IMG/VR virus record: IMGVR_UViG_3300030110_004304
Location: 27,346-91,345 of that record
Length of the DNA: 64,000 nt
Direction: 5' to 3' (one strand)
Origin: a virus
Shown here: in pieces, positions 1 through 64,000 of the stretch
How positions within the stretch are numbered: the first letter of the stretch is position 1
How the letters are laid out: each line of letters starts with the position of its first letter
Translations under genes and position numbers: made by a program
Notes under the pieces: model-generated
Databases searched by the model: none
The model's input: the letters and a program-made list of their open reading frames with translations, nothing else
Told to the model about the DNA's origin: nothing

Positions 1-205
1 TGGACATTGTTGGTCTACTACTTCTTTTCCAAGTATAGGAACTCCAGGAGTTATTGTAGATTCTAAAGGAACAGTTGCAGCCCCATTGGCGTATTCAACT
101 AATGCTACCGGCCTAACACCTGCTACTACATATTACGTACGAGCTTTTGCAACTACAGCAACAGGTACAGTATACAGTAATCAAATTACCTTTAATACTT
201 TATAA
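1..205 (+). CDS. 3' end of a fibronectin type III (FN3) domain protein, partial; probably virion/tail-associated
   Basis: The frame starting at base 2 reads GHCWST...GLTPATTYYVRAFATTATGTVYSNQITFNTL* (TAA 203-205). LxPxTTYYVRAFA...G..YS is a typical Bacteroidota-type FN3 signature. Not in the ORF track. Confidence 0.75.
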   Translation, partial: GHCWSTTSFPSIGTPGVIVDSKGTVAAPLAYSTNATGLTPATTYYVRAFATTATGTVYSNQITFNTL

Positions 206-214
206 CTATAGTAT

Positions 215-3200
215 ATGGCAATGAAAAAACATAATAACACTTATGGTAAAGGCCTAAATGTTGATACCGCTTTTGATAGCATGCCTGCCAATATGTATAT
301 CGATGCTATGGATGTTAGAATAACAACTGCAGACGGAGAAAGCACAGGGGCTATAACTAATCTTCAAGGTAACGAAGAAGCTTTTAAAATAAACCAAGCC
401 GGTGCAACAGGATTAAAAGAAATAATAGGAGTAGGATTTATTAGAAATATTATAATTCTTTTCTGTGCAGATGATACTGGGACTAATGGTTGGATGTATT
501 ATGTAACTTATGACGAACAAACTAGAAAAATAACTAGTGGAGCTCAGGCTCCTCTTTTGTATGATGGTGATGGAAACCCTAACTTATTAGGTTTCAGCAA
601 AGACTGGCCAATAGAAGCCCAAGGAAGATATGAATCTGATTGCGTACAAAGAATATATTGGACAGATTATAACAACTCACTAAGAAGTTTATTAATTGAA
701 GATTTTACAAGTATTCCAGCTGGAGGATTATCATTAGACATTAGTGTAATTGATATATTTCCTGAAGTAACATACACACAGCCAATATTAACTAATGTTG
801 CTTTTGGGGGAACACTTCTTGCAGGAGAGTACCAATTTGCATATAGACTAATTACAGAAGACGGTAAACAAACTTTAATATCTCCTCCTGGAAACCTAAT
901 ACATCTAACAAGCGACTCAGAAGCTACTAGTACTAGTAGACGATATATGGGAGATCCCAAAGGTACTAATACTAATAAAAGTTTAGAAATTACAATAGAC
1001 ACAAGTGATTATGTAAATAAATTTGAAAGAATAGAATTAATATCAGTATTCTTTGAAGAATATGGGGGCACTCCTTTAGTACAATCTGTCGAAACTCAAG
1101 GAATAGGAGTATTAACTGAAATAAATTTTATTTATACAGGCCAAGAAAACACAATAGTAGATTTACCTTTAGCAGAGTTTGCTATTAAAGTATATCCTTT
1201 TAGCACCTGCAAAACAATGGTCCCTAAAGATAACTCTTTAGTTGTTGCTAATATAAAACAAACTAAGTTTGATATAAACGAATTATTAGAACCAGGAGAG
1301 ACTTTAGATTTAATGACAAAAAGATATAATAGTAGTAGTGAGTTACCTTTTACAGACGGACTAGTTAATCCGCTGGCACTTGTGCCAGGTACTCTTTACG
1401 AAGAAAAAGATGAAGTATTTAATCTTCCTTATAATCTAGATCAACATTGGGAAGGACCTTGGCACGAAGAACAACAATTTAAATATCAAGCTGATGGTTC
1501 TACTATGGGGGGACAATCTTTAGACGATGGTGTGAATCCTTCTAATCTATCCTATAAGTTTGCCCTAAGTCTTGATATAATAGATGACAGTAGTCAACCA
1601 GGTTTAGCAGAATTAACCAATACCTTTCCAAATGAGATTATTAATCTAAATGATGGTTATACGTACACTAATAAAAGTTTTCGCTCTAAAGCATCTCCCT
1701 ACAAAAGTGGATTAACCAGAGGCTATAAAAGAGGAGAAGTTTATCGTTTTGGTGTAGTATTTTATAATAAAAAAGGAGAGTCTTCTTATGTAGAATATAT
1801 TGGTGATATTAAGATGCCTGATATTTCAGAAGAAGCAGGCTATACAACAGTGACCGTTCCTGGTCCTGGAGCTAAAGACTTTTTTCCTATATCTTCAGCT
1901 GCATCTAGTGGTGCTACAGTTCCAAACGATTATACTTATGGTCATGATTTAGGATTAAAAATAGATTTAGATTTTACATCTTGTCCTAGTATATTAGACA
2001 AAATAACTTCTTTCCAAATAGTAAGATGTAAAAGAACAGATGTTGATAAAAGAAGACCCGCTTCTGGTATAATTAAATCATATCATTTTCCAGATATAGG
2101 TTCAAACCCACATTACGATCCTGATCCAGAAGATAGAGAAGGTTATGAATGGGACAGTCCCGATGGAAATATTTTACATTTATATTGGACAAAACCCACT
2201 GGCTTTATGCCATCTGAGAGTGGAAAACCTTTTGCTGGTAGTTGGTATTCTTTTAATAATAATTGGAACACATATCGAAGATTTTCAGCTGATGAAAACT
2301 ATAGTCCAATATATGGAGATTTCTTAGCTTTCTACAGTCCTGAAGTATCTTATAATTTTAACAGACAAAATCTTGAAGGAGCTGGAAAAGCACTTTTAAT
2401 TACAGGTTCATATGCTGACTACGGCCTTATTTGGCAAGGTGCATCATCTACTACTAGATATTATACTAGTACTCTACATGATGAAATTTATGGAACTAAT
2501 CAAAATAATCAAGAATTAGGATGTGACATATGGGAACAATATTTTAAAGTACGAACAACTAATAGAATAGATAGAGAAACCGTAGCTGAACAACCAGATG
2601 GTACTCTAGATACTGTATATGATGGAGGAGCAGGTTATCCAATATCATATAGAGGAATAGAATATGTAAGACAATTTAACAATGCTGGCGTATTCACAGA
2701 TTTTGAAAAGGCTCAAGAAGATGTTGAACGAGGAGATAGAATGAGTAAAATTATAAAAACGTATGGTCCTCTAGTTTCGAGCCCTCCTACTCCTACTTCT
2801 TTTTATATAAGACCTGTTTATGTTTTTGTAGGAAATGAAGGAGCTGTTGGAACAGATGATCCTGATGATTGTCCTTGTGCAGTATCTCAACCAGGTCGTA
2901 GTCTTGGTGGTAATAATTGTGGATATGGAGGAATAGGAAGAGGATCAGTCTGCTTAACAGTGAATACTACTAATATATTTACCAATCCTTATACAAGTAA
3001 TCCCGTTGTTGTTGGATCAACTGGAGTTGCTTTTCCTACAACTCCTACTAATGCTGTTGCTGGATCAGTAACCGATCCATGTTTTGGAGGTCCTAGCACA
3101 TGGACAGGTAGTTTTGGTTATGTTTGGCCAGAGTTTCCTGATCAAAATTTTATCCCCAGTCCTTCAGGCAATGATTTTTTAAACAACATTATGAATACTC

Positions 3201-5083
3201 CAGTAGTAGACGTTATGTTGTTTAAGCAAGAAATTTACGGAGGATATACTAACTCTGCTTTACAGAATAATATATTTGTTCCCTGTTCGCCTGTAGTTAC
3301 AACAGCACCTGTAATATCTAATTTAGAAGTTTACGGAGGAGATACTTTTATAGGAATGTATAGTATGCAAACAAGAAGTATGATTCTAGATGAGTATCCT
3401 TTTCCTAATGGATTTACAGCAGGTAATGATGAGTATAGATATGAAGCCAATGGAGGTTGCACGGAAGCTATTCCAGTAGAAACCCAAGTAAATTTAGACT
3501 TAGCTATGGGAGGTACTTATAAAACTAATTCACAAGCTTATTGGGTCTATTCTGGAGTTGCAGAAATAGAAGGATTCCTTAGACAAGAAGTAGGTAATTT
3601 ATCTGATTCAGGGGGTAGTGGTACTTGGGCTAAAGTAAACGATGCGTATAACAATGCTTATAATCAAGTATACTCAGTAGAGCCTGCAGATAATACTTTA
3701 GGATTTTTCATCAAGCCTGGAAGTGCAACTGGTTGTGGAATAAATGATATTAGAGCATTCTTATCGGATGTTAAGATAAACGAAGAAGAAGTAGATTCTT
3801 GGTCTATATTTAGAGCCAATAATTATTATGATATAGAAGCTCAGTTTGGGCCCATAAATAAAATAGAAAATTGGAGAGACGAAGTATTCTTTTTCCAAGA
3901 TACTGGCGTAGGAAAGTATAGTATAAACCCAAGAGCAGTAACAACAACAGAAGATGGTATACCTACGCAATTAGGTTCTGGACAAGGATTCCAACATCAC
4001 CAATATCTAAGTACTGAAAACGGATCTATACATCAGTGGGCAGTAAAAGCTACAGATACTGGAATATACTACTTCGATGCTATGAATAAAAAGATATTCA
4101 GAATAGGTGGCCAAGGAAACGAGCCTCTTTCAACTATGAAAGGTATGCACGGTTTCTTAGCTAATTTTAATGGAACAGTATTAAGAAGAAAAGAAACTGA
4201 TCAAGCTATAAGTTTAGGAGGAGATAATCCAATACAGAATAGAGGCGTTGTATTTTCTAGAGACCAACAAAACGATGAAGTACTAATGACTTTCTTAGGA
4301 ATGTATAAAGTAGTAGGATTAACTAATAACATTAACTATGAAGCAGGTACTATTGTACAAATAACTCCTGGTGGCGGAGGAACAATACAATATTGGATAG
4401 TGTATGAAAGCTACACAAGTGATCCCGCTGCTTCCTCTCCAGCACTACAAGCAGAACTATCCACTAAAGCTAGTTGGGTAGATACAGATACTAGAGAAGG
4501 TAGGTTATTATATAGTATCTTACAAAAAGGAGATGGAGGAAAAAGTACTTTAGTATTTGATGAGGTTGCCCAAGCATTCTCTTCATTCTATTCTTCTACT
4601 CCAGGACTTTATATAGAAAATAGCAATATTTTAATGAGTGCGAAAAAATCTAAAGAAGGAGATGAGTTTATAGCCTACACTCATAATAAAGGAAAGTACG
4701 GAGAGTTCTATGGAAGTATTGAAGAAAGTAGTATAAGCTTAGTTATAAATCCAGATGCTGATATAAACAAAATACTTAGATTTATAGAATTTGGTTCTCA
4801 GGTAAAAGAAATAGGAGGAGACATAGATAGGAGTACTACTATCACTGCTTTTAGAGTAGAAAACGAGTACCAGGACACTACTAAAACTGCTTACAGCCCA
4901 AGTAATATAAAAAGAAGATTTGATAAATGGAGAGTTAAATTGCCTAGAGATCAGAAAAGTTCTTCAAAAAGAGGACGTTTAAGAAGTACTCATTTTGTTT
5001 TAACTTTGTATTTTAATAACTTAGATAACAAGGAGTTAGTACTTAATAGGATAACTTCTCACTATGATGTACAGGTATACTAA
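215..5083 (+). CDS. crAss-like tail stabilisation/hub protein (P22 gp10-like)
   Basis: 1622 aa with RIYWTDYNN, GYKRGEVYRFGVVFY, FGPINKI...FFQD, YYFDA and IKRRFDKW motifs typical of crAss-like tail stabilisation proteins; lies upstream of the cargo/RNAP genes. Confidence 0.75.
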   Translation: MAMKKHNNTYGKGLNVDTAFDSMPANMYIDAMDVRITTADGESTGAITNLQGNEEAFKINQAGATGLKEIIGVGFIRNIIILFCADDTGTNGWMYYVTYDEQTRKITSGAQAPLLYDGDGNPNLLGFSKDWPIEAQGRYESDCVQRIYWTDYNNSLRSLLIEDFTSIPAGGLSLDISVIDIFPEVTYTQPILTNVAFGGTLLAGEYQFAYRLITEDGKQTLISPPGNLIHLTSDSEATSTSRRYMGDPKGTNTNKSLEITIDTSDYVNKFERIELISVFFEEYGGTPLVQSVETQGIGVLTEINFIYTGQENTIVDLPLAEFAIKVYPFSTCKTMVPKDNSLVVANIKQTKFDINELLEPGETLDLMTKRYNSSSELPFTDGLVNPLALVPGTLYEEKDEVFNLPYNLDQHWEGPWHEEQQFKYQADGSTMGGQSLDDGVNPSNLSYKFALSLDIIDDSSQPGLAELTNTFPNEIINLNDGYTYTNKSFRSKASPYKSGLTRGYKRGEVYRFGVVFYNKKGESSYVEYIGDIKMPDISEEAGYTTVTVPGPGAKDFFPISSAASSGATVPNDYTYGHDLGLKIDLDFTSCPSILDKITSFQIVRCKRTDVDKRRPASGIIKSYHFPDIGSNPHYDPDPEDREGYEWDSPDGNILHLYWTKPTGFMPSESGKPFAGSWYSFNNNWNTYRRFSADENYSPIYGDFLAFYSPEVSYNFNRQNLEGAGKALLITGSYADYGLIWQGASSTTRYYTSTLHDEIYGTNQNNQELGCDIWEQYFKVRTTNRIDRETVAEQPDGTLDTVYDGGAGYPISYRGIEYVRQFNNAGVFTDFEKAQEDVERGDRMSKIIKTYGPLVSSPPTPTSFYIRPVYVFVGNEGAVGTDDPDDCPCAVSQPGRSLGGNNCGYGGIGRGSVCLTVNTTNIFTNPYTSNPVVVGSTGVAFPTTPTNAVAGSVTDPCFGGPSTWTGSFGYVWPEFPDQNFIPSPSGNDFLNNIMNTPVVDVMLFKQEIYGGYTNSALQNNIFVPCSPVVTTAPVISNLEVYGGDTFIGMYSMQTRSMILDEYPFPNGFTAGNDEYRYEANGGCTEAIPVETQVNLDLAMGGTYKTNSQAYWVYSGVAEIEGFLRQEVGNLSDSGGSGTWAKVNDAYNNAYNQVYSVEPADNTLGFFIKPGSATGCGINDIRAFLSDVKINEEEVDSWSIFRANNYYDIEAQFGPINKIENWRDEVFFFQDTGVGKYSINPRAVTTTEDGIPTQLGSGQGFQHHQYLSTENGSIHQWAVKATDTGIYYFDAMNKKIFRIGGQGNEPLSTMKGMHGFLANFNGTVLRRKETDQAISLGGDNPIQNRGVVFSRDQQNDEVLMTFLGMYKVVGLTNNINYEAGTIVQITPGGGGTIQYWIVYESYTSDPAASSPALQAELSTKASWVDTDTREGRLLYSILQKGDGGKSTLVFDEVAQAFSSFYSSTPGLYIENSNILMSAKKSKEGDEFIAYTHNKGKYGEFYGSIEESSISLVINPDADINKILRFIEFGSQVKEIGGDIDRSTTITAFRVENEYQDTTKTAYSPSNIKRRFDKWRVKLPRDQKSSSKRGRLRSTHFVLTLYFNNLDNKELVLNRITSHYDVQVY

Positions 5084-5089
5084 TTAAAA

Positions 5090-8000
5090 ATGGATAAGAT
5101 AAGAAAATATAAACACGGCGGAGAGCCTCTTTCAAATACAAGGAGGATAGAACCTACTGTGTCTTATTTGCACTATTTAAACAACCAGAATGAATTTGCA
5201 TACGGAGGAGAAGTAAACCCGCCAGAAGGAGAAGATTTAGGAATGTCTAAAGAAGATTTTATTAGAAGGGTTAAAACTGGAAAAAGTAGTATACCTACTC
5301 AAGCACTTCAGAATCAAGTAGACTTTTTAAATCACCCTTTCTATCAACAAAATGCTAGAAATGTATGGGGAGAAGATGCTAATCAAAATATAGCAAACCA
5401 AATTGATAGGATGAAGAGTGCTAAAGTAACACTAGAATCCAATTTAGGAAATGCTGCCGGAATGTTTCATCCACCTGGTATCATGAAGGGTAATGAGAGG
5501 GGTCATATAAAACTTTTAGAAAGCACTGATCCGTCTGAAAAACTTCATACTATGGAGCACGAACTAGGACATGCGTCTGATACAGGCAAAGCTTCTCATT
5601 GGTGGGATTATAATGACCCTGCTCGTACATATATAACAGATGACTTTGATAATGTAGTACAAAGGGGTGATGAAGATCCTTTAGCTAAAATGGAACCAGA
5701 ATTTGGAAGTTATTATGATTTAACGCTAACTAATCCATACTATGACTCCCAAGATCCAGATTATTTAAAAGTACCAACAGAATTTAGAACAAGATTAAAC
5801 CATGTTAAAAAATTAATGGCTAATGATAATTTTAACTGGAACGAAAAATCTGCTGAAGAAATTGCTAATTACATGCAAGAAAAAAAATTAGATAATAATA
5901 TAAGCGACGCAGCAAGAAGCGAGTTACAACAGTTTTCACAATACAATCGAGAAGATGTAGATCAGTATCTGGACTATGGCGATGTTTACAGAGATTTTTT
6001 AAGTGAGGAAAATAGAAAAGGTAAAGAAGGAAAAGACTTTAGAAAACTTTGGAGACAAGGTGTTAGAACACCAGAAGAATTTATAAATGCTCACCCGTGG
6101 TATAAAAAAATGTTTCACAAAGAAGAAATAGAACAAATACTAGAAGATAAAGATGGAGATGGTAAAGCTGATTTCGAAATTTTAGATGATTATAAAGGTA
6201 GGCAACAAAACAGAGCGTTTTTAGACAAGGTATTTAAAGAACTTGCTCAAGAAAAGAATATACCAGATAATAGTTACAGAGTAGCTAGAAACGGAGGAAA
6301 GCCTTATCCAGGACCTCCTTATTATCCTTATCACAGTGCAAATCTTAAAGTAGATAAAAGCTACGATAAGAATCATGTACAACCTAGTGTATTTCCTAAT
6401 GGTGGAGAACTAGTTACAATAGGAGATAAGACATATAATACGTCTAGTAAAGAATATAGAAAGTTAGTAGAATCTGGTAAAGTTAAACCGTACACTACAG
6501 ATACTAAATCAGGAATAGGGGCATTTGATTATGGAAACCTTCCAGATTTTGAAGTAACAGCACCTACGCAAGAAGCTGTAGATATGGCTAAAAGTGCTTT
6601 TAATAGAAGTAAACAAGGGCAAGCTAAACAGCAAAACACACAAAATTTTCTAAATAATAACAGATATCGTTATCCTGAAAGTGGTGCTACAAAAGGGATA
6701 GTAGAATCAATGGTAGAAGGAGTTATAGATAATCCTAATAACTTAAGTTATTATCCAGGTGCAGGAGAACTTTATGATGCAGCACATTTAGGATATAGTT
6801 TAAGACAAGGAAATTATGGAGACGCTGCTTTTGATGCAGCTGCATTTACAATTCCTTTTGTAGGAGGAGCCGCAATTAAAAAGTTTGTAAAGCCTTATTT
6901 AAAAAATGCATATAAATACAATCCTTTTGCAACAAATTTAGAATCAAAAATTGCTAAAGAAAATTTATTAGCTCGTCAAATATATGGAGATGAAGCATAC
7001 GAAAACTTTTTAAAACATGGACCAGCAACTGAGTACGGTAAAAATGTACCTAGACATAAACAAATACATGATTGGCTAAATGCTGATGTAGAAGATGTTT
7101 CGATTATAAGCAAGGGGGGAAAGAATGAAGGTAAACTTACAGTCGCTTCTACTATGACAGAAGATAGAAATTTTAAATATCCTTATTTTCAAAAAGGTAA
7201 CTTATTCTTTGGTCCCAATGAAAGAGCATTATATAATGCTGATATGGGTAAAGGTAGAGTAATAATTCCTAAAGATGTCAATGCTAAAAGTTTTTATCCA
7301 GCAGGTGAAACAAGTTTTATCAGAAATGTTGATACTGCTCCAGAATCTGCTGTTAAAAGGTATTCAGGAGAAAAACATATATTATCACCTTTTGACAAAA
7401 ATGCTTTTAATCCTAAAGCTTTTGATGTTTACGAAGAAACTCCTCATTGGTTGATGGGCAATAGAAAAATACAAAGACATGGTGGTCCTACAGATCCTGA
7501 TAAAGAGTATTTAAAAAATTGGAATAAAGCCAGACTAAAAACAGGTAGATTTAATGACCAACTAGGATCCGGAAGAATAGAAGGGCTTAATCAAAATATT
7601 GATGAGGTCGAAAGAGTTTCGAGAGCAGAGATGTCAAAATTAATAGGAGAAAATCCAAATAGTAGAGGAATGTATTATAGAGACCCTGAAAAAGGTATGC
7701 ATACATACTTTTCGGAACCTACTTTTTTACAAGAACTTACTAATTATTTTGGAGGAATGCCCCAAACAAATCTTCACGAATTAACACATGCTATGACAAA
7801 AGCAAGTAGTCATATTCCTGGAGAAGAATCTACTGGCCAAATAAAAGCAATACAAAATATACCTTTAGGAACAGGAGAATACTATGGTTCAAAATATAGT
7901 AAGATGTCGCCGGAAGGTAAATATGACGTAGGGCCTTATGGATATGATGGAGATGCTGAAGAAATTTTAGCACAACTTATGGAATATCGTAAGAATTTTA

Positions 8001-8824
8001 ATGTAGACCCTAATAGAATTTTTACTGAAGATGACATCGAAGAAGTGATGGAAAATGTAAAAAAACAAGGAGCAAGAGGTTTATTCGGTTTAGAGGTATA
8101 TAAGCCTAAAGAACTAATAAGATTAATGAATGAAGTTGCTATGGTAGACGATAAAAAATCAGATATCAATATGGCAAGAAACGGAGGTCCAACAGATCCT
8201 CCAAAAAAAGAATTAGAAATCCAACCAGCTGTTACTTCAACAACTTATGTAGATAAGCCAGTATTTGATAGAAATGCGTTTTCAGCAAAAATAGTTAAAG
8301 AGCTAGGAATAAAGCCGGACACTTCAAATGAAAAATACCACGAAACTGCAAAATCGTATGTAGAAAATGAAAAAGTAATAGATAGAGAACCAATAAGCGG
8401 CCTTAGAAGCTTGCTTCCTTATCCTTGTTATGACTATACATGTGTAGAGCTTCTTAAAGATGCAGATAAAGATATAGGAAGGAACTCTATACCGGGGAAT
8501 ATAAATAATAATAGGCAACTAAGAGAGTATTTATTAAACAACCCTAATTACACTACAGTACATCGTGATAGTACAAAACCTGGTGATTTAATACAATATT
8601 ATGATCCTGCTAGTAATAATTATCCTTATCATGCGGGTATAGTTGATACAGATTCTTCGTATATTAGCAGTGGTGGGGGCACGCCTTATTTTCCGATTGG
8701 TAATCCTGTAGAGGTTAAAGGGCTAAAAACTTATAATACTTTAGACGGAGATCAACCAGGTACTGAGTGGTATGGTGAGTCAAAAGATCCTTATTATGCT
8801 TATAGATATATAGAACAAGATTAA
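5090..8824 (+). CDS. Mosaic virion cargo-like polyprotein: two zincin (HExxH) modules, a pre-toxin/ART-like module and a C-terminal NlpC/P60-like module
   Basis: HELGH (5558-5572) and HELTH (7775-7789), each followed by a downstream Glu; C..C...PGDLIQY...HAGIV at the C-terminus; six xxGG punctuation motifs. Confidence 0.65.
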   Translation: MDKIRKYKHGGEPLSNTRRIEPTVSYLHYLNNQNEFAYGGEVNPPEGEDLGMSKEDFIRRVKTGKSSIPTQALQNQVDFLNHPFYQQNARNVWGEDANQNIANQIDRMKSAKVTLESNLGNAAGMFHPPGIMKGNERGHIKLLESTDPSEKLHTMEHELGHASDTGKASHWWDYNDPARTYITDDFDNVVQRGDEDPLAKMEPEFGSYYDLTLTNPYYDSQDPDYLKVPTEFRTRLNHVKKLMANDNFNWNEKSAEEIANYMQEKKLDNNISDAARSELQQFSQYNREDVDQYLDYGDVYRDFLSEENRKGKEGKDFRKLWRQGVRTPEEFINAHPWYKKMFHKEEIEQILEDKDGDGKADFEILDDYKGRQQNRAFLDKVFKELAQEKNIPDNSYRVARNGGKPYPGPPYYPYHSANLKVDKSYDKNHVQPSVFPNGGELVTIGDKTYNTSSKEYRKLVESGKVKPYTTDTKSGIGAFDYGNLPDFEVTAPTQEAVDMAKSAFNRSKQGQAKQQNTQNFLNNNRYRYPESGATKGIVESMVEGVIDNPNNLSYYPGAGELYDAAHLGYSLRQGNYGDAAFDAAAFTIPFVGGAAIKKFVKPYLKNAYKYNPFATNLESKIAKENLLARQIYGDEAYENFLKHGPATEYGKNVPRHKQIHDWLNADVEDVSIISKGGKNEGKLTVASTMTEDRNFKYPYFQKGNLFFGPNERALYNADMGKGRVIIPKDVNAKSFYPAGETSFIRNVDTAPESAVKRYSGEKHILSPFDKNAFNPKAFDVYEETPHWLMGNRKIQRHGGPTDPDKEYLKNWNKARLKTGRFNDQLGSGRIEGLNQNIDEVERVSRAEMSKLIGENPNSRGMYYRDPEKGMHTYFSEPTFLQELTNYFGGMPQTNLHELTHAMTKASSHIPGEESTGQIKAIQNIPLGTGEYYGSKYSKMSPEGKYDVGPYGYDGDAEEILAQLMEYRKNFNVDPNRIFTEDDIEEVMENVKKQGARGLFGLEVYKPKELIRLMNEVAMVDDKKSDINMARNGGPTDPPKKELEIQPAVTSTTYVDKPVFDRNAFSAKIVKELGIKPDTSNEKYHETAKSYVENEKVIDREPISGLRSLLPYPCYDYTCVELLKDADKDIGRNSIPGNINNNRQLREYLLNNPNYTTVHRDSTKPGDLIQYYDPASNNYPYHAGIVDTDSSYISSGGGTPYFPIGNPVEVKGLKTYNTLDGDQPGTEWYGESKDPYYAYRYIEQD

Positions 8825-8834
8825 AATTAATGTT

Positions 8835-11800
8835 ATGGCAAAAAGAAAGAAAATTACTAAATATCCACACGGAGGACCACATAATCCACCAGCACTTTCT
8901 CAACAAGAGTTGGCTCAGGTAAACCAAGCATTAGCTGCAGGGAATACTGCGAATATGAACCAATTAATGTCGCCAGGTTTTTTACAAGGAAGACATACTG
9001 ATTTTAATAAAGACGAATTTAAAGGTAGCCCTTTCTATGGATTTCCAGAATTTTCAGGAAATGTTACAGCAACAGGAAATAAGACTGGATGGGGTTTTGA
9101 TTCTACACCACATAATAATTTAACAACTGCTGATTTATATGACCAAAATTTTATAAGCAATATAAACAGTAGTCCTTTGTTTGGGGTAAAAAATTATAAT
9201 GAATTAACAGATGAAAAGGGCCAAAAATTCTATGCACCTAACTGGCAATTTAAAGGAGCTCCTACTGCTCCCACATTATACGATTACCATACAGGAACAG
9301 GTAATCGAAACATGCCATACACAGGACCTCTAACAGCAAACCAATGGCAAAAAAATCCAGGTAATCGAAACCCTAATAAAGCTCAAGCTTTAAAACCATT
9401 GAGTAATCGACAAAAAAATTTAGCGTACAAAAACCAATGGATGTATAATGATGCAGATGGTAATGTTGTAACTTATGGTGAACTTAAAGGAAAGGATAAA
9501 AGAAAGCCTCAAATTGCTCAAGAAGAGTATACTACTTATTTTAAAGGAGATAAAGAAATAAATGAAGGTCAGTATAATAGAGGACTAAGCTCTAATGAAA
9601 AAAAAACGAATCAATATAATACACAATTAACTGATTATAATGACGCACTGACACAACTAAAAACAAGCATGTTTCCTACTACACCAGTTGATCCAATAAA
9701 TACAAGTACTTTAGTACCAGTTACTAAAAGATACGGAGGGCGTAAAAAATATAATAACGGAGGAGAACTTACAGAAGAAGAAAAGTGGAACGCTAAAAGA
9801 GAAGCTGAGTATAAAAAGAAGACTGCAGAGTTTGAAAAAAAGACTGCAGAGTTAGATGCTAAATTTGAAGCTGATAAACTAGGAAATGCAGAATACAAAA
9901 AACAATTGGCTGCATTAGAAAAAGAAAAAACAAGAGTTCAGAAAGTAAGAGATAATGTTCTAAAGACAGCAGAAGATTTGAATCAAAAGAAATTAAATTT
10001 ATTTCCTAATACTGAAGATGTTTATAGTGATGAGCAGTACGCTTTAAATCCTAATTTAGAAAACTACGAAGAACTGCAATGGTATCTTAATTCGTTGAAT
10101 AGTGGTTATCCTATTGGAGACGACGGTGAGACAGACTTTGGTGCTCCCCTTAAAACAAAACAAGAGCACCGAGAGGTAATGAAAAACATGCCTCAAGAGT
10201 TCAGAGATATTTTTCCAAGGCAAGGTAATTATGATTTATATATGGCTAATAAATTTAATCCAGACGGCACTTTAGATGAGGACAATTACACATACCACTC
10301 TGGCAGAGGCTTATATTGTACTCCAGGTTCTACAGATTGTTATAGAAGAGCCGGTGCTACAGACATGCCTATTGTGAGTGGAAATCAGGGTTTTGCTAAA
10401 AGATCTAAAGAAGGAAAAATTCCTTTTCAACTAATCTCTGATAGTGAAGCACAACCAGGAGATATAGGATTAAAATATGGTTATGTTTCTAAAAATTATG
10501 CTAAACCAGAGCTAGGAAAAACTAATAGAGTCCATCATACTACAATTGCTAAAGAGCTTGGTGATGTTAATAGTAAAGGTGAGATTACTAATATGATAGC
10601 ATACTCTCCTAATGATGGTGCCAGAGAGAGTTTTAGGCCAGTACCAGAATATGCTGATTCTCCGAAGAATGTGCCTGGAGAAGATAGTGATATTATGTTC
10701 TACAGATACGTAGGACAAACTCCCCAGATGCAAGCAAATATAGATAATCTTACAGCACAAGGTTATAATAAAGAAGCACAACAACAACTAGCTATGATGC
10801 CTACAATGGGACCAGCTTATGTAGGAGGAAATACTCCAGTACGTACTCCTCAAGCAATAAATCCTATTGAAGGAATGGATAAAAGACAAACAAGGCAGTA
10901 TCTAAAAAATCCTATGGGACAATATAATTACGATCAGTACTTACAATTACAAAACAACGATATGGTTACTAATAACAAATGGGGAGGAACAGTACCTCCT
11001 GCAGAATTTAAAAACGGTGGTAAAAAAGGCGGCGGAGATTGTGGATGTGGTAAACCTAAACCAGGAACTAAACCTACAAAATCTTCTACTAGCTACCAAA
11101 GCTTTGCTAACGGGGGTCCTAAAGACCCTCCTACACAAGAGGAGTTTGATATGATGGACCAAAAAAGTAAAGAAGCTCTTTCTAAGCAGTATCCAGGTAT
11201 GTACAAAATAAATGCTGGCACACCTACACAAGAACAATTGAACCAATTTAGAGCTCAAAATATGATGCAAATGCAGCCTACAAATATGGAACTTCCTCTC
11301 CCTGCAGCAGAAAGCACTTATGTTAATACGCCTATGATAGGCAACTATGCTAAAGGAGGCTATATGGGAATAAACCCTGACCACAAAGGATATTGCACTC
11401 CTATGAGCAAGTCTACATGTACTCCACGTAGAAAAGCACTAGCTAGAAGATTAAAGCCAGGAGGAGATTTATACAGAGGAAAGAAAGAAAATGGTGGTTA
11501 TAATTATGCTGACTCTGGTTTTAATAGTGGAATGCCTGCAGGAGTTACTCAAAGAAGTTATTTAGACTACATCAACGGAGGCCCTTTAATGGCTAATGGC
11601 ACTGTGGTATATGATAACGGAGGAGGTATGGAACAGTATTCTAGCGTACCTGTAGATAGTTTTGATACTGGCGGTAGTCACGAATCTAATCCTTTAGGAG
11701 GAATCCCACAAGGTCCTAATGCATTAGTAGAAGAAGGTGAGAAAAAAATAAAAATCCCAGGAACTGAAGAGAGCTTTATAGTATCTCCTAAAATTATTTT

Positions 11801-14800
11801 AGATAAAGCCACAGCAGAAGAATTTGATTTACCTAAAAAATACATAGGTAAAGATATGGTTAAAATATTCGATAGTGTATTAAGAGTTAACTCTAGAAGA
11901 GAAGGTGATACTATAGAAGAGCATACTAAAGAATTAGAGATTATGCCATTTATAGAAGCCCATACATTATTAACTGAAAGAAAGAACGCTGAAGAAGAAG
12001 CGGCTAAACAAGCAGCATTTACTGAAGACATGGATAACATGATGACTGAGTATCCTGAGTACATGCAAGCTTTAATGAGTCAACAACAACCTCAACAACA
12101 AGGACCGTCTCCAGAAGAACAAGCTATGATGGAACAACAAATGATGGCTCAACAACAAGGAATGCCTCAAGGTCCCCCTCAAGGTAGTATGCCTATGATG
12201 GCTAAAGGAGGAATGATTAGGCGTGCTGATGGTTCTTATAGTAGAAGAGGGCTGTGGGATAACATTAGAGCTAACAAAGGTTCTGGTAAAAAACCTACGA
12301 AAGAAATGCTTAAGCAAGAAAAAAAGATTAAAAGTATGCGTTCAGGAGGAAAGATGTGTTATAATTATGGAGGAGTAGAAACCCCTGAAGCATACGGATA
12401 CCATGACTTTGCTCAAGAAGGCTATTCATCTATGCCTGCAGGAGTCACAGATGCAAGCACTGCAACAAATACAAATAGTGGATCTGGGTGGGGAACTGCA
12501 GCAGCAAACGCAGCAGTGGCTATAGGACAAGGTGCGGCTACCAACGATGATTACCTTTCAAGCGAAGCGGCTATGAATCAAAGTGCTGATCAAATAATAA
12601 GTATGATTCCTGGATATGGAGCATTTCACGGATTAGCTTCGGGAGCTTCTGATATGGCAAGAGAGCAATTAGGAGAAGAGCAGTATGATTCAGAAGGAAA
12701 TCCAACTGGATATAAGAAATACGATAATCAAGCAGAAAAAGCAGGAGATGTTTGGCTAAAACCAGAACATGAATACCATACACAAAATATAGCTGCTATT
12801 AAAGAGGGTGAGTCTGGAGCATGGGGAAGATTAGCAATGGGATTAGTACCAGGAATGAATCAAACATACACTATGTTAGCAGATGAAAATATAAAATCAC
12901 AAGCAGCAACTAGAAATGGAGGTAACATACATGCTTATGGAGGCCAGGTAAAAGATTATGACTTTGGTGCAGTAATGAGAGGCGTGGGCACAGGATTAGA
13001 AACTGCTGCTCCATTATTATCTAAAATACCAGTATATGGTACTCTAGTAGCTACTGCTGCAGGAGGACTTGGTGCAGGTCTAGGTAATGTAGGAACAGGA
13101 GCAGACTTTAAAGAAGTTGCTAGAGATGTTGCTTTCGGTGCCGGGAAAGGTGCTGCTTCAACTGTACCTGGTTTAGGTGCAGTAGTATCAGGAGCAGAAT
13201 CAGTAGTAGATTCTAAGATAGAAGATGCTAGTGAGAAAAGAAGTAAGGAATTAATTGAACAAGGTGGTGAAGCTGCTGAGAATGAATTAAAAAGACAAAA
13301 AACAGATGCCACAGTAAATAAAGTTATCGGACTAGCGGGAACAGCAACAAGCTTAGGAATGAATGCTGCAGACCAAGCTGCTGGTGAAGCTTCCGACGCA
13401 TTTGGGGAAGCTGCTTTAGAAGGTACAGCAGACTTAGCAAGTTATGCTCCTGAAGGAACAACTACTGGAATGGTAGACGGAGCAATGGTATCTATGGCTC
13501 CCGGTACTATGGCTTATGGTGGATTTATGAATAGAAACTTCAGAAATGGAGGTAGATACAGAACATTTGCTAATGGAGGTCCAGTAGATTCTTACGCAGA
13601 TATTCCAGCAGAAGATTTAGAATACATCAAAAAAATCATAGCATATGAAAGAACTCATGGAGCAGAAGATGGTACTGGATTAACAGATGCTAAATGGAGT
13701 AAAAACAAAGTTGCTTCTATGGCAGGGGCTACTGATGATGAAAAAGCTGCTTTATTTATTTATAATACATATGCTGCAGATAAATCAGGAATGCCTCTTG
13801 ATTTAAGAATGAGAGCTGTAGATATGCATTTGAATAGTGAAGACCCTACAGGTTCTATGTTAGTTGCAGCAGGTCTTATTAGTCCTGCTGAAAAAGTAAA
13901 GTTACTTTATACAGCAGATAACAAGGGTAAGTTAAAGTACGATCCAGCTAAAGCAGAAGCTTTGTTAAAAGAATGGGAAAAAACAGATGAAGGTGTGAAA
14001 AAATTAGCTGCTCTTGACAAGGCTAAAAAAGATCCTAGATTTATAAAAGCTTTTGATTCAGAAAGAATGAGGAGTTATAAAAATACAACTAATAAAGCTG
14101 GGGCATTTGATAACACTTGGCGTCCTAGAGTACACATTTTTGATGAAGGTTTTGATTATGATGAGTATCAAAATATGCTAACGACTGTATCTGATTTTGA
14201 TAAGAAAATTGCTGGTTTAGATAATACATCTGCTACTTATGAAGACGATTTAAAAATTCTTCAAGAACAGAGAAACGATGCTGCGGAAGATATAAATCTT
14301 TTTGAGTATCAAGAAGATCCTAATGACCCAACAAAATTCACGTATACAGGTATTGGTCAAGAAGATGTGGATTACTTAGCAAGTGATGATGAAGGAGAAG
14401 AAGAAGATCCTCAAGATCCTTTTGAAAAAGCTGATCAAGATGATTATACAGCACCGGATGTTACAGATCTTAAGCCTAAGTTTAAGGACTTAGCAATTGG
14501 AGCTGCTCCTGCACTATTCGATATAGGAAGAGGTCTTCTTGAAAAAGATCAACCTTTAGAACTAAGTAGAATAAACGAAATTAGTAGTCCTCGTATTAAT
14601 TTAGACGAAGCACAAAAAGCACAAGACAGAGCATTCGCTGCCCAACAAAGTGCTATTAGAAACGCTGCTCCAGGAGGAGGAGCCTATCTAGCTAATCAAC
14701 AAATGGCATATCAAAACTGGATGCAGAATGCTGCTCTACTAAGAGAAAGAGAAGAACAGCTTAATGCACAGATTGCTGGCCAAGACTTAAGAACCAATGC

Positions 14801-15035
14801 AGGTATTCAAGCACAAAACATAAGATTAGATGCTAAAGAACAAGATTGGAGAGCTAAACAAAAAGCAGCTAAGATGGATCTAATAGGGTCAGGAATGGGA
14901 TACTTAGGAGATATGGCTGCAGAAAATAGAAAGAATAAATTTATGGTTCAGCAATATTTCCCAGCAATAGCTCCAGTTATGTCCGACTATATGCAATGGC
15001 AAAAAGAAAAAGAAAAAAACGAAGAAACTGATTAA
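8835..15035 (+). CDS. Large mosaic virion cargo-like protein with NlpC/P60-like, GH108-like, small basic and Gly/Ala-rich modules
   Basis: 2066 aa; crAss-like GGSHESNPLGGIPQG...LVEEGE block; about 19 xxGG motifs; Gln/Ala-rich helical C-terminus. Confidence 0.6.
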   Translation: MAKRKKITKYPHGGPHNPPALSQQELAQVNQALAAGNTANMNQLMSPGFLQGRHTDFNKDEFKGSPFYGFPEFSGNVTATGNKTGWGFDSTPHNNLTTADLYDQNFISNINSSPLFGVKNYNELTDEKGQKFYAPNWQFKGAPTAPTLYDYHTGTGNRNMPYTGPLTANQWQKNPGNRNPNKAQALKPLSNRQKNLAYKNQWMYNDADGNVVTYGELKGKDKRKPQIAQEEYTTYFKGDKEINEGQYNRGLSSNEKKTNQYNTQLTDYNDALTQLKTSMFPTTPVDPINTSTLVPVTKRYGGRKKYNNGGELTEEEKWNAKREAEYKKKTAEFEKKTAELDAKFEADKLGNAEYKKQLAALEKEKTRVQKVRDNVLKTAEDLNQKKLNLFPNTEDVYSDEQYALNPNLENYEELQWYLNSLNSGYPIGDDGETDFGAPLKTKQEHREVMKNMPQEFRDIFPRQGNYDLYMANKFNPDGTLDEDNYTYHSGRGLYCTPGSTDCYRRAGATDMPIVSGNQGFAKRSKEGKIPFQLISDSEAQPGDIGLKYGYVSKNYAKPELGKTNRVHHTTIAKELGDVNSKGEITNMIAYSPNDGARESFRPVPEYADSPKNVPGEDSDIMFYRYVGQTPQMQANIDNLTAQGYNKEAQQQLAMMPTMGPAYVGGNTPVRTPQAINPIEGMDKRQTRQYLKNPMGQYNYDQYLQLQNNDMVTNNKWGGTVPPAEFKNGGKKGGGDCGCGKPKPGTKPTKSSTSYQSFANGGPKDPPTQEEFDMMDQKSKEALSKQYPGMYKINAGTPTQEQLNQFRAQNMMQMQPTNMELPLPAAESTYVNTPMIGNYAKGGYMGINPDHKGYCTPMSKSTCTPRRKALARRLKPGGDLYRGKKENGGYNYADSGFNSGMPAGVTQRSYLDYINGGPLMANGTVVYDNGGGMEQYSSVPVDSFDTGGSHESNPLGGIPQGPNALVEEGEKKIKIPGTEESFIVSPKIILDKATAEEFDLPKKYIGKDMVKIFDSVLRVNSRREGDTIEEHTKELEIMPFIEAHTLLTERKNAEEEAAKQAAFTEDMDNMMTEYPEYMQALMSQQQPQQQGPSPEEQAMMEQQMMAQQQGMPQGPPQGSMPMMAKGGMIRRADGSYSRRGLWDNIRANKGSGKKPTKEMLKQEKKIKSMRSGGKMCYNYGGVETPEAYGYHDFAQEGYSSMPAGVTDASTATNTNSGSGWGTAAANAAVAIGQGAATNDDYLSSEAAMNQSADQIISMIPGYGAFHGLASGASDMAREQLGEEQYDSEGNPTGYKKYDNQAEKAGDVWLKPEHEYHTQNIAAIKEGESGAWGRLAMGLVPGMNQTYTMLADENIKSQAATRNGGNIHAYGGQVKDYDFGAVMRGVGTGLETAAPLLSKIPVYGTLVATAAGGLGAGLGNVGTGADFKEVARDVAFGAGKGAASTVPGLGAVVSGAESVVDSKIEDASEKRSKELIEQGGEAAENELKRQKTDATVNKVIGLAGTATSLGMNAADQAAGEASDAFGEAALEGTADLASYAPEGTTTGMVDGAMVSMAPGTMAYGGFMNRNFRNGGRYRTFANGGPVDSYADIPAEDLEYIKKIIAYERTHGAEDGTGLTDAKWSKNKVASMAGATDDEKAALFIYNTYAADKSGMPLDLRMRAVDMHLNSEDPTGSMLVAAGLISPAEKVKLLYTADNKGKLKYDPAKAEALLKEWEKTDEGVKKLAALDKAKKDPRFIKAFDSERMRSYKNTTNKAGAFDNTWRPRVHIFDEGFDYDEYQNMLTTVSDFDKKIAGLDNTSATYEDDLKILQEQRNDAAEDINLFEYQEDPNDPTKFTYTGIGQEDVDYLASDDEGEEEDPQDPFEKADQDDYTAPDVTDLKPKFKDLAIGAAPALFDIGRGLLEKDQPLELSRINEISSPRINLDEAQKAQDRAFAAQQSAIRNAAPGGGAYLANQQMAYQNWMQNAALLREREEQLNAQIAGQDLRTNAGIQAQNIRLDAKEQDWRAKQKAAKMDLIGSGMGYLGDMAAENRKNKFMVQQYFPAIAPVMSDYMQWQKEKEKNEETD

Positions 15036-15045
15036 AAAATAAAAG

Positions 15046-18000
15046 ATGGCAAATCCATATTCAACTCCTTTAACAGCGAGATATAAGTATAAACCACTAG
15101 ATGTCAGTGTGTTAGCACAACCACTTGCTCAACAACAGCAGCAATATGACTTAACAGAACAAGCCGTAGATGCTGCTCAGTTTGAGTTAGCAGGCCTATC
15201 TCCAGATAGTGAAAGAGCTAAAGAAATAAAAGCAGTTTTAGGTGAGCAAGTAGGAGATATTTCTGAAGGACTGTTGTCCAAAAGAGATTATAGAACAGCT
15301 GCTAAAAATCTAAATAAACTAAATAAGTTTTATAATAGTAACGAAGAGATAAAAGCTATTAAAGGAAACTATAATGCTTGGCAAGACGCTATTAAAGAGC
15401 AGAAGAAAAGATTAGTTGGAAAAAATGCAGACTTAAGTCAAAAACAATATGAAGAGTGGTATCAAAAATCTATGATAGAGTTTCGTGACAAAGGAGGTAC
15501 TGACTTCAGAGACGGAGATTATAACACCATAAATACAATGGGAAGAATGTCCGACATGGACAAAGAAATACAGGATTATGCATATAAATTAGCTAATGCT
15601 AGGCCGGATGAAAAGAGAACTATATTAGGAAAAATCCAAGATGTAGCAGGACATAGATTCAAAGATCAAGTAATAGATACAATAATTACTTATCAAAACA
15701 AGGATGACATTACTGCTGAGCTCTACAATCAATTATCTAGTTCAGATAGATTTAAAAGTTGGTTAGATGAGAAAGCAGAATATAACCATTTCTTCCAAAG
15801 TTATGGGAATCCAGAATATGCTGCTGACATGTATGGAAAATATCATGCACATTTAGATGAACAAGAAGAGAATATAATTAAATCGAAAGCAAAGAAAAAA
15901 CAAAAAGAAGCAGCATTAGCAAATGTTGAAGAGCAAAGAAGAAGTTTAACAGAAGGTTATGCTAAAAGCAAAGGAGATTATATTAAAGGTTTGGTTAAAA
16001 AAGCCCACACACAAGATTACTTAATGGGAGTATCTTCTAGTATGGCTGATGTATTTAACTTTCAAGATATAGAATATGATCGTACTTTCGTAGATGATTT
16101 TGAAGCAAAAGAAAATTATAAAAGGGCAATGAAAGCTGCTGATGATGCTCAAAATATGTTTTTCTCAGTAAGTCCTGATACACACGTTGCTCCATTAGGA
16201 CCAAATGGAGAAGTTTTAACAGGAAAAGAAGATCCTGGAGAGCTTATACAAAACTTAATTGGAACATCTTCTACTACAGGAATGAATTGGACTCCTGGTA
16301 CTGGTACTGGTTTTAAAGGATTAGAAACTAATATATCAGGAACTCAAGTAGCTTTAAATAATTTACAATTAAAAATAAATCCTTTAAAGCGTCAAGCTAA
16401 AAGAGATCTTCAAGCTGCTAAAACAGAAGAAGAAAGACAAACTATAATTAATAATTATAATAGAGATAATGCAGACTTATTCGATAAACAAAAAAGACTA
16501 CAAAAAGCTTTATCAGAACAGAAAGCAGTATATACAAGAGAAACTGATAGAGTAAAAATTAATATAAAGAATAATTTAAATAGGTTAATAGCAGAAGGAA
16601 GAAAAAAAGGACAAGATGTTTCTTGGTATACTGAGCAATTAAATCTTATAGAAAACAATATTTCAGATCCTTGGAATCTTTCTATTTCACAAAATAAAGG
16701 GAAAGTTAGTATATCTGGTTACTTAAAAGGGATGCAGGTAGATAGTAAATCTAAATATGATAATAGTCCATTATTAGGTGATTTAAGTTTTGCACAGCCT
16801 GGTGTTCCCGGATATGATGTAATAAGATTAGATGGTATAACTAGTGCTTCTCAAGGTACTAATCTTTCAGGAGTTTTAAGCCCAGGAACTGTTGATGCAG
16901 GTGTTGCTGCGGGAGCCCTCTTATTAGATTATGCTACATCCGATTCAGGAGGAGACATTATTCCTGTACAAAGGATGGCTGGAGAAGATGATAGAAAACA
17001 AATACAGAATATTAAAAATAATAACAAAGAAGCAATACTTGAATTTGATGTTTCCAGCTCTGACTTTGATCATGATTTTGCAGTACTTCCTTATAGCCAA
17101 TCAGGTTTCGTACAACAAGCTCACGATAGAAAAAATTCTTGGATAAAAATGTTAGAAGAAGAAGGATATACAATTGTTCAAGGACCACGATCTAATAGTG
17201 ATAAGCATGCTTATTTAGATGATATAGTAGTACACCATTTAAGAGCTGTTCCTAATAGCCTAATAAAAAAGCAAAAAGAATATGTATCAAACCCAAATAA
17301 AAATCAAATGGCTATTCTACAAAAAGGGGTCAGTGAAGAATTATACAATCAACAAATGAGTAGAAGTACTCAAGATCAAGGGATTATATTAAATGATGCA
17401 TCTAATTCAGTATCAGGAGGAGTATTTAACCAATTAGTAGATTATCAACAACAAGATACTAATAACGCTAATACTCATAGATTTTATATGAATGAAAATG
17501 GAAGTTATAGAATGGCTAGTGATGGAATGAATAATGAAGAACCTAATCTAAATTTATACGAAGCTAGAGAAGTAGTAGGTACATCTACTGTAGACGGTAA
17601 ACAAATCCCCCTAATTAGATATGCTTTAAAACAAGATTTAACAGAAGGCCAAATAATAAATGAAATTTCTAGAAGTGGTAATGTAAAAGCACAGACAGGA
17701 GGAATGAGTGCTGATGAAAAAAGAGTGTGGAGTGCTACTAAAATGGGACTTTTAACTGATGATTGGAGAAATGTGTTTAGTACTGATGTAGTAGTAGGAA
17801 CTCTAGGAACTAGTTTCGCTCTAGGAGAAGCTGTTAAAAATACTAGAAAAACTTTTGAAAATATAGCAGAATATGGAGACGGAGCACAAACTGCTAACGC
17901 TTTAACACAATTAGCTCAAACAGAAATTTCTTTAGATGGTAAAATGCAAGATAGACTTGCTTTAGACTATATAGATTTATTTCAAGGAACAACAAACGAA

Positions 18001-18306
18001 ATAAGAAATCAAGGTACTCCTTTTGCATTCCCAGACGGTTCTTTAGGAAGATATGATATTATTTATAGAAGCACAGGGGGAGGAGGAGTTACTCAAGAAA
18101 TTACTTTAGTAGATGCTAAAAAATATCCTAATGAAACCGTAGGAAAAGAAATACTTACACAGAGTCTAAGTAACGTAATGAACTCTGATGTTCCTGCCTT
18201 TATGAGATCTTATGAATTACTGTATGGAATCAACACTAATCAAGCGTATATGAATAATATACTAAATAGAGGACAGAATATTGATGTAGCTAGCGTAGGA
18301 AGATAG
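15046..18306 (+). CDS. Large virion cargo/ejection-type protein upstream of the RNAP
   Basis: 1086 aa; MANPYS...YKPL...QQQYD N-terminus and helical composition; position matches crAss-like internal proteins. Confidence 0.5.
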   Translation: MANPYSTPLTARYKYKPLDVSVLAQPLAQQQQQYDLTEQAVDAAQFELAGLSPDSERAKEIKAVLGEQVGDISEGLLSKRDYRTAAKNLNKLNKFYNSNEEIKAIKGNYNAWQDAIKEQKKRLVGKNADLSQKQYEEWYQKSMIEFRDKGGTDFRDGDYNTINTMGRMSDMDKEIQDYAYKLANARPDEKRTILGKIQDVAGHRFKDQVIDTIITYQNKDDITAELYNQLSSSDRFKSWLDEKAEYNHFFQSYGNPEYAADMYGKYHAHLDEQEENIIKSKAKKKQKEAALANVEEQRRSLTEGYAKSKGDYIKGLVKKAHTQDYLMGVSSSMADVFNFQDIEYDRTFVDDFEAKENYKRAMKAADDAQNMFFSVSPDTHVAPLGPNGEVLTGKEDPGELIQNLIGTSSTTGMNWTPGTGTGFKGLETNISGTQVALNNLQLKINPLKRQAKRDLQAAKTEEERQTIINNYNRDNADLFDKQKRLQKALSEQKAVYTRETDRVKINIKNNLNRLIAEGRKKGQDVSWYTEQLNLIENNISDPWNLSISQNKGKVSISGYLKGMQVDSKSKYDNSPLLGDLSFAQPGVPGYDVIRLDGITSASQGTNLSGVLSPGTVDAGVAAGALLLDYATSDSGGDIIPVQRMAGEDDRKQIQNIKNNNKEAILEFDVSSSDFDHDFAVLPYSQSGFVQQAHDRKNSWIKMLEEEGYTIVQGPRSNSDKHAYLDDIVVHHLRAVPNSLIKKQKEYVSNPNKNQMAILQKGVSEELYNQQMSRSTQDQGIILNDASNSVSGGVFNQLVDYQQQDTNNANTHRFYMNENGSYRMASDGMNNEEPNLNLYEAREVVGTSTVDGKQIPLIRYALKQDLTEGQIINEISRSGNVKAQTGGMSADEKRVWSATKMGLLTDDWRNVFSTDVVVGTLGTSFALGEAVKNTRKTFENIAEYGDGAQTANALTQLAQTEISLDGKMQDRLALDYIDLFQGTTNEIRNQGTPFAFPDGSLGRYDIIYRSTGGGGVTQEITLVDAKKYPNETVGKEILTQSLSNVMNSDVPAFMRSYELLYGINTNQAYMNNILNRGQNIDVASVGR

Positions 18307-18320
18307 TCAATAAATTTAAG

Positions 18321-18328
18321 TAAATTTG
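18321..18328 (+). promoter_or_regulatory. Possible Bacteroidota -7 promoter element (TAnnTTTG)
   Basis: TAAATTTG lies in the 36-nt gap, 14 nt before the RNAP start; no convincing -33 TTTG. Confidence 0.3.
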
Positions 18329-18342
18329 GATAAACAATAAAT

Positions 18343-21300
18343 ATGTCGGAAGAATTAGAAAATGAAATACCAGAAAACGACTTAGATGCAGTAAGTGGTT
18401 TACCAAAAGATTTTGTAGAGAGAAGCGTTATAGGAGGAAAAATGTCTCAGTATCTTACTCAAAGCGAGGCAGCTATGTCTGGACATATTCAAGGTAAACA
18501 AGGAGCTTCAGGATTTAAGGGAAATATGGGACCATTTGTAAATCAAGATTATGATTTAAATGAGATGGTAGAAGGGGGAGAATATGAAGATGAAAAACGT
18601 TTTGATCCTTTAGGACATCTTGAAACTAAAAATAATCCATATGGTCTAGATGCTAATATTCCGAACGGTGTAGACTTTTATGCAAAATTATCAGAGTTAA
18701 ACCTAAAACAAGGAACCCTGGACTACGAAGATGAGTTAGAAGAAAATCAAGGATTCTTTGAGGAACTGACTAATACGGGAATAAAGTTTTGGGGTAAAGT
18801 CGCTAACTATACTGCATTAGGTATAGCAGGTTTTGTTTGGGGAGCAGGAAAAGCTATCGTTAATTGGGATATCGATTCTCTTATGGACAACGAAGTTTTT
18901 AGAGGAATGGACGAAGTTGATGAATGGCTTAATAAAAGATTTGTCGTACATGGAGGAGCAGACTATAGATTAGCCCAGGAAAGAGGTGCGGGTATTGGAG
19001 AAAGGTTTTTATTAGATCCTACAAAAGTACTGGCAGATGATATATCAAACGCAGGATCTTTCGTAGCGAGTGCTATCGTAACTGAAGTATTATTAGGAGC
19101 AGCTACTGTAGCTACTGTTGGTGGAGCTGGACCAGCTTTAGCTGCCAACACTGCTAGACTAGGAGTACAAGGAGCTAGACTATTTAGTACAGGTGTTAGA
19201 GTATTAAGAGGTATAGATAAAATGGCTGACATGGGGGCTGCTTTAAGAAACGCTACACGGTTTAAAAATATGGCTGGTACTGGAAGAGCTATATTAACTG
19301 GAGCCGGTTTTGAGTCAGCTATGATAGGTAGAGAGACTAAAGATAGAGTTATAGAAAACCTAGCAGCTGATTATGAAGAATACTATGGAAGACCGCCTTC
19401 AGAAGCTACATTAGCAGAATATGAAGAACTTGGTAACAGTGCAATGCGTCAGGCTTATGCATTGAACCTACCACTAGTAGCAGGTAGTAATATGTTACAG
19501 TTCCCTAGACTATTTTTAAAAGGATATAGTGGAGGAAGAAAATTAGTAAACGGACTTAGATTTAAAGGAGGAAAGTGGGCTGCTAAATATGATGAATTTA
19601 GTAAAATAAGAAAAGCAGGACTTTGGACAAGAAAAAGTTTAGGAAGAGGTGTTACTGAAGCCTGGGAAGAATATGCTCAAGGAGCTATGGAAGAAGGACT
19701 AGTAGATTACTTTAGTGCTAACTATTCTGCAGACGCCGCAAAAAATGGTGTAGGTTGGTTAGATGCAATGTCTACAGCTGGTTCAAAATATTTAGGAACT
19801 ACAGAAGGACAAGATAGTGCTACTATTGGATTTTTAATGGGTATGGTAGGAATGCCAATGCCTTTTAAAATGAATCAAAAAACAGGAAAAATAGAAAAAG
19901 GTTTTGGCTGGTTCGGGGGAGTTGCTGAAGAATTAAGTAATCAAAAGCGTAGAATTAAATCTTTAAGAAATGCTGCAGACATGCTAAATCAAACAGATGC
20001 AGGACAAGCACTAGCAGCTAACTATCAGAACTTTATAAGAAACATGGCCATAGAGCAAGATAAAGATAATGCTCTAATGAATGAGGACCCTTTTAGTTTT
20101 AAAAACAGTGAGCACGATCAGCTTCATAGTTATGCTATGACTAGACATAACATGGGACTTTCTGATACTATGTGGCAAGAACTTGATGGATTAGAAAAAA
20201 TGTCCACAGAAGATTTTAATAAGGCTTATCAATTAAAAGGAGTTGATGAGTGGACCGATGCTACTAAAAAAGAAGTTCTAGATAAAACTAGAGCTAAACT
20301 AAAAAGAGTGGTAAAAGTAGCAGAAGATGTTGATACTCACTTTAATAACAAAGTAATAAGCAATGTTCCTGTTGGTGAAGAGGCAAGTTATGCTGCAGTA
20401 AAAGAACAGCTAACATATTTAGCATCTACTATTGACAACGTTGATGCTAGAGAAAAAGAATTAGAGGATAAGATAAGCAACCTCACAGGGGGCAATGTAA
20501 ACTCTAATAGCATAAAAGCAAGTAAAACAGTATCTGGAATAAATGAGAAAACAGGTCAAGCAGAGTTTGGAACATTAAGAGATCCTAAAGGTAGGTTTAA
20601 AAGCCAAGACGCCGCTTTCAAGAATCAGATGGAAGAATGGAAAGAAAATGATCCAGGAGGCTATGCTTTAAACAAAGACGAAGTAACGGATTTATATAAC
20701 GACACTAAGAAACTAAGCAACAGAAGAAGAGAAGCTGGGGGGCTTTATGAGTTTCTATTTACTAAAGAAGGAAGTGAATCATTTAAAAAAGTACACGAAA
20801 AACTTCAAAAAGATTTTGCTAAAAAAGTAGCAGATGCTGTAAAAGAAAAAGTTAGAAATAAGGCCAAAGGAACAAAAAACCAAACGCAATCTAATAGAAA
20901 TAAAAGAGACGCCGAGTCTACTAATACAGATGATATCTGGGGAGAAGAAGCAGATCAGCAAGCAGCGGCGGCTAATGATAATGTAATTAGTAAGAAAAAA
21001 GGACCTTTAGCAGACTTAGCTAGTGACGAAGAAATGGAACCTGGTATTCCTCAAGAAGTAAAAGGAATTGATATATTAGAAGATATAGCAGAAAATAGAT
21101 CTAATACATTCTTAAATAAAATACTAGATGAAGCAGAAAAACGAGGGTACAATACATCCGGTATAAACTCAATACAAGATATTCTGAACATAACAGCTTT
21201 CCAAGATCCTGAACTATTTGCTGAGCTACAAAGAATAGCTTTAGAAATGGCCCAAACAGCTAGTAAGAATAGAACAAGCGAACGTGAGCAAGCTTCAAAA

Positions 21301-24300
21301 GCAGAGGCTAATAATATAATAGGTAAGGACCCAGAAGAAAACACAACAGTCCCTCCAGGTGATATTATAAAAGAACAAGAAGATGCTTCAACTGAAGATG
21401 AGTTTATACTAATGCTAGACCAAACAGGAGACATTTATACTAAAGGAGAAAATGTTACAGAAGAAAGTATTATTCTAATAACTCATGATAAATCTTTTGA
21501 TGATGATGGAAATGTTATAACATACAAAGGAAGACCTCTCGAAAGCCGTAAGAAAGGCGATCAGCCTGAGTTACTTAATTCTCAATTAAATAATCCTAAT
21601 TTCTTATCAGATTCTCAAATAGAAAAAGAAGGAGGATCTGTTGAGGTTACTATAGTATTATTAAATAACAATCATAATTCAAAACCAGGTAATCAAAATG
21701 GAGAAGGAGCTGCTTTCGGAATTTATTACGATGGTATATATTTAGGAATGTTACCGGAGTATCAAAAAGGAATGCCAGGACAGTTTTTAGAATTAAGGAA
21801 AAAGGCGTTTGAAGCAGGAGCAAACGGTAATACTATTACTCATTCTCTTATACAAAAAATAAACACTCGAGTTAATACTCAAAGAAACAATACTGGAAAG
21901 CCTGTTCGTAATAATCCTCTTAGTATTATAAAACAAGCAATAGCAGAAGGAGCTAGTTTTATAACTAAAAAAGGAGGAAAGATTCCTTTAAAGTTATGGT
22001 TAGTATCTAGTGTAAGAGATAAGCACGGTACTCCTGTATTAAAAACTAACGGTCTTAGTAAAACAGTAGTAGACAATATAGCAGGAGATGGAACCAAACT
22101 ACAGGAAGGACATATTTATATGCTAGTACCTCATCCTAAAGGACTGTTTCCTGTAAGATTATTTTCTCAACCTTTTAGCAATGTTTCTGACAAAGCTAAA
22201 TCAGATGTAAAAAATTTATTAGATACTTTACAAGAGCAATCTGGTAAAGATGAGGATAAATATAAAGAAGCTAAGGAAAGGTTAGCAAACGTATTCCACA
22301 ATGTAAACTTTGATTTTTACGATGGTAGGTATATAATAACTAGTGAAAATCCAGCTATAGTAGAAATGTGGGGAGGAAAGGTTTTACCACAGTCTGAAAC
22401 ATCTAACTCTGAATATATTGTAATGGCTATGGGGAACTTAGTTCCTAAAGTTGCTTTTAATAATATGAATAATAAGGGCACACAAGGTTATTATGTTAAT
22501 AATGGGTTTATAACAACTGATGTATTTAGTGAGGATGGAAACTTCTTCCACTCTTCTGGATTTACATTAGATAGTTACTCGAGTCCTGAAAGTAAAACCG
22601 CTGCTAATAATATAAACGAACAAGAAGATACTAGTAAAGCAGATAGTCTTGAGAATCAAACTACAAAAAATAAAGCAGTAAATGATTCTCCTGCTCCACT
22701 TACTACTGTTTTATCAGAGTTGCAAGTAGCTAGATGGGAAGCAGAGGGTGAGATAGGACCTAACACTTTACAAAAAGTTATTGATAAGTTTAATAATCAA
22801 GAAGAAGAATTAACTACTACTGAACAAGAAATAATAGATCAACATTATTCTAACATAGCAAAAGAAGTAGCAGATGCTGCCGTAGAAGATGCAGCTCCTG
22901 AAGGTTGGAGATTGGTAGTTCCTGGAGAAGTCCTCCCTATGGGTAGTGAAGTTAGAATGGATGTAACAACTGGGCAACAGTTAGTTAAAATAGAAACTCC
23001 CTCACCAGAAAAGCCAATAGATACTGATGGAATAAGTGGTATACTACCAGGTTTAGATCCTGAAAACTCAGATGATAGTGACTTAAGAACTAGAATGACT
23101 GACAAGACAGATGGTACAACATTTAGTGAGTCAGAAGAAGTTCAATGGTTAGAAGACAAATTAGGAAAAGAAGTAGTAGGTAAAACAAAGATGTTTAATT
23201 CTCTAGAAGATTTAAAAAGCTATTTACCTAAGCAAGTTTATCAGATGCTTCTTAATGCTAGAAAAAACGGCAAGAATCTACACGGACTTTTCTCTAATGC
23301 TGCTTTATACCTAAACTCAAATGCTTTTGAAGGGACCGCATATCACGAAGCTTTCCATATAGTATTTCACCTAACTCTTTCTCCTAAGCAAAGAGCAGCT
23401 ATCTTAAAAGAAGCTCGTACAAAATATAAATCAGAGCTAGCAGAGAATGCTTCCGAAATAGAAGTAGAAGAGTTACTGGCTGATAAATTTATGGAGTATG
23501 TTCAATCAGAAGAAGGTACTAGAAAAACATTATCAGGAAAGATAAAGAACTGGTTTAGAAGTACTTACAGAATGATTAAGACTTTCTTCAATGGTAATAA
23601 TAACATATCTATAGATGAGGTTTTTGAAAATATTCAATTAGGAGTTTATAAAAACAAGCCTAAGTTCCAAAGCACAAACTTAACAGAATTAACCAATCCT
23701 GTATTCCGTACCGCACTGCGAGAAGAGTCATACGAGAATGTTGCTGAAGAATCTCAAGCCCTAGAATATTTAAGAAGCAGATATTTTGGAATACTAGATG
23801 TACTTAGAAAACAAGATGCATTAAAAGATTTTAAAGATGCTACTGACTCTGAGTTAATTAATAAAGTAGGAGTTCAGTATATGGATGACCTAGTACTCAC
23901 TCAGTTATTAGGAGACATTAACAACCTCAATGCTGCTTTAAATAAAAATCTTACTGAAAATAGAAGAATAAAAACTGAGAAAGTATTATCATTACTAAAC
24001 AACTTAAAAAGAATTGTAACTAATAACAATGTTGGAATTAGTGCTGCGGAAGATGGGGGCATGTTTAAGCTTAAAATAGGATTCAACGAGAAGAAGCCTG
24101 ATTTTATGAATAAGTTCCACAGGTTATTAAAAGGAGATGGATTAAATATTAAGACCAAAAAAGCTACCGGTACTATAGAGACTTATGATACTGATCAGTT
24201 AACAAACGAAGCAGAAGAAAGCACTCAAGAAGAAAACTGGCAAAGAAGTAATATAGAGATTAATCCTAAAGATACTTTAAGTGATCAACTTAAAAGATTC

Positions 24301-27300
24301 TTTAATTCTGTTCCTAAATATACTAGAACTAAACAAGGATATGTTCCTGCCACAAATGCTTTTGGAGTTCCATTAAGAGAAAGCTCTGCTAGAATCTTTT
24401 CTTATTTGGGAGAAAAAATAACTAACTCTACAGAAGGAGTAGACCAAATGATGGAGAAATTAAATTCTCTAAAAAATGATAAGCCTTTTGTAAAGCATAT
24501 TATAGAAAAACTTTCAGACCCTGCAAATGAGTCTGTAAAATCTGATTTGTATGTTAACCTAGCATCAAAACAATTTATAAAGTTCTTATCAGTATTAGAA
24601 TCTAATGATGAATATAGAGTATTCTTCTCTAATAGAAAGAGTGCTGAGAATCTGATAACAGAAGAATTAGTTGCTAACTTCTTAAATGAGAGAAATAAAT
24701 TATTTACAAAACAACCAGGAGGAGGTAGAAACTTTGAGAATATTGATATAGCAGAAGCTAGAAAATTTAAAGAATTAATTGGAAAGACTATAAAGTATTT
24801 ACAAAGCGTTAAGCCTAGTAATGAGTCAGAAAAGTTAAACGACAAATTTTTTAATGGATTCGCTAAAGCATTATCGGGAACAGGTGCTCAAAATAATTTA
24901 GGATTTAGTTTAACAGCAGATCAGATAAAGGATAATCTTTATAAAGAAATAGACGGAGCAAGTGCAGTAGGTGTATTAAGAAGTTTTGTTAATACTCTTG
25001 ATAAATTAGCTACACAGTTAGAACAAGGTAAAAATCCTTTCTTATTTCTCAAAGCTACTGACCAAGTTGATAAGTCTAAAGTAGGTAGTAGAAATATTGT
25101 AGAAGAATTAGCTAAACACTACTCTAAAATATTCCAAGGAGAAGTACAGTCTGCTTTCAGAAATGTAGAAAATAAAACTGTTTATAATATTCAACTAGCT
25201 AACTTTTTAAGTCAGGCCATAAGTAAGTTTAAAAACAAAAAACAAAGACAAGACTTTTTAAGACTTATTGCTAACGATCCTTTATTAAGTAACTCTCCTT
25301 TCTTAAATGATTTAGCTCAAAATGAAAAACTACAAGAAGAGCTGGATGTTGTTTTATTAGATGGTTTTAAAAGACAAGGTAAAAGCAGAGGAGTAAAGTA
25401 TACAAAGCTTTCTAACTTAGAATTAGAAGCAACCTCAATGGGAGCATTCTTAAACCAAAGTAAAAATTCTTCTTATGGTTACTATAGATTACCTATACCA
25501 GCAGATTCTCCTACTATACCATTTATAAAAATGGGAAAATATACTAACGAAGAGATATTAGATAAACTAGTAGAAGTTGCAAGAGGAGAGTTTAATAGAA
25601 CTAAGAGAGTAATGAATTTGCCTGAAAATGCAGAAATAAAAAAGATTAAAAATTTCTCTAAAAACTTTGGTAAGTTTAATCTTCTTCCTTTTTTAAATGG
25701 AAAAGTAAATTACTCAGAAAAATTTAATGAGAAGCAAGTAAGAAGCACTTTAGAAAAATGGTTAAATGATGAAACCTCCAAAGGATTTTTTGGTTCTCAG
25801 CTAGAGGCTTATACAGAAAAAGGTATTATCAAAAACATAGAAGGAAATAAAATAACATTTGCAGAAAAAGTATTAGATAAAAGAATTAGGCAAGAAGGTA
25901 AAGGATTCTTTAAGAACTATTTATTTAATTCTTTATATGCTAATACTCAACTAACTACTTTATTCTCAGGAGATCCTGCTTTTTATAGTGGTACCGTAGA
26001 TTATCAGAAAAGAAATAAACAAATTCTAAGTCCTAAACTTTATTTAGATACTAGTAAAACAAGGCCTAATTATTATTTGTCAGTAATAGCTGATAATGAA
26101 AGACCTTCTGAACAAGAACTAGTAGATACTTTAACAGAATTGATAGAAAGTTCTGATCTTCCAGCAGACAAACAAACAGAGTTAATTGCTACGTGGACTT
26201 CTGCTGAACACAACGAAACAGATGCTCAAACATATATCCATCCTAGAAGATATAAAGAAATCATGGAAGGATTAAATAGATGGAGTGATAAGCTCGAAGC
26301 AAGTTATCAAAGAGTGCTTCAAGGTAAAGAAACAATAGAAGATATTGCGGTTTTCCCTCCTATAAAACCATTCATGTATACACAAAACAGAATAAACGGT
26401 TTTGTAGTACCAGTACAAATAAAGAACTCAGAAATAATGTTAACTCCTTCTATGGCGTTAGCTAAAGAGGGTAAAGAATTAAAGTATCCTAAACTTGCTG
26501 AGGTTTATCAAGCAATGGAAAAAGAAAGAACTATGGAAGACGGTACCGTTTACCAAATAGATTCTATTGCATTTGAGTCCGCTGTTAAGGTAGGTGGGGA
26601 TGCCATAGCCCCTACTATGGAAGATATAGATGGAGCTAGAGTACTTACTTTAAAGAACTCTGATTTTGGACTACAACAAGAAACGCCTCCTCACTATCTA
26701 GATGACGTTACTAACTACGGTACTCAATTGAGGAACTTAATTTTAGCAGATATTAATCTTGAAGGAGATTATGTTTTAGATGGTCAGAAATTAAAAGGAA
26801 AAGATATAGCTAGACTGTATCAAGAAACTATTGCAGAAGATCTAAAGGCATCCTTCGATAAGTACAAAAAACTATTTGAAACAAAAGATGGTAAAGTAAA
26901 TTACGAAGCATTAATCGATACTCTTCAAAATGAGGTAGATAGGAGAGACTTAGGAGATAACGCAAGAGCAGCTATAGCAGCTATTAAAGTTAACCAAGGT
27001 ATTAATAAAGGTGAAGTAAGACCTGCTCTCCCTTTCTATCATCCTGCCCATTCTATAATGATACAGAATATCTTAAACGGCCTGTTTAAGAAAAATGTAA
27101 CGAGACAAAAGGTAGAAGGGGGAGCACTTATTAACACCTCTTCTTACGGTGTTTCTGATACTTTAAAATGGCATAAGAATAAAAAAGGTGAGTTAGAGTT
27201 TCAAGTACTATTACCGTGGTGGTCTAAGAAATATTTCCCTAAAAATGAAAAAGGAGAAGTAGACATTACTAAGCTTCCAGACGAGCTTAAAGAATTAGTA

Positions 27301-30300
27301 GGATATCGTATTCCTACTGAGGATAAGTATTCTATGTTCAAAATGAAAGTAGTTGGATTCACTCCTGCTACTATGGGAGGTACTCTAATAATGCCAAGAG
27401 AGGTAACTACTATTGCAGGTCTGGATTTTGATATTGATAAAATTTATGTAATGACTCCGGCTTTTAATGTAAGTAAAGACGGTAAGCTAAGTAAAGTAAA
27501 ACCTTTAACTAATAATACTAGCCCGGAAGTAGCAGCTAGCAAAATCTTTAATGATATAGATACTCTAGAAAAATTTGTTAATGAGAACATAGATAAAGAA
27601 TACGCTGATAACATAATGAATTTTAGAAGAGAGGCTAATGAAGCTGTTGTAGAAAATAAGGAGCTAAAAAAAGAATTATTTGAAAGTGAAGAGCACAAAA
27701 ACATTTATAATGAAATACAACTTATTAAGTTACAGATAAAAAATGCAAAAACTGATGAAGAGACTAATGAAGAGATACCGTTTTTAGTTAGTAAAAAAGA
27801 TAGTTTATATGAACAATTAAAAGACTCTTTTGCTCCTTATAATGCAGCAATAGAAGAAATTTATAACAATAAAACTACAATAAAAGATTATTTAGAAAAA
27901 GTAATAAGAGATGGAGATATTGATCTTACAAAATATAATGGTAAGAGAGAAAGAGATAATCTTAAACTAGATATAGTAAGCAGTATCTTAGGGAATAAGC
28001 ACACTGCGAAGAGTTTAGTTTCTCCAGGTAACTTTCAAAACTTATTAGATTTAGCAAATAAAATAAGATTATTACAAGCTGGTAAAGAAAAAGAAGCATT
28101 AAGTTTAAAAGGTAAAAAGCTAAAAGAAGCTGCTGATGCTTTAGACGATATTAATATGTTTAACATAGTATATCCTTCTACTCAACTAGAATTGTTTGAA
28201 AGAAATATGGCAGGTAAAGAATTAACAGGAATCTTTGCTAATCAAAATACTCACGCTGCTAAAGCTCAGTATACACAAATGGAATTGAAACTTCCTATAC
28301 TAGTTGATGGACAAGAGTATATGTATTTAAATAAATCTATAATAGGAGATACTAGGATTTCTGAAAAACTAGCATCTTACTTAGCAGCTGTTGTGGATAA
28401 TACAAAAGAACCGATGTCTGCTTTTATAAACTTAAATACTTTCACTGCAGATACTGTAGCATTATTAACAAGATTAGGTGTAGAAGAAGATACTGTGGCT
28501 TATTTAATGAATCAGCCAGTAATAAAAGAGCTCACTAAATTATGGTTCCAAGAAAAGGGGAATTTATCTGAAGAAAATGTATTTGGAGAAATCTTAGAAT
28601 TATGGAAGGATAAAATGCTTAGTAAATCAGGAGCACTATCTTTAGAAGAAATAGATAATCTATTTGAATCAGGAGGAGTGGAACTTAATAAAAATAAACT
28701 AAGAGATAACTTACTTCCTGGAAATCAAGGAACTGCCGAATTTTATAAACAACAGTATATAGCTTTATTAAGTTTTGAAAGCTTAAGTAAAACAGCTAAA
28801 GAACTTTCTGAGTCTATACAAGCTTCCAGAGTAGATACTAAAGGATTAGGAGCAACAATGGCTGAAGGCTATGTGTTCTTAGATCAACAAAGAAGATTAA
28901 TACAAAAAGAGGAGAACAACGAAAACTTAATTTTTGGTATAACAGAAACATTCACTGGCTCCGAAGATCAAATTATGATGCCTGCTTTTAACGAAAACGG
29001 TATTATAAAACCATTATCTTTAATGGATACTTTATTTCCATACAACGGTAAACAAGGTACAGAAGGAGAGTTTCTTTATAATCTTTTAGGCTCAGTAAAA
29101 AATTGGTTTTCTAATCAAAAAGGAAAAACTTTAGGATTAACAGAAAGAGAAGTTAGGCTTATAGAGGCCCAATACATGGGATACATTTCTTCTAATTTTC
29201 CATTCTTTAGTCATACTGAGAATGAGCAAATAATAAAAGAAACTCCTAGAAAACTGATAGACTTTAAGCATAAAAATCCTAATTCTCAATTTGCTCCTTT
29301 ATTAGATTCATTATATGTAAAAGCTCCTGATAAGCAATTTCCTTTAGAAAGAATAGAATATTATAAGTCAGGAAAAACTCCTATCCAATCAGAACAGATG
29401 ATTAAGAGTTGGGAGATAATGATGACTCGAGGAACTAAAGAAGAACAGGACCTAGCTTTTGACTTAGTAAAATATGCATACCATTCTACCGGTTTCGAGT
29501 ATACTCCTTATAGTTTTGTACAACAAATTCCAACTGCTTTCTGGACAGATGACTTTGGAAGAGATAGAGCAGACAGAGGATTAGTTGATGCAAAAGGTAG
29601 AACATATAATGAGTTTTTATCAGTAGCTGATGACTATATAAGAAACACTCCACTATATATAAATCCACAAAGTATAACTGAAAAGTTTTCTGAAAAAGGA
29701 GGAGGACAAGTTGCTAATAACTTTATCCACCAATTTTTAAGAAACAACTTTGATAGGGATGGTTTTGTAAAAAGTGTTACAGCTAGATCTAGAGGTGCTG
29801 CATATATTAAAGGAAAAGGTAATAAGCCTGGATTTATTTCAATTACAGCAAGTAGATTTAGTCCTTTTGCATCTTTTGGAGACGGTATGGTTACTTATGT
29901 AAAAAGATACAATAAGAATTTAAAGAAGAATGAGTTATTTAGATTCAGTCAAGTTATAGAAGGAACTGCTATATATAATAAAGTAGAGCCTTTAGGAACT
30001 ACCAATTTCTTAAAAGTATTTAATGCTAATGGAGCTATAGAGGGAGATTGGTTAGAAAGAACTAAGAAACCAAAAACAGGGAAAGTATTATATCCTGGCT
30101 TCGCTAGAGAAAAAGCTAGTTTTAAAGCTAACATAGGAACATTACAAGACCAGGTAGACAATACTACAACTGTTAAACCTTTAGTTAATCAACAGAATAA
30201 AGAAGACGTAAGTGGAGGAGCTCTACAGAAACTATCAGATAGAAATGATTTAAATCAAGTATCTATGGAAGATAGAATTAATGACATGGCTGAAACTGCA

Positions 30301-30975
30301 GTACAACCAGTTACTAAAATTATATCTGGGGCACAAACTGGTGTAGATCAGATTGGTTTAGAAGTTGGAAAAGGGTTAGGAATGAGAACTGGTGGAACAG
30401 CTCCTATAGGGTTTCAAACTGAAAAAGGAAAAGATACATCCTTAGCAGAAAAATATGGTATAAAAGAAATTACTGCGGAAGAACAGAATACGTACGCAAA
30501 AGGTAAAACTGATGCCTACACTGCTAGAACAGAGATGAATGCTTTAAATTCAGATGGAACAGTTTATTTTGCTACCAATGCAGATAGTGCAGGAAAAATT
30601 GCTACAGAAAGATATGCTAAAAAACATAGTAAGCCTTTTATTCTAAATCCTACGGCGGAACAATTAAGAAAATTCTTAGCTGATAATAATATTAAAACTC
30701 TTAATGTTGCAGGTAATAGAGGTAGTAAACTTACTGCTCAGCAAAAAACAAATATTAAGAATATTCTTACTACTGCATTAAAAGCTCCAACACAACCAGC
30801 TGCTGGGGGGTTAGCATCACTAGCTTCTGAATCAAAGGGAGAAATTACTCAGAATGAGTTAGATAAGATAAATGAAAATATAAAGAAAGCAGGCTTTAAA
30901 GATACTTATAGTATGGAAAAATTTAAAAAGCTATCTTTACAAAACCAATTAAAAGTAAGAGAATGTTATGGCTAA
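18343..30975 (+). CDS. Virion-packaged DNA-dependent RNA polymerase polyprotein (crAss-like) with zincin and C-terminal SLOG/MoCo-carrier-like domains
   Basis: Catalytic AGLDFDIDK (DxDxD at 27424-27438) preceded by YRIPTEDKYSM; zincin YHEAFH...EELLA (~23341); C-terminal IISGAQTGVD...NSDGT...LNVAGNR. Confidence 0.9.
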   Translation: MSEELENEIPENDLDAVSGLPKDFVERSVIGGKMSQYLTQSEAAMSGHIQGKQGASGFKGNMGPFVNQDYDLNEMVEGGEYEDEKRFDPLGHLETKNNPYGLDANIPNGVDFYAKLSELNLKQGTLDYEDELEENQGFFEELTNTGIKFWGKVANYTALGIAGFVWGAGKAIVNWDIDSLMDNEVFRGMDEVDEWLNKRFVVHGGADYRLAQERGAGIGERFLLDPTKVLADDISNAGSFVASAIVTEVLLGAATVATVGGAGPALAANTARLGVQGARLFSTGVRVLRGIDKMADMGAALRNATRFKNMAGTGRAILTGAGFESAMIGRETKDRVIENLAADYEEYYGRPPSEATLAEYEELGNSAMRQAYALNLPLVAGSNMLQFPRLFLKGYSGGRKLVNGLRFKGGKWAAKYDEFSKIRKAGLWTRKSLGRGVTEAWEEYAQGAMEEGLVDYFSANYSADAAKNGVGWLDAMSTAGSKYLGTTEGQDSATIGFLMGMVGMPMPFKMNQKTGKIEKGFGWFGGVAEELSNQKRRIKSLRNAADMLNQTDAGQALAANYQNFIRNMAIEQDKDNALMNEDPFSFKNSEHDQLHSYAMTRHNMGLSDTMWQELDGLEKMSTEDFNKAYQLKGVDEWTDATKKEVLDKTRAKLKRVVKVAEDVDTHFNNKVISNVPVGEEASYAAVKEQLTYLASTIDNVDAREKELEDKISNLTGGNVNSNSIKASKTVSGINEKTGQAEFGTLRDPKGRFKSQDAAFKNQMEEWKENDPGGYALNKDEVTDLYNDTKKLSNRRREAGGLYEFLFTKEGSESFKKVHEKLQKDFAKKVADAVKEKVRNKAKGTKNQTQSNRNKRDAESTNTDDIWGEEADQQAAAANDNVISKKKGPLADLASDEEMEPGIPQEVKGIDILEDIAENRSNTFLNKILDEAEKRGYNTSGINSIQDILNITAFQDPELFAELQRIALEMAQTASKNRTSEREQASKAEANNIIGKDPEENTTVPPGDIIKEQEDASTEDEFILMLDQTGDIYTKGENVTEESIILITHDKSFDDDGNVITYKGRPLESRKKGDQPELLNSQLNNPNFLSDSQIEKEGGSVEVTIVLLNNNHNSKPGNQNGEGAAFGIYYDGIYLGMLPEYQKGMPGQFLELRKKAFEAGANGNTITHSLIQKINTRVNTQRNNTGKPVRNNPLSIIKQAIAEGASFITKKGGKIPLKLWLVSSVRDKHGTPVLKTNGLSKTVVDNIAGDGTKLQEGHIYMLVPHPKGLFPVRLFSQPFSNVSDKAKSDVKNLLDTLQEQSGKDEDKYKEAKERLANVFHNVNFDFYDGRYIITSENPAIVEMWGGKVLPQSETSNSEYIVMAMGNLVPKVAFNNMNNKGTQGYYVNNGFITTDVFSEDGNFFHSSGFTLDSYSSPESKTAANNINEQEDTSKADSLENQTTKNKAVNDSPAPLTTVLSELQVARWEAEGEIGPNTLQKVIDKFNNQEEELTTTEQEIIDQHYSNIAKEVADAAVEDAAPEGWRLVVPGEVLPMGSEVRMDVTTGQQLVKIETPSPEKPIDTDGISGILPGLDPENSDDSDLRTRMTDKTDGTTFSESEEVQWLEDKLGKEVVGKTKMFNSLEDLKSYLPKQVYQMLLNARKNGKNLHGLFSNAALYLNSNAFEGTAYHEAFHIVFHLTLSPKQRAAILKEARTKYKSELAENASEIEVEELLADKFMEYVQSEEGTRKTLSGKIKNWFRSTYRMIKTFFNGNNNISIDEVFENIQLGVYKNKPKFQSTNLTELTNPVFRTALREESYENVAEESQALEYLRSRYFGILDVLRKQDALKDFKDATDSELINKVGVQYMDDLVLTQLLGDINNLNAALNKNLTENRRIKTEKVLSLLNNLKRIVTNNNVGISAAEDGGMFKLKIGFNEKKPDFMNKFHRLLKGDGLNIKTKKATGTIETYDTDQLTNEAEESTQEENWQRSNIEINPKDTLSDQLKRFFNSVPKYTRTKQGYVPATNAFGVPLRESSARIFSYLGEKITNSTEGVDQMMEKLNSLKNDKPFVKHIIEKLSDPANESVKSDLYVNLASKQFIKFLSVLESNDEYRVFFSNRKSAENLITEELVANFLNERNKLFTKQPGGGRNFENIDIAEARKFKELIGKTIKYLQSVKPSNESEKLNDKFFNGFAKALSGTGAQNNLGFSLTADQIKDNLYKEIDGASAVGVLRSFVNTLDKLATQLEQGKNPFLFLKATDQVDKSKVGSRNIVEELAKHYSKIFQGEVQSAFRNVENKTVYNIQLANFLSQAISKFKNKKQRQDFLRLIANDPLLSNSPFLNDLAQNEKLQEELDVVLLDGFKRQGKSRGVKYTKLSNLELEATSMGAFLNQSKNSSYGYYRLPIPADSPTIPFIKMGKYTNEEILDKLVEVARGEFNRTKRVMNLPENAEIKKIKNFSKNFGKFNLLPFLNGKVNYSEKFNEKQVRSTLEKWLNDETSKGFFGSQLEAYTEKGIIKNIEGNKITFAEKVLDKRIRQEGKGFFKNYLFNSLYANTQLTTLFSGDPAFYSGTVDYQKRNKQILSPKLYLDTSKTRPNYYLSVIADNERPSEQELVDTLTELIESSDLPADKQTELIATWTSAEHNETDAQTYIHPRRYKEIMEGLNRWSDKLEASYQRVLQGKETIEDIAVFPPIKPFMYTQNRINGFVVPVQIKNSEIMLTPSMALAKEGKELKYPKLAEVYQAMEKERTMEDGTVYQIDSIAFESAVKVGGDAIAPTMEDIDGARVLTLKNSDFGLQQETPPHYLDDVTNYGTQLRNLILADINLEGDYVLDGQKLKGKDIARLYQETIAEDLKASFDKYKKLFETKDGKVNYEALIDTLQNEVDRRDLGDNARAAIAAIKVNQGINKGEVRPALPFYHPAHSIMIQNILNGLFKKNVTRQKVEGGALINTSSYGVSDTLKWHKNKKGELEFQVLLPWWSKKYFPKNEKGEVDITKLPDELKELVGYRIPTEDKYSMFKMKVVGFTPATMGGTLIMPREVTTIAGLDFDIDKIYVMTPAFNVSKDGKLSKVKPLTNNTSPEVAASKIFNDIDTLEKFVNENIDKEYADNIMNFRREANEAVVENKELKKELFESEEHKNIYNEIQLIKLQIKNAKTDEETNEEIPFLVSKKDSLYEQLKDSFAPYNAAIEEIYNNKTTIKDYLEKVIRDGDIDLTKYNGKRERDNLKLDIVSSILGNKHTAKSLVSPGNFQNLLDLANKIRLLQAGKEKEALSLKGKKLKEAADALDDINMFNIVYPSTQLELFERNMAGKELTGIFANQNTHAAKAQYTQMELKLPILVDGQEYMYLNKSIIGDTRISEKLASYLAAVVDNTKEPMSAFINLNTFTADTVALLTRLGVEEDTVAYLMNQPVIKELTKLWFQEKGNLSEENVFGEILELWKDKMLSKSGALSLEEIDNLFESGGVELNKNKLRDNLLPGNQGTAEFYKQQYIALLSFESLSKTAKELSESIQASRVDTKGLGATMAEGYVFLDQQRRLIQKEENNENLIFGITETFTGSEDQIMMPAFNENGIIKPLSLMDTLFPYNGKQGTEGEFLYNLLGSVKNWFSNQKGKTLGLTEREVRLIEAQYMGYISSNFPFFSHTENEQIIKETPRKLIDFKHKNPNSQFAPLLDSLYVKAPDKQFPLERIEYYKSGKTPIQSEQMIKSWEIMMTRGTKEEQDLAFDLVKYAYHSTGFEYTPYSFVQQIPTAFWTDDFGRDRADRGLVDAKGRTYNEFLSVADDYIRNTPLYINPQSITEKFSEKGGGQVANNFIHQFLRNNFDRDGFVKSVTARSRGAAYIKGKGNKPGFISITASRFSPFASFGDGMVTYVKRYNKNLKKNELFRFSQVIEGTAIYNKVEPLGTTNFLKVFNANGAIEGDWLERTKKPKTGKVLYPGFAREKASFKANIGTLQDQVDNTTTVKPLVNQQNKEDVSGGALQKLSDRNDLNQVSMEDRINDMAETAVQPVTKIISGAQTGVDQIGLEVGKGLGMRTGGTAPIGFQTEKGKDTSLAEKYGIKEITAEEQNTYAKGKTDAYTARTEMNALNSDGTVYFATNADSAGKIATERYAKKHSKPFILNPTAEQLRKFLADNNIKTLNVAGNRGSKLTAQQKTNIKNILTTALKAPTQPAAGGLASLASESKGEITQNELDKINENIKKAGFKDTYSMEKFKKLSLQNQLKVRECYG

Positions 30976-33900
30976 AAGTTGCGTAAGTTTAAGTAGTCCA
31001 GAATTTAAGAATCTTCTAGAAGAAACTGGTAAAGATATGTTAGAGTTAGCCGCTGAAGTATCCAGATGGCAAGATGCTAACGGTGTAGAGAATTTTCCAA
31101 ACCGTGCTCAATTAGAAGATTATTTTTACGAAGAACTTCCTAAAGACATTATTTCAAAATCTGTTTTGGAAAATATGGGATTTCCTACTGGATCAAGAAC
31201 AAGCTTAGCTATAGCTTCCGCAAGAAAAGCTCAACAAGATGGTAAATTTAATAATCTGGAAGAGGGTATAAATTGGGTTCAAGAAAATCTTGTAAAAACA
31301 AAGAAAGAAGATAATCTATATTACCAAAACAGAATAAACGCCAGAACCAGAGCAAAGAAAAAACTAATCAAGTTAGGAATAATAGATAGATATAATAATA
31401 TTATAGAAGGACAGCTGGGGGAGTTTAGAAGAAAAGGAAGAGAATGGTCAAACTACTATATACAAAAAGGAGTACTAAAACAAGGAGAACAGTTAATAGT
31501 AGATGAAAGAGGTAGTAAAGCTTTTTTCAATGAAGACTTTTTTAAGAGGGTAGACCAAGCTAATTTTCAATTAGAAAAACAATCTGGATTAGCACCTAAT
31601 GAAGACTTAAACTTAAAGTTAGAAGCTTGGGCAGAGAAACACGGCATAAGTATAGTGGCCATGGAAACTCTAAAGAAAAGGCTAGAAGGATCTGGAAGAT
31701 ATGTAGACGGAGCAATAGGTGTAGCAGATATTGCAAACCAACTAATAGGTATTGCACAAAAACAAGCTGATATTACTACATTACCTGAAGAAGTAGCTCA
31801 CTTCGCAATAGAGTTATTATTAGAAGATATCTCCGTTCAAAGAGCATTATTAGCAGTTACTGAAACGCAAACATATGCAGACGTAAAAGAACAGTATAAA
31901 GATATCTACACTACTGAAGAACAATTTAGAAAAGAGGCTTTAGGTAAAGTTTTAGCAGAAGAAATTATAAATAAGAATAAAGAGGACGTAAGTAATAAAG
32001 GAGTAAGAGGATATTTAAATGGAATAAAACAAAAGTTTAGTAGATGGATAAATAAAACATTTGGAAACCAGACTACTAGGGACGAGTTGAAAGAAATTTT
32101 AGCTCCAATTGCCTCAACGATTTTAAAAGGAGAGTATTTAGGAGATGTTAATTCTTTAGAAGGAGATCCTTTTTATTCTCTAGAAGAAGAAAGCGATAAA
32201 ATTATAGACGTAGACTCTAAGGTAGAAGAGATAATGCAGAATGCAGAGTTTATAAAACCTTCTGATAGTGAAGGAAATATAGTAGACGCTTCTGAAGCTA
32301 CTAATTATATTAATACTAGAACCGGAGAGGTCTATGAAAGAGTAACTAGTTATATAAAAGGACCTGTTTCCGAAAGCTCTCTCTTAGATACTGCTAATTT
32401 ATTAGGAAATAAGGCTGATGAATTTGTTAGAGATTTCTTTTCTGGAGCAATGAAGGACTTAAGTGAATATGATTTAGCACCAAATGTAGAATTGCAAAAA
32501 TTCTTAGAATCTTTATCAATACTTAAAGCCCAGTTTACTGCTAATGGAGAAAAAGTAATAGCTAATGGTATTACTTTATATGACGAAAATCTAGGAATAG
32601 CAGGAACAGTTGATCTTTTAACATATGATAATAAAGGAAACTTTAGAATCTATGATATGAAAACTATGAGGGGTAACCAACTAAAGACTACTTATAAAGG
32701 GGACCCTAGAAATGTAAAATATGATAGTACTCTATATGGTCAATCTAATAGAGAATCTCATATGAGACAACTATCCTTATACAGAATCTTATTAAATAAT
32801 ACACACGGAGTAAAAGCAAAAGAATTAGGAGTAATTCCTATAGTCTTTCCTAAGTATCAAGCAGGTACAACTTCTGTATCTTCTGTTAATATTCCAAGAA
32901 ATGGAAATGTTGTTTCTATAATAGGACATAAAGCTCTAGATAAAGTTGAAGATGCTGAATTAGATTTAGAAGAAACTATAGAAGACTTTGATGCTGAATT
33001 TATAGAAAATCCTCTAGATATCAGTGAGAACGAAATGAAATTAAAGTTCTTAAATGATGCTATAAGTAGTTTAAAAAGCAGAAGAAAAGCATTACAAACT
33101 AAAGGTAAAAAACAAAAATCTAAAGAATTAACTAAAGAAATATTTAAAATTGAAAAGAAAATAGCTTTAGGAGAATTAGATGCAGGGATACAAGGATTAC
33201 TGTTGCTAGCAAAAAGTGAGACAGATAGTATTAGAGAAACTCTAAACGGGTATAGAAAACAGGGAGCATTTGCAGATACAAGTATTTTAAAAATGTCAAA
33301 AGACTTTTTAGATATGTATGACGGACTGTTTACTTCATTACTTGCAGAAATGAATATGTGGATTCCATCAACGGATACTATGGAATTACAGACAGAAGTA
33401 GAAGATTTCAGAGCTGATATACAAAAAATACGAGATATTAATTTAGGATTAATAAGAAGAAATGTTGTATCTAAATTAGATTCTGAAAATAGAAATGCTT
33501 TCGGAGAAGTAATAGATCCTACTTTTGATGCTAAAGATATTTACAGAGAAACAGAAGCAGATGCTTCTTGGTGGAGAGTCTTAACAGGAAGTTATTCTAA
33601 TTCTAGTAGTAATATATTAAAGATTGCTATGAAAATGATTAAAAGAGGTATCAATTCTGTTAAAAGATTTACAATAGAAACTGGTAGAGATTTAATTATT
33701 TTAAAAGATGAGTTTAATAAAGCAGGATTTAAACAAGAAGATCTTGTTGAAGTAAATAATGAAGGTAAAAAAGGAGCTTTTATAGTTTCAGAATATAACA
33801 GACATAGGTTTCAAGAAGATTTAGATGCTGTTAGAGCAGAAGTAGCTAGTAAATTAGGATTTGAGTCTTTTGAAGAAATTATAGTAACATCTTTATCTAA

Positions 33901-36127
33901 GAAAGAAGCAGACTATTATACCAGGGCTATTAAAAATTTCTACACAGAGAATACTCAAAAAATAGGAGTAGAAGAAGAAACTGTGGGAGGACAAAAATTA
34001 ATTATTCAGAAAATAGTACCAGCACAAAAATATTATAATAAGGAGTTTGCTAAAAATATGGAAAACGAAGCGTTTGCCAATTACTATAATCTTTTATTAG
34101 AGACTAAAAAAGAAGCCTTAGCAAAATTACCTACTAATTATCAAAATGAAAATGCTATGTATTTGCTCCCCCAAATAAGAAGAACTTTCATGGAGAGGTT
34201 AGGTAATAAGAATCAAAGTTTCTTAAAAAATATGCTTCAAATTGGAGAAGATTCTTTTTTATTAGATGCTGATGATACTCAATTTGGAGATTTAAGTAAT
34301 ATAAAAGCTAAAACTGTTCCTATTTTCTTTAATAACAGGATGAGAACAGACTCAGATATTTCTTACGATCTAGCAAATACTTATACTCACTATGCTGAAA
34401 TGGCAGAAAACTTTAAGAGCATGAATAAGCTTGCTCCTGATTTAGAAAATATATTAACAACAGTAGGAGAAAGAACTTATATTAAAGGAAAGTTTAAAAA
34501 AGAAAAGAAAGAAGGTAAAGAGTCTAACGAATATAGAGCATTAGAAGGTATGTTAGATTTTTTAGTTTATGGTAAAGAAAGAGAAGTTAATGCTTCTGGA
34601 GTAATAGGAGACTCTTGGGTAGCTAAAAAATTAGGAGTAAATGGTAAAAGAGTATCTTGGACTAAAGTTTCTCAAAAATTTGCAAGTTATATCAGAACAA
34701 ATAACTTGGCATTTAACTTAGTAACCTCTACTGCAGGTTTAGTTAAAGGTAGTATCGATTCTCATATAGAAGATATGGTGGGTATTTATACTACACCAGA
34801 AAGTAAACTTTGGGCCCGAGGAGAGCTCCTTAAAAACCTATCAGCAGTAATGGCTCAAATAGGTAATCCAAAACAAACTAATAAAATGCATCTTATTTTA
34901 GAGCAAAATGATATAGTAGATCTTGGAAGAAGCTTAAAAGATTCAGAAAAAAATAGAATAACTAGAAAAATAGTCAATAAAGATTTTTTCTTTACTAATT
35001 ATATGATGGCTGATTATGTAATGAAAGGAAACATTACTCTAGCAGTATATGATAACTATAGATTAGTAGGGGATAGATTTGTTACTAAACAACAATTTGT
35101 TAATACAAAAAGAGAAGAAAATTCAGAAATTGATAATAAAACAATAGATGCTGAATGGAAAGAGCTTAGAAGTAAAAACTTATACTCAGCTTTTGAGATG
35201 GTAAATGATAAGCTTGTAATAAAAGAAGAATATAAAAATATTGTTACTGAAGATGTATTAGACATAGTTAAAAATAGAATAACTCAAATAGCTGCTCAAG
35301 TAGACGGAGTTATATCTCCAGAAGATAAAGGAGCATTAGCTAGAACTATATTAGGAGATTTTGTCTTAATGCATAGAGGATGGTTTTTATCTGGTATAGA
35401 CAACAGGCTTAAAAAATCAGGAATGAATTATCAAACTGAAGAGCATGAAGTTGGTTATTATAGAGCATTTGGTAGTTTTATAAAGAAATTTTGGGCAGAA
35501 GAAGGACCAGGATTACAAGCAAGATTTGCTTCTTGGGATAAATTAAGTGCCGCAGAAAAAAGAGGTGTTAAGAAAACAGTATTAGATCTTGTTTATATGC
35601 AGGCTATAGCAATTATTGCAGCAATGATTGGAAAAGCAGCAGATGATGATCCAGATGATTTTACATTAAACTTTGCTGCTTATCAAATGAACAGAATACT
35701 ATTAGAACAAAAAGCTTTCATTACGCCTAAAGAACTAATAGAAATTATGGATGAGCCTGTAGTAGGAGCAAGAACAGTGAGAGAGTTAATGACTATTAGT
35801 GATGCCTTAAACTGGTCAGAAACTTACGAAAAAGGAATGTATAAAGGACAATCACATGCTTCAAGATGGTGGCAAAGAAGATTTCCTACTAGAAATTTAT
35901 ACGAATTACAATTCCCAAAACAGAAAAACAGATTCATAAAATCTATATTAGACTCACCAACTTATAATTTTTATGCAAAAGATGATATGGATTTAGGAAG
36001 TTTCTTGGGAATAAGTGGCTTTTCTAATATCTTTGCAGATGAGAACGCCTCAGACGGATCTCCTAATAGAAGTTATAGTGACTCAGAACTAGAGCTCTTA
36101 TTAGATTTAAATAGTGAGGATGAATAA
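30968..36127 (+). CDS. Large RNAP-associated virion protein with a degenerate zincin and a PD-(D/E)xK nuclease domain
   Basis: LPEEVAHF (31781-31804); RVT...GIAGTVDLL...IYDMKT...QLSLY (~32330-32785); overlaps the RNAP stop codon. Confidence 0.7.
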   Translation: MAKSCVSLSSPEFKNLLEETGKDMLELAAEVSRWQDANGVENFPNRAQLEDYFYEELPKDIISKSVLENMGFPTGSRTSLAIASARKAQQDGKFNNLEEGINWVQENLVKTKKEDNLYYQNRINARTRAKKKLIKLGIIDRYNNIIEGQLGEFRRKGREWSNYYIQKGVLKQGEQLIVDERGSKAFFNEDFFKRVDQANFQLEKQSGLAPNEDLNLKLEAWAEKHGISIVAMETLKKRLEGSGRYVDGAIGVADIANQLIGIAQKQADITTLPEEVAHFAIELLLEDISVQRALLAVTETQTYADVKEQYKDIYTTEEQFRKEALGKVLAEEIINKNKEDVSNKGVRGYLNGIKQKFSRWINKTFGNQTTRDELKEILAPIASTILKGEYLGDVNSLEGDPFYSLEEESDKIIDVDSKVEEIMQNAEFIKPSDSEGNIVDASEATNYINTRTGEVYERVTSYIKGPVSESSLLDTANLLGNKADEFVRDFFSGAMKDLSEYDLAPNVELQKFLESLSILKAQFTANGEKVIANGITLYDENLGIAGTVDLLTYDNKGNFRIYDMKTMRGNQLKTTYKGDPRNVKYDSTLYGQSNRESHMRQLSLYRILLNNTHGVKAKELGVIPIVFPKYQAGTTSVSSVNIPRNGNVVSIIGHKALDKVEDAELDLEETIEDFDAEFIENPLDISENEMKLKFLNDAISSLKSRRKALQTKGKKQKSKELTKEIFKIEKKIALGELDAGIQGLLLLAKSETDSIRETLNGYRKQGAFADTSILKMSKDFLDMYDGLFTSLLAEMNMWIPSTDTMELQTEVEDFRADIQKIRDINLGLIRRNVVSKLDSENRNAFGEVIDPTFDAKDIYRETEADASWWRVLTGSYSNSSSNILKIAMKMIKRGINSVKRFTIETGRDLIILKDEFNKAGFKQEDLVEVNNEGKKGAFIVSEYNRHRFQEDLDAVRAEVASKLGFESFEEIIVTSLSKKEADYYTRAIKNFYTENTQKIGVEEETVGGQKLIIQKIVPAQKYYNKEFAKNMENEAFANYYNLLLETKKEALAKLPTNYQNENAMYLLPQIRRTFMERLGNKNQSFLKNMLQIGEDSFLLDADDTQFGDLSNIKAKTVPIFFNNRMRTDSDISYDLANTYTHYAEMAENFKSMNKLAPDLENILTTVGERTYIKGKFKKEKKEGKESNEYRALEGMLDFLVYGKEREVNASGVIGDSWVAKKLGVNGKRVSWTKVSQKFASYIRTNNLAFNLVTSTAGLVKGSIDSHIEDMVGIYTTPESKLWARGELLKNLSAVMAQIGNPKQTNKMHLILEQNDIVDLGRSLKDSEKNRITRKIVNKDFFFTNYMMADYVMKGNITLAVYDNYRLVGDRFVTKQQFVNTKREENSEIDNKTIDAEWKELRSKNLYSAFEMVNDKLVIKEEYKNIVTEDVLDIVKNRITQIAAQVDGVISPEDKGALARTILGDFVLMHRGWFLSGIDNRLKKSGMNYQTEEHEVGYYRAFGSFIKKFWAEEGPGLQARFASWDKLSAAEKRGVKKTVLDLVYMQAIAIIAAMIGKAADDDPDDFTLNFAAYQMNRILLEQKAFITPKELIEIMDEPVVGARTVRELMTISDALNWSETYEKGMYKGQSHASRWWQRRFPTRNLYELQFPKQKNRFIKSILDSPTYNFYAKDDMDLGSFLGISGFSNIFADENASDGSPNRSYSDSELELLLDLNSEDE

Positions 36128-36153
36128 ACGACAAATTTTTTAAAGGCCAAGTA

Positions 36154-36531
36154 ATGAAAATAAATGAGAGCACTGAAGTTAAGTTAGATCTTAAAACAAT
36201 AGCTACTGTGATAATAATAACTGCTTCTTTTGTAGGTATGTATTTTACTTTACAAGCAGATATCGAAGAAGCTAAAAAATTACCTCCTAATGAAATAAAC
36301 AGAATAGAGTATGATTTAAATAAACAAGCACTACAAAAAGAAATCGATGATTTATCCGATAGAGTTACTGATGCAGAAGATTTAGTAGAAACAATGTTTA
36401 GATTAGGATTAGAATTAGATAAAGAACTACATAAGATAGATGCTAGTTATGATAGTCACATGGATCAGAAAATAAAAGAAATAGAAAATCAAATCAAAAA
36501 TAAGTCTAATAAAAAAAGAAAAAATAGATGA
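36154..36531 (+). CDS. Membrane protein with one TM helix and a coiled coil (possible lysis/holin-like)
   Basis: TIATVIIITASFVGMYF helix, then heptads and a basic tail. Confidence 0.55.
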   Translation: MKINESTEVKLDLKTIATVIIITASFVGMYFTLQADIEEAKKLPPNEINRIEYDLNKQALQKEIDDLSDRVTDAEDLVETMFRLGLELDKELHKIDASYDSHMDQKIKEIENQIKNKSNKKRKNR

Positions 36532-36932
36532 GAGATTATTTAAGATGGTTCTTTACAGAACATATAAAAAATGGAAGAGGTAAGCTAAAGTTAGTAGCTA
36601 CAATATATGGTGTGTTTCAAATAATATATGCTACTCCATTAATTCTCGAAGAATATTATGGAGGGTGGATTCCATTACTTCCTGTCATTGCAAGTTTTTT
36701 TGCAATGTGGGGATTTTTAATAGGTATTATCTATCAGCCTATTAATATTTATGTAAAGTTAAAAAGACTTGCCGCAAGAAAACTAGAGGCGGAAAAGCTT
36801 ATTATAAAAGAAAGAAAAGCCAAGGTTTCTAAAACACCCAAGAAGAAGGACGTCAAAAAGAAGACTACTACTAAGAGGGCTGTAAAAAACAATAGCAAAA
36901 ATATAAAGAAAGATACCAAGGGTCTTAAATAG
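36528..36932 (+). CDS. Two-TM membrane protein with a basic tail (holin candidate)
   Basis: 4-nt overlap with the previous gene; two hydrophobic segments; Lys-rich C-terminus. Confidence 0.5.
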   Translation: MRDYLRWFFTEHIKNGRGKLKLVATIYGVFQIIYATPLILEEYYGGWIPLLPVIASFFAMWGFLIGIIYQPINIYVKLKRLAARKLEAEKLIIKERKAKVSKTPKKKDVKKKTTTKRAVKNNSKNIKKDTKGLK

Positions 36933-37154
36933 ATGCCAGGCGTCAGTTATCTGTACAGGATAATTTATTCTCCAAAAGAGCTTTCTTCTACCCATATTAG
37001 GATTAAAATTAATATATTTATTTTTCCAGCTTATTTCTGGATTCCAAAATCTAGCATTAAGTTTAGAAAATACAGAGGTATAATACTTAAAAGATATTAT
37101 ATCCATAACAGCATTGCATATGCCTGAAATTATAACTAGGATTAGAGATATCAT
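36783..37154 (-). CDS. Phage membrane protein (FWNP-SWKNKY / TDAWHLFK type)
   Basis: Hydrophobic helices with protein-like conserved-looking motifs. Confidence 0.65.
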   Translation of the reverse strand: MISLILVIISGICNAVMDIISFKYYTSVFSKLNARFWNPEISWKNKYINFNPNMGRRKLFWRINYPVQITDAWHLFKTLGIFLYIFAIVFYSPLSSSLLFDVLLLGCFRNLGFSFFYNKLFRL

Positions 37155-37172
37155 GTCTCAATATAGGGATTT

Positions 37173-37280
37173 TTTCCGACAACGCAATCACTCATCTAAA
37201 GTTTGGAAAGCAACCATCGTTAAAATAGTTTGTTACACTATGATGGTTATAGGTTAAAGCCCTATAAAAGATGGGTGATT
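37173..37280 (+). ncRNA. Candidate structured RNA (three-way junction, possible pseudoknot)
   Basis: 37186-37197 pairs with 37269-37280 (12 bp); 37212-37220 pairs with 37240-37248; the mismatches resolve as G-U only on the + strand. Confidence 0.4.
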
Positions 37281-37282
37281 AT

Positions 37283-37320
37283 AAAAAAAGGGTAGCGTTC
37301 TAAATGCTACCCTTTTTATT
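37283..37320. terminator. Bidirectional intrinsic terminator near the convergence of the two gene blocks
   Basis: AAAAAAAGGGTAGC-loop-GCTACCCTTTTT. Confidence 0.85.
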
Positions 37321-37529
37321 TAACTATATAACCTCAGATTTATATAGTTATACAGAAGTCTAAAAAGCCAAGAATAGACTTCTGTTTAAATTTTATGGCT
37401 GGGTGCTTGGATGACTGAACATTCTGCACCCATTTAAGGTTAATATGGTCCCACTAACCACCAATTAAATAATACAGCCAGAACCCTAAATGTCGGCGTG
37501 TCATGACTTAGCTTGTTAATCTGACTGTA

Positions 37530-38063
37530 TTAATAGTAATTTTTGGCTCTATTTTCGCCATCATCTATAGTCTTATAAAAATCTAAGTCTATATCTTTTA
37601 TTCTTTTTAGATTTTCTCTTTGCATAAGTCGTACCCATCTAATTTCTTCTTTAGAACTATCAGTACCTAAATTAGCCATTAGAGAAGCATTCATATGTAA
37701 AAGAACATCGATTTTAAATCTTTTAAGCTTATCCATTTTTTGTTTTTTTAAAGTTAAGTTATAACAATGAATTTCATCTCTTCCTAAATCTTCCCACTTA
37801 TATTGAGGGATTTTACCGAAGTCATCTTCATTATCATAATAAGAAATTGTTTTACCTCCAAAGTAAATTTCGCATTTCATTCCTATTCTTCTAGGACGAT
37901 CTGCCAGTATTTCTAATAAAATTTCTTTGTATAAAGATCTAGCATAATCTATTTCTAAACAAAACATATTAGAAATTTCTTTTATAGACTTTCCGTAGTT
38001 TACAGCTTCTCTTAATATTTTTCTCTTACTTTTTGTAAGATCACCATTTAATAGTTGTACCAT
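37530..38063 (-). CDS. Hypothetical protein
   Basis: 177-aa ORF overlapping the ung stop; possible internal start (MDKLK) after an A-rich tract. Confidence 0.6.
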   Translation of the reverse strand: MVQLLNGDLTKSKRKILREAVNYGKSIKEISNMFCLEIDYARSLYKEILLEILADRPRRIGMKCEIYFGGKTISYYDNEDDFGKIPQYKWEDLGRDEIHCYNLTLKKQKMDKLKRFKIDVLLHMNASLMANLGTDSSKEEIRWVRLMQRENLKRIKDIDLDFYKTIDDGENRAKNYY

Positions 38064-38727
38064 ATTTTTCGTTTAGTATTTTATCTGCTTCTGTAAAATT
38101 AGAGCATGTCCAATCTCTGTTACCCTGTCTTACTGCATACGCTGGATGTTCTGCAGTTAATACATGCATATTTTCACTAAGATGAGGTGCAAATGCTTTT
38201 GCATGTCCTCCCCATAGCATAAATACTATACCAGGATGATAGTCATTAATAGCAGTTAATACTGCAGAAGTGAATTTTTTCCATTGTTTAGTATGGCTTC
38301 CTGGCTTACCTGCTCTAACAGTTAAAGCTGTGTTTAACAGTAATACTCCTTGATTAGCCCAGTCTTCTAGAGTAAAATCAAAATCCAAACAAAGTCCGCC
38401 ATAGTATTCTTTTTCTATAAGACTGTGAATCTTTAAAATGGATCTACTACGAAGATTAGTGTTTACATTATTTGCAAATGCCATTCCATTTGCATCTCCA
38501 TTATAATATGGATCCTGTCCTAAAATAACAATTTTTAAATCATCCCAGGGACAGGCTTTAAAGGCTTTGAAAACATCTTTCTTCTCAGGATATACTGTAT
38601 TAAGAGCATATTCTGTTTGTAAAAATTCCATTAGTTTTTGCATATAAGGATCTTTTAAAGTATCCCTAAGCTTAAGTGCCCAACCTTCTCCCAGTTTGTT
38701 CACCCAAAATTGTTTGTTTAGTGTCAA
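38041..38727 (-). CDS. ung: Uracil-DNA glycosylase, family 1
   Basis: VILGQDPY, WANQGVLLLNTALTV, FMLWG, HP motifs. Confidence 0.95.
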   Translation of the reverse strand: MTLNKQFWVNKLGEGWALKLRDTLKDPYMQKLMEFLQTEYALNTVYPEKKDVFKAFKACPWDDLKIVILGQDPYYNGDANGMAFANNVNTNLRSRSILKIHSLIEKEYYGGLCLDFDFTLEDWANQGVLLLNTALTVRAGKPGSHTKQWKKFTSAVLTAINDYHPGIVFMLWGGHAKAFAPHLSENMHVLTAEHPAYAVRQGNRDWTCSNFTEADKILNEKYGTTIKW

Positions 38728-39587
38728 AATATATATCTAATTTTATTCCAAGGAATTATTCTATTGTGAACTTCCTTAAATTGGTTAATAAATTTTCTTT
38801 TTAGAGGAATCTTATATCTAAGATTTTTACCTCCGTATTGAGAAGTTTTATGCTCCTGAATCTCAGAAGTCCATAAATCATCTTCAGCTCTAGGATTATA
38901 TACTAAATTATAATCATGACGTTTTTGATTGTGTGTTAAGAATATGCACTCTGCAAGTACAGCATCTTTATAATCTACATAATCATTCATCATATGAAAT
39001 ATAAATTCATAATCTTTAAGCCAGCCATCATATACTATAATAGGGCTGTAGTTAACATGTACATCATATCCTGCTTCTATAAAAACATTGATAGCTTTTA
39101 TTCTATCTATAATTTTAGTAGTACCAGGTTCATGTATAGATGACATATGTTGCGGCATAAGACTAAATCTAACTCTTACTTTGCCCTGTGGGTTAAAATC
39201 AAGCAGTTTAGGATTTACATATTTTGTAGCAAACGTAGCCATAGCTACAGGATGTTCTACAAAAAATTGAAATATTCTTTGCCAATCATAATACTTAGCA
39301 TGAAGAGCAAAGTCTTCGTTACAGCTAATATCATAAGTCATATATGTACTATGTGTTTGGTTAGGTTTTTTAACGTCTGCATAAAAATATGCATGATCAT
39401 TAATTTGTGTAAGTATGTCTCCAATGTTTGTTGCTACATCTAAGCCTTCTGGTTTGTGGCGTTTCATATAACAGTACGAGCAATTATATAAACAACCATA
39501 ACCAAAACTAGGGGTAATGTAATCGCTACTTCTCAAAGACTCTCTAATTGTAAAAGTCTTTCTAGTAACTTTATTTAGTTTCATCAT
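38724..39587 (-). CDS. Spore photoproduct lyase-like radical SAM protein
   Basis: GCLYNCSYCY (CxxxCxxC), ISCNED, FATKYVN..LL, RVRFSL and RIKAIN...AGY match the SplB family layout. Confidence 0.8.
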   Translation of the reverse strand: MMKLNKVTRKTFTIRESLRSSDYITPSFGYGCLYNCSYCYMKRHKPEGLDVATNIGDILTQINDHAYFYADVKKPNQTHSTYMTYDISCNEDFALHAKYYDWQRIFQFFVEHPVAMATFATKYVNPKLLDFNPQGKVRVRFSLMPQHMSSIHEPGTTKIIDRIKAINVFIEAGYDVHVNYSPIIVYDGWLKDYEFIFHMMNDYVDYKDAVLAECIFLTHNQKRHDYNLVYNPRAEDDLWTSEIQEHKTSQYGGKNLRYKIPLKRKFINQFKEVHNRIIPWNKIRYIF

Positions 39588-39891
39588 ATAATTTTTTTAA
39601 TATTTCGTGCCCTCCTTCTTCGTGCTCAATTTCTCCTAACATAGATCCAAATACTTCATTTTCTTCTTCAAGTCTTAAAACCTCATCTCTCATCATGTCA
39701 TATAAATCATAAGTTATTTGGCAATCAGTGTATTTTTCACTCATATCTAAATACTTCTTTATCCAAGTTTTATTTGCTTCATAAAGCTTGTTACATCTAT
39801 TATTCAGATTATAGTTGAGTAAAAATAATGTTACACTTATAATACACACTACATAAAACGGCCTCCTAAATCGGTCCTGTGTTGTCTTCAT
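39571..39891 (-). CDS. Hypothetical membrane-anchored coiled-coil protein
   Basis: N-terminal TM segment; overlaps both neighbours in the operon. Confidence 0.6.
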   Translation of the reverse strand: MKTTQDRFRRPFYVVCIISVTLFLLNYNLNNRCNKLYEANKTWIKKYLDMSEKYTDCQITYDLYDMMRDEVLRLEEENEVFGSMLGEIEHEEGGHEILKKLYDETK

Positions 39892-40075
39892 CTTTTTTAA
39901 AATTTATATTACTATCTGCTACATGTTCGTTATAACTTGCTTCTGAATTTGCACATGCTTCTAAATCAGATAAAAATTCGTCTACATTTTTAGCTACCCA
40001 ATTAGGAACATCAGAAACATATTCTTCTTTTCCATTATCCCAAGTTATTTTAATTGTCCAGTGTTCTACTCTCAT
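39866..40075 (-). CDS. Hypothetical protein
   Basis: In operon, A-rich start context. Confidence 0.6.
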   Translation of the reverse strand: MRVEHWTIKITWDNGKEEYVSDVPNWVAKNVDEFLSDLEACANSEASYNEHVADSNINFKKDEDNTGPI

Positions 40076-40085
40076 AATTTATTTT

Positions 40086-40385
40086 TTATTCCATTAAACC
40101 TATTGGTGCTACTACAATATTTCCTACTAGAAAATCATCAACCATACTACTGGCTATTTGATTATGGTGTAAGTGTCTGAGTTTACCTTCTTCATTTATT
40201 ATTAAGTCGTACTTACCGCATCTAGACTTTCTAATTTCTATATATCCACCAACAGCTTCTTGTAAATTGTCTAAGTCTAAATCCTTTGTAAAAGGAGTTA
40301 TAGTAGAAACTAATTCTTTTCCGTCAGTAAGACTTACTTCTATAAGAACAGGTGAATCTAAAACTAATCTTTCTTCGTGTTTCAT
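40086..40385 (-). CDS. DUF3846-like protein
   Basis: LQEAVGGYIE...NEEGK...N..AS...LVGNIVV. Confidence 0.8.
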   Translation of the reverse strand: MKHEERLVLDSPVLIEVSLTDGKELVSTITPFTKDLDLDNLQEAVGGYIEIRKSRCGKYDLIINEEGKLRHLHHNQIASSMVDDFLVGNIVVAPIGLME

Positions 40386-40400
40386 GGTAATTGTTTTAAA

Positions 40401-40432
40401 AGTGTGAAAGTACTTTAAAATACTCCCACACT
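40401..40432 (-). terminator. Hairpin / weak terminator
   Basis: Minus strand AGTGTGGGAGTA...TACTTTCACACT followed by TTT. Confidence 0.4.
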
Positions 40433-40439
40433 AAGTTAG

Positions 40440-40598
40440 TTATTGTTTTTTAAATGCTAAAAAGAACTCTCTCACCGCAAAACCTGCAGCAAAGAAAGCA
40501 TAATTTATACTCCCATTAATAAAGAGTGCTAGGCCTATACCACCGATAGCGGCAGACTTAAACCAAGACTTGTTTACGATTTCTATAATCTTATCCAT
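40440..40598 (-). CDS. 52-aa two-TM small membrane protein (not in ORF track)
   Basis: MDKIIEIVNKSWFKSAAIGGIGLALFINGSINYAFFAAGFAVREFFLAFKKQ*; start overlaps the upstream stop. Confidence 0.7.
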   Translation of the reverse strand: MDKIIEIVNKSWFKSAAIGGIGLALFINGSINYAFFAAGFAVREFFLAFKKQ

Positions 40599-40875
40599 GT
40601 TTATTGTTTTTTTTATTTAGATATTTTTCTTTTACTTCCTCTATATAAACTTCTTCAGGATCGAGGAATCTGAATCCTGGTTTAGAGTCTTTACCTAAAA
40701 GCCAAGAAATAGTATTTTCTAAAGACCAAGAGTAATAAGCTATAAAAGCTTCTCCATAAACATGTATATACATATCATGTTTACCTCTATTTTTTCTCAT
40801 GAATCTGTCATACCTTTTCATTACTCTAGGAGACATTTTACCTTCTTCGACTTCAATGTGTATTTTATCTGCCAT
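40591..40875 (-). CDS. Hypothetical protein
   Basis: In operon. Confidence 0.6.
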   Translation of the reverse strand: MADKIHIEVEEGKMSPRVMKRYDRFMRKNRGKHDMYIHVYGEAFIAYYSWSLENTISWLLGKDSKPGFRFLDPEEVYIEEVKEKYLNKKNNKHG

Positions 40876-40903
40876 AAATTTATAAATTTTTAAGAGGAAG
40901 AGT

Positions 40904-41515
40904 TTATAATTGTTCTTCCTCTAGTGGTTCGATTTTTGGTTTCTTTCTTAATTGTTTAAATATTTCGAGACAAAGCTCTTCTTTCTTTGGTTCCAATATT
41001 GACCATACTTCTTGATCCAATAAATCAGCATCTAGTCTACTTTCCCAGGATTCTTTTAGAGCTTGTGATTTGCTCAAAATCAAAGGAATAGTACTAGCTT
41101 GCCCATTATTTGGATGGAAAAAATTATTTTGAAGTATAGCTTTTTTGCCATCAGGACTTATTTTTGAATACTCGCCATTCATTACTAATAAATAATCTGC
41201 CTTAAATTTATCAGGTATAGAATAGACTATGACTAAAGAATCCTCTCTGTCATAGTCATCCACATAATTATCGAAAGCAGTTACTGTATCATAAAAACAT
41301 TGAAAATCAATGTCTTGATAATAATCTACAAGCACAAAAACAAAACCTTCTTGATATTCCGATATAGTACAGTCACTTGTATAGGCATTTACAAACCTAT
41401 TATTTAAGACTGTTTTTCCAAAACTATTCTTAACATGACATGTAAAAATAGACTTTGGAATATCTAGTAAAGGAAAAAGAAAGGTTGCCGTTTTAGTATA
41501 CTTGAGCTTCCCCAT
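40904..41515 (-). CDS. Conserved crAss-like hypothetical protein
   Basis: T..FLFPLL, FVNAY, GEYSKIS and EVWS motifs; follows the exonuclease gene. Confidence 0.6.
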   Translation of the reverse strand: MGKLKYTKTATFLFPLLDIPKSIFTCHVKNSFGKTVLNNRFVNAYTSDCTISEYQEGFVFVLVDYYQDIDFQCFYDTVTAFDNYVDDYDREDSLVIVYSIPDKFKADYLLVMNGEYSKISPDGKKAILQNNFFHPNNGQASTIPLILSKSQALKESWESRLDADLLDQEVWSILEPKKEELCLEIFKQLRKKPKIEPLEEEQL

Positions 41516-41518
41516 AAT

Positions 41519-42529
41519 TTAAACAGTTAACTCTACACAGTGCGACTCATAATATTCCATAGGGTAATCCCACTTATCGTTTTCTGTATGAAATTTATAT
41601 CTTTTCATAGCTTGATGAAATCCTTCTACAACTTTATTGTTGCTCAGAGTTCCACCATTTAAACCAATTTGTAAAATTTTAGAATTAGAGCTATAAACTA
41701 AAGGTTTATTTATAGAATCTTTTTCCGCAACAAACCATTTAAAATTATTTATGTGATAATTATTTAAGTTAGTACCAGTTATAGATTGCTCTAAAGCAAA
41801 ATGATACACAGCTGCTTGAAAATCATAACGATATTTCCATAAAGAATAAGGAAAACCGTATACAGTATTCGCAGTAGTTTTAACATCTATAGGTGTGATA
41901 GTTTGTAGCTTATGATTAATAAAAACTAAATCTAACTCACATTTCATAGGAATACTCTCAAACTCAAATTCAATAACCTTTTTCTTAATCAATTCCATAT
42001 GTGATTCTTTAGGTTTTAAATATTTTGAAATATAAGAGTCTGACATTAAAGAAGCATGAGTAGTAACAGCCTTATAATAATCTTCACTAGATATTACTGT
42101 TTTACCAGCACTATCTATTAAATTTTCTAAATAAGTCTGTCCCTGTTCTATTACTTTGTTAATTCTAGTATCTTCTTTCCAAGATTGGCCATAGTTTACA
42201 AAACCACATGCCCTTACAATACTATCTTTACAATCTTCTAGCTTGACAATAAACTCACGGGCTTCCATATGCTCATCATAAACATAGTCCACAACAGTCT
42301 TAATAGTATCACTAACTGCTGATTCTCCCATGATATAAAACTTATCAGTAAACTCTGTGTCTTCAGTTACTAAATGATCAACAGCACTCCCAAATACAAA
42401 ATGAGGGGCTATTGTTCTTTCTTCTGTCATATATCTTTCTTGTGCCCTTATAAATGATCCTGGGCTCTTTAGGATCTCTTTTAACAAACTTTGATTTAAT
42501 TTTTCAATAGTCCGATATTCTATTTCCAT
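41519..42529 (-). CDS. PD-(D/E)xK exonuclease, RecE/exonuclease VIII-like
   Basis: LNQSLLK, FGSAVD, KCELD, IDVKTT, YDFQAAVY. Confidence 0.85.
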   Translation of the reverse strand: MEIEYRTIEKLNQSLLKEILKSPGSFIRAQERYMTEERTIAPHFVFGSAVDHLVTEDTEFTDKFYIMGESAVSDTIKTVVDYVYDEHMEAREFIVKLEDCKDSIVRACGFVNYGQSWKEDTRINKVIEQGQTYLENLIDSAGKTVISSEDYYKAVTTHASLMSDSYISKYLKPKESHMELIKKKVIEFEFESIPMKCELDLVFINHKLQTITPIDVKTTANTVYGFPYSLWKYRYDFQAAVYHFALEQSITGTNLNNYHINNFKWFVAEKDSINKPLVYSSNSKILQIGLNGGTLSNNKVVEGFHQAMKRYKFHTENDKWDYPMEYYESHCVELTV

Positions 42530-43019
42530 CTTTTATAGTTTTAATATTATACACTAATTTTCTTTCTTTTAGAGTTTTAACGGGCCTAAACTCGTAAGTA
42601 CTCTTACTAATATAATCTACGGTATCATCCGGAATGAGATTCTTTTTAATTAACATATCATCTAAAGCTTTAAGCCAGACTAATGCTAAATTACCTATAT
42701 CCCAATTTGCACGGTAACCCTCCGCAGGGGGTTTCCAATTAACCCTCCTTTTTCCTGTCTTTCTATCTCGTAAAGACTTTACATTTCCATAATTCAGCGG
42801 AGCATAAACAATTAGATGTGTCTCAATAGGAGTATCTATAGTTAAATTATTAGGTATATGCTTCTCGATATAACCGTGTAGAGCCGCCACGAAAGCAGCT
42901 CTTACGGTAAAATGAGATGAGGCATATATTTTATTATAACCAATTTTTATCCATTTGTTTTTACTCTGAGGAATATGTGTTATAAATTCAGGAAATTCTA
43001 GTTTTATTTCACTTACCAT
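42504..43019 (-). CDS. RusA-like Holliday junction resolvase
   Basis: DIGNL...KALDDML...IPDD resembles the RusA D-x-x-N...K...D...DD motif. Confidence 0.65.
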   Translation of the reverse strand: MVSEIKLEFPEFITHIPQSKNKWIKIGYNKIYASSHFTVRAAFVAALHGYIEKHIPNNLTIDTPIETHLIVYAPLNYGNVKSLRDRKTGKRRVNWKPPAEGYRANWDIGNLALVWLKALDDMLIKKNLIPDDTVDYISKSTYEFRPVKTLKERKLVYNIKTIKDGNRISDY

Positions 43020-44480
43020 TTATATATCCTTAATCCTTCCCTTAGTAACAATAGTCATTTCTACTAAACTAGAGCGAAGATCAGATACTAAGCTAGTATA
43101 TTTAGCAAAATCTATATCAGGAGGAAGTATGTCTTGTTTTCTAGAATACGTAAACTTGGAAGTATCTAAAAGATCTTCAAGTTGCTTTTGATTATATTCA
43201 TAGTATCCTAAATCTAATAATTCATACTCAAATGGGATAACATTCCTATCATCATCATATTCTATTACTGAAACAGGAACATACTCACAACATCTAAGTT
43301 TTCCAGAATCTGCATAAGGACATGCTACTACATTCATAGGATTAATTAAAACACCTAAACCATGCTCTCCAAAGTAACCTCCTTTTAGCCATTCTGAATT
43401 AGCAGCATGAAGTCCTCTAGAACAAGTAGCATCTGCATTAGAATCACATTGTTGTCTAGGAATAGCTACTGGATCTCCCAATCTAATAGTCATCCTGCCT
43501 GAATATCCATCAGTATATATAGTAGCATCCGGATTATCTAAATCCGATAAAGCATCATACATAGCTTGAACATTACCCAGACAAACATGTCCCTTGTAAG
43601 GATCTTGAGTATCATCTAAATTATTATAAGTAGTTACAGATTTAGTAGGAACAGCTTCAATAGAATCTGCTAATCCACTTTCTACAAGCATTTGAGCTAT
43701 TAAAGGACTATCAGGAATTTCTACTACTTTTTCGTCACTACCTATAGAAGAAGCAAACTTCTTGTGTTTGTGTACTGAATAGTATTTATCTATTTCATCA
43801 GTAGGAAACCCATCTTGCATTATATACTTTGCATAAAAAGCATAATCATTAGGATCTTTCTTCTCAGCCTTTAATTTAACCCATTCCTGAGCAATAGCCT
43901 GATTCTCTTTTAAATTACCCTCTTGTTTAAGATTAACATTTCTATATGCTACAAAACATCCAGAAGGAGTCACTGTCATTTTATTCTTTTTCAAGAAACC
44001 ATATAAATCTTCTCTACATCTAGTATTAGGATTTAAAACACATAGTTTCCAAAAATTAGATAAAGCAGAAAACATTTCAGAAGATTTTAAATCTGCTTTA
44101 CGTTGGTAATTATAAACTAACTCTGAAGCTAAGAATTGAGGTATAGGAATATCAATGCCTTTCATAAAAATTTGAGAACCCAAAACTCTAAAAATAGGAT
44201 CATTTTTACAATTCTTCATAAAGTCCACTAAATCTGCATTATATTCTGCTTCTTTTTTAACCTCTTCAAACTCTTCTTGCATTTGTTTTTCTTGAGCAGT
44301 TATCTTAGGAACAAATATTTCTTTTATTTCTTCTACTGCTTCAACATCTCCCTCTTTAACATTTAGAATCTGCTCATAAATATTGATTAATTCTAAATCA
44401 TCATTAAAAGTTCGTTGAAATAACTCTCCTCCAATATTGCATATTATAGTATTGCCTACTTTAGTTGTTTGTATATTCAT
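43020..44480 (-). CDS. rIIB: rIIB-like protein
   Basis: LYGFL...TPSGCFVAYR, CSRGLH, INPMNVV, GKLRCCEY. Confidence 0.85.
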   Translation of the reverse strand: MNIQTTKVGNTIICNIGGELFQRTFNDDLELINIYEQILNVKEGDVEAVEEIKEIFVPKITAQEKQMQEEFEEVKKEAEYNADLVDFMKNCKNDPIFRVLGSQIFMKGIDIPIPQFLASELVYNYQRKADLKSSEMFSALSNFWKLCVLNPNTRCREDLYGFLKKNKMTVTPSGCFVAYRNVNLKQEGNLKENQAIAQEWVKLKAEKKDPNDYAFYAKYIMQDGFPTDEIDKYYSVHKHKKFASSIGSDEKVVEIPDSPLIAQMLVESGLADSIEAVPTKSVTTYNNLDDTQDPYKGHVCLGNVQAMYDALSDLDNPDATIYTDGYSGRMTIRLGDPVAIPRQQCDSNADATCSRGLHAANSEWLKGGYFGEHGLGVLINPMNVVACPYADSGKLRCCEYVPVSVIEYDDDRNVIPFEYELLDLGYYEYNQKQLEDLLDTSKFTYSRKQDILPPDIDFAKYTSLVSDLRSSLVEMTIVTKGRIKDI

Positions 44481-44715
44481 CGCTGTCGTTTTTTAATCTA
44501 ATTAAATTTTGAGTACCCCACCATCTGTTTATAGCTATTCTTAAAGGAGGTAGGCCTTTGTCTATACTCCATTGGTCTTTCCTTTTAAAATGTATAGCTC
44601 TTGGTGTTAACTTTACTACTGTTTCTACATAAAGCTCACTATGCATTGCCCTAAGAACTTTATCTCCAGGGCGTATTTCTTTACCGAAATAGTCGGTATG
44701 TTCGTTTGTTGTCAT
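44461..44715 (-). CDS. Small hypothetical protein (SH3/KOW-like) between rIIA and rIIB
   Basis: DYFGKEIRPGDKV...VVKLTP. Confidence 0.6.
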   Translation of the reverse strand: MTTNEHTDYFGKEIRPGDKVLRAMHSELYVETVVKLTPRAIHFKRKDQWSIDKGLPPLRIAINRWWGTQNLIRLKNDSDEYTNN

Positions 44716-44721
44716 TTTTTA

Positions 44722-47229
44722 TTAATTTAATTGTTTTTCTTCAACAAATGTATGTTCATCTGTCGTCTCATCGTTTCGATTGTCTTTTAACCAAGATACT
44801 TCCTCATTGTTAAACATAACATAGTAATAAGAATTTATTCTTTTAAAGCCTTTTATATTTCGAAGCCCTTTATTATGATTTCTTATATATCTGGCAATAT
44901 GTAAATAAGGAAAATCTTCTGTATTTTTCCAAGTTAAATAATGTAATATTTCCAACCCTTTAAAATATTGCTGAACGTTTTTTACTTTATCTAAAAATTC
45001 ATCATCAAAGAGATTCTTTTCACAAGCTACTCTATAGCAACTATCCATAAAATCCTGATCAATATTATAATCACGAACTTTATTTTTAATACGATATTCA
45101 TTTATAAACTCTAAATCCTTTCCTAAAGGTTCATAGATTTTATTCCACAACTCGTAATACTTACTATACTTATCTATCAAATCTCTTGCTTCTCTAAGAT
45201 TTTTATCTTCTTTGAGTTTTCTTATAGACATAGCTCTACTAAAAACCTTATTATTCTTACTCATAAAATTATCTATTGTTATTGTATTAGGTAAATCATT
45301 AAAATATTTCAAATTGGTAGGAGCAACAGTATATACTATCACACGTCCCTTCATATCTGTTCTACTTCTAGGCAAATTAATAGCAGTTGTTTCATGATAA
45401 TATAAAGCTATGGTTTGTAACTTTTCTCTATTTTCATATGTTCCTACTATTTTAAGAGGCTTAACACATTGATCAATCTTATATTTTATAAGCTCTGTCC
45501 TATGCCAGCTATAATTATTACCTTGAACATAATATTCTAATAATTGCTTAGCTACAATTTTACTTCTATCTATAGTTTTACGAGCACCATAAGTGTTAGC
45601 TATCCAAGTTTTATCTACGACTACTCTATCATAAGACTTTGTTCTTTTCAACATAGCTTTAGTAATAGTATCTTGGTAAAGCTTAATCTTAGATCTCCAA
45701 TTTGCTCTATCGTCCCAATCTAAATTGAGCCACTTAACATATGTTGTCAATTTTATAGAATATTTAGGTTTACGTCTTATTAAATATACGTCTTCATCAT
45801 TTTCTAACTCATACCTAATATACTTACTCTTTCTAGCAACTGTATTATCTTTAACTCTGTAAACATTCTTGTCTCCATGAGTCATTAAATAAGTAACATT
45901 GTTACCTGCTTTTCTAAGACCGTGACCACCTATATAATGATCACAACTATAGTCAAAGAAAGGATAAGTAGGAATTGGCAAACGAGTTTCCTGAAAAGGT
46001 TTAAACGTAAACCAAGGTAGTTTGTCTTTAAACTTTTCTTCTGGATATAATTCAGATAAGTCAAAACTAACTCCTTCATATTCTAAAGTAGGAGAGGAAT
46101 CTTCAACATCCATATAATACAATAAATCCTCAGTTTCTAATTCTTTATCGTTTTCCCACCTTTGTTCAAACTCTGCTATTAAAAGTTTAATCTTATCTCT
46201 AATAGCTTTTTTAGTTCTAGGAGTATACTTTACATCTTCTCTAGTCTGAATAATATCTAATTCACCTATTTCAAATCGTAAAGCCACAGGAAAGTCATAT
46301 TCTTTAACTTCAGAAATATTATCCCAGTCAATAGGATAAGCAACTTTACCTAAACATAAATGAAGTCCTTTAAATGGAGAATTTAGATCATTCTTCATCC
46401 AATTAGTACCTCTTATTATTTTGTAATCATTTGATAAAGGCTGATCTCTTTCATAGCTAGCTGTATAACTATATCTCCTTCTTGCAGGAATCATCAACAT
46501 ATCTCCTCTAAAATATACATTATCAAAATAGACTAATTGCTTTTTACATTCTTCAATAAATCTTTCTTTATCGTTACTATCTTCTTTTCTATCCTCTTTG
46601 ATATATATTTTAATCTCAGTCCCATTTCTTTCAGAAGTAGGATTTTGAGAAAATAAATCTAATCTAGGTTGCTTTTCTCCTTTTCTTAAGAGATAAATAT
46701 ATTCTATATTATTATACCTAGTTCTAATATGCACTACGTCACTATAAGACAGACCGGATTTAGAACCAATTCCAAAAGCACCTATAACATTGTTAGATTC
46801 TTCTTTAGTAGAACTTAAATAGCTACAAAATACATCTGTAACTCTTTCTTCAGATAAACCAACTCCGAAATCTTCAGTACTCCAATAATAACCAGTAGAG
46901 TCTTTAGATATAGTAACTACTACAGCATCGTCATCAAAGACATTTAATTGTCTTTTTAGAGTATTTAATTCTTGATCAGTTGATTTATGATAAATACTAT
47001 ATTCATTTCTTATAGCATGTAAATCATTGTTTTTTATGAACTCTGCTTCAGCATGAGCGTCAAAGGAATTACTTACATATTCTCTTACAATAGCCCCTAT
47101 AGGATTCTTGTAAGGATTTTGTAATAAATCCCACAACTTATGAATATTTTCTTCGCTAATTTTAGCATCTTGACCCTTGAGAGCCATATTGGATTCATAA
47201 GCTAATTGATTATTTCTTTGTAACTTCAT
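44722..47229 (-). CDS. rIIA: rIIA-like protein with an N-terminal GHKL ATPase
   Basis: YKNPIGAIVREYVSNSFDAH, EDFGVGL, STK, IGAFGIGSKS, NGTEI, FEIGELDI...RE. Confidence 0.9.
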   Translation of the reverse strand: MKLQRNNQLAYESNMALKGQDAKISEENIHKLWDLLQNPYKNPIGAIVREYVSNSFDAHAEAEFIKNNDLHAIRNEYSIYHKSTDQELNTLKRQLNVFDDDAVVVTISKDSTGYYWSTEDFGVGLSEERVTDVFCSYLSSTKEESNNVIGAFGIGSKSGLSYSDVVHIRTRYNNIEYIYLLRKGEKQPRLDLFSQNPTSERNGTEIKIYIKEDRKEDSNDKERFIEECKKQLVYFDNVYFRGDMLMIPARRRYSYTASYERDQPLSNDYKIIRGTNWMKNDLNSPFKGLHLCLGKVAYPIDWDNISEVKEYDFPVALRFEIGELDIIQTREDVKYTPRTKKAIRDKIKLLIAEFEQRWENDKELETEDLLYYMDVEDSSPTLEYEGVSFDLSELYPEEKFKDKLPWFTFKPFQETRLPIPTYPFFDYSCDHYIGGHGLRKAGNNVTYLMTHGDKNVYRVKDNTVARKSKYIRYELENDEDVYLIRRKPKYSIKLTTYVKWLNLDWDDRANWRSKIKLYQDTITKAMLKRTKSYDRVVVDKTWIANTYGARKTIDRSKIVAKQLLEYYVQGNNYSWHRTELIKYKIDQCVKPLKIVGTYENREKLQTIALYYHETTAINLPRSRTDMKGRVIVYTVAPTNLKYFNDLPNTITIDNFMSKNNKVFSRAMSIRKLKEDKNLREARDLIDKYSKYYELWNKIYEPLGKDLEFINEYRIKNKVRDYNIDQDFMDSCYRVACEKNLFDDEFLDKVKNVQQYFKGLEILHYLTWKNTEDFPYLHIARYIRNHNKGLRNIKGFKRINSYYYVMFNNEEVSWLKDNRNDETTDEHTFVEEKQLN

Positions 47230-48241
47230 TTATTCTTCTTTTTAAACATTTATAAAACTCTTCTTTAGCATTTTCAATACCTATAACTTTCACTAAATCT
47301 GAAAAGTCAGTAACTTCATCATATTTAGGCATAAAAAAATGAGGGATGTGATACTTTTCTGTAAATTCTACAGATAGTTTTTCACCAGCTTTATCATTAT
47401 CAAAAAGACAGATTACTTCTTTAAATCTTCGTTTATATTCGTCCATAACAGACTGCTTCATCAACACAGATTCTGACTGCAAACCAATTGCAGTAATATT
47501 CACGACATCGTGAAGACTCATTACATCTTTTAAAGATTTAGTAATGATTAAAAGATCTCCAGATTCAGGCAATTGCCTATATCCTTGGTGAACACTATAA
47601 TTTGCATTATTTATCCACTTAAATCTTTTGTTATATGGTTGATAGATTTTATAAGAAATAATATTATCCTTAACTTCTTGATAAGAGTAAGCAAGTTTTT
47701 CTAATTTAACAGCTTTGCCATTATAAAAGACATAACTTATAGGAGCAACATTGTATTTAATAAGAGTTTTCTTTCTTATACCAAATTGCTTCCAATAGTT
47801 TGCATCGTGTTTATTGCACGGTCTTTTCTTAATCCCTATTTTTATTCTCTCTTTTGAGAAAGATTTTTTTATATTTTTTAATTTTTTACTTCTTTCTGCC
47901 GTAATATTTAAGTTTGCTAATCCAAAATCACAAGCTATTTTCAAAATTGCACTTTTATAACTAAGGTTAAATAACTTAGAAACAAAAACTATACAATCGC
48001 CACAGTCTTTAGTAGCAAAATCAGAAAACATCAGTATACTAGTCTTTGCTCTATGATAATATAATCCAAAAGAAGGCACATCATCTTGTCTTAGCGGACT
48101 ACAAAAAAGTTTTCTTCTATTTGTAGTTATATCCTCTCCTAGATAAAAAGAGTATATATCTTCTTGATTAATTATCTTGAATAATTCTTCTTTAGCGAAT
48201 TTTTCATTATAGATAATCGAATTTAAGTCTATTTTATCCAT
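47210..48241 (-). CDS. DNA primase (crAss-type, TOPRIM)
   Basis: SPLRQDDVPSF, IITKSLKDVM, FDNDKAG, DFSD. Confidence 0.85.
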   Translation of the reverse strand: MDKIDLNSIIYNEKFAKEELFKIINQEDIYSFYLGEDITTNRRKLFCSPLRQDDVPSFGLYYHRAKTSILMFSDFATKDCGDCIVFVSKLFNLSYKSAILKIACDFGLANLNITAERSKKLKNIKKSFSKERIKIGIKKRPCNKHDANYWKQFGIRKKTLIKYNVAPISYVFYNGKAVKLEKLAYSYQEVKDNIISYKIYQPYNKRFKWINNANYSVHQGYRQLPESGDLLIITKSLKDVMSLHDVVNITAIGLQSESVLMKQSVMDEYKRRFKEVICLFDNDKAGEKLSVEFTEKYHIPHFFMPKYDEVTDFSDLVKVIGIENAKEEFYKCLKRRINEVTKK

Positions 48242-48251
48242 AATATAAATT

Positions 48252-48279
48252 AAAAAAGGGAGACATTTCTGCCTCCCTT
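48252..48279 (-). terminator. Intrinsic terminator
   Basis: Minus strand GGGAGGCA-GAAA-TGTCTCCC-TTTTTT. Confidence 0.8.
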
Positions 48280-48291
48280 ATATAACAACAA

Positions 48292-48888
48292 TTACCAATC
48301 GTCACCATCATTAGCTAAAGACTTAGAAGTCCCATTATCCGAAAATACTGGGTCTGCACTGTCTTCAGTTAATCTTTCCATAGCATCAATATTACCTCTT
48401 TTAAGTCTAGTGTTTTCAATAGAAACACTCATAGGCTCAATAAAAGGAACCCAAGAACGAACTTGAATATATTGTTTTACTCCCATAGTAGAACCATAGT
48501 TAGTAAAAACTCTATAGGTATTTTGACCAACTCCTTCTTTAAGAAGCTTCATAACTCCATCTAACATTGCTGTCGGATTAGGAAAATTAGGAAACTCAAA
48601 CTCACTACCATAAACAGCGTGTACTAAGTGTTTAAGAATTTTACCTTGTTTCTGAATTTGTTCATCAACAGTAGCATAATCAGTAGCTTCTTTCACATAC
48701 CAAAATGCAGTATTTACTTCACCTATTCCGTCATCATAAATTAGTTTATAATCAGGAGCATTATCTTTATCTTCTGCCGTTTTTCTCTTTAGAGAGATTT
48801 TTACATTTTCTACGATACCTGCCGTACCGTTGTTAAAAATTGAAACATTTGATCCTCCATTAAAGGAGTCATCATTTAAATTAATCAT
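48292..48888 (-). CDS. Putative single-stranded DNA-binding protein
   Basis: Acidic C-terminus ending DGDDW; located between the Sak4-like ATPase and the primase. Confidence 0.55.
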   Translation of the reverse strand: MINLNDDSFNGGSNVSIFNNGTAGIVENVKISLKRKTAEDKDNAPDYKLIYDDGIGEVNTAFWYVKEATDYATVDEQIQKQGKILKHLVHAVYGSEFEFPNFPNPTAMLDGVMKLLKEGVGQNTYRVFTNYGSTMGVKQYIQVRSWVPFIEPMSVSIENTRLKRGNIDAMERLTEDSADPVFSDNGTSKSLANDGDDW

Positions 48889-48915
48889 ACTTTAAATTTT
48901 AAAAATTAATAATTA

Positions 48916-49461
48916 TTACCATTGTTCATCTAAAGAAGGCTCTGCATCTTCAGAAATTACTTTATTTTCTACTACTACAGCTTCTTCTACTTCTTCTACC
49001 GAATTACTAGGAACTTCTGTCACTTCGTCTAAAACGACAGGTTCTTCTTTCACAATCGTTTCATTAGTATAAGAAACATACTTTAAGAAATTATTAGAAC
49101 CTGCGATACCTTCTACTAAGTTAAAATGTAAATCATTTTCAACATTAGTATCCAATTCTAGGATTCTAGCAATGTACTCAAAAGTCCTCTTATCTCTTAT
49201 ACCATAACTTTTATTTAGTATAAAAGTAGTCGGAGTAGCAGTATCAAAAGGAGCCACTACTATTTCATTGTTAGGCATAAAACCAAAAGCAATGTTAGTA
49301 TTACCCCCTACTAAGTTTAAGGCAGCAATAGCTGCTTTATTAAACTGCAATTTTCTCCCTGCTCCCTTTTTATTAAGAGCACTCATTGTAATAACAGGAG
49401 TGTTATATTTTTCTTCCTTCTTTTTATTGAGGGAAGGAACTCCCCAATGTACTTGTTCCAT
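48916..49461 (-). CDS. Hypothetical protein with an acidic tail
   Basis: 181 aa; Glu/Val-rich C-terminus ending in Trp. Confidence 0.65.
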   Translation of the reverse strand: MEQVHWGVPSLNKKKEEKYNTPVITMSALNKKGAGRKLQFNKAAIAALNLVGGNTNIAFGFMPNNEIVVAPFDTATPTTFILNKSYGIRDKRTFEYIARILELDTNVENDLHFNLVEGIAGSNNFLKYVSYTNETIVKEEPVVLDEVTEVPSNSVEEVEEAVVVENKVISEDAEPSLDEQW

Positions 49462-49485
49462 ATTATTTATTTTTATGGTTTATAA

Positions 49486-50160
49486 TTAAATCCCGTAATA
49501 ATCTTTGATAGCATCGCTAACAAGGACTAAATCATTATCTATTGCTTCTTCCTCAAACATCTCCATAGGAGTCTTGCAAGTATTAGCTCCAGAGTTCACA
49601 GTTCTAAAGATGTGCTTATTAGCTTTTCCAGGTGCTTTTTCTATATCTGCATATAACACTATAGAACTAAAGCTTTCTGGACAGAATTTCTCTAGCTGTT
49701 TACCTTGTACACTAATTCTCTCTCTTGCAAACCCATCCTCATCATAATGGGTTTCGGGATGACAAATAGCATAGACGATGATATCGTCACGTAGCTTCTC
49801 ATTGATAGTATTTATCAAGTCATATTGTGATGCTGAAAATTTACCCCACTTCTCAAAACCTTTAGCAGATCTAAAATTGGGATGCATTACAGCGTCAGTC
49901 ATAATCCTCGTCCATGTATCAACGATAACATATTTTATCTTGGGATTTTTGTGTGCTTCTTTCAACTTTTCCATAACGGAAGGCATGTCAGAAGACTTTA
50001 CATAATTACCTTTGCTATCATTATACTTTTCATTGAACTTTTTGAAGGGTAACGCTTTCTGGTCTGTATTAATCCAGAGCGTTTCTTCGGGGTTTAAGTT
50101 CCTACCGGAGGTAGATTTCCCCATACCTGATTTTCCAACCAGGAAACATAATTGTGCCAT
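49486..50160 (-). CDS. AAA_24 / Sak4-like ATPase
   Basis: Walker A GKSGMGKST, Walker B VIVDT, CKTPMEMF. Confidence 0.85.
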   Translation of the reverse strand: MAQLCFLVGKSGMGKSTSGRNLNPEETLWINTDQKALPFKKFNEKYNDSKGNYVKSSDMPSVMEKLKEAHKNPKIKYVIVDTWTRIMTDAVMHPNFRSAKGFEKWGKFSASQYDLINTINEKLRDDIIVYAICHPETHYDEDGFARERISVQGKQLEKFCPESFSSIVLYADIEKAPGKANKHIFRTVNSGANTCKTPMEMFEEEAIDNDLVLVSDAIKDYYGI

Positions 50161-50193
50161 AAATTTTTGATTTTTTGTTGTTTAACCTCTATA

Positions 50194-50206
50194 TAAAGAT
50201 ACGAAA
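50194..50206 (-). promoter_or_regulatory. Possible Bacteroidota-type -7 element
   Basis: Minus strand TTTCGTATCTTTA, one mismatch from TAnnTTTG, in the intergenic gap. Confidence 0.3.
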
Positions 50207-50214
50207 ATTAGTCA

Positions 50215-51303
50215 TTATTTCCTATCTGAATTTGTTGTTTCTACCTTGCCATAAGCCATGATTTTCCTTATTAAATTAGGGTTGTTTTCAAGATCCTTCG
50301 CAGGAGGAAGTTCCTTAAATTTACCTACTTCGCCTAGGAAGTGCATGCCTACAACTAGACCATCCATTCCGTCTCTATTTTTTAAAATATGATTGGAACG
50401 ATATCGTCTTTGTAAAAGTGTAATAGGGTATCCCCTATGCTTTTCCATACCATATTTAAATGGATGAAAAAGTGCCATAACTGTGTTAGCATCTTCTTGA
50501 GTAGCACCAGTGTCTTTAAAATCAGACAGTTGAGGTTCTTGAGAATCATTTTCCTTACGGTCCATACCCTCTATGCCTCTATTAAACTGTGAAACTACTA
50601 CAGGAGAAAACTTACACATGTTTCTAAAATATACTAATATTTTAGATGCTCTATCTATTGCTTTCTTTTTATTACCCTGGTCTTCTTTATTACCTTCTAT
50701 TAGACCAATATGATCTATAATAACTAAAGTAATAAGAAAAGGGTCTTTGGGAATATACTGAATAACTATGTTATCATCGTTACGTACAAAAGTACCACGA
50801 GCTTCTGCATAGTCCATCAAGTCTTTATATAAATAATTAGGGCTCATACTGCTCCTAAAAAATAAAGTTCTTTTTTGCATTTCATCAAAGTAACCTTCAT
50901 AAGTATCTAAAATATCTAGTACTTTTTTAGGAACCTTATGATTCCCTTTACTATATATTTGATTTACGTTAGTTAGTATACCGTGATCTTCCCAAATCTT
51001 TCGGGCAACAAATTTAGCTAATTTTACTGTGGGCTCTATTTCTAAAGAATAGTAGATTATCTCAAGTTTGTAAAAAGAGTCATTATTTTGTAAATAATCA
51101 TAAGGATGAAACACATAAGCAGAATCGACTAAAGCAGTTTTACCTGTTCCAGTTGCTCCTCCTATAGTATCATATCTTCCTTGTTGAATGTTGCAGACAT
51201 GCGTAGTGAGTCTATTAAACCCCATTGTTAGTCCTACATTATATCCCTTTTTACCTCTATCAATCTCTTTTTTTAAATTATCCCATACTCTTATTTCGTT
51301 CAT
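50215..51303 (-). CDS. dnaB: Replicative DnaB-like (SF4) helicase
   Basis: GATGTGKT, YSLE, IIDHIGL, SQFNR, PQLSDFKDTG..QEDA, KNRDG. Confidence 0.9.
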   Translation of the reverse strand: MNEIRVWDNLKKEIDRGKKGYNVGLTMGFNRLTTHVCNIQQGRYDTIGGATGTGKTALVDSAYVFHPYDYLQNNDSFYKLEIIYYSLEIEPTVKLAKFVARKIWEDHGILTNVNQIYSKGNHKVPKKVLDILDTYEGYFDEMQKRTLFFRSSMSPNYLYKDLMDYAEARGTFVRNDDNIVIQYIPKDPFLITLVIIDHIGLIEGNKEDQGNKKKAIDRASKILVYFRNMCKFSPVVVSQFNRGIEGMDRKENDSQEPQLSDFKDTGATQEDANTVMALFHPFKYGMEKHRGYPITLLQRRYRSNHILKNRDGMDGLVVGMHFLGEVGKFKELPPAKDLENNPNLIRKIMAYGKVETTNSDRK

Positions 51304-51574
51304 AAGCTTCTTGTAATTCTTGGAATGTTTGTTTATATTTTTGCTGTCCTTCTTCGTCTAAACTAGAATACCAAGGAAGAAATTGACCACCATTAATTTT
51401 AAGAACGGTTTCTTTATCCACAGACTTAGCTGCCTCTTTCAACATTTTAAATCTTTCTAGTTTACTTTCCATAGATCTACATCCTTCGTATTGTCCATAA
51501 GGACCTTCCGTGAAGATTCTAGCAAATTCCATAACCAAAGCATCCGTCCATTTAAAGGATTCGTCTTTCGCCAT
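51278..51574 (-). CDS. Hypothetical protein
   Basis: In operon. Confidence 0.6.
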   Translation of the reverse strand: MAKDESFKWTDALVMEFARIFTEGPYGQYEGCRSMESKLERFKMLKEAAKSVDKETVLKINGGQFLPWYSSLDEEGQQKYKQTFQELQEAYERNKSMG

Positions 51575-51575
51575 T

Positions 51576-51767
51576 TTAATTATTTTTTACGGTGATTTTA
51601 TTTTTGATTTTCTCTAAACAATATATCTCTTCTAACCAGATAGCAGTTTTCGTAGCATCTTCCTGTCTTTCTATAACAGAATATAAGTTATACATTCTAT
51701 CTTCTATAGCTTTGCTCAAAGCATCGTGCTCTGTTTTAGACAGTTCTATGGTATCATTACTACTCAT
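51576..51767 (-). CDS. Hypothetical protein
   Basis: In operon. Confidence 0.55.
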   Translation of the reverse strand: MSSNDTIELSKTEHDALSKAIEDRMYNLYSVIERQEDATKTAIWLEEIYCLEKIKNKITVKNN

Positions 51768-51966
51768 TTTCGATAATGTTTATTCTATTTAATCTATACC
51801 AATGTCCTATTTCTAGTTTATCCTTAGTCACAATGACTTCAATATCGCCAGTTTTAGGGTTATGCATGTGATATAAATTTACTTGTAATTCTGATACTAC
51901 CTGATACTTAGAACAGTTTGTAAAGATTAACAAAGCAAATAATATTAACAGAATAAATTTCTTCAT
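51760..51966 (-). CDS. Small lipoprotein
   Basis: MKK + hydrophobic stretch + FTNC lipobox-like site. Confidence 0.65.
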   Translation of the reverse strand: MKKFILLILFALLIFTNCSKYQVVSELQVNLYHMHNPKTGDIEVIVTKDKLEIGHWYRLNRINIIENE

Positions 51967-51990
51967 CTTCCTAAGTTAGTAAATTTTGAG

Positions 51991-52296
51991 TTAGTTTTTA
52001 GAATTAGGTCCATTATATTTCCAAACATATTCCGGACTTCCATACTCTCCAAGAACTTTATCTTCTGTTTTTAATAGATGACCAGTATACGTTAAGTTAC
52101 TGATAGCTCTTCTGACAGAAGTTAGCGGCCATTTAAGACATTCTCTTCGTATTATCTTATTTACTTGAGAAGGTGAATACTTTTTTCCTTGTTTAAAAAT
52201 TTCTAAAATAACACTTTCTTGCGATAAGGAAGTATCTATTGCCTTCTTTAATTTACTACCTGTTAAATTGGTAGTATTGTGATAGTTTTTTGCCAT
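51991..52296 (-). CDS. Winged-HTH-like DNA-binding protein
   Basis: ILEIF...SPSQV...PLTSVRRAISNL...GHL. Confidence 0.6.
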   Translation of the reverse strand: MAKNYHNTTNLTGSKLKKAIDTSLSQESVILEIFKQGKKYSPSQVNKIIRRECLKWPLTSVRRAISNLTYTGHLLKTEDKVLGEYGSPEYVWKYNGPNSKN

Positions 52297-52299
52297 ATC

Positions 52300-52506
52300 T
52301 TATTTTTTTTCGTTAAAAATTCTTATTTTATCTACTAGCCATTCAAAATCAGAATGTTTTCTAGTAGCCAGTAATCTGAAAGATATTTCATCAGCCAGTT
52401 TTCTATATTTTATTTCATTTTTTCTCTCCTTTCTTTTTTTATTAAAATAAATATTATCGAAGTATTTTATTAGTGTCAGTATTATATAGTTAAAATATCC
52501 TCTCAT
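52300..52506 (-). CDS. Hypothetical protein
   Basis: In operon. Confidence 0.5.
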   Translation of the reverse strand: MRGYFNYIILTLIKYFDNIYFNKKRKERKNEIKYRKLADEISFRLLATRKHSDFEWLVDKIRIFNEKK

Positions 52507-52518
52507 CTTCTTTTGGTT

Positions 52519-53073
52519 TTAAATTGTTGTTGTATTCCAATCAGCACCTTCTTTCCCAACAGTTTGTATAAATACTTCCCATTGTTCCCACAATGCATTA
52601 TTCAAAACAGTCTCCATAGCAGGAAGATACTGAAGCTTACCAACTAATCGTTGTTTAGCTACAAATGCTTCAGTAGCTTTTACAGCCATTTCATGATCTT
52701 TTTTAGTTCTAACTTTTAGAAAATACTTTTTCTCATGTTTAATAGCTAACTGACTTTCAGGATTAGCAGCCCTTAAAACTCTATTATTATGTCTTATAGG
52801 GTAGGCGTTGTAAAATTCCCAGAAGTTGACCTTATCAGATCTAACTCCTAGCAATTTCCCAACATTAGACTTACTGATTGCTGTATCTTTAAACTTAGTT
52901 TTTTCAGTCAATAAATATTTAGTAGAAATAAGGCTATCCCTTATAAGAAGAGCCTCTTTCTTTCCAAATAATTTTTCGATTTTTGTAAACTGTTTATCAT
53001 ACAGCAATGCTAGTAAAACATATTGATTAGGAAGTATATTATTCCTAATTAGTCTATTCACATCTATGTTCAT
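52519..53073 (-). CDS. Putative replication-initiator-like protein
   Basis: FWEFYNAYP and YL....VLNN..WE patterns resemble phage replication proteins. Confidence 0.45.
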   Translation of the reverse strand: MNIDVNRLIRNNILPNQYVLLALLYDKQFTKIEKLFGKKEALLIRDSLISTKYLLTEKTKFKDTAISKSNVGKLLGVRSDKVNFWEFYNAYPIRHNNRVLRAANPESQLAIKHEKKYFLKVRTKKDHEMAVKATEAFVAKQRLVGKLQYLPAMETVLNNALWEQWEVFIQTVGKEGADWNTTTI

Positions 53074-53143
53074 TGTTCTAAGTATTTAGTCATACCTAAT
53101 ATAAAGAACATCCATAATGCAAATAAATAAAGACCATAAGCCT

Positions 53144-54361
53144 CTATGAATCGAATAATTTTGTTTCGCATGTTTCTTGTATTTTAAATTGATTAATAAA
53201 TTCACTTAAAGTTAAATCAGTAATAAGGCTAGGATGTATATCTAATAAACGTTTACGCATCCATTTTTCTTCTTGCGTATTAGGACTATATAGATTTACA
53301 ATAACAGCATGTTTACCATCCTGATATCTAACTACCCTTCCTAATTGCTGGATCATAGTACGTTTAGTCGAATTACTGCCTGCTATTATACCAATAGAAC
53401 AATGAGGGACATTAAATCCCTCATTCAAAGCTTGGACAGAGCTCAAAAAACGAACCTTAGTCCTCTTATCTTTGAATCTTTTTATTACCTCAGTCTGCTC
53501 TTTCTTTTTAAGCTTACTATGAAAAGTCATAGAAATATCACCAAGCTTATCTTGGAGACTATCTGCAAATTCAGTAGTAGCACTGAATATAAGGCCATTC
53601 TTTTCAGGAAATAAATCTACAATGCTTTTGACAGCATTAATTTTGTTCGAATTATTCAAACAAACTTTCTTTCTACTTCTCATAGAGTTGTAGTAAGCAG
53701 CAGCTTGTCCAGCTAACTGTTTATTATCAGATTTAATCCATTCCTGAGCAGTACGAAAAGCTTCCGCTCCTCTGCCTAATTGTGCAGCAAAATGCTTAAA
53801 AGAATTATCAGCTTTCTTATATAATAATAATTCTTCAGATGTTAGGTTAACGGCAACGTTATACACCCTATAAGGACTTATCCAACCTTCATCTAGAGCC
53901 TCATTAACACTAATTTCATCAAACACAGATAAATACTGTAATATTATAGTATGAAAGCCATCCTCTCTTTCAAGAGTAGCTGTCAGCCCCATAATAAACT
54001 TATAAGATGCTTTTTCGAAAATCTTTCTAAAAGTATCTGCAGCATATCTATGTATTTCATCCAGTATTAAGAAATCTACATTATGTTGGTGTTTAATAGC
54101 AGTATTAATTACTAATACTTCTGCTATTTTAATTTTGCTTTTTGAAAGCTCTTGTTCCCATTGCTTTTTCAGTTCTATTGTTGGAACAATAACAAGTACT
54201 GATTTTATATTTGCTTTTTTGACCATTCCTTTAATGGCCATCAAAGCTGTAAAAGTTTTACCGAAACCAGTAGGGTATTGTGCAATACCCTTAAAATTAC
54301 TAGCTCTCCACTTTCGTAAACCTTCTATCTGTCTATTTGTTCTTCCTATATTTGGCTTCAT
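53144..54361 (-). CDS. Superfamily 2 (DExH) helicase
   Basis: PTGFGKT, LDEIH, GLTAT, LNEGFNVP, QQLGRVVR. Confidence 0.92.
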   Translation of the reverse strand: MKPNIGRTNRQIEGLRKWRASNFKGIAQYPTGFGKTFTALMAIKGMVKKANIKSVLVIVPTIELKKQWEQELSKSKIKIAEVLVINTAIKHQHNVDFLILDEIHRYAADTFRKIFEKASYKFIMGLTATLEREDGFHTIILQYLSVFDEISVNEALDEGWISPYRVYNVAVNLTSEELLLYKKADNSFKHFAAQLGRGAEAFRTAQEWIKSDNKQLAGQAAAYYNSMRSRKKVCLNNSNKINAVKSIVDLFPEKNGLIFSATTEFADSLQDKLGDISMTFHSKLKKKEQTEVIKRFKDKRTKVRFLSSVQALNEGFNVPHCSIGIIAGSNSTKRTMIQQLGRVVRYQDGKHAVIVNLYSPNTQEEKWMRKRLLDIHPSLITDLTLSEFINQFKIQETCETKLFDS

Positions 54362-54597
54362 TACATTATTGGTTTATCCATCGCAACCATTTCTATATGG
54401 CTTTCCGGTAATTTATATATACTCATGAGTTCAATCATCTCAGCATTAGTCATACGAGATAATGTCCCACATCTATCAATAAGAGGAAGTTTCTCTTCCC
54501 CATCTTGTGTATCAAATACCTGGAAAAAATAACCAAGTGACCTATCAGAACCATAAACTATCTCTCTTCCGTCTACTTGTTTGATATATTTACTCAT
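54361..54597 (-). CDS. Hypothetical protein
   Basis: YG.D...GYFFQV pattern; stop/start coupled to the helicase gene. Confidence 0.65.
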   Translation of the reverse strand: MSKYIKQVDGREIVYGSDRSLGYFFQVFDTQDGEEKLPLIDRCGTLSRMTNAEMIELMSIYKLPESHIEMVAMDKPIM

Positions 54598-54599
54598 AT

Positions 54600-54758
54600 T
54601 TATAATTTAGTAGGCCCAGGATAATTATGTAGAGGTTTTTTTCTTTTTGCTTTTCTAATGATTATTCTAGCTGATTTTCCTAAATCAGCATCATTAGGGT
54701 GCAAATCCTCCATAATAATTATCGACTTAGCCAGCATAATTAGCTCGTCATCATTCAT
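54600..54758 (-). CDS. 52-aa protein with a PNDADLGK motif (not in ORF track)
   Basis: MNDDELIMLAKSIIIMEDLHPNDADLGKSARIII...TKL*; fills the operon gap exactly. Confidence 0.65.
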   Translation of the reverse strand: MNDDELIMLAKSIIIMEDLHPNDADLGKSARIIIRKAKRKKPLHNYPGPTKL

Positions 54759-54987
54759 AAAATTCAGTTTTACATTTTAAAAGTTCTCCGCATTTTTCAT
54801 AATCCTCTCTGTCTTCAGATTCAAAATAATCTATTACAGATTGAATATCTTCATTATCATAAACAAAAGGATTAAAGGGAAAAAACAATACATCAAGATC
54901 AGCCTCGATAATTTCATCGATATCATACTTACCAGTAATTAACCGGTAAGCATTCAACATAGCTACATCTTCATTATATTGTGACAT
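54751..54987 (-). CDS. Hypothetical acidic protein
   Basis: IDYFE...EDYEKC..L motif. Confidence 0.65.
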   Translation of the reverse strand: MSQYNEDVAMLNAYRLITGKYDIDEIIEADLDVLFFPFNPFVYDNEDIQSVIDYFESEDREDYEKCGELLKCKTEFYE

Positions 54988-54991
54988 ATCA

Positions 54992-57004
54992 TTAGTGGGC
55001 CCAAACTTTAGTTATACAAGGTTCAGCCTTCAATTTTATTGTTTTACAAAATCTGTCACCTGCTTTCTCCATACAATTTTTAAGAAGCTCCGCCATTTCA
55101 TTAGCAATAGACTTATCACATTCTAAATGTAACTCATCATGTACTACATTAGGCATTAGCACCTTAAATAATAACCCCCTCTTTTTTAATTCTCTGAAAG
55201 CATAAATGCCAGCTAGTTTAGTAATATCAGCAGAACTACCCTGTATAGGATAATTTAAAGACATTCTTTCCATGTCTCCCTTCTTCATAAAATATTCTCT
55301 AACTAGAGGTTTCAGCTCATTGTTAAAAAGATCAGTATTGCCGAGTTTTTCTTGTTTATATTTAGCCCAAAATCCTTTTTCCTGTACTGTTTTTTCCAGT
55401 CTTTTAAAGTCTTCATAAAACCATATAAAACATTTTCTCTTGCTTACTTCGTTAAACTCTATATAACCTAAATTTAAGACTTTTTGTTTCTCTTTCCTAA
55501 AATATAATGACAATCCAGGGAAAGCTTTAAAGTAGGCTTCATATACTTCTTCTCCTTTATTCAAAGGTAATGATAAATTCTGTGCTATAGTAATTCCAGT
55601 ACCCCCGTAATTAATAGCAAAGCCAGCTCCTTTAGCAATTTGTCTTTTATCTTTATGTAGTTTTTTTATATCAGCCAAGCTAACATCATTTAACTCTAAA
55701 AATATTTTAGAAGCAACAAAAGAATGCATATCTCCCATACCTTTTTCATAAAAATCAAGTAAGTCTACATCTTTAGATTTGTTAGCCAATACAATTTGCT
55801 CCTGGCCACTATAATCAGATACTATTAAAGTATTTGTATTAGTATTCTGAGCAGTAAAACAATTTCTAGTCCTATCATCAGAAGGAATATTTTGCATATT
55901 AGGCTTCTGAGCAATATTCTTTTTCTTGTTTCCTTTTTGACCAGAAGATAATCTACCTGTACTCATAATTTGAGTATAGTTAGTATGTATTCTTCCACTT
56001 ACAGGATTTATATAATCTAAGAAATTGTAACCATAGGTACTGACTTCTTTCTGATATTCTTTATACTTAAGATAAATTTTTACAAGCTTAAATTTCTCTT
56101 TCTGAGAAGTTAAAACCTTTTTATCTACAGAGTCTTTCATAAGACCACTAACTTTATCCTTAACTTGAGTATTTACTCCCAATCTTTTCATCAAAGGAAT
56201 TACTTGTTTCTCACTATTCCAATTAATATTACAACTCACACCTTCTTCAAATAAAGTCAGCTGTTGATTAATAAACTCTGGATATGTATCACTGTTTTCT
56301 AGAATATAACCATCTAAAAGATCTTTTACTGATTTCATGTTAGCTTTATCCTCATCACATTTTTTACTCCATTTCTCTGTGTCTAGAAATACGCCACAAT
56401 ATTCAATATACGCCAATACAGAAACATAATAATTATCTAAAGAAACAGTCTTAACTAAATCATGTTTCTCTATCTCAACCATTTGCTTCCTTTTTATCTC
56501 ATGTAAATACTTTACATCGTCAGCAGCATATTTTATTACTCTTGTACTTAAACCTTCTTTATGAATTACACCTCTTACAGTCTTATCCATTTCTTTTTTA
56601 CAGTATTTATAAGTAAGAAAATCCAAAGCCCTTCTTGCTCTATCATCACCAGTAGTGAGGATGCGTTCAACAAGCATAGTATCATATATTTTAGTAGGAA
56701 CTATTTTTTTATGATATAGAAATGCTAAATCAAACTTAGCATTTTGCATTAAAATCTCTCTTGTTTCCAATAAAGATTTATACAGTCTAACATCTACTGT
56801 TTTACAATCCACTACGAATTGTGTATCAGCATTGCCAAACTGCACAGAAATTAATCCTTTAGTATAAGGATCAAACCCTTCAGTTTCCGAATCAAATGCA
56901 ATACTATCCCAAGAGGATAACATTTCAAGTGATTCTTTTACTGACAGTATACTATAACCAATAGGATTAAAAGCACTACGTTGGTTAGTTACTAAATAAA
57001 TCAT
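54992..57004 (-). CDS. polA: Family A DNA polymerase with 3'-5' exonuclease
   Basis: Exo FDSET, QNAKFD, YAADD; Pol TGRLSS, PNMQNIP, DYSGQE, RQIAKGAGFAINYG, NYPIQG, VHDE. Confidence 0.95.
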   Translation of the reverse strand: MIYLVTNQRSAFNPIGYSILSVKESLEMLSSWDSIAFDSETEGFDPYTKGLISVQFGNADTQFVVDCKTVDVRLYKSLLETREILMQNAKFDLAFLYHKKIVPTKIYDTMLVERILTTGDDRARRALDFLTYKYCKKEMDKTVRGVIHKEGLSTRVIKYAADDVKYLHEIKRKQMVEIEKHDLVKTVSLDNYYVSVLAYIEYCGVFLDTEKWSKKCDEDKANMKSVKDLLDGYILENSDTYPEFINQQLTLFEEGVSCNINWNSEKQVIPLMKRLGVNTQVKDKVSGLMKDSVDKKVLTSQKEKFKLVKIYLKYKEYQKEVSTYGYNFLDYINPVSGRIHTNYTQIMSTGRLSSGQKGNKKKNIAQKPNMQNIPSDDRTRNCFTAQNTNTNTLIVSDYSGQEQIVLANKSKDVDLLDFYEKGMGDMHSFVASKIFLELNDVSLADIKKLHKDKRQIAKGAGFAINYGGTGITIAQNLSLPLNKGEEVYEAYFKAFPGLSLYFRKEKQKVLNLGYIEFNEVSKRKCFIWFYEDFKRLEKTVQEKGFWAKYKQEKLGNTDLFNNELKPLVREYFMKKGDMERMSLNYPIQGSSADITKLAGIYAFRELKKRGLLFKVLMPNVVHDELHLECDKSIANEMAELLKNCMEKAGDRFCKTIKLKAEPCITKVWAH

Positions 57005-57156
57005 TTTAATATTAAATATGTAATTAACACAACCTGTAAAATTATACTTAGGATAGCCAATTTATAGGCTTTCCTAGCTGTTTCGCTACTTCTCATTAGT
57101 TCTTTTTTTAATGCCTCAACTTCAGTAGCTGAGGCTGCATTAATAAATTCTCTCAT
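57001..57156 (-). CDS. 51-aa protein with a C-terminal TM helix (not in ORF track)
   Basis: MREFINAASATEVEALKKELMRSSETARKAYKLAILSIILQVVLITYLILK*; ATGA coupling to polA. Confidence 0.65.
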   Translation of the reverse strand: MREFINAASATEVEALKKELMRSSETARKAYKLAILSIILQVVLITYLILK

Positions 57157-57158
57157 AA

Positions 57159-57773
57159 TTAACAGATTTCAAAACCTCCAGACAATTTACAAAATTTACT
57201 AAATTCTTGTACGTTTTCTAAATTTAGAGGATACGATTTCTTAAAGGATGGTCTCTTACCAGATCCCTCACAATGTTTACATTCTTGTATGCTATCGTCT
57301 TCTATAACATTCCAATTTAAATCCATTGTACCTTTTAAGCTTCTTTTTCCTTTACCTTCACAAACATGACAATCTTCATCTTCTAGAGAATCTAAATGAC
57401 ATGTGTAATTAGTTATGTACTCTTGAACCTTACCGTTCTTAATAGCATCTTCTAAATTTAAATGCATATCTAAGGCTTTATCAACATCTATTCTGTGGCC
57501 ACTGTTAAAGCTACCTTCTTCCATATCTTGAGGAGATAAAGTATCTTCACAGAAATGGCATACCAATTCCCACAAAGGCCTCCACCACCATACATTATTT
57601 CTAAAGTATGTTCCTGGATTATCCTCTCGCCATTCTTGATACTCACTGTGATAAGCATCTTTTTCCTTATCTGTTAATTTGCCATATTCTTCTCCCCAAT
57701 TACTATCTACTTTTTTAAGTAATTCAGGCTTTTCTGTCTCTTTTGGTGCTATACCATATAAATCAAATCCCAT
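57159..57773 (-). CDS. Phage protein with a DnaJ-type zinc finger
   Basis: CHVCEGKG and CKHCEGSG; MGFDLYG...YFRNNVWWWRPLW...SGGFEIC. Confidence 0.7.
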   Translation of the reverse strand: MGFDLYGIAPKETEKPELLKKVDSNWGEEYGKLTDKEKDAYHSEYQEWREDNPGTYFRNNVWWWRPLWELVCHFCEDTLSPQDMEEGSFNSGHRIDVDKALDMHLNLEDAIKNGKVQEYITNYTCHLDSLEDEDCHVCEGKGKRSLKGTMDLNWNVIEDDSIQECKHCEGSGKRPSFKKSYPLNLENVQEFSKFCKLSGGFEIC

Positions 57774-57872
57774 AATTTTTAATTTTTTATTATTTATAAA
57801 GTTCTCTAGCTACTAAAAAACCAGTTATAAATTGAATTATACATACTATTGTTACTGTCCATATATAAATAG

Positions 57873-58133
57873 TTAATCCCACGTTCCCTCCAATCTCACT
57901 CCAAACTCTATTTCCCTGGACGCTTTTTCAAAATCTTCGTGTTGATAGTGATAATATAGATTTTCATATTGATCTACATCTTTCTCATAACATTGTACTC
58001 CGAAGTTTTCTGTTATCAGCTTAGCTATATGTTCGTTATCATTAGTTTTATAATCTCTACTAATTACTCTAATATATAACCCAATGTCCTCTGTTTTTAC
58101 AGTAGGTAATGTTTTTGTTTTGCTATCACTCAT
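57873..58133 (-). CDS. Hypothetical protein
   Basis: 86-aa ORF on the operon strand. Confidence 0.6.
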   Translation of the reverse strand: MSDSKTKTLPTVKTEDIGLYIRVISRDYKTNDNEHIAKLITENFGVQCYEKDVDQYENLYYHYQHEDFEKASREIEFGVRLEGTWD

Positions 58134-58225
58134 ATTCTAATTATTATATTACTATAAATACTATATCCATTTACGTTTTTTATGTAGTAACTGGACTTAT
58201 ATTTAAATTAACCTATTCTACGACT

Positions 58226-58273
58226 AAAAAAAAGAAAAAAAGGAACAGGAATACATAATAATATTCCTGTTCC
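58226..58273 (-). terminator. Intrinsic terminator
   Basis: 12-bp stem GGAACAGGAATA/TATTCCTGTTCC with a long U tract on the minus strand. Confidence 0.85.
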
Positions 58274-58285
58274 ATATATAATTGA

Positions 58286-58840
58286 TTATCCACCAATCGC
58301 ACTTGCAACAGCATCAGATGCAACAGAAGCACCAACAGCACTAGCTCTTTGAGTTCCCTCGAAGAAATAATGTTGAGGTTCTCCAGCTACAACAGTAGCG
58401 TTCATGAAGATATGATGACCATCTTTAGTCAAAATATATTCTCCATCAGCTCCTGCTTTCTTAGCAGTAGACTCTAAGTTAGCAACTTGCCACTCAGTAC
58501 CTTCAGTTGTTTCAGTAATCTGAATGTTTAAAGGCTGACCGTCAAGACTAGGACTTAACTTATTGATTTCCATAGTATCACCTACTTCTTTCAATGAAGA
58601 AAAATCTATACCTAACTTCTCAGACGCATCGTTTGGCTCAACAGAAATCCAAGCATATCTTGGCTTTCCAGTTTGAGTAAACCTCGAATCCGAAGCATTT
58701 AACAGTCCTACAATAGACGATGGTCTAACATTAGGATTCTTTATTTTTTGTGCAAAACACAGTTGTAGCTTACCACCGTTTACTTTTCTAGCAGATGCTA
58801 ACAACATTTCTCCAACTTCTAAATTTTCAATTGTTTTCAT
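58286..58840 (-). CDS. Hypothetical early protein with its own terminator
   Basis: 184 aa; Ala-rich tail; flanked by a structured leader and a terminator. Confidence 0.75.
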   Translation of the reverse strand: MKTIENLEVGEMLLASARKVNGGKLQLCFAQKIKNPNVRPSSIVGLLNASDSRFTQTGKPRYAWISVEPNDASEKLGIDFSSLKEVGDTMEINKLSPSLDGQPLNIQITETTEGTEWQVANLESTAKKAGADGEYILTKDGHHIFMNATVVAGEPQHYFFEGTQRASAVGASVASDAVASAIGG

Positions 58841-59031
58841 TTTATGATTTTTTAAATGATTATTTTGATTTATTTTATGCTCTTAGAAATGGGAACAGAT
58901 TTATCATTACAGTATATATACATCGGATCCTACGCATCTAGCGTTTCAGTATTGTTTTATCCGTGATAATTGGTAATAGTAAAAATCTTATTGTTAACGA
59001 TAAGAGCGTCGTACGTTAACTCCCAATAAGT

Positions 59032-59139
59032 TTAATTTTTAGGGTTTCTAAGTTGTTTTATTAATGCATATAATTTTACATTAACATTGTCCCAGTACTT
59101 CATCCAGTCTGGGTTAGTTTTTTTATTCTTTGTTTTCAT
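59032..59139 (-). CDS. 35-aa basic peptide (not in ORF track)
   Basis: MKTKNKKTNPDWMKYWDNVNVKLYALIKQLRNPKN*. Confidence 0.4.
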   Translation of the reverse strand: MKTKNKKTNPDWMKYWDNVNVKLYALIKQLRNPKN

Positions 59140-59151
59140 ATTAATAAGGTT

Positions 59152-59203
59152 AAAAAAGAATGGGTTACCGTTAAGGGAAAAATTTAACAGTAACCCAGTT
59201 CTT
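59152..59203 (-). terminator. Intrinsic terminator
   Basis: TGGGTTAC.GTTAA/TTAAC.GTAACCCA stem followed by a U tract on the minus strand. Confidence 0.7.
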
Positions 59204-59243
59204 ACCTATTATTGACATGATAAAGGCCATGTCACCTGTCTTT

Positions 59244-59645
59244 TTAGTAACCTAAATCCTTTAGGTCAACTTCGTGAAATTTTATTTGATTATTATTACT
59301 AGGATTGTCACAAGTATTATTTATTAATAAACTTCTAGTAGACTTATCATAAATATAATCAATAAACTTTACTCCTTGTTTAAAGACAACTGCTCTACTA
59401 TTAAAATATATAGTATTGTCGTTTTCTTTAACTAATTCTACAGGAAAGTATATTGTTTCTCCAGGCCATTCTTGTACTAAGTAGCCATCTTCATACCACG
59501 TATGTAGTGAACCAGGTAATACATTGGTATATATGCTATCTGTACCATAATTATATGATATAGCATTAAAAGGAGCAGATACCTCTTGTGTAAAATAATT
59601 AAAGGAAATAAAGAAAAATAACACGAGAATTAGTGTTTTTTTCAT
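59244..59645 (-). CDS. Secreted hypothetical protein
   Basis: MKKTLILVLFFFISFNYFT-Q, a Bacteroidota-style signal peptide. Confidence 0.65.
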   Translation of the reverse strand: MKKTLILVLFFFISFNYFTQEVSAPFNAISYNYGTDSIYTNVLPGSLHTWYEDGYLVQEWPGETIYFPVELVKENDNTIYFNSRAVVFKQGVKFIDYIYDKSTRSLLINNTCDNPSNNNQIKFHEVDLKDLGY

Positions 59646-59655
59646 AATAAAAGTT

Positions 59656-59901
59656 TTAAATGATGTCTAAAATATCACCTTTTTTCGAGTCCATATTATC
59701 TATCTGAGTCAACCACATACTTTTCAGTAATGTCAATTTATAATAGGAAGGATATTCTGACTTATACAACTTAATAGCAAAGTACATCTCCATAGCTGTT
59801 TCGTTTGTTGTTACAAACGGCATAGCTTTAGATAGAATATTAAATTCTCTATCTCTTTTAGGACTGTTACCTCTGTTATTTTCTTTTCTTCTAGGTCTCA
59901 T
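59656..59901 (-). CDS. Hypothetical protein
   Basis: Coupled ORF. Confidence 0.55.
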   Translation of the reverse strand: MRPRRKENNRGNSPKRDREFNILSKAMPFVTTNETAMEMYFAIKLYKSEYPSYYKLTLLKSMWLTQIDNMDSKKGDILDII

Positions 59902-60083
59902 TATACTGTAGATCCTTTTAGCTTTCCCTCTAAGTTAAGAATTTCTTTTGATATTCTTTTCTTATCAGTATCATTTAATGGTGTTTCAGTTGACTTACTT
60001 TTAACTCCACTTTCGATTTGTGCTTTTAATCTTTCTAAAGCACGCTTTTGGCGTTCACGCCTTTTGATTCTATTTCGCTTCAT
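59901..60083 (-). CDS. Small basic protein
   Basis: RQKRALERL...G.K...RI.KEI.NL. Confidence 0.65.
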   Translation of the reverse strand: MKRNRIKRRERQKRALERLKAQIESGVKSKSTETPLNDTDKKRISKEILNLEGKLKGSTV

Positions 60084-60097
60084 TGTTATAGTTTTAT

Positions 60098-60120
60098 AAA
60101 GGGAGCACTACACTCCCTTT
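60098..60120. terminator. Hairpin / possible terminator
   Basis: AAAGGGAG-CACTACA-CTCCCTTT. Confidence 0.5.
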
Positions 60121-60124
60121 GGAT

Positions 60125-60565
60125 TTAATAATGTCGATGACATGGATAATAATTCTTGCTTTGTTTCTTATTAATTTTACGGTTAATATAACCTTGTAAA
60201 AGTAAGAAACCAACAGAACTTATCGCTCCACCGATTAAGATATTCTTGTTTGATTGCATTAACATATTATATGTTTCTAACTTCTCACCTTGCATATAAG
60301 GTTCACGGATACCATATTGGCTTTTCCATTGAGCATCCCTGATAGTAACAGTGACCATTGCCGCAGGCAATGATGCTAATCCTACATAACCTGATAAGTT
60401 ATGATGAGGTTTATAGATATAATAGTTATTGTTCTTTTGAGCGTCAGATTTTATACAAATGATCATAAATGCTATAAATAATATAGACACATAAATCCAT
60501 TGTAATAAATCCCAATACCAACCCTTTTGCCTAAGTCTGTCTATGAATCTTTCCTTATTTCTCAT
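60125..60565 (-). CDS. Membrane protein
   Basis: Three hydrophobic segments. Confidence 0.6.
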   Translation of the reverse strand: MRNKERFIDRLRQKGWYWDLLQWIYVSILFIAFMIICIKSDAQKNNNYYIYKPHHNLSGYVGLASLPAAMVTVTIRDAQWKSQYGIREPYMQGEKLETYNMLMQSNKNILIGGAISSVGFLLLQGYINRKINKKQSKNYYPCHRHY

Positions 60566-60963
60566 GGCGTAGATTCATGTTGGTTATAATATTGTAAAGA
60601 CAAACTACTATGAATGTCTTTTAACTCTCTTATTTCTTGTTCTAAGCTATTCTTATAAACATTGCCTATTTCTGAAGGTATATTACCTTCTGATATATCC
60701 CATAAAAGGACTTCATAAGCATCTTCACTATCATCTATAGCGAATGCGATATCTTTTAAAATACCTTTAGTTATAATTAATCCAGAATCACTTACAACTT
60801 GTACTTTAGCTGGATGATACAATTCAGCACCAATCCCTGTTTTACTAACAGTACAACTAGTAGATAAAGTAATAACACCTGTTATTACTGCTGTCCACAC
60901 AAGTAGTGTAAACAAAACTTTAACCATGTCTCCATGACTAAAGAGGCTTTTTATTTTTTTCAT
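60562..60963 (-). CDS. Membrane protein / lipoprotein
   Basis: Hydrophobic helix followed by LSTSC. Confidence 0.6.
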   Translation of the reverse strand: MKKIKSLFSHGDMVKVLFTLLVWTAVITGVITLSTSCTVSKTGIGAELYHPAKVQVVSDSGLIITKGILKDIAFAIDDSEDAYEVLLWDISEGNIPSEIGNVYKNSLEQEIRELKDIHSSLSLQYYNQHESTP

Positions 60964-60983
60964 AAGTTCTGAGGTTTATAAAA

Positions 60984-61562
60984 TTATTGATAAGTATAAT
61001 GTCCTACTATTCTAGCACTAAATAGAAAATCGTCAATATTCTGACCACTCCCTATATTATGTACTACCAAGTAACGTTTACCATCACTTGATTTTCTATC
61101 CACAACCAATCCAACATGATCTAATGTTCCCAGCTTCCAACATACGATGTCACCAGGCTTATAATCATTAGGATTTGTAGTAATAGGTAAGACTTTACCT
61201 TTTCTTTTAAAAAATACGTGCATATTTGATACTCTTCTGTGATCTATGTCAGTATTTGGTCGTTTTACCTTCCAGTACTTATCAACATTGGCTTTAATAT
61301 CTAAATGCATGTCTTTTTGTAAATCTATACCAACTTTTCGATATGCTCTAATGATAACATCAGTGCATACTCCTATGTGAGGTGGTACATCCCCATTAGG
61401 ATAGTCTATTTTTCTATACGAACCATCATAAACAACATAATCGTGGCTTATGAGGATACCAGCATTAGATAGTTTCTCTGAGAAACCCTGTGCTGTTGTT
61501 ATTATAGTCAAACACAAGCTTAGTATAATTAGCAGTGCAGACTTCTTCATTATTTGTTTCAT
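60984..61562 (-). CDS. DUF1287 (YijF-like) secreted NlpC/P60-superfamily protein
   Basis: Signal peptide; YDGSY..I.YPNGDVP..GVCTDVIIRAYR, IDHRRV, PGDIV.W, HVG.V, VHNIG.G. Confidence 0.9.
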   Translation of the reverse strand: MKQIMKKSALLIILSLCLTIITTAQGFSEKLSNAGILISHDYVVYDGSYRKIDYPNGDVPPHIGVCTDVIIRAYRKVGIDLQKDMHLDIKANVDKYWKVKRPNTDIDHRRVSNMHVFFKRKGKVLPITTNPNDYKPGDIVCWKLGTLDHVGLVVDRKSSDGKRYLVVHNIGSGQNIDDFLFSARIVGHYTYQ

Positions 61563-61588
61563 AATAGGTAAAAATGTTTAAACGTGTT

Positions 61589-61644
61589 AAAAAAAGAAAA
61601 AAAAGAAAAAGAACCCAACTACTATACTTCGTTAGGTTCTTTTC
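61589..61644 (-). terminator. Intrinsic terminator
   Basis: Minus strand GAAAAGAACCTAAC...GTTGGGTTCTTTT with a long U tract. Confidence 0.75.
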
Positions 61645-61683
61645 GACAGAAATGATAGCTTATATGCTACCTGATAGGCATCT

Positions 61684-61863
61684 TTAAGTGTTTTTATTTA
61701 TCTGTACAAATATTAAGAATACAGACGCAACAAAAACAGTAATAACAGCTCCAAAGAATACAGCAACAGGCCCAAATAAAAGGGAAAGCAACTCTACTCC
61801 AGTGGCTCCTACTATCGACACAACTAGTGTTAATAGTAAGAAATTTCTAAAATTCTTTTTCAT
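61684..61863 (-). CDS. 59-aa two-TM membrane protein (not in ORF track)
   Basis: MKKNFRNFLLLTLVVSIVGATGVELLSLLFGPVAVFFGAVITVFVASVFLIFVQIIKNT*; starts right after the upstream stop. Confidence 0.7.
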   Translation of the reverse strand: MKKNFRNFLLLTLVVSIVGATGVELLSLLFGPVAVFFGAVITVFVASVFLIFVQINKNT

Positions 61864-61864
61864 C

Positions 61865-62062
61865 TTAAACTGTTTCAGGATTATAGTAAATCTTAGTCAA
61901 TTCAATACGATAAACATAAAAAGGAATATGTATAATAAATTCATGTTTAGATTTCTCTCCATTTCGATATGTAAACGATTCATAGCCAAAAGACAAACCA
62001 AAGGCTTTAATCTTTTCACCATAAGAGTTCCATTGTCTTTTAATACAAGTTAATTTTTTCAT
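61865..62062 (-). CDS. Hypothetical protein
   Basis: 65 aa, A-rich start context. Confidence 0.6.
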   Translation of the reverse strand: MKKLTCIKRQWNSYGEKIKAFGLSFGYESFTYRNGEKSKHEFIIHIPFYVYRIELTKIYYNPETV

Positions 62063-62724
62063 AATTGATAAATATTTAAGTTAATAATAGGTAAGGAAAA
62101 ATTTAGGACTGTTTTTTATGATTAAACAGTCCCATTACTGTTTTTACTCTTTTTATACAGGTCAGAGTCTTAGAACCTAGGATATCTTTAGTGTATCATT
62201 GTACTGTCTGGTAATTAGAAGGTCCAGACTACCTTTAAAGAGTTTGTATAAGAAGTAAGAGTGCAGACTCCAGGATTTTACCCACTATTTTCGCTGGTGG
62301 TTACCCTACCAATGTCTTAAGCTATTGATGCTGCCGTTTGTTTTCGTTAGAGTTAATTTATTATGACTCTTACTTCTTTGCCCATAACTGAGACTTCTCT
62401 CATAATGTTATGGGACTAGTATTTTTTGTAAGTCTCACCGATTTCCTTACACACTTTCACTAATAATAGCTCGTACCACACAGGTGTGGGAAAGTTAATT
62501 TGCATTGTAAGTAACAACTTTTACTTGGTCATGTATGCCACCATTAGTGATTGTTGATCACGTCTATCATCTTTAATATTTGTTGAAGCGAGGTGCCAGG
62601 CAAAGACCTGCAGGATTTTGGGCATCCAGCTCTTTCACAAGCTGTCATCCCCCACTTCAATTCGATAAGACACAAATGGGACTATAGTGATCAATTATAG
62701 AGGCATTCGTGTCCTTTAATTTGT

Positions 62725-62826
62725 TACTAGTGATGAGATTCGAACTCATACTCGTGGACTTCTGTACGTAACCACGCTCCGCGTTGCTGAGCACCATTAC
62801 CTAGGTAGTACTCAGTTGCCACTAGT
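62725..62826 (-). ncRNA. tRNA-like element (non-canonical)
   Basis: Perfect 7-bp acceptor ACTAGTG/CACTAGT stacked on T-arm ATGAG-TTCGAAT-CTCAT; enlarged D-region hairpin; 14-nt loop on stem CGTGG/CCACG; no encoded CCA. Confidence 0.7.
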
Positions 62827-63168
62827 TAATTATATCAATTAGCCAAGCTTGCCCTCTTGTTGCGTTGTTTAACGACCAGATAGCTACCAGGTCCGGCAAC
62901 GTTGCCAGACACTTTTTCCTGAACTTAGATGAAATGGAGACTCATTGCACCACAATCATCCAGTGGTATGTACTTCAGTGTGCTGAACAACTTACTTGGC
63001 TAATAATTACTTATATCTGCAAGGTTCTAATCCTTGAAATGTATCCCGGTGTAGGATTTTCAATTGGTGCTATACCATACCTTTTCCTTAAGGGCTGAAT
63101 TTTAATCTAATGTCCAGTGTTAGTGGATAATAGAACCGTGTCAAAGGGTAACAATGCTATTGCACAGA

Positions 63169-63384
63169 TAATAAGTTTAAGCAGAGCAAACTCGTCAGTT
63201 TAATACTCTCAGAGGTTTAGTTAGCTAAACATGTAGTATGAACCCTACTTAGATAATAAGTTTGCAGGTCACATGGAGCTCAAGAGTGGTCTTAACACGC
63301 ATTACGAGGAGCTACCTCAACTTGAATATTTATCAGAATCCTGTCTTTATAATTTCTGTTGGACCCCATGTGATTAATAAGTTT
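63169..63384 (-). repeat. Three copies of TAATAAGTTT (minus strand AAACTTATTA)
   Basis: Exact 10-mers at 63169-63178, 63254-63263 and 63375-63384. Confidence 0.75.
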
Positions 63385-63625
63385 AAGCTATAAATATAAT
63401 AAAAAGGAACTAATCAGCTTGTACTCCCACAAGCTAATTAGTGTTGTTAAGGCCTAGAAAAGGCTTAAGCGTTTTCGTTAACTAACCACGAGATAGTGGT
63501 GATAACTCCAAAATGATTGATGTATCTTTTCATTTCTTCACAGTATTAAAAGGTTATTGCAATAAATTCTACTGTATTGCGTCAGTATGCATACGAAAGC
63601 GTTACCTCCAAGAGGAGTTCTAGCA

Positions 63626-63910
63626 TTACGCTAGAACTGCTTGGAAGAACCCGTCCTCATCGGCATCACCGATGAACTTAACCTGACCAGTTACATCCTG
63701 ACCCGCGGTTAGCTGAGCTTCAGCATCAGCAAGGCTCACGCCTCTGTTAAGAGACATACCTCCAGTAAAGGTCTGGTCTTTCAAACCACCGAACGCAGTG
63801 GTAACTTGTTGGATACACACCCAAACTCTAGGCCCCTTAGTGCCTGTTGGCTGATCGTTCTCATAGATTTCAGACTCATACTCTGTTAAAGATTTAATTA
63901 AATATTTCAT
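63626..63910 (-). CDS. Hypothetical early protein
   Basis: 94-aa ORF, A-rich start context, protein-like composition. Confidence 0.7.
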   Translation of the reverse strand: MKYLIKSLTEYESEIYENDQPTGTKGPRVWVCIQQVTTAFGGLKDQTFTGGMSLNRGVSLADAEAQLTAGQDVTGQVKFIGDADEDGFFQAVLA

Positions 63911-64000
63911 AATAATAGGATTTACACGGGGACGACGTTGCCCACGCAGAATTTAGGAAGGGTCGATGATCTTGGTACTCTCAGCGTGTGTATTCTCTTT

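Follow-up and report, generated by a model that had tools for sequence, protein, structure and literature searches.

Crassviruses are the most abundant human-gut phages. Short conserved peptides occur in other systems: polymorphic toxins carry pre-toxin demarcation motifs (VENN in CdiA, PxxxxDPxGL in Rhs), and Gly-Gly protease sites are used by the adenovirus protease, ASFV pS273R, C39 leader peptidases and Ulp/DUB enzymes. A proline right after the Gly-Gly blocks proteases of the ubiquitin/SUMO type and is unfavourable for the known Gly-Gly-specific proteases.

In crAss001, residues 425-552 of the cargo protein C1 (gp45; PF25725; PDB 7QOG) were built into cryo-EM density, a discrete cargo zone was seen, and the part of gp45 located in the tail is compatible with the volume there only if it is a fragment or if the chain is threaded (Bayfield et al. 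2023, PMC10172136). That paper mentions neither a Gly-Gly motif nor cleavage or proteolysis. In polyvalent proteins, a zincin-like metallopeptidase is the commonest domain, with a predicted role in processing of the polypeptide (Iyer et al. 2017, PMC5512222). The literature describes a fusion of a zincin domain to the virion RNA polymerase (RNAP) as conserved in crAss-like phages.

The window studied here is a stretch of 64,000 nucleotides of an uncultured phage (positions 27,346 to 91,345 of IMG/VR record IMGVR_UViG_3300030110_004304); its source is a complete Crassvirales genome of 91,345 bp. Since the muzzle gene lies at 215..5083, the locus is a crassvirus cargo block. We use the term seam for a copy of a hydrophobic-x-[N/Y]-Gly-Gly-type peptide at a cassette joint. 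The genes are:

215..5083, plus strand: muzzle (tail gatekeeper) gene (Pfam crAss_MUZ, E 1.5e-148), 0 seam-motif matches
5090..8824, plus strand: ORF A, 1244 aa, mosaic cargo protein of at least five cassettes joined by seams
8835..15035, plus strand: ORF B, 2066 aa, expanded homologue of the crassvirus cargo protein C1 (gp45), 18-19 seams
15046..36127, plus strand: downstream cargo genes ORF C (15046-18306), ORF D (18343-30975) and ORF E (30968-36127), negative controls with no seam series

The order muzzle, C1, C2-like, virion RNAP is common to crAss001, DAC15, IAS virus, cr128_1 and Dulem virus 41. Here the order is muzzle, ORF A, ORF B (C1), ORF C and ORF D; the latter (4210 aa) is a fusion of zincin and RNAP with HExxH at residue 1668 and DFDID at residue 3028. 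Most likely, ORFs A and B are packed into the particle and injected. Delivery of the cargo proteins into the host together with the DNA would be expected from their homology to crAss001 cargo, and it is possible that the two ORFs together make up the 'first-out' cargo array of a crAss-like phage.

All 24 pentapeptides listed in an earlier note on this DNA are present, 6 in ORF A and 18 in ORF B. As described there, both ORFs have the motif at their start, where it is preceded by a basic leader of 6-9 residues. The pattern [FYMWH]-x-[NYHKSW]-G-G was found 14 times in ORF B (0.68 expected, P 3e-14) and 3 times in ORF A (0.36 expected, P 0.006; both composition-based Poisson). Thus the enrichment over background, for which a check had been suggested, exists in both ORFs. 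The flanking giant ORFs indeed lack such a series (no match in the muzzle, ORF C and ORF E, one in ORF D), and 17 of the 21 matches of the whole 91,345-bp genome fall in ORFs A and B. Plain GG is only about 1.5-fold above expectation, which indicates that the signal is the sequence context and not the glycine content. The pattern was set after inspection of the data; the P values withstand any reasonable correction, and the enrichment seen again in independent homologues supports the motif despite its post hoc definition. Among 59 HMMER representatives there were 199 matches compared with 50.8 expected, whereas the mirror-image control gave 62. The enrichment is restricted to C1-type cargo (this genome, 11 related IMG/VR loci and 15 homologues) and is weaker in the C1 proteins of gut Steigviridae (18 versus 5.5 pooled, P 2e-5). 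The pattern is retained between C1 proteins that are less than 30% identical, and across Crassvirales C1 proteins the N-terminal copy is conserved at residues 10-21.

The consensus of the seams is M-x-[FYM]-[AK]-[NY]-G-G-x-[MLI]. Hydrophobic residues alternate around the GG (positions -5, -3 and +2), which fits a peptide bound in extended form, and most of the sequence information lies N-terminal to the GG. Proline is enriched directly after it (6 of 24 sites). The P-x-D/N-PP continuation described earlier was recovered as P-x-[DN]-P-[PD] at four sites (ORF B 13 and 760, ORF A 798 and 1032), but the fifth copy (ORF A 39) reads E-V-N-P-P. Compared with P0003, a relative of ORF B with 84% identity, 86 of 90 seam residues are identical and 281 of 346 in the flanks (Fisher P 3e-4). 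Codons vary among the seam copies, indicating selection on the peptide and not on the DNA. In both AF2 models the seams lie in coil with pLDDT below 50, adjoining confident domains; the exception is the copy abutting CARG1, with a pLDDT of about 50. The seam motif is thus family-wide, better conserved than its flanks, selected at the protein level and located in predicted disordered linkers. Apparently, it is new to the literature.

In ORF A, which has no Pfam or PHROG family match, the seams divide the chain as follows:

5108..5209, plus strand: N-terminal seams YKHGG (5108-5122) and FAYGG (5195-5209), from the sequence
5210..6283, plus strand: candidate cassette zincin-1 (HExxH at residue 157), closed by seam ARNGG (6284-6298)
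6299..6406, plus strand: 36-aa Pro/Tyr-rich mini-cassette with homologous copies, ends in seam FPNGG (6392-6406)
6407..7486, plus strand: cassette called 'toxin-like' in the earlier note, ends in seam QRHGG (7472-7486); about 35 representatives align at residues 545/600-800
7487..8188, plus strand: cassette zincin-2 (HExxH at residue 896), ends in seam ARNGG (8174-8188)
8189..8821, plus strand: C-terminal cassette, earlier called NlpC/P60, conserved in close relatives only

The ranges of the last four of these seams, as first reported, are exact. The cassettes of ORF A occur in dozens of differing architectures among relatives, and the homology breakpoints reused most frequently (residues 402, 438, 798 and 1032) are all on GG seams; the proposed comparison of homology breaks with the motifs thus shows coincidence. 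Homologues of zincin-1 stop at query residues 350-364, i.e. residues 390-404 of ORF A. Copies of the Pro/Tyr-rich mini-cassette (59-81% identical) were found in L001, L002, P0006-P0010 and P0019, and only its C-terminal 23 aa in P0004 and P0005 (78-83% identical); in relatives it is located at the N-terminus of the C1 protein. AF2 modelled zincin-2 (residues 799-1017) with pLDDT 80-93 and placed its seam in a linker where the pLDDT drops below 40. The top VIA matches of the model are nearly all zincins (Z 5.3-6.2, moderate since below 8), conservation at H98, E99 and H102 reaches 90% or more across the 32 aligned sequences, and the block terminates in A-x-x-G-G in at least 12 other architectures. 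The C-terminal cassette gave a poor AF2 model and no PDB or Pfam match, and the 'toxin-like' cassette no Pfam family.

The seams and modules of ORF B are:

8862..8876, plus strand: N-terminal seam YPHGG, then PHNPP, from the sequence
9726..9764, plus strand: tandem seams KRYGG and YNNGG, from the sequence
10974..11117, plus strand: seams NKWGG, FKNGG and FANGG (then PKDPP), from the sequence
11346..11498, plus strand: seams YAKGG and KENGG around a Cys-rich basic mini-module, from the sequence
11568..11675, plus strand: seams YINGG, YDNGG and FDTGG, leading into the portal-binding domain and corresponding to gp45 GG 427, 434 and 447
11652..12008, plus strand: CARG1 domain, the portal-wing-binding domain of C1 (PF25725; AF2 pLDDT 76-91)
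12198..12374, plus strand: seam MAKGG, 45-aa basic mini-cassette (indel, homologous copies), seams MRSGG and YNYGG
12909..12944, plus strand: tandem seams TRNGG and HAYGG before Gly/Ala-rich hydrophobic helices (sequence and AF2 model)
13509..13580, plus strand: triple seam MAYGG, FRNGG and FANGG, from the sequence
13581..14234, plus strand: cassette with a GH108-like (muramidase) lead from protein-language-model matches

PF25725 (crAss_CARG1) matches residues 940-1058 of ORF B, scoring 27.8 bits when the entire protein is searched (cut-off 27) and 30.9 bits for a fragment, and the homologues P0003-P0013 carry this family too. The best Foldseek match of the CARG1 model is 7qog_M, a weak one (E 0.8, TM 0.45 on the target, 121 columns, 25% identity). 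The helices after FANGG in the 10974..11117 cluster have pLDDT 70-86. The 45-aa basic mini-cassette is missing from P0003, the indel running exactly from seam to seam, and has copies of 58-79% identity in P0014 and P0016. For the cassette at 13581..14234, which has no Pfam match, the best named protein-language-model matches are GH108 clusters (scores 0.84-0.88), a lead only. At the place of ORF B as a whole, its relatives carry M15, lysozyme, GH19 or DUF2272 domains.

These results bear out the earlier view that the motif lies where exchangeable cassettes of virion cargo proteins are joined. That the motifs fall between recognisable domains holds in part: the blocks of ORF A break at the GGs and zincin-2 is supported by its modelled fold, but both NlpC/P60 calls and the 'toxin-like' call found no support in Pfam, PDB sequence searches or fold models.

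The ordered segments of gp45 are seam-flanked beads as well. GG 209-210 precedes the barrel-bound helix 214-245, GG 427, 434 and 447 lie inside the portal-bound segment 425-552, and GG 562-563 follows it (PMC10172136); the deposited chain has 126 modelled residues. Three seam copies thus appear uncut in the solved structure. The seams at 209 and 562 are outside the ordered density and so lack stable docking in the mature virion.

Tentatively, we favour the interpretation that the seams are uncut hinges or handles. The beads would be independently folding or docking units. Besides the portal-binding CARG1 and zincin-like peptidases, they would include a probable muramidase, small peptides that are basic or Pro-rich, and hydrophobic helices rich in Gly/Ala. 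In the disordered linkers that join the beads, the seam would serve as a short linear motif and stay intact in the virion. Its Gly-Gly could act as a swivel which keeps adjacent beads structurally independent, so that they unfold and refold singly while the chain threads the portal and tail. The flanking hydrophobic positions may provide a weak repeated grip on a putative transit partner, i.e. the channel lining, the portal wing or other seams; a quarter of the seam-to-seam spacings in the 59 representatives are 6-12 residues, which suits multivalent weak contacts. With the same seam on every bead, beads could be gained, lost or moved between proteins without harm to the rest. The seam-to-seam indel of a single 45-aa bead argues for this interpretation, as do the enrichment of the seams, their conservation above the flanks, the codon differences, their place in coil beside confident domains and the seam-flanked ordered segments of gp45. 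Against it, the pattern is more specific than a passive hinge requires, and gp45 seams 209 and 562 are not in ordered density.

A less probable interpretation is that the seams are processing sites. The beads would be freed as separate effectors, either in the particle or once ejected, through cuts made at exposed seams by a packaged metallopeptidase or by an envelope protease of the host. Candidate cutters would be the zincin fused to the virion RNAP in ORF D and the two zincin cassettes of ORF A, and buried or docked seams would stay uncut. Seams of the code hydrophobic-x-[N/Y]-G-G might then be cut only when exposed during or after ejection, a more specific version of about the same probability, in which the cutter is the metallopeptidase co-packaged with the RNAP or a host envelope protease. 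If so, the C1 array would be an 'effector polyprotein', entering the particle as a single chain and giving rise to a dozen separate envelope-active and host-directed factors. Such cleavage would agree with the exposed, disordered seams at every joint, with the information N-terminal to the GG, with the basic leader and seam opening both ORFs, and with the tail volume available to gp45. The cargo block encodes three HExxH domains, of which zincin-2 has a zincin fold and is always seam-terminated. Earlier work has proposed cleavage both for virion polyproteins of crAss-like phages (bioRxiv 10.1101/2020.03.07.982082) and for polyvalent proteins (PMC5512222). Where relatives have the array divided among three ORFs, the seam density is 1.7-2.5 per 1000 aa compared with 3.3-5.1, the ORF ends have no seams and the ORF starts lie about at the seam positions of the fused forms; such sparse seams and seamless ends would also be expected of a signal required solely between fused beads, e.g. 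a cleavage site, and count against an uncut hinge. The same holds for our re-analysis of published crAss001 gel spectra, in which no full-length gp45 was detectable in bands of at least 70 kDa. However, this carries little weight, as the gel-identified list of the 2018 crAss001 paper includes neither gp45 nor the seamless gp46. A six-frame search of the complete genome gave no match at E <= 1 to the GG-specific cysteine proteases PF02902, PF00770 and PF03412, a divergent or host enzyme being beyond such a search. The HK97-type prohead protease PF04586 had no match in the genome, and no peptidase family was found among the 19 ORFs scanned in the structural block. In these searches the complete genome thus gave no C48, C5, C39 or S78 protease. 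L001-L011 have seams yet no homologue of zincin-1 or zincin-2, and ORF D, a fused polyprotein which according to the literature should be cut, has no seam series. Moreover, the prolines after the GG, the tiny peptides that tandem sites 6-12 residues apart would yield, and the three seams within one modelled gp45 segment (PMC10172136) all speak against cutting. As stated, the 'GG-processed polyprotein system' of the earlier note is therefore not supported, although cleavage after ejection, or of the exposed seams only, has some probability.

Its other proposal was a capsid-packaging tag; a capsid- or tail-targeting tag whose copies bind a procapsid, portal or ring component and load the cassettes is improbable. 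It would account for the conserved N-terminal copy, for the three gp45 copies ordered beside the portal wing (PMC10172136) and, by avidity, for tandem copies. Yet other packaged cargo (C2, the RNA-polymerase proteins, ORFs C, D and E, apart from the single match in ORF D, and crAss001 gp46 and gp47) lacks the motif, which is thus not a general loading signal; split-array ORFs with no CARG1 domain carry just 0-2 copies, near chance, and gp45 seams 209 and 562 are not ordered. Slightly less probable still are 'stickers' of a low-complexity Q/M/G/N-rich disordered protein that self-associates near the portal into a cargo zone which is dense and free of DNA. Aromatic residues next to Gly do recur at regular intervals in long disordered Q/M/P/G-rich stretches, and crAss001 has its discrete cargo zone; but the idea is drawn purely by analogy from low-complexity domains of eukaryotes, a simple aromatic-Gly sticker would be less specific than this motif, and co-packaged cargo lacks the motif. 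The least probable reading is a functionless recombination scar or a compositional by-product of linkers spread with the cassettes. The cassettes do travel with their seams, but this reading is already disfavoured by the conservation of seams above their flanks and among distant C1 proteins, by the differing codons and by the mirror-image control.

The seam peptide offers a concrete handle on how crassviruses store and inject several megadaltons of protein. It can be used for mutation, tagging, mass-spectrometry searches and the splitting of giant unannotated ORFs into functional units, and it explains how cell-wall hydrolases, peptidases and small peptides are swapped within cargo genes and from one to another. 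Should the seams be cleavage sites after all, a processing code would for the first time be defined for a phage-injected polyprotein. Like the Gly-Gly protease sites, the seams have a hydrophobic residue a few positions before the Gly-Gly and lie in exposed segments of virion precursors. In contrast to these, no such protease was found in the genome, Pro is enriched after the GG, and the aromatic residue is one position farther from the GG than adenain's P4.

As in polyvalent proteins, many disparate domains are united in one polypeptide that is probably virion-delivered, with several unrelated domains per chain, variable architectures and, in ORF A, one or more zincin-like domains. However, the payload here is mainly directed to the cell envelope, and the joints share one conserved peptide, whereas no junction or cleavage motif was defined for polyvalent proteins (PMC5512222). 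The pre-toxin motifs resemble the seams as short conserved peptides at the exchange point of variable cassettes, but they occur once per protein before a single C-terminal toxin; seams recur throughout a phage particle protein, at each joint and often as tandem copies. crAss001 gp45 shares with ORF B the position after the muzzle, the portal-binding domain, the beads-on-string layout and hydrophobic-x-x-GG copies, at least five of them flanking or inside its two ordered segments (PMC10172136). Unlike gp45, ORF B is 2.5 times longer, with about 18 seams and extra enzyme-like cassettes, and unlike crAss001, this genome has a second seam-bearing protein, ORF A, inserted between the muzzle gene and C1.

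The source genome is complete (91,345 bp with direct terminal repeats), and the window is its right-hand 64 kb. A crassvirus major capsid protein and the ring proteins 1, 2 and 3/4 are encoded upstream of the muzzle gene, which is followed by the cargo genes:

215-5083, + strand: muzzle gene (Pfam crAss_MUZ, E 1.5e-148)
5090-8824, + strand: ORF A, 1244 aa, next after the muzzle gene
8835-15035, + strand: ORF B, 2066 aa, with a crAss_CARG1 domain at residues 940-1058 (Pfam)
15046-18306, + strand: ORF C, 1086 aa, next after B
18343-30975, + strand: ORF D, 4210 aa, with HExxH at residue 1668 and the RNA-polymerase motif DFDID at residue 3028
30968-36127, + strand: ORF E, 1719 aa

ORF B is a homologue of the cargo protein C1 (gp45 of Bacteroides phage crAss001), because it bears the crAss_CARG1 domain.

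All Gly-Gly pentapeptides that an earlier note had listed for A and B are present, and its four coordinate ranges are exact. Measured against amino-acid composition, the pattern [FYMWH]-x-[NYHKSW]-G-G occurs 14 times in B where 0.68 are expected (P 3e-14) and three times in A where 0.36 are expected (P 0.006). Of the 21 matches in the whole genome, 17 are in these two ORFs. The flanking giant ORFs indeed have no motif series; there is no match in the muzzle protein, C and E, and a single one in D. The bare GG dipeptide is barely enriched, and thus the signal is the surrounding context. When residues were tabulated by position around 554 GG sites from 24 cargo proteins, the consensus extended to M(-5), F/Y/M(-3), A/K(-2), N/Y(-1), G, G, x, M/L/I(+2). 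As had been noted, both A and B begin with the motif: a short basic leader is followed by the first seam, as we call the peptide at the joints between modules (beads or cassettes). Asn-specific chemistry, i.e. deamidation or Asn cyclisation, was set aside, since roughly half of the -1 positions hold another residue.

The enrichment was repeated in most of 15 homologues of B. In 11 related IMG/VR loci it was nearly confined to the ORFs that separate the muzzle gene from a conserved gene resembling ORF C, no matter whether the cargo array is a single giant ORF (of up to 3667 aa) or is spread over three. Among 59 representatives (at most 50% identity, each with a cassette in common with A), [FYMW]-x-x-G-G was counted 199 times versus 50.8 expected, and the mirror-image control 62 times. 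The C1 proteins of gut Steigviridae showed a weaker enrichment (pooled 18 versus 5.5, P 2e-5), and in their C2 proteins it was absent when counted. In a comparison of B with P0003, its relative at 84% identity, 86 of the 90 seam residues are identical, compared with 281/346 in the flanks (P 3e-4). Codons vary freely among the seam copies; selection therefore acts on the peptide, and a DNA-level recombination signal was rejected. We conclude that C1-type cargo proteins have a genuine and conserved short linear motif, the seam, for which we found no earlier description: no paper in the literature searched ties crassvirus cargo to a Gly-Gly motif.

The claim that the motifs fall between domains holds in part. 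The most reused homology-block ends of A lie at GG 402, 438, 798 and 1032, but no seam lies at one much-used breakpoint near residue 604. When weighted by hits, 63 of 173 internal ends in A are at most 8 residues from a seam (17.5 expected, P 0.006); in the cluster-collapsed breakpoint test there was no significant excess (4/37 versus 3.8 expected). For B, both the hit-weighted count (39 of 91 ends, 12.7 expected) and the cluster-collapsed one (12/47 versus 6.5 expected, P 0.015) were significant. The second zincin block of A closes with A-x-x-G-G in at least 12 otherwise differing architectures. A basic bead of 45 aa in B (window 12213-12335, residues 1127-1167) is missing from P0003, excised precisely from seam to seam. 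Copies of it with 58-79% identity are present in P0014 and P0016, two large and otherwise unrelated proteins; hence this bead is very mobile. No piece of A is shared more widely than a Pro/Tyr-rich mini-cassette of 36 residues (window 6299-6406, residues 404-439). Relatives carry it at the N-terminus of C1 (residues 6-41 or 48-84), straight after the first seam, which means that beads move between A and C1 genes. As B has no such bead, A appears to hold part of the C1 N-terminus of relatives. ORF A itself has no counterpart in several relatives, where C1 directly follows the muzzle gene (e.g. locus L002).

In one clade of the related loci (L004, L006, L010 and L011) the cargo array is divided into three ORFs. 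These start a few residues ahead of a conserved D-P-P-K, which in fused proteins stands after a seam, and the C1 ORF opens directly with three seams and CARG1. The P-x-D-P-P element that stands behind some seams recurs close to the N-termini of ORFs in split arrays with no GG before it, and these ORFs do not end in GG.

In the AF2 model of B residues 700-1640, confidence is high only for the CARG1 domain and for a small helical unit that follows FANGG; the seams are in coil with pLDDT below 50, except for the copy abutting CARG1. For A residues 799-1244, the domain 799-1017 is confident and the seam lies in a linker with pLDDT below 40. The idea that Asn-Gly turns form beta-hairpins and thereby small sheets was weakened by the coil predicted at every seam, albeit the models have low confidence there. 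Domain 799-1017 had been labelled a second zincin, and this is supported by its closest structural matches, nearly all of which are zincin metallopeptidases (neprilysin, ECE-1 and PepO, Z 6.0-6.2; PPEP-2, 5.4; lethal factor, 5.3); its HExxH residues are kept in at least 90% of the alignment. The labels NlpC/P60 (in A and B) and 'toxin-like' found no support from Pfam, PDB sequence search or fold model. A search of the PDB by sequence with A, B and the two 'NlpC/P60' cassettes gave no match, and neither Pfam nor PHROG yielded more than the muzzle and CARG1 families for A, B or pieces of them. Among ten stand-alone homologues of cassettes in A, the sole Pfam match was one PG_binding_1. The GH108-like assignment of B residues 1582-1800 is a lead only.

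Our tentative interpretation is that the seam is a joint which stays uncut in the virion. Gly-Gly would serve as a swivel and the hydrophobic positions as grips, and together they could let each bead stay independent and exchangeable as the chain is threaded out. That the seams are cleavage sites, cut where exposed, seems rather unlikely, even though they are exposed and present at every joint, the motif information is mostly N-terminal to GG, A and B open with leader and seam, and three HExxH domains lie within the cargo block. Cutting by own zincins has already been speculated for crAss-like virion polyproteins (bioRxiv 10.1101/2020.03.07.982082) and for polyvalent proteins (PMC5512222). Yet no C48, C5, C39 or S78 protease was found in the complete genome, which speaks against the GG-type maturation protease suggested earlier. 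Moreover, seam-rich arrays in the related loci L001-L011 have no homologue of A's zincins; thus these were rejected as the obligatory cognate protease as a general rule. ORF D, a fused polyprotein expected to be cut, has no seam series. At one site in four GG is directly followed by Pro, and a quarter of the seam spacings are only 6-12 residues. In crAss001 gp45 the seams at GG 427, 434 and 447 are within the segment 425-552, which was modelled into density at the portal wing (PMC10172136); the deposited gp45 chain has 126 modelled residues. An uncut joint is thus preferred over a cleaved one. A packaging tag, the alternative proposed in the earlier note, is improbable. Other packaged cargo is devoid of the motif, which therefore cannot be the general loading signal, and the ordered, docked parts of gp45 are beads, with seams 209 and 562 just beyond the ordered density (PMC10172136). 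Slightly less probable still is a role of the seams as stickers for self-association, and we consider it least probable that they have no function of their own.

Peptide-mass fingerprinting was applied anew to the MALDI peak lists published for the crAss001 virion gel (Shkoporov 2018 source data, PMC6235969). Bands 3-9 resolve cleanly (gp50+gp47, gp49+gp44, portal gp20, gp26+gp22, gp22+gp25, gp25 and gp23), and the matched peptides of the giant RNA-polymerase proteins gp47, gp49 and gp50 are spread over nearly their full length. In bands of at least 70 kDa gp45 never rose above chance. This may hint that full-length gp45 is scarce, although neither gp45 nor the seamless gp46 is among the gel-identified proteins listed in the 2018 paper. 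In the two uppermost bands (given as >300 kDa) the muzzle protein gp44 was found with gp34, suggestive of a muzzle complex that resists SDS.

The cargo block of crAss001 has the same order as the one described here: muzzle gp44, C1 gp45, C2 gp46 and then the RNA-polymerase proteins (PMC10172136). Despite being twice as long as gp46, ORF C is presumably the C2 counterpart; it matched no Pfam family. Its N-terminus, M-A-N-P-Y ... Y-K-Y-K-P-L-G, is kept in all related loci, and a DFDHD string is found at residue 673. ORF E matches a PHROG 'virion structural protein' (E 7e-26), and its residues 523-623 match an exonuclease PHROG (E 2e-8). The ORF contains only one GG dipeptide versus about 6 expected. 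In ORF D a zincin-type HExxH region (~nt 23344) and the virion RNA polymerase DFDID (~nt 27424) are fused in one ORF, whereas in phi14:2 and crAss001 the zincin-type region and the RNA polymerase are separate proteins.

Follow-up and report, generated by a model that had tools for sequence, protein, structure and literature searches.

The locus described here lies in the early/replication arm of the 91-kb genome of an uncultured crAss-like phage (IMG/VR record IMGVR_UViG_3300030110_004304), of which our window, a stretch of 64,000 nucleotides, comprises the right two-thirds. Between positions 62063 and 63625 of this window, no convincing protein-coding gene could be discerned. With translation table 11, the longest open reading frames reach 46 aa on the minus and 77 aa on the plus strand, and no convincing frame was opened when TGA was read as tryptophan, or TAG or TAA as glutamine. 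The initial annotation of this DNA had noted the lack of a credible ORF, and this holds under all four genetic codes; likewise, the tract is indeed richer in G+C than other intergenic DNA (0.36-0.45, compared to ~0.30 in the surroundings). The flanking genes are encoded on the minus strand, from which the RNA is probably transcribed as well. A blastn search of the region against 50,697 GenBank phages returned no match. The neighbouring 192-aa protein belongs to the DUF1287 family, which is widespread in bacteria according to a metagenome scan, and the array sequence was absent from all 80 metagenome loci of this neighbour. A profile scan with the 94-aa neighbour retrieved no new phage.

An array of folded RNA domains had originally been proposed to span 62100-63620. 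We find that the right-hand ~220 nt of this span (63400-63620) are a micro-ORF plus an intrinsic terminator and contain no RNA domains, so that the array is trimmed to ~63393-62100. It thus measures 1.29 kb and consists of modules of ~35-170 nt, enclosed by two terminator hairpins (Table 1).

Table 1. Features of the array, its lead-in and a separate cassette. Positions refer to the window; z, folding z-score.
Feature	Position	Strand	Characteristics and evidence
Micro-ORF, 22 aa (MKRYINHFGVITTISWLVNENA, then stop)	63465..63533	-	conserved lead-in, not ncRNA; reading frames of eight related loci
Intrinsic terminator, 15 pairs and U-run	63399..63442 (hairpin 63442-63409)	-	closes upstream unit; terminator scan
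Invariant 17-mer TTATAGCTTAAACTTAT	63377..63393	-	array opener; candidate promoter or processing/recognition site
Short box AAACTTATTA, three copies	63384-63375, 63263-63254, 63178-63169 (span 63167..63384)	-	each just 5' of M1, M2, M3
M1, 105 nt, 11-bp closing stem	63269..63373	-	z -1.8 minus, -1.3 plus; no homologue found
M2, ~70 nt, three hairpins	63181..63250	-	z -0.9; weak nhmmer match to L100 (E 0.002)
M3, 157 nt, multi-branched, closed by UAUCUG/CAGAUA	63014..63170	-	87% identical block in L002
M4, 167 nt, perfect 10-bp closing stem around ~five hairpins	62838..63004	-	stem 62838-62847/62995-63004
M5, tRNA look-alike	62722..62826	-	sequence and predicted fold
M6, stable 45-nt hairpin, 3x3 internal loop	62669..62713	-	z -5.4; 92% identical block in L002
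M7, 78 nt, 11-bp closing stem with two G-U pairs	62583..62660	-	related module in L107
M8, 94 nt, 14-bp closing stem, G-U pairs on minus strand only	62457..62550	-	z -2.3 minus, -0.9 plus
M9, stable 34-nt hairpin	62381..62414	-	z -5.0
M10, 129 nt, perfect 13-bp closing stem	62250..62378	-	z -2.3
M11, ~90 nt, no stable predicted fold	62153..62243	-	z +0.75; 81% identical block in L107
Terminator-like hairpin, 11 pairs, then UAAAUUUUU	62100..62132 (hairpin 62132-62106)	-	closes array
Separate box-led cassette, TTAAACTTATT and ~190 nt folded RNA	58845..59041	-	outside main array

The order of micro-ORF, terminator hairpin, 17-mer and variable array is shared by eight distinct related phage contigs. 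At eight related loci, the micro-ORF has a length of 22-25 aa and the consensus M-(K/D)-x-(Y/F)-(I/V)-x-x-(N/H/F)-G-V, ending in N-x-N-A or MIADR(G) before the stop codon, with nucleotide changes that preserve the residues; in L003/L004 the stem of the terminator has changed in sequence while the hairpin is retained. The 17-mer is unchanged in 8 distinct contigs (our phage, L002, L003/L090, L004/L091, L099, L100, L105 and L107) despite diverged flanks, and homology between the genomes stops directly behind it. It does not match the Bacteroidetes-type promoter consensus TTG-N20-TAnnTTTG, and its role as a promoter is therefore a candidate one only; intergenic DNA of our phage contains no instance of this consensus. 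In the crAss-like phage phi14:2, the consensus is seen upstream of four genes, which have been named middle-promoter genes (bioRxiv 10.1101/2020.03.07.982082). Across prokaryote genomes the 17-mer has 55 matches, which we judge to be about chance expectation; a few of them lie 4-17 nt upstream of start codons in Flavobacteriaceae, an observation that we consider uninformative. The 10-mer box occurs five times in the 91-kb genome, three times in this array, and precedes only some of the modules. We rejected it as a general cassette junction, with 5 of 33 homology-block edges near a strict box compared to 2.5 expected (P ~0.09), and also as a Bacteroidetes promoter, TAnnTTTG fitting its antisense strand only and without the -33 TTG.

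Stems listed in the initial annotation are present at 62250-62262/62366-62378 (13 bp, perfect), 62838-62847/62995-63004, 62106-62114/62124-62132, 62381-62388/62407-62414, 62457-62464/62543-62550 and 63269/63373. Their number, however, does not serve as an argument, since helices of such size occur at genome background: the array has 11 ungapped helices of at least 10 bp (G-U allowed), while equal windows of the genome have 11-13 on average, and it has 2 perfect inverted repeats of at least 9 nt compared to a mean of 1.3. When folded against shuffles, the whole 1.29-kb array scores z -4.06 on the minus and -2.21 on the plus strand, and a 901-nt segment -3.9 and -2.0. The array is thus moderately more stable than shuffled sequence, whereas most single modules are weak (z -0.9 to -2.3, one at +0.75), except for two plain hairpins near -5, and fixed windows of 120 nt are unremarkable. 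Transcription from the minus strand, as originally proposed, agrees with the better folding of that strand (7 of 9 modules), the T-loop UUCGAAU, the U-run terminators, the G-U pairs and the flanking genes. At the far end, the array-closing hairpin tract stops 38 nt before the start codon of the next ORF (62062). A consensus terminator scan did not flag the hairpin 62106-62132, probably because its 9-nt loop exceeds the 8-nt limit of the scan.

No known RNA family or tmRNA was recognised in the tract by the Rfam scan that had been suggested as a check, in which 4227 models, at gathering score and at E≤10, returned noise only (e.g. RefA1, 19 bits). This set yielded no match at E≤10 to self-cleaving ribozymes (HDV-like, hatchet, twister, pistol, hammerhead) and comprised no theta-ribozyme models; the matches of a loose HDV-fold descriptor, A/U-rich and unconvincing throughout, were about as frequent in relatives and controls, and this approach was discarded. 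Y RNAs of the YrlA/bacterial type had no Rfam match in the region, and the phage genome has no gene with a TROVE domain (Ro60/Rsr). A retron ncRNA was sought through its reverse transcriptase, with no RVT_1 match in the 91-kb genome. Reverse transcriptase, CCA-adding enzyme and Ro60 were all looked for in the phage as RNA-handling partners and not found.

In the tRNA look-alike M5, a 7-bp acceptor stem (ACUAGUG/CACUAGU) is predicted to stack on a 5-bp T-arm (AUGAG-UUCGAAU-CUCAU); both stems are perfect, the T-loop is canonical and conforms to the 7-nt pattern UUCRANY, and the 3' tail reads A-ACA. Two non-tRNA hairpins, with loops of 9-13 nt and 8-14 nt, replace the D and anticodon arms, leaving neither a standard D-arm nor a 7-nt anticodon loop. 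Neither for the window nor for the entire 91-kb genome did ARAGORN at default settings report a tRNA or tmRNA gene, and relaxing it to an 80% threshold gave only a poor alternative cloverleaf; the Rfam tRNA model (RF00005) had no match in the region at E≤10. The tmRNA models RF00023 and RF04321 (permuted) likewise had none in the phage at E≤10, ARAGORN -m at the 80% threshold gave only a spurious match inside the 94-aa gene, and of the further tmRNA hallmarks (a G3-U70 acceptor, a tag reading frame and a 3' end in CUCCACCA) the first two are missing, while the same tools, as a positive control, detect the tmRNAs of phi14:2 and L006. Some relatives carry a tRNA-like family of the form GGCARUGC...UUGCCUC(C/U)A, which also combines an acceptor stem with a T-arm and canonical T-loop, has no anticodon loop and, in its short form, encodes the 3' CCA. 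Four of its five T-arm pairs change on both sides, yet 100% stay paired, and the acceptor end is invariant. A covariance model of this family (R1, built from L002, L004, L101, L107 and L166) did not match M5 at E≤1, compared to 62-105 bits for family members; M5 is a look-alike separate from the relatives' GGCARUGC family.

Collection of syntenic regions, a further check proposed at the outset, revealed a shared layout with variable arrays, in which modules of 50-170 nt recur in different combinations and orders, and covariation in some of the relatives' modules. M3 and M6 are the only modules that our phage shares with L002, M7 and M11 the only ones that it shares with L107, and modules of L002 reappear in altered order in L003, L100 and L166, at up to 98.6% identity. 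The block corresponding to M3 in L002 extends from the box to the closing stem, with one internal sub-hairpin replaced; an 18-mer from M3 found L002 as its sole match. M6 stands directly 3' of the tRNA look-alike in both genomes, the look-alike itself being different in L002. In L107, M7 has a 94% identical 3' half and retains the closing stem, where both G-U pairs are replaced by A-U, while its 5' interior is exchanged and enlarged; M11 follows a box in L107 and is also present at the end of the L100 array, and a 26-nt segment at the 3' side of M4 (CGTTAAACAACGCAACAAGAGGGCAA) recurs in L100 with 3 changes. For M1, M4, M5, M8, M9 and M10 we found no alignable full-length homologue, and for M2 only the weak match. 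One module family, in L100, L105 and L107, ends in an intrinsic terminator of its own, with 2 compensatory pairs. The modules shared with L107 are 81-94% identical, compared to 46% for the adjacent 94-aa protein; among phages with 46% identity in the flanking protein, some modules match at 81-99%.

Based on these sequence comparisons, which provide the stronger evidence, and on the predicted folds, we consider it reasonably probable (roughly 60%) that the minus strand of 63393-62100 represents a non-coding RNA locus with about eleven independently folding modules between two terminator hairpins. Of the original proposal, a large ncRNA locus or a polycistron of sRNAs, the non-coding nature, the minus strand and the separate folding domains, one of them tRNA-like, have found support. 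A polycistron of small RNAs fits better than a single giant RNA, because relatives swap single modules and because a module in three of them has its own terminator. The RNA locus as such is further supported by the tRNA-Arg and tmRNA that L006, a more distant relative, has at the syntenic place, and by the precedent of the early intergenic RNAs of phi14:2.

That the tract makes one structured RNA of ~1.3 kb, acting as a whole in the manner of GOLLD and ROOL, is unlikely. Both are large, ORF-free structured RNAs of phages and prophages, often located beside tRNAs. Such an RNA would be consistent with the lack of an intrinsic terminator between 63399 and 62132 in our phage, according to the terminator scan, and with the contiguous, non-overlapping arrangement of the domains; moreover, phi14:2 makes long, abundant intergenic RNAs (bioRxiv 10.1101/2020.03.07.982082). 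However, a single co-folding architecture would not tolerate the swapping, dropping and reordering of modules that we observe in relatives, and in L100, L105 and L107 one module has an intrinsic terminator of its own. The centroid fold has no long-range pairing between modules, and covariance models of GOLLD, ROOL and other large Rfam RNAs match neither our phage nor the arrays of its relatives. While GOLLD and ROOL are single conserved architectures, the array is a mosaic of exchangeable modules.

Quite unlikely is the reading of the tract as a non-functional spacer left behind by a decaying tRNA/tmRNA cluster, with M5 as a degenerate tRNA. Real tRNAs and a tmRNA do exist at the syntenic place in more distant relatives (tRNA-Arg and a tmRNA of 69.8 bits in L006, two tRNAs in L009), in keeping with the resemblance to phage RNA loci beside tRNAs that had been pointed out initially, and a past decay would account for a genome without any tRNA or tmRNA and for the missing 7-nt anticodon loop of M5. 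Decay is difficult to reconcile, though, with the perfect acceptor and T stems of M5, with the compensatory T-arm changes and invariant acceptor end of the relatives' look-alikes, with modules that are 81-99% identical next to a protein at 46%, and with a G+C content above that of other intergenic DNA. In addition, phage genomes rarely retain 1.3 kb of junk.

More improbable still is an element acting at the DNA level, such as a replication origin, a packaging site or a recombination hot spot. Proteins would then bind the 17-mer and its short repeats, and the hairpins would form in the DNA itself, e.g. as promoters for an injected virion RNA polymerase. In favour of this are the invariance of the 17-mer, the three copies of its core within 220 bp, the break in homology between genomes at the 17-mer and a divergent strand switch 0.7-2.2 kb from the array; the virion RNA polymerase of phi14:2 transcribes single-stranded templates in vitro (bioRxiv 10.1101/2020.03.07.982082). 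Yet the tract is not AT-rich but exceeds its surroundings in G+C, the GC skew is unchanged across it, the spacing of the box copies (85-121 bp) is not iteron-like, and RNA features specific to one strand are present in the form of T-loops, U-run terminators and G-U pairs; unlike an origin, its content is hypervariable among relatives. The least probable alternative, a string of micro-protein genes with modules encoding peptides of 20-30 aa, draws on the real, conserved 22-aa micro-ORF just upstream of the array and on an ATG-started frame of 25 codons in M1, but an ATG-led frame is missing from most modules, stop codons abound in the box and linkers, the conserved blocks include T-loops and terminator stems, and alternative codes open no frame.

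For the polycistron of small RNAs, we envisage a new start of transcription at the 17-mer or close by, just after the upstream terminator, and elongation as far as the hairpin 62132-62106. The precursor would then be processed to stable small RNAs, with candidate cleavage sites in the A/U-rich linkers, some with a AAACUUAUUA box, in M5, on which host RNase P and 3' trimming enzymes might act, and possibly in M6 and M9, the long hairpins. Behind a fixed lead-in, the modules behave as exchangeable cassettes, varying in set and order; exchange of this kind is typical of accessory or counter-defence loci. Our best guess is that the products are host-directed small RNAs or decoys, of which the tRNA look-alikes would engage tRNA-binding enzymes; decoys for host defence proteins, as the initial annotation had envisioned, are purely speculative. 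As a complete scenario, an RNA-gene array in which a micro-ORF attenuator, terminator and 17-mer drive a hypervariable set of small RNAs acquired by horizontal exchange, including anticodon-less tRNA mimics that decoy or inhibit host defence enzymes directed at tRNA or sensing RNA, as a counter-defence island is rather doubtful.

RNAs built on the acceptor/T-arm half of a tRNA include the tRNA-like domain of tmRNA, YrlA, mascRNA and plant-mitochondrial t-elements, and mascRNA or the t-elements are processing signals for RNase P/Z. M5 and the GGCARUGC family resemble them in placing a 7-bp acceptor on a 5-bp T-arm and having no anticodon loop, but differ by the absence of an Rfam match, a G3-U70 pair, a tag frame and a phage Ro60. 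In phage T4, the tRNA region yields species 1 and 2 (RNA C and D), small stable RNAs of no known function, which share a single early or middle transcript with tRNAs and are released by host tRNA-processing enzymes. With such stable RNAs and with phage tRNA/tmRNA clusters the array shares its location, given the tRNAs and tmRNA at the syntenic place in L006 and L009; unlike them, our phage has no decoding tRNA at all, and its modules are far greater in number, show more variety and are exchanged from genome to genome.

In phi14:2, Drobysheva et al. described long non-coding RNAs that arise between g004 and g005 and between g005 and g006; already at the first time point, these long intergenic regions were transcribed more strongly than most genes, and their RNAs remained abundant (bioRxiv 10.1101/2020.03.07.982082). 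Both phages are crAss-like and have an ORF-free tract of more than 1 kb (1.3-1.7 kb) among the first early/replication-arm genes, on the same strand. The two tracts, however, have no detectable sequence similarity, that of phi14:2 holds a tmRNA gene (4031-4500; ARAGORN, and Rfam 46 bits compared to a cut-off of 47) that our phage lacks, and neither a 17-mer lead-in nor an exchange of cassettes has been described for phi14:2, the phage for which expression has been shown. That study, the sole crAss-like transcriptome, left the long non-coding RNAs of the early arm open (bioRxiv 10.1101/2020.03.07.982082). Our results suggest that in at least one environmental lineage the early-arm tract consists of fast-evolving small folded RNAs behind a strictly conserved 17-nt signal, among them tRNA mimics incapable of decoding, rather than of a single RNA. 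CrAss-like phages count among the most abundant known. If expressed, the array would be a tractable example of phages carrying accessory or counter-defence cargo in the form of RNA. It would also provide new tRNA-like scaffolds with which to investigate recognition by RNase P, CCA-enzyme and defence nucleases, and the 17-mer could serve to locate further arrays of this type. Without expression, the tract would be a mere variable spacer of little interest.

The separate box-led cassette outside the main array is conserved in L107 (nhmmer E 6.5e-25) and in L003. Its hairpin is fully compensated, with GUUAACG...CGUUAAC in our phage and L107 compared to CCAGAG...CUCUGG in L003, while the loop motif GCUCUUA and its partner UAAGAGC are unchanged in all three genomes.

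The minus-strand tract that lies between genes for a 94-aa and a 65-aa protein is best read as a non-coding locus made up of about eleven modules that fold independently (M1-M11, numbered 5' to 3'). The array would be expressed behind a conserved 17-mer, and its transcript would probably be cut into small stable RNAs. Its modules behave as exchangeable accessory cargo.

The initial annotation had proposed an array of RNA domains of about 1.5 kb at 62100-63620, mainly on the number of its long-range stems. The stems it listed are present, among them two perfect ones of 13 bp (62250-62262/62366-62378) and 10 bp (62838-62847/62995-63004), but their number does not stand out against controls: helices of at least 10 bp, G-U pairs allowed, number 11 in the array versus an average of 11-13 in same-sized windows genome-wide, and perfect inverted repeats of at least 9 nt number 2 versus a mean of 1.3. 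Folding z-scores were -3.9 on the minus and -2.0 on the plus strand for 901 nt, and -4.06 versus -2.21 for the 1.29-kb array; a single coding stretch of equal length, used as control, gave -2.34 and -0.34. With borders set on the closing stems, individual modules reached only -0.9 to -2.3, except for two plain hairpins (about -5) and M11 (+0.75), and fixed 120-nt windows of the array folded like coding DNA. Given these controls on stems, modules and windows, thermodynamics alone would leave the question of an RNA locus open.

Stronger evidence comes from relatives, which were pulled from IMG/VR via neighbouring proteins and a DNA pattern. Aligning the phage studied here (W) with the related loci L002, L003 and L004 showed that the region annotated initially has no RNA domains in its right-hand 220 nt, and that similarity between genomes stops within a few bases past the 17-mer. 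The latter is identical in W, L002, L003/L090, L004/L091, L099, L100, L105 and L107; the protein encoded upstream belongs to three unrelated families, yet the 17-mer is unchanged. Genome-wide, its 10-nt core is found at just five positions. The micro-ORF upstream is conserved at 22-25 aa, its stop codon falling within a small hairpin immediately ahead of the array's upstream terminator, a layout resembling a leader-peptide attenuator; L100 carries a second micro-ORF copy within its array.

Features of the array and its surroundings (window coordinates)
Feature	Position	Strand	Remarks
94-aa gene	63626-63910		flanks ORF-free tract
Micro-ORF, 22 aa	63533-63465	minus	amino-acid-level conservation in eight loci
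Intrinsic terminator	63442-63409	minus	
17-mer TTATAGCTTAAACTTAT	63393-63377	minus	directly behind terminator U-run
17-mer core AAACTTATTA	63263 and 63178		each copy just 5' of a module
M5, tRNA look-alike	62826-62726	minus	perfect 7-bp acceptor stem stacked on 5-bp T-stem
Array-end hairpin, then UAAAUUUUU	62132-62100		38 nt before start codon of next gene
65-aa gene	61865-62062		flanks ORF-free tract
Separate box-led cassette	59041-58845	minus	conserved in L107 and L003

All-against-all comparison of the arrays revealed a network of common blocks of 50-170 nt in varying combinations and orders. W and its close relative L002 have only M3 (87%) and M6 (92%) in common, while W and L107, whose adjacent protein of the 94-aa family is just 46% identical to that of W, share only the 3' part of M7 (94%) and M11 (81%). 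Modules of L002 are also found in L003 and L100 (88-94%) and, in changed order, in L166 (93-98.6%). Some block edges coincide with those of a predicted domain; the M3 block begins at the box, the short core of the 17-mer, and stops where the closing stem ends. The box does not mark junctions in general, a strict box being present within 15 nt of only 5 of 33 block edges versus 2.5 expected (P about 0.09). The M7 closing stem is retained in L107, where both G-U pairs have become A-U and the interior is swapped for a larger one. One family in L100, L105 and L107 comprises the box, about 70 nt and its own intrinsic terminator with two compensatory pairs, and thus appears to be a self-contained small-RNA gene. 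A single large RNA is disfavoured by this exchange of modules. With related contigs in IMG/VR limited to about eight, the majority of W's own modules have no homologue usable for fold testing.

In the separate cassette, the hairpin GUUAACG/CGUUAAC is replaced by CCAGAG/CUCUGG in L003, with the loop motif between them unchanged. The stop of a 35-aa ORF (59139-59032, minus strand) overlaps the TTAAACTTATT box, and behind the ORF lies a conserved folded RNA of about 190 nt (58845-59139 including the ORF), with a fully compensated hairpin in L003 and a loop-to-3'-tail pairing, GCUCUUA/UAAGAGC.

M5 has a UUCGAAU loop and the G53-C61 closing pair, its D and anticodon arms being replaced by two hairpins with 9-14-nt loops; ARAGORN and Rfam both rejected it as tRNA or tmRNA. 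The relatives contain another family, GGCARUGC ... T-arm ... UUGCCUC-C/U-A, in 68-nt and 86-nt forms, the short one ending in CCA. Its five distinct sequences differ at both positions in four of the five T-arm pairs, with every pair kept; in 500 shuffles, neither the observed covariation score nor the observed share of paired cells was attained. A covariance model of this family did not find M5, which is thus a separate look-alike. In both W and L002, the same M6 hairpin follows within about ten bases of a tRNA look-alike. In the array of W, M5 would give host tRNA-processing enzymes a handle. Conservation and compensatory change speak against a decayed tRNA/tmRNA cluster.

A DNA-level origin or packaging element is likewise disfavoured by the strand-specific RNA features, the hypervariable content and the composition, G+C being higher in the tract (0.36-0.45 versus about 0.30). 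Micro-protein genes lack the necessary frames: the absence of a credible ORF was confirmed with table 11, no minus-strand frame between the flanking genes exceeding 46 aa, and reading TGA as W, TAG as Q or TAA as Q opened nothing convincing there.

In Rfam searches, which included the relatives' arrays, the locus belonged to no catalogued RNA family, and no convincing HDV-like fold was found in W. It resembles the stable RNAs of phage tRNA regions, and also the early lncRNA tract of the Cellulophaga crAss-like phage phi14:2, with which it has no sequence similarity. The transcriptome study of phi14:2 reported that its intergenic regions g004-g006 are transcribed more strongly than most genes from the first time point on and remain abundant. 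The current annotation shows no ORF in this 1.7-kb tract (2904-4602). Within it we noticed an unannotated, unusually long tmRNA gene (NC_021806, 4031-4500; 470 nt; ARAGORN tag peptide GSSVQKLAMVA*; Rfam tmRNA 46 bits, 1 bit below cut-off, E 4.5e-16), located in one of two 'long non-coding RNA' intergenic regions and unmentioned in the transcriptome study (bioRxiv 10.1101/2020.03.07.982082). Of two more distant phages, L006 encodes a homologue (39% identical) of W's 192-aa neighbour and has a tRNA-Arg(TCT) (4108-4182) and a tmRNA (4531-4997; 467 nt, 69.8 bits) at the place corresponding to the array, while L009 has two tRNAs there; W has neither tRNA nor tmRNA anywhere in its genome. About 350 nt of unassigned non-coding sequence separate the two RNA genes of L006, all upstream of a DUF1287 gene.

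Promoter, processing site and DNA site are all candidate roles for the 17-mer. It does not fit the consensus TTG-N20-TAnnTTTG, which we read off the upstream regions of genes named as middle-promoter genes for phi14:2; intergenic DNA of W contains no match, and the 7 matches in the whole genome apparently lie within coding regions. W or its host may use different promoters. We slightly favour a box acting within the RNA, because it abuts closing stems, which would be truncated if transcription started 6-8 nt downstream. In Flavobacteriaceae genomes (Hyunsoonleella, Arenibacter, Flagellimonas; matches on L115, L119, L125, L127, L129 and L134), three independent loci have the exact 17-mer 4-17 nt before a start codon; as the total number of 17-mer hits is close to chance expectation, this may be meaningless.

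The virus record (91,345 bp, the window being its bases 27346-91345) has a 99-bp end repeat, indicating a circular assembly. Very large virion proteins are encoded on the plus strand, and PolA, helicases, primase and rIIA/rIIB in a minus-strand block. The DNA polymerase is nearest to those of crAss-like phages (36-40% identity), its single best match being a Leptolyngbya phage (46%). From the divergent strand switch (genome 300-648), the array region is 0.7-2.2 kb into the minus-strand arm, with only two small genes upstream. This early position and the rapid turnover of modules are all that suggests a counter-defence or decoy function. The neighbouring proteins examined belong to no informative family, and W encodes no RT, CCA-adding enzyme or Ro60. 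W also encodes a DUF1287 protein (60984-61562, minus strand; Pfam 199 bits), secreted or lipoprotein-like, which shares 47-59% identity with hundreds of bacterial homologues; its gene was probably acquired from a host.
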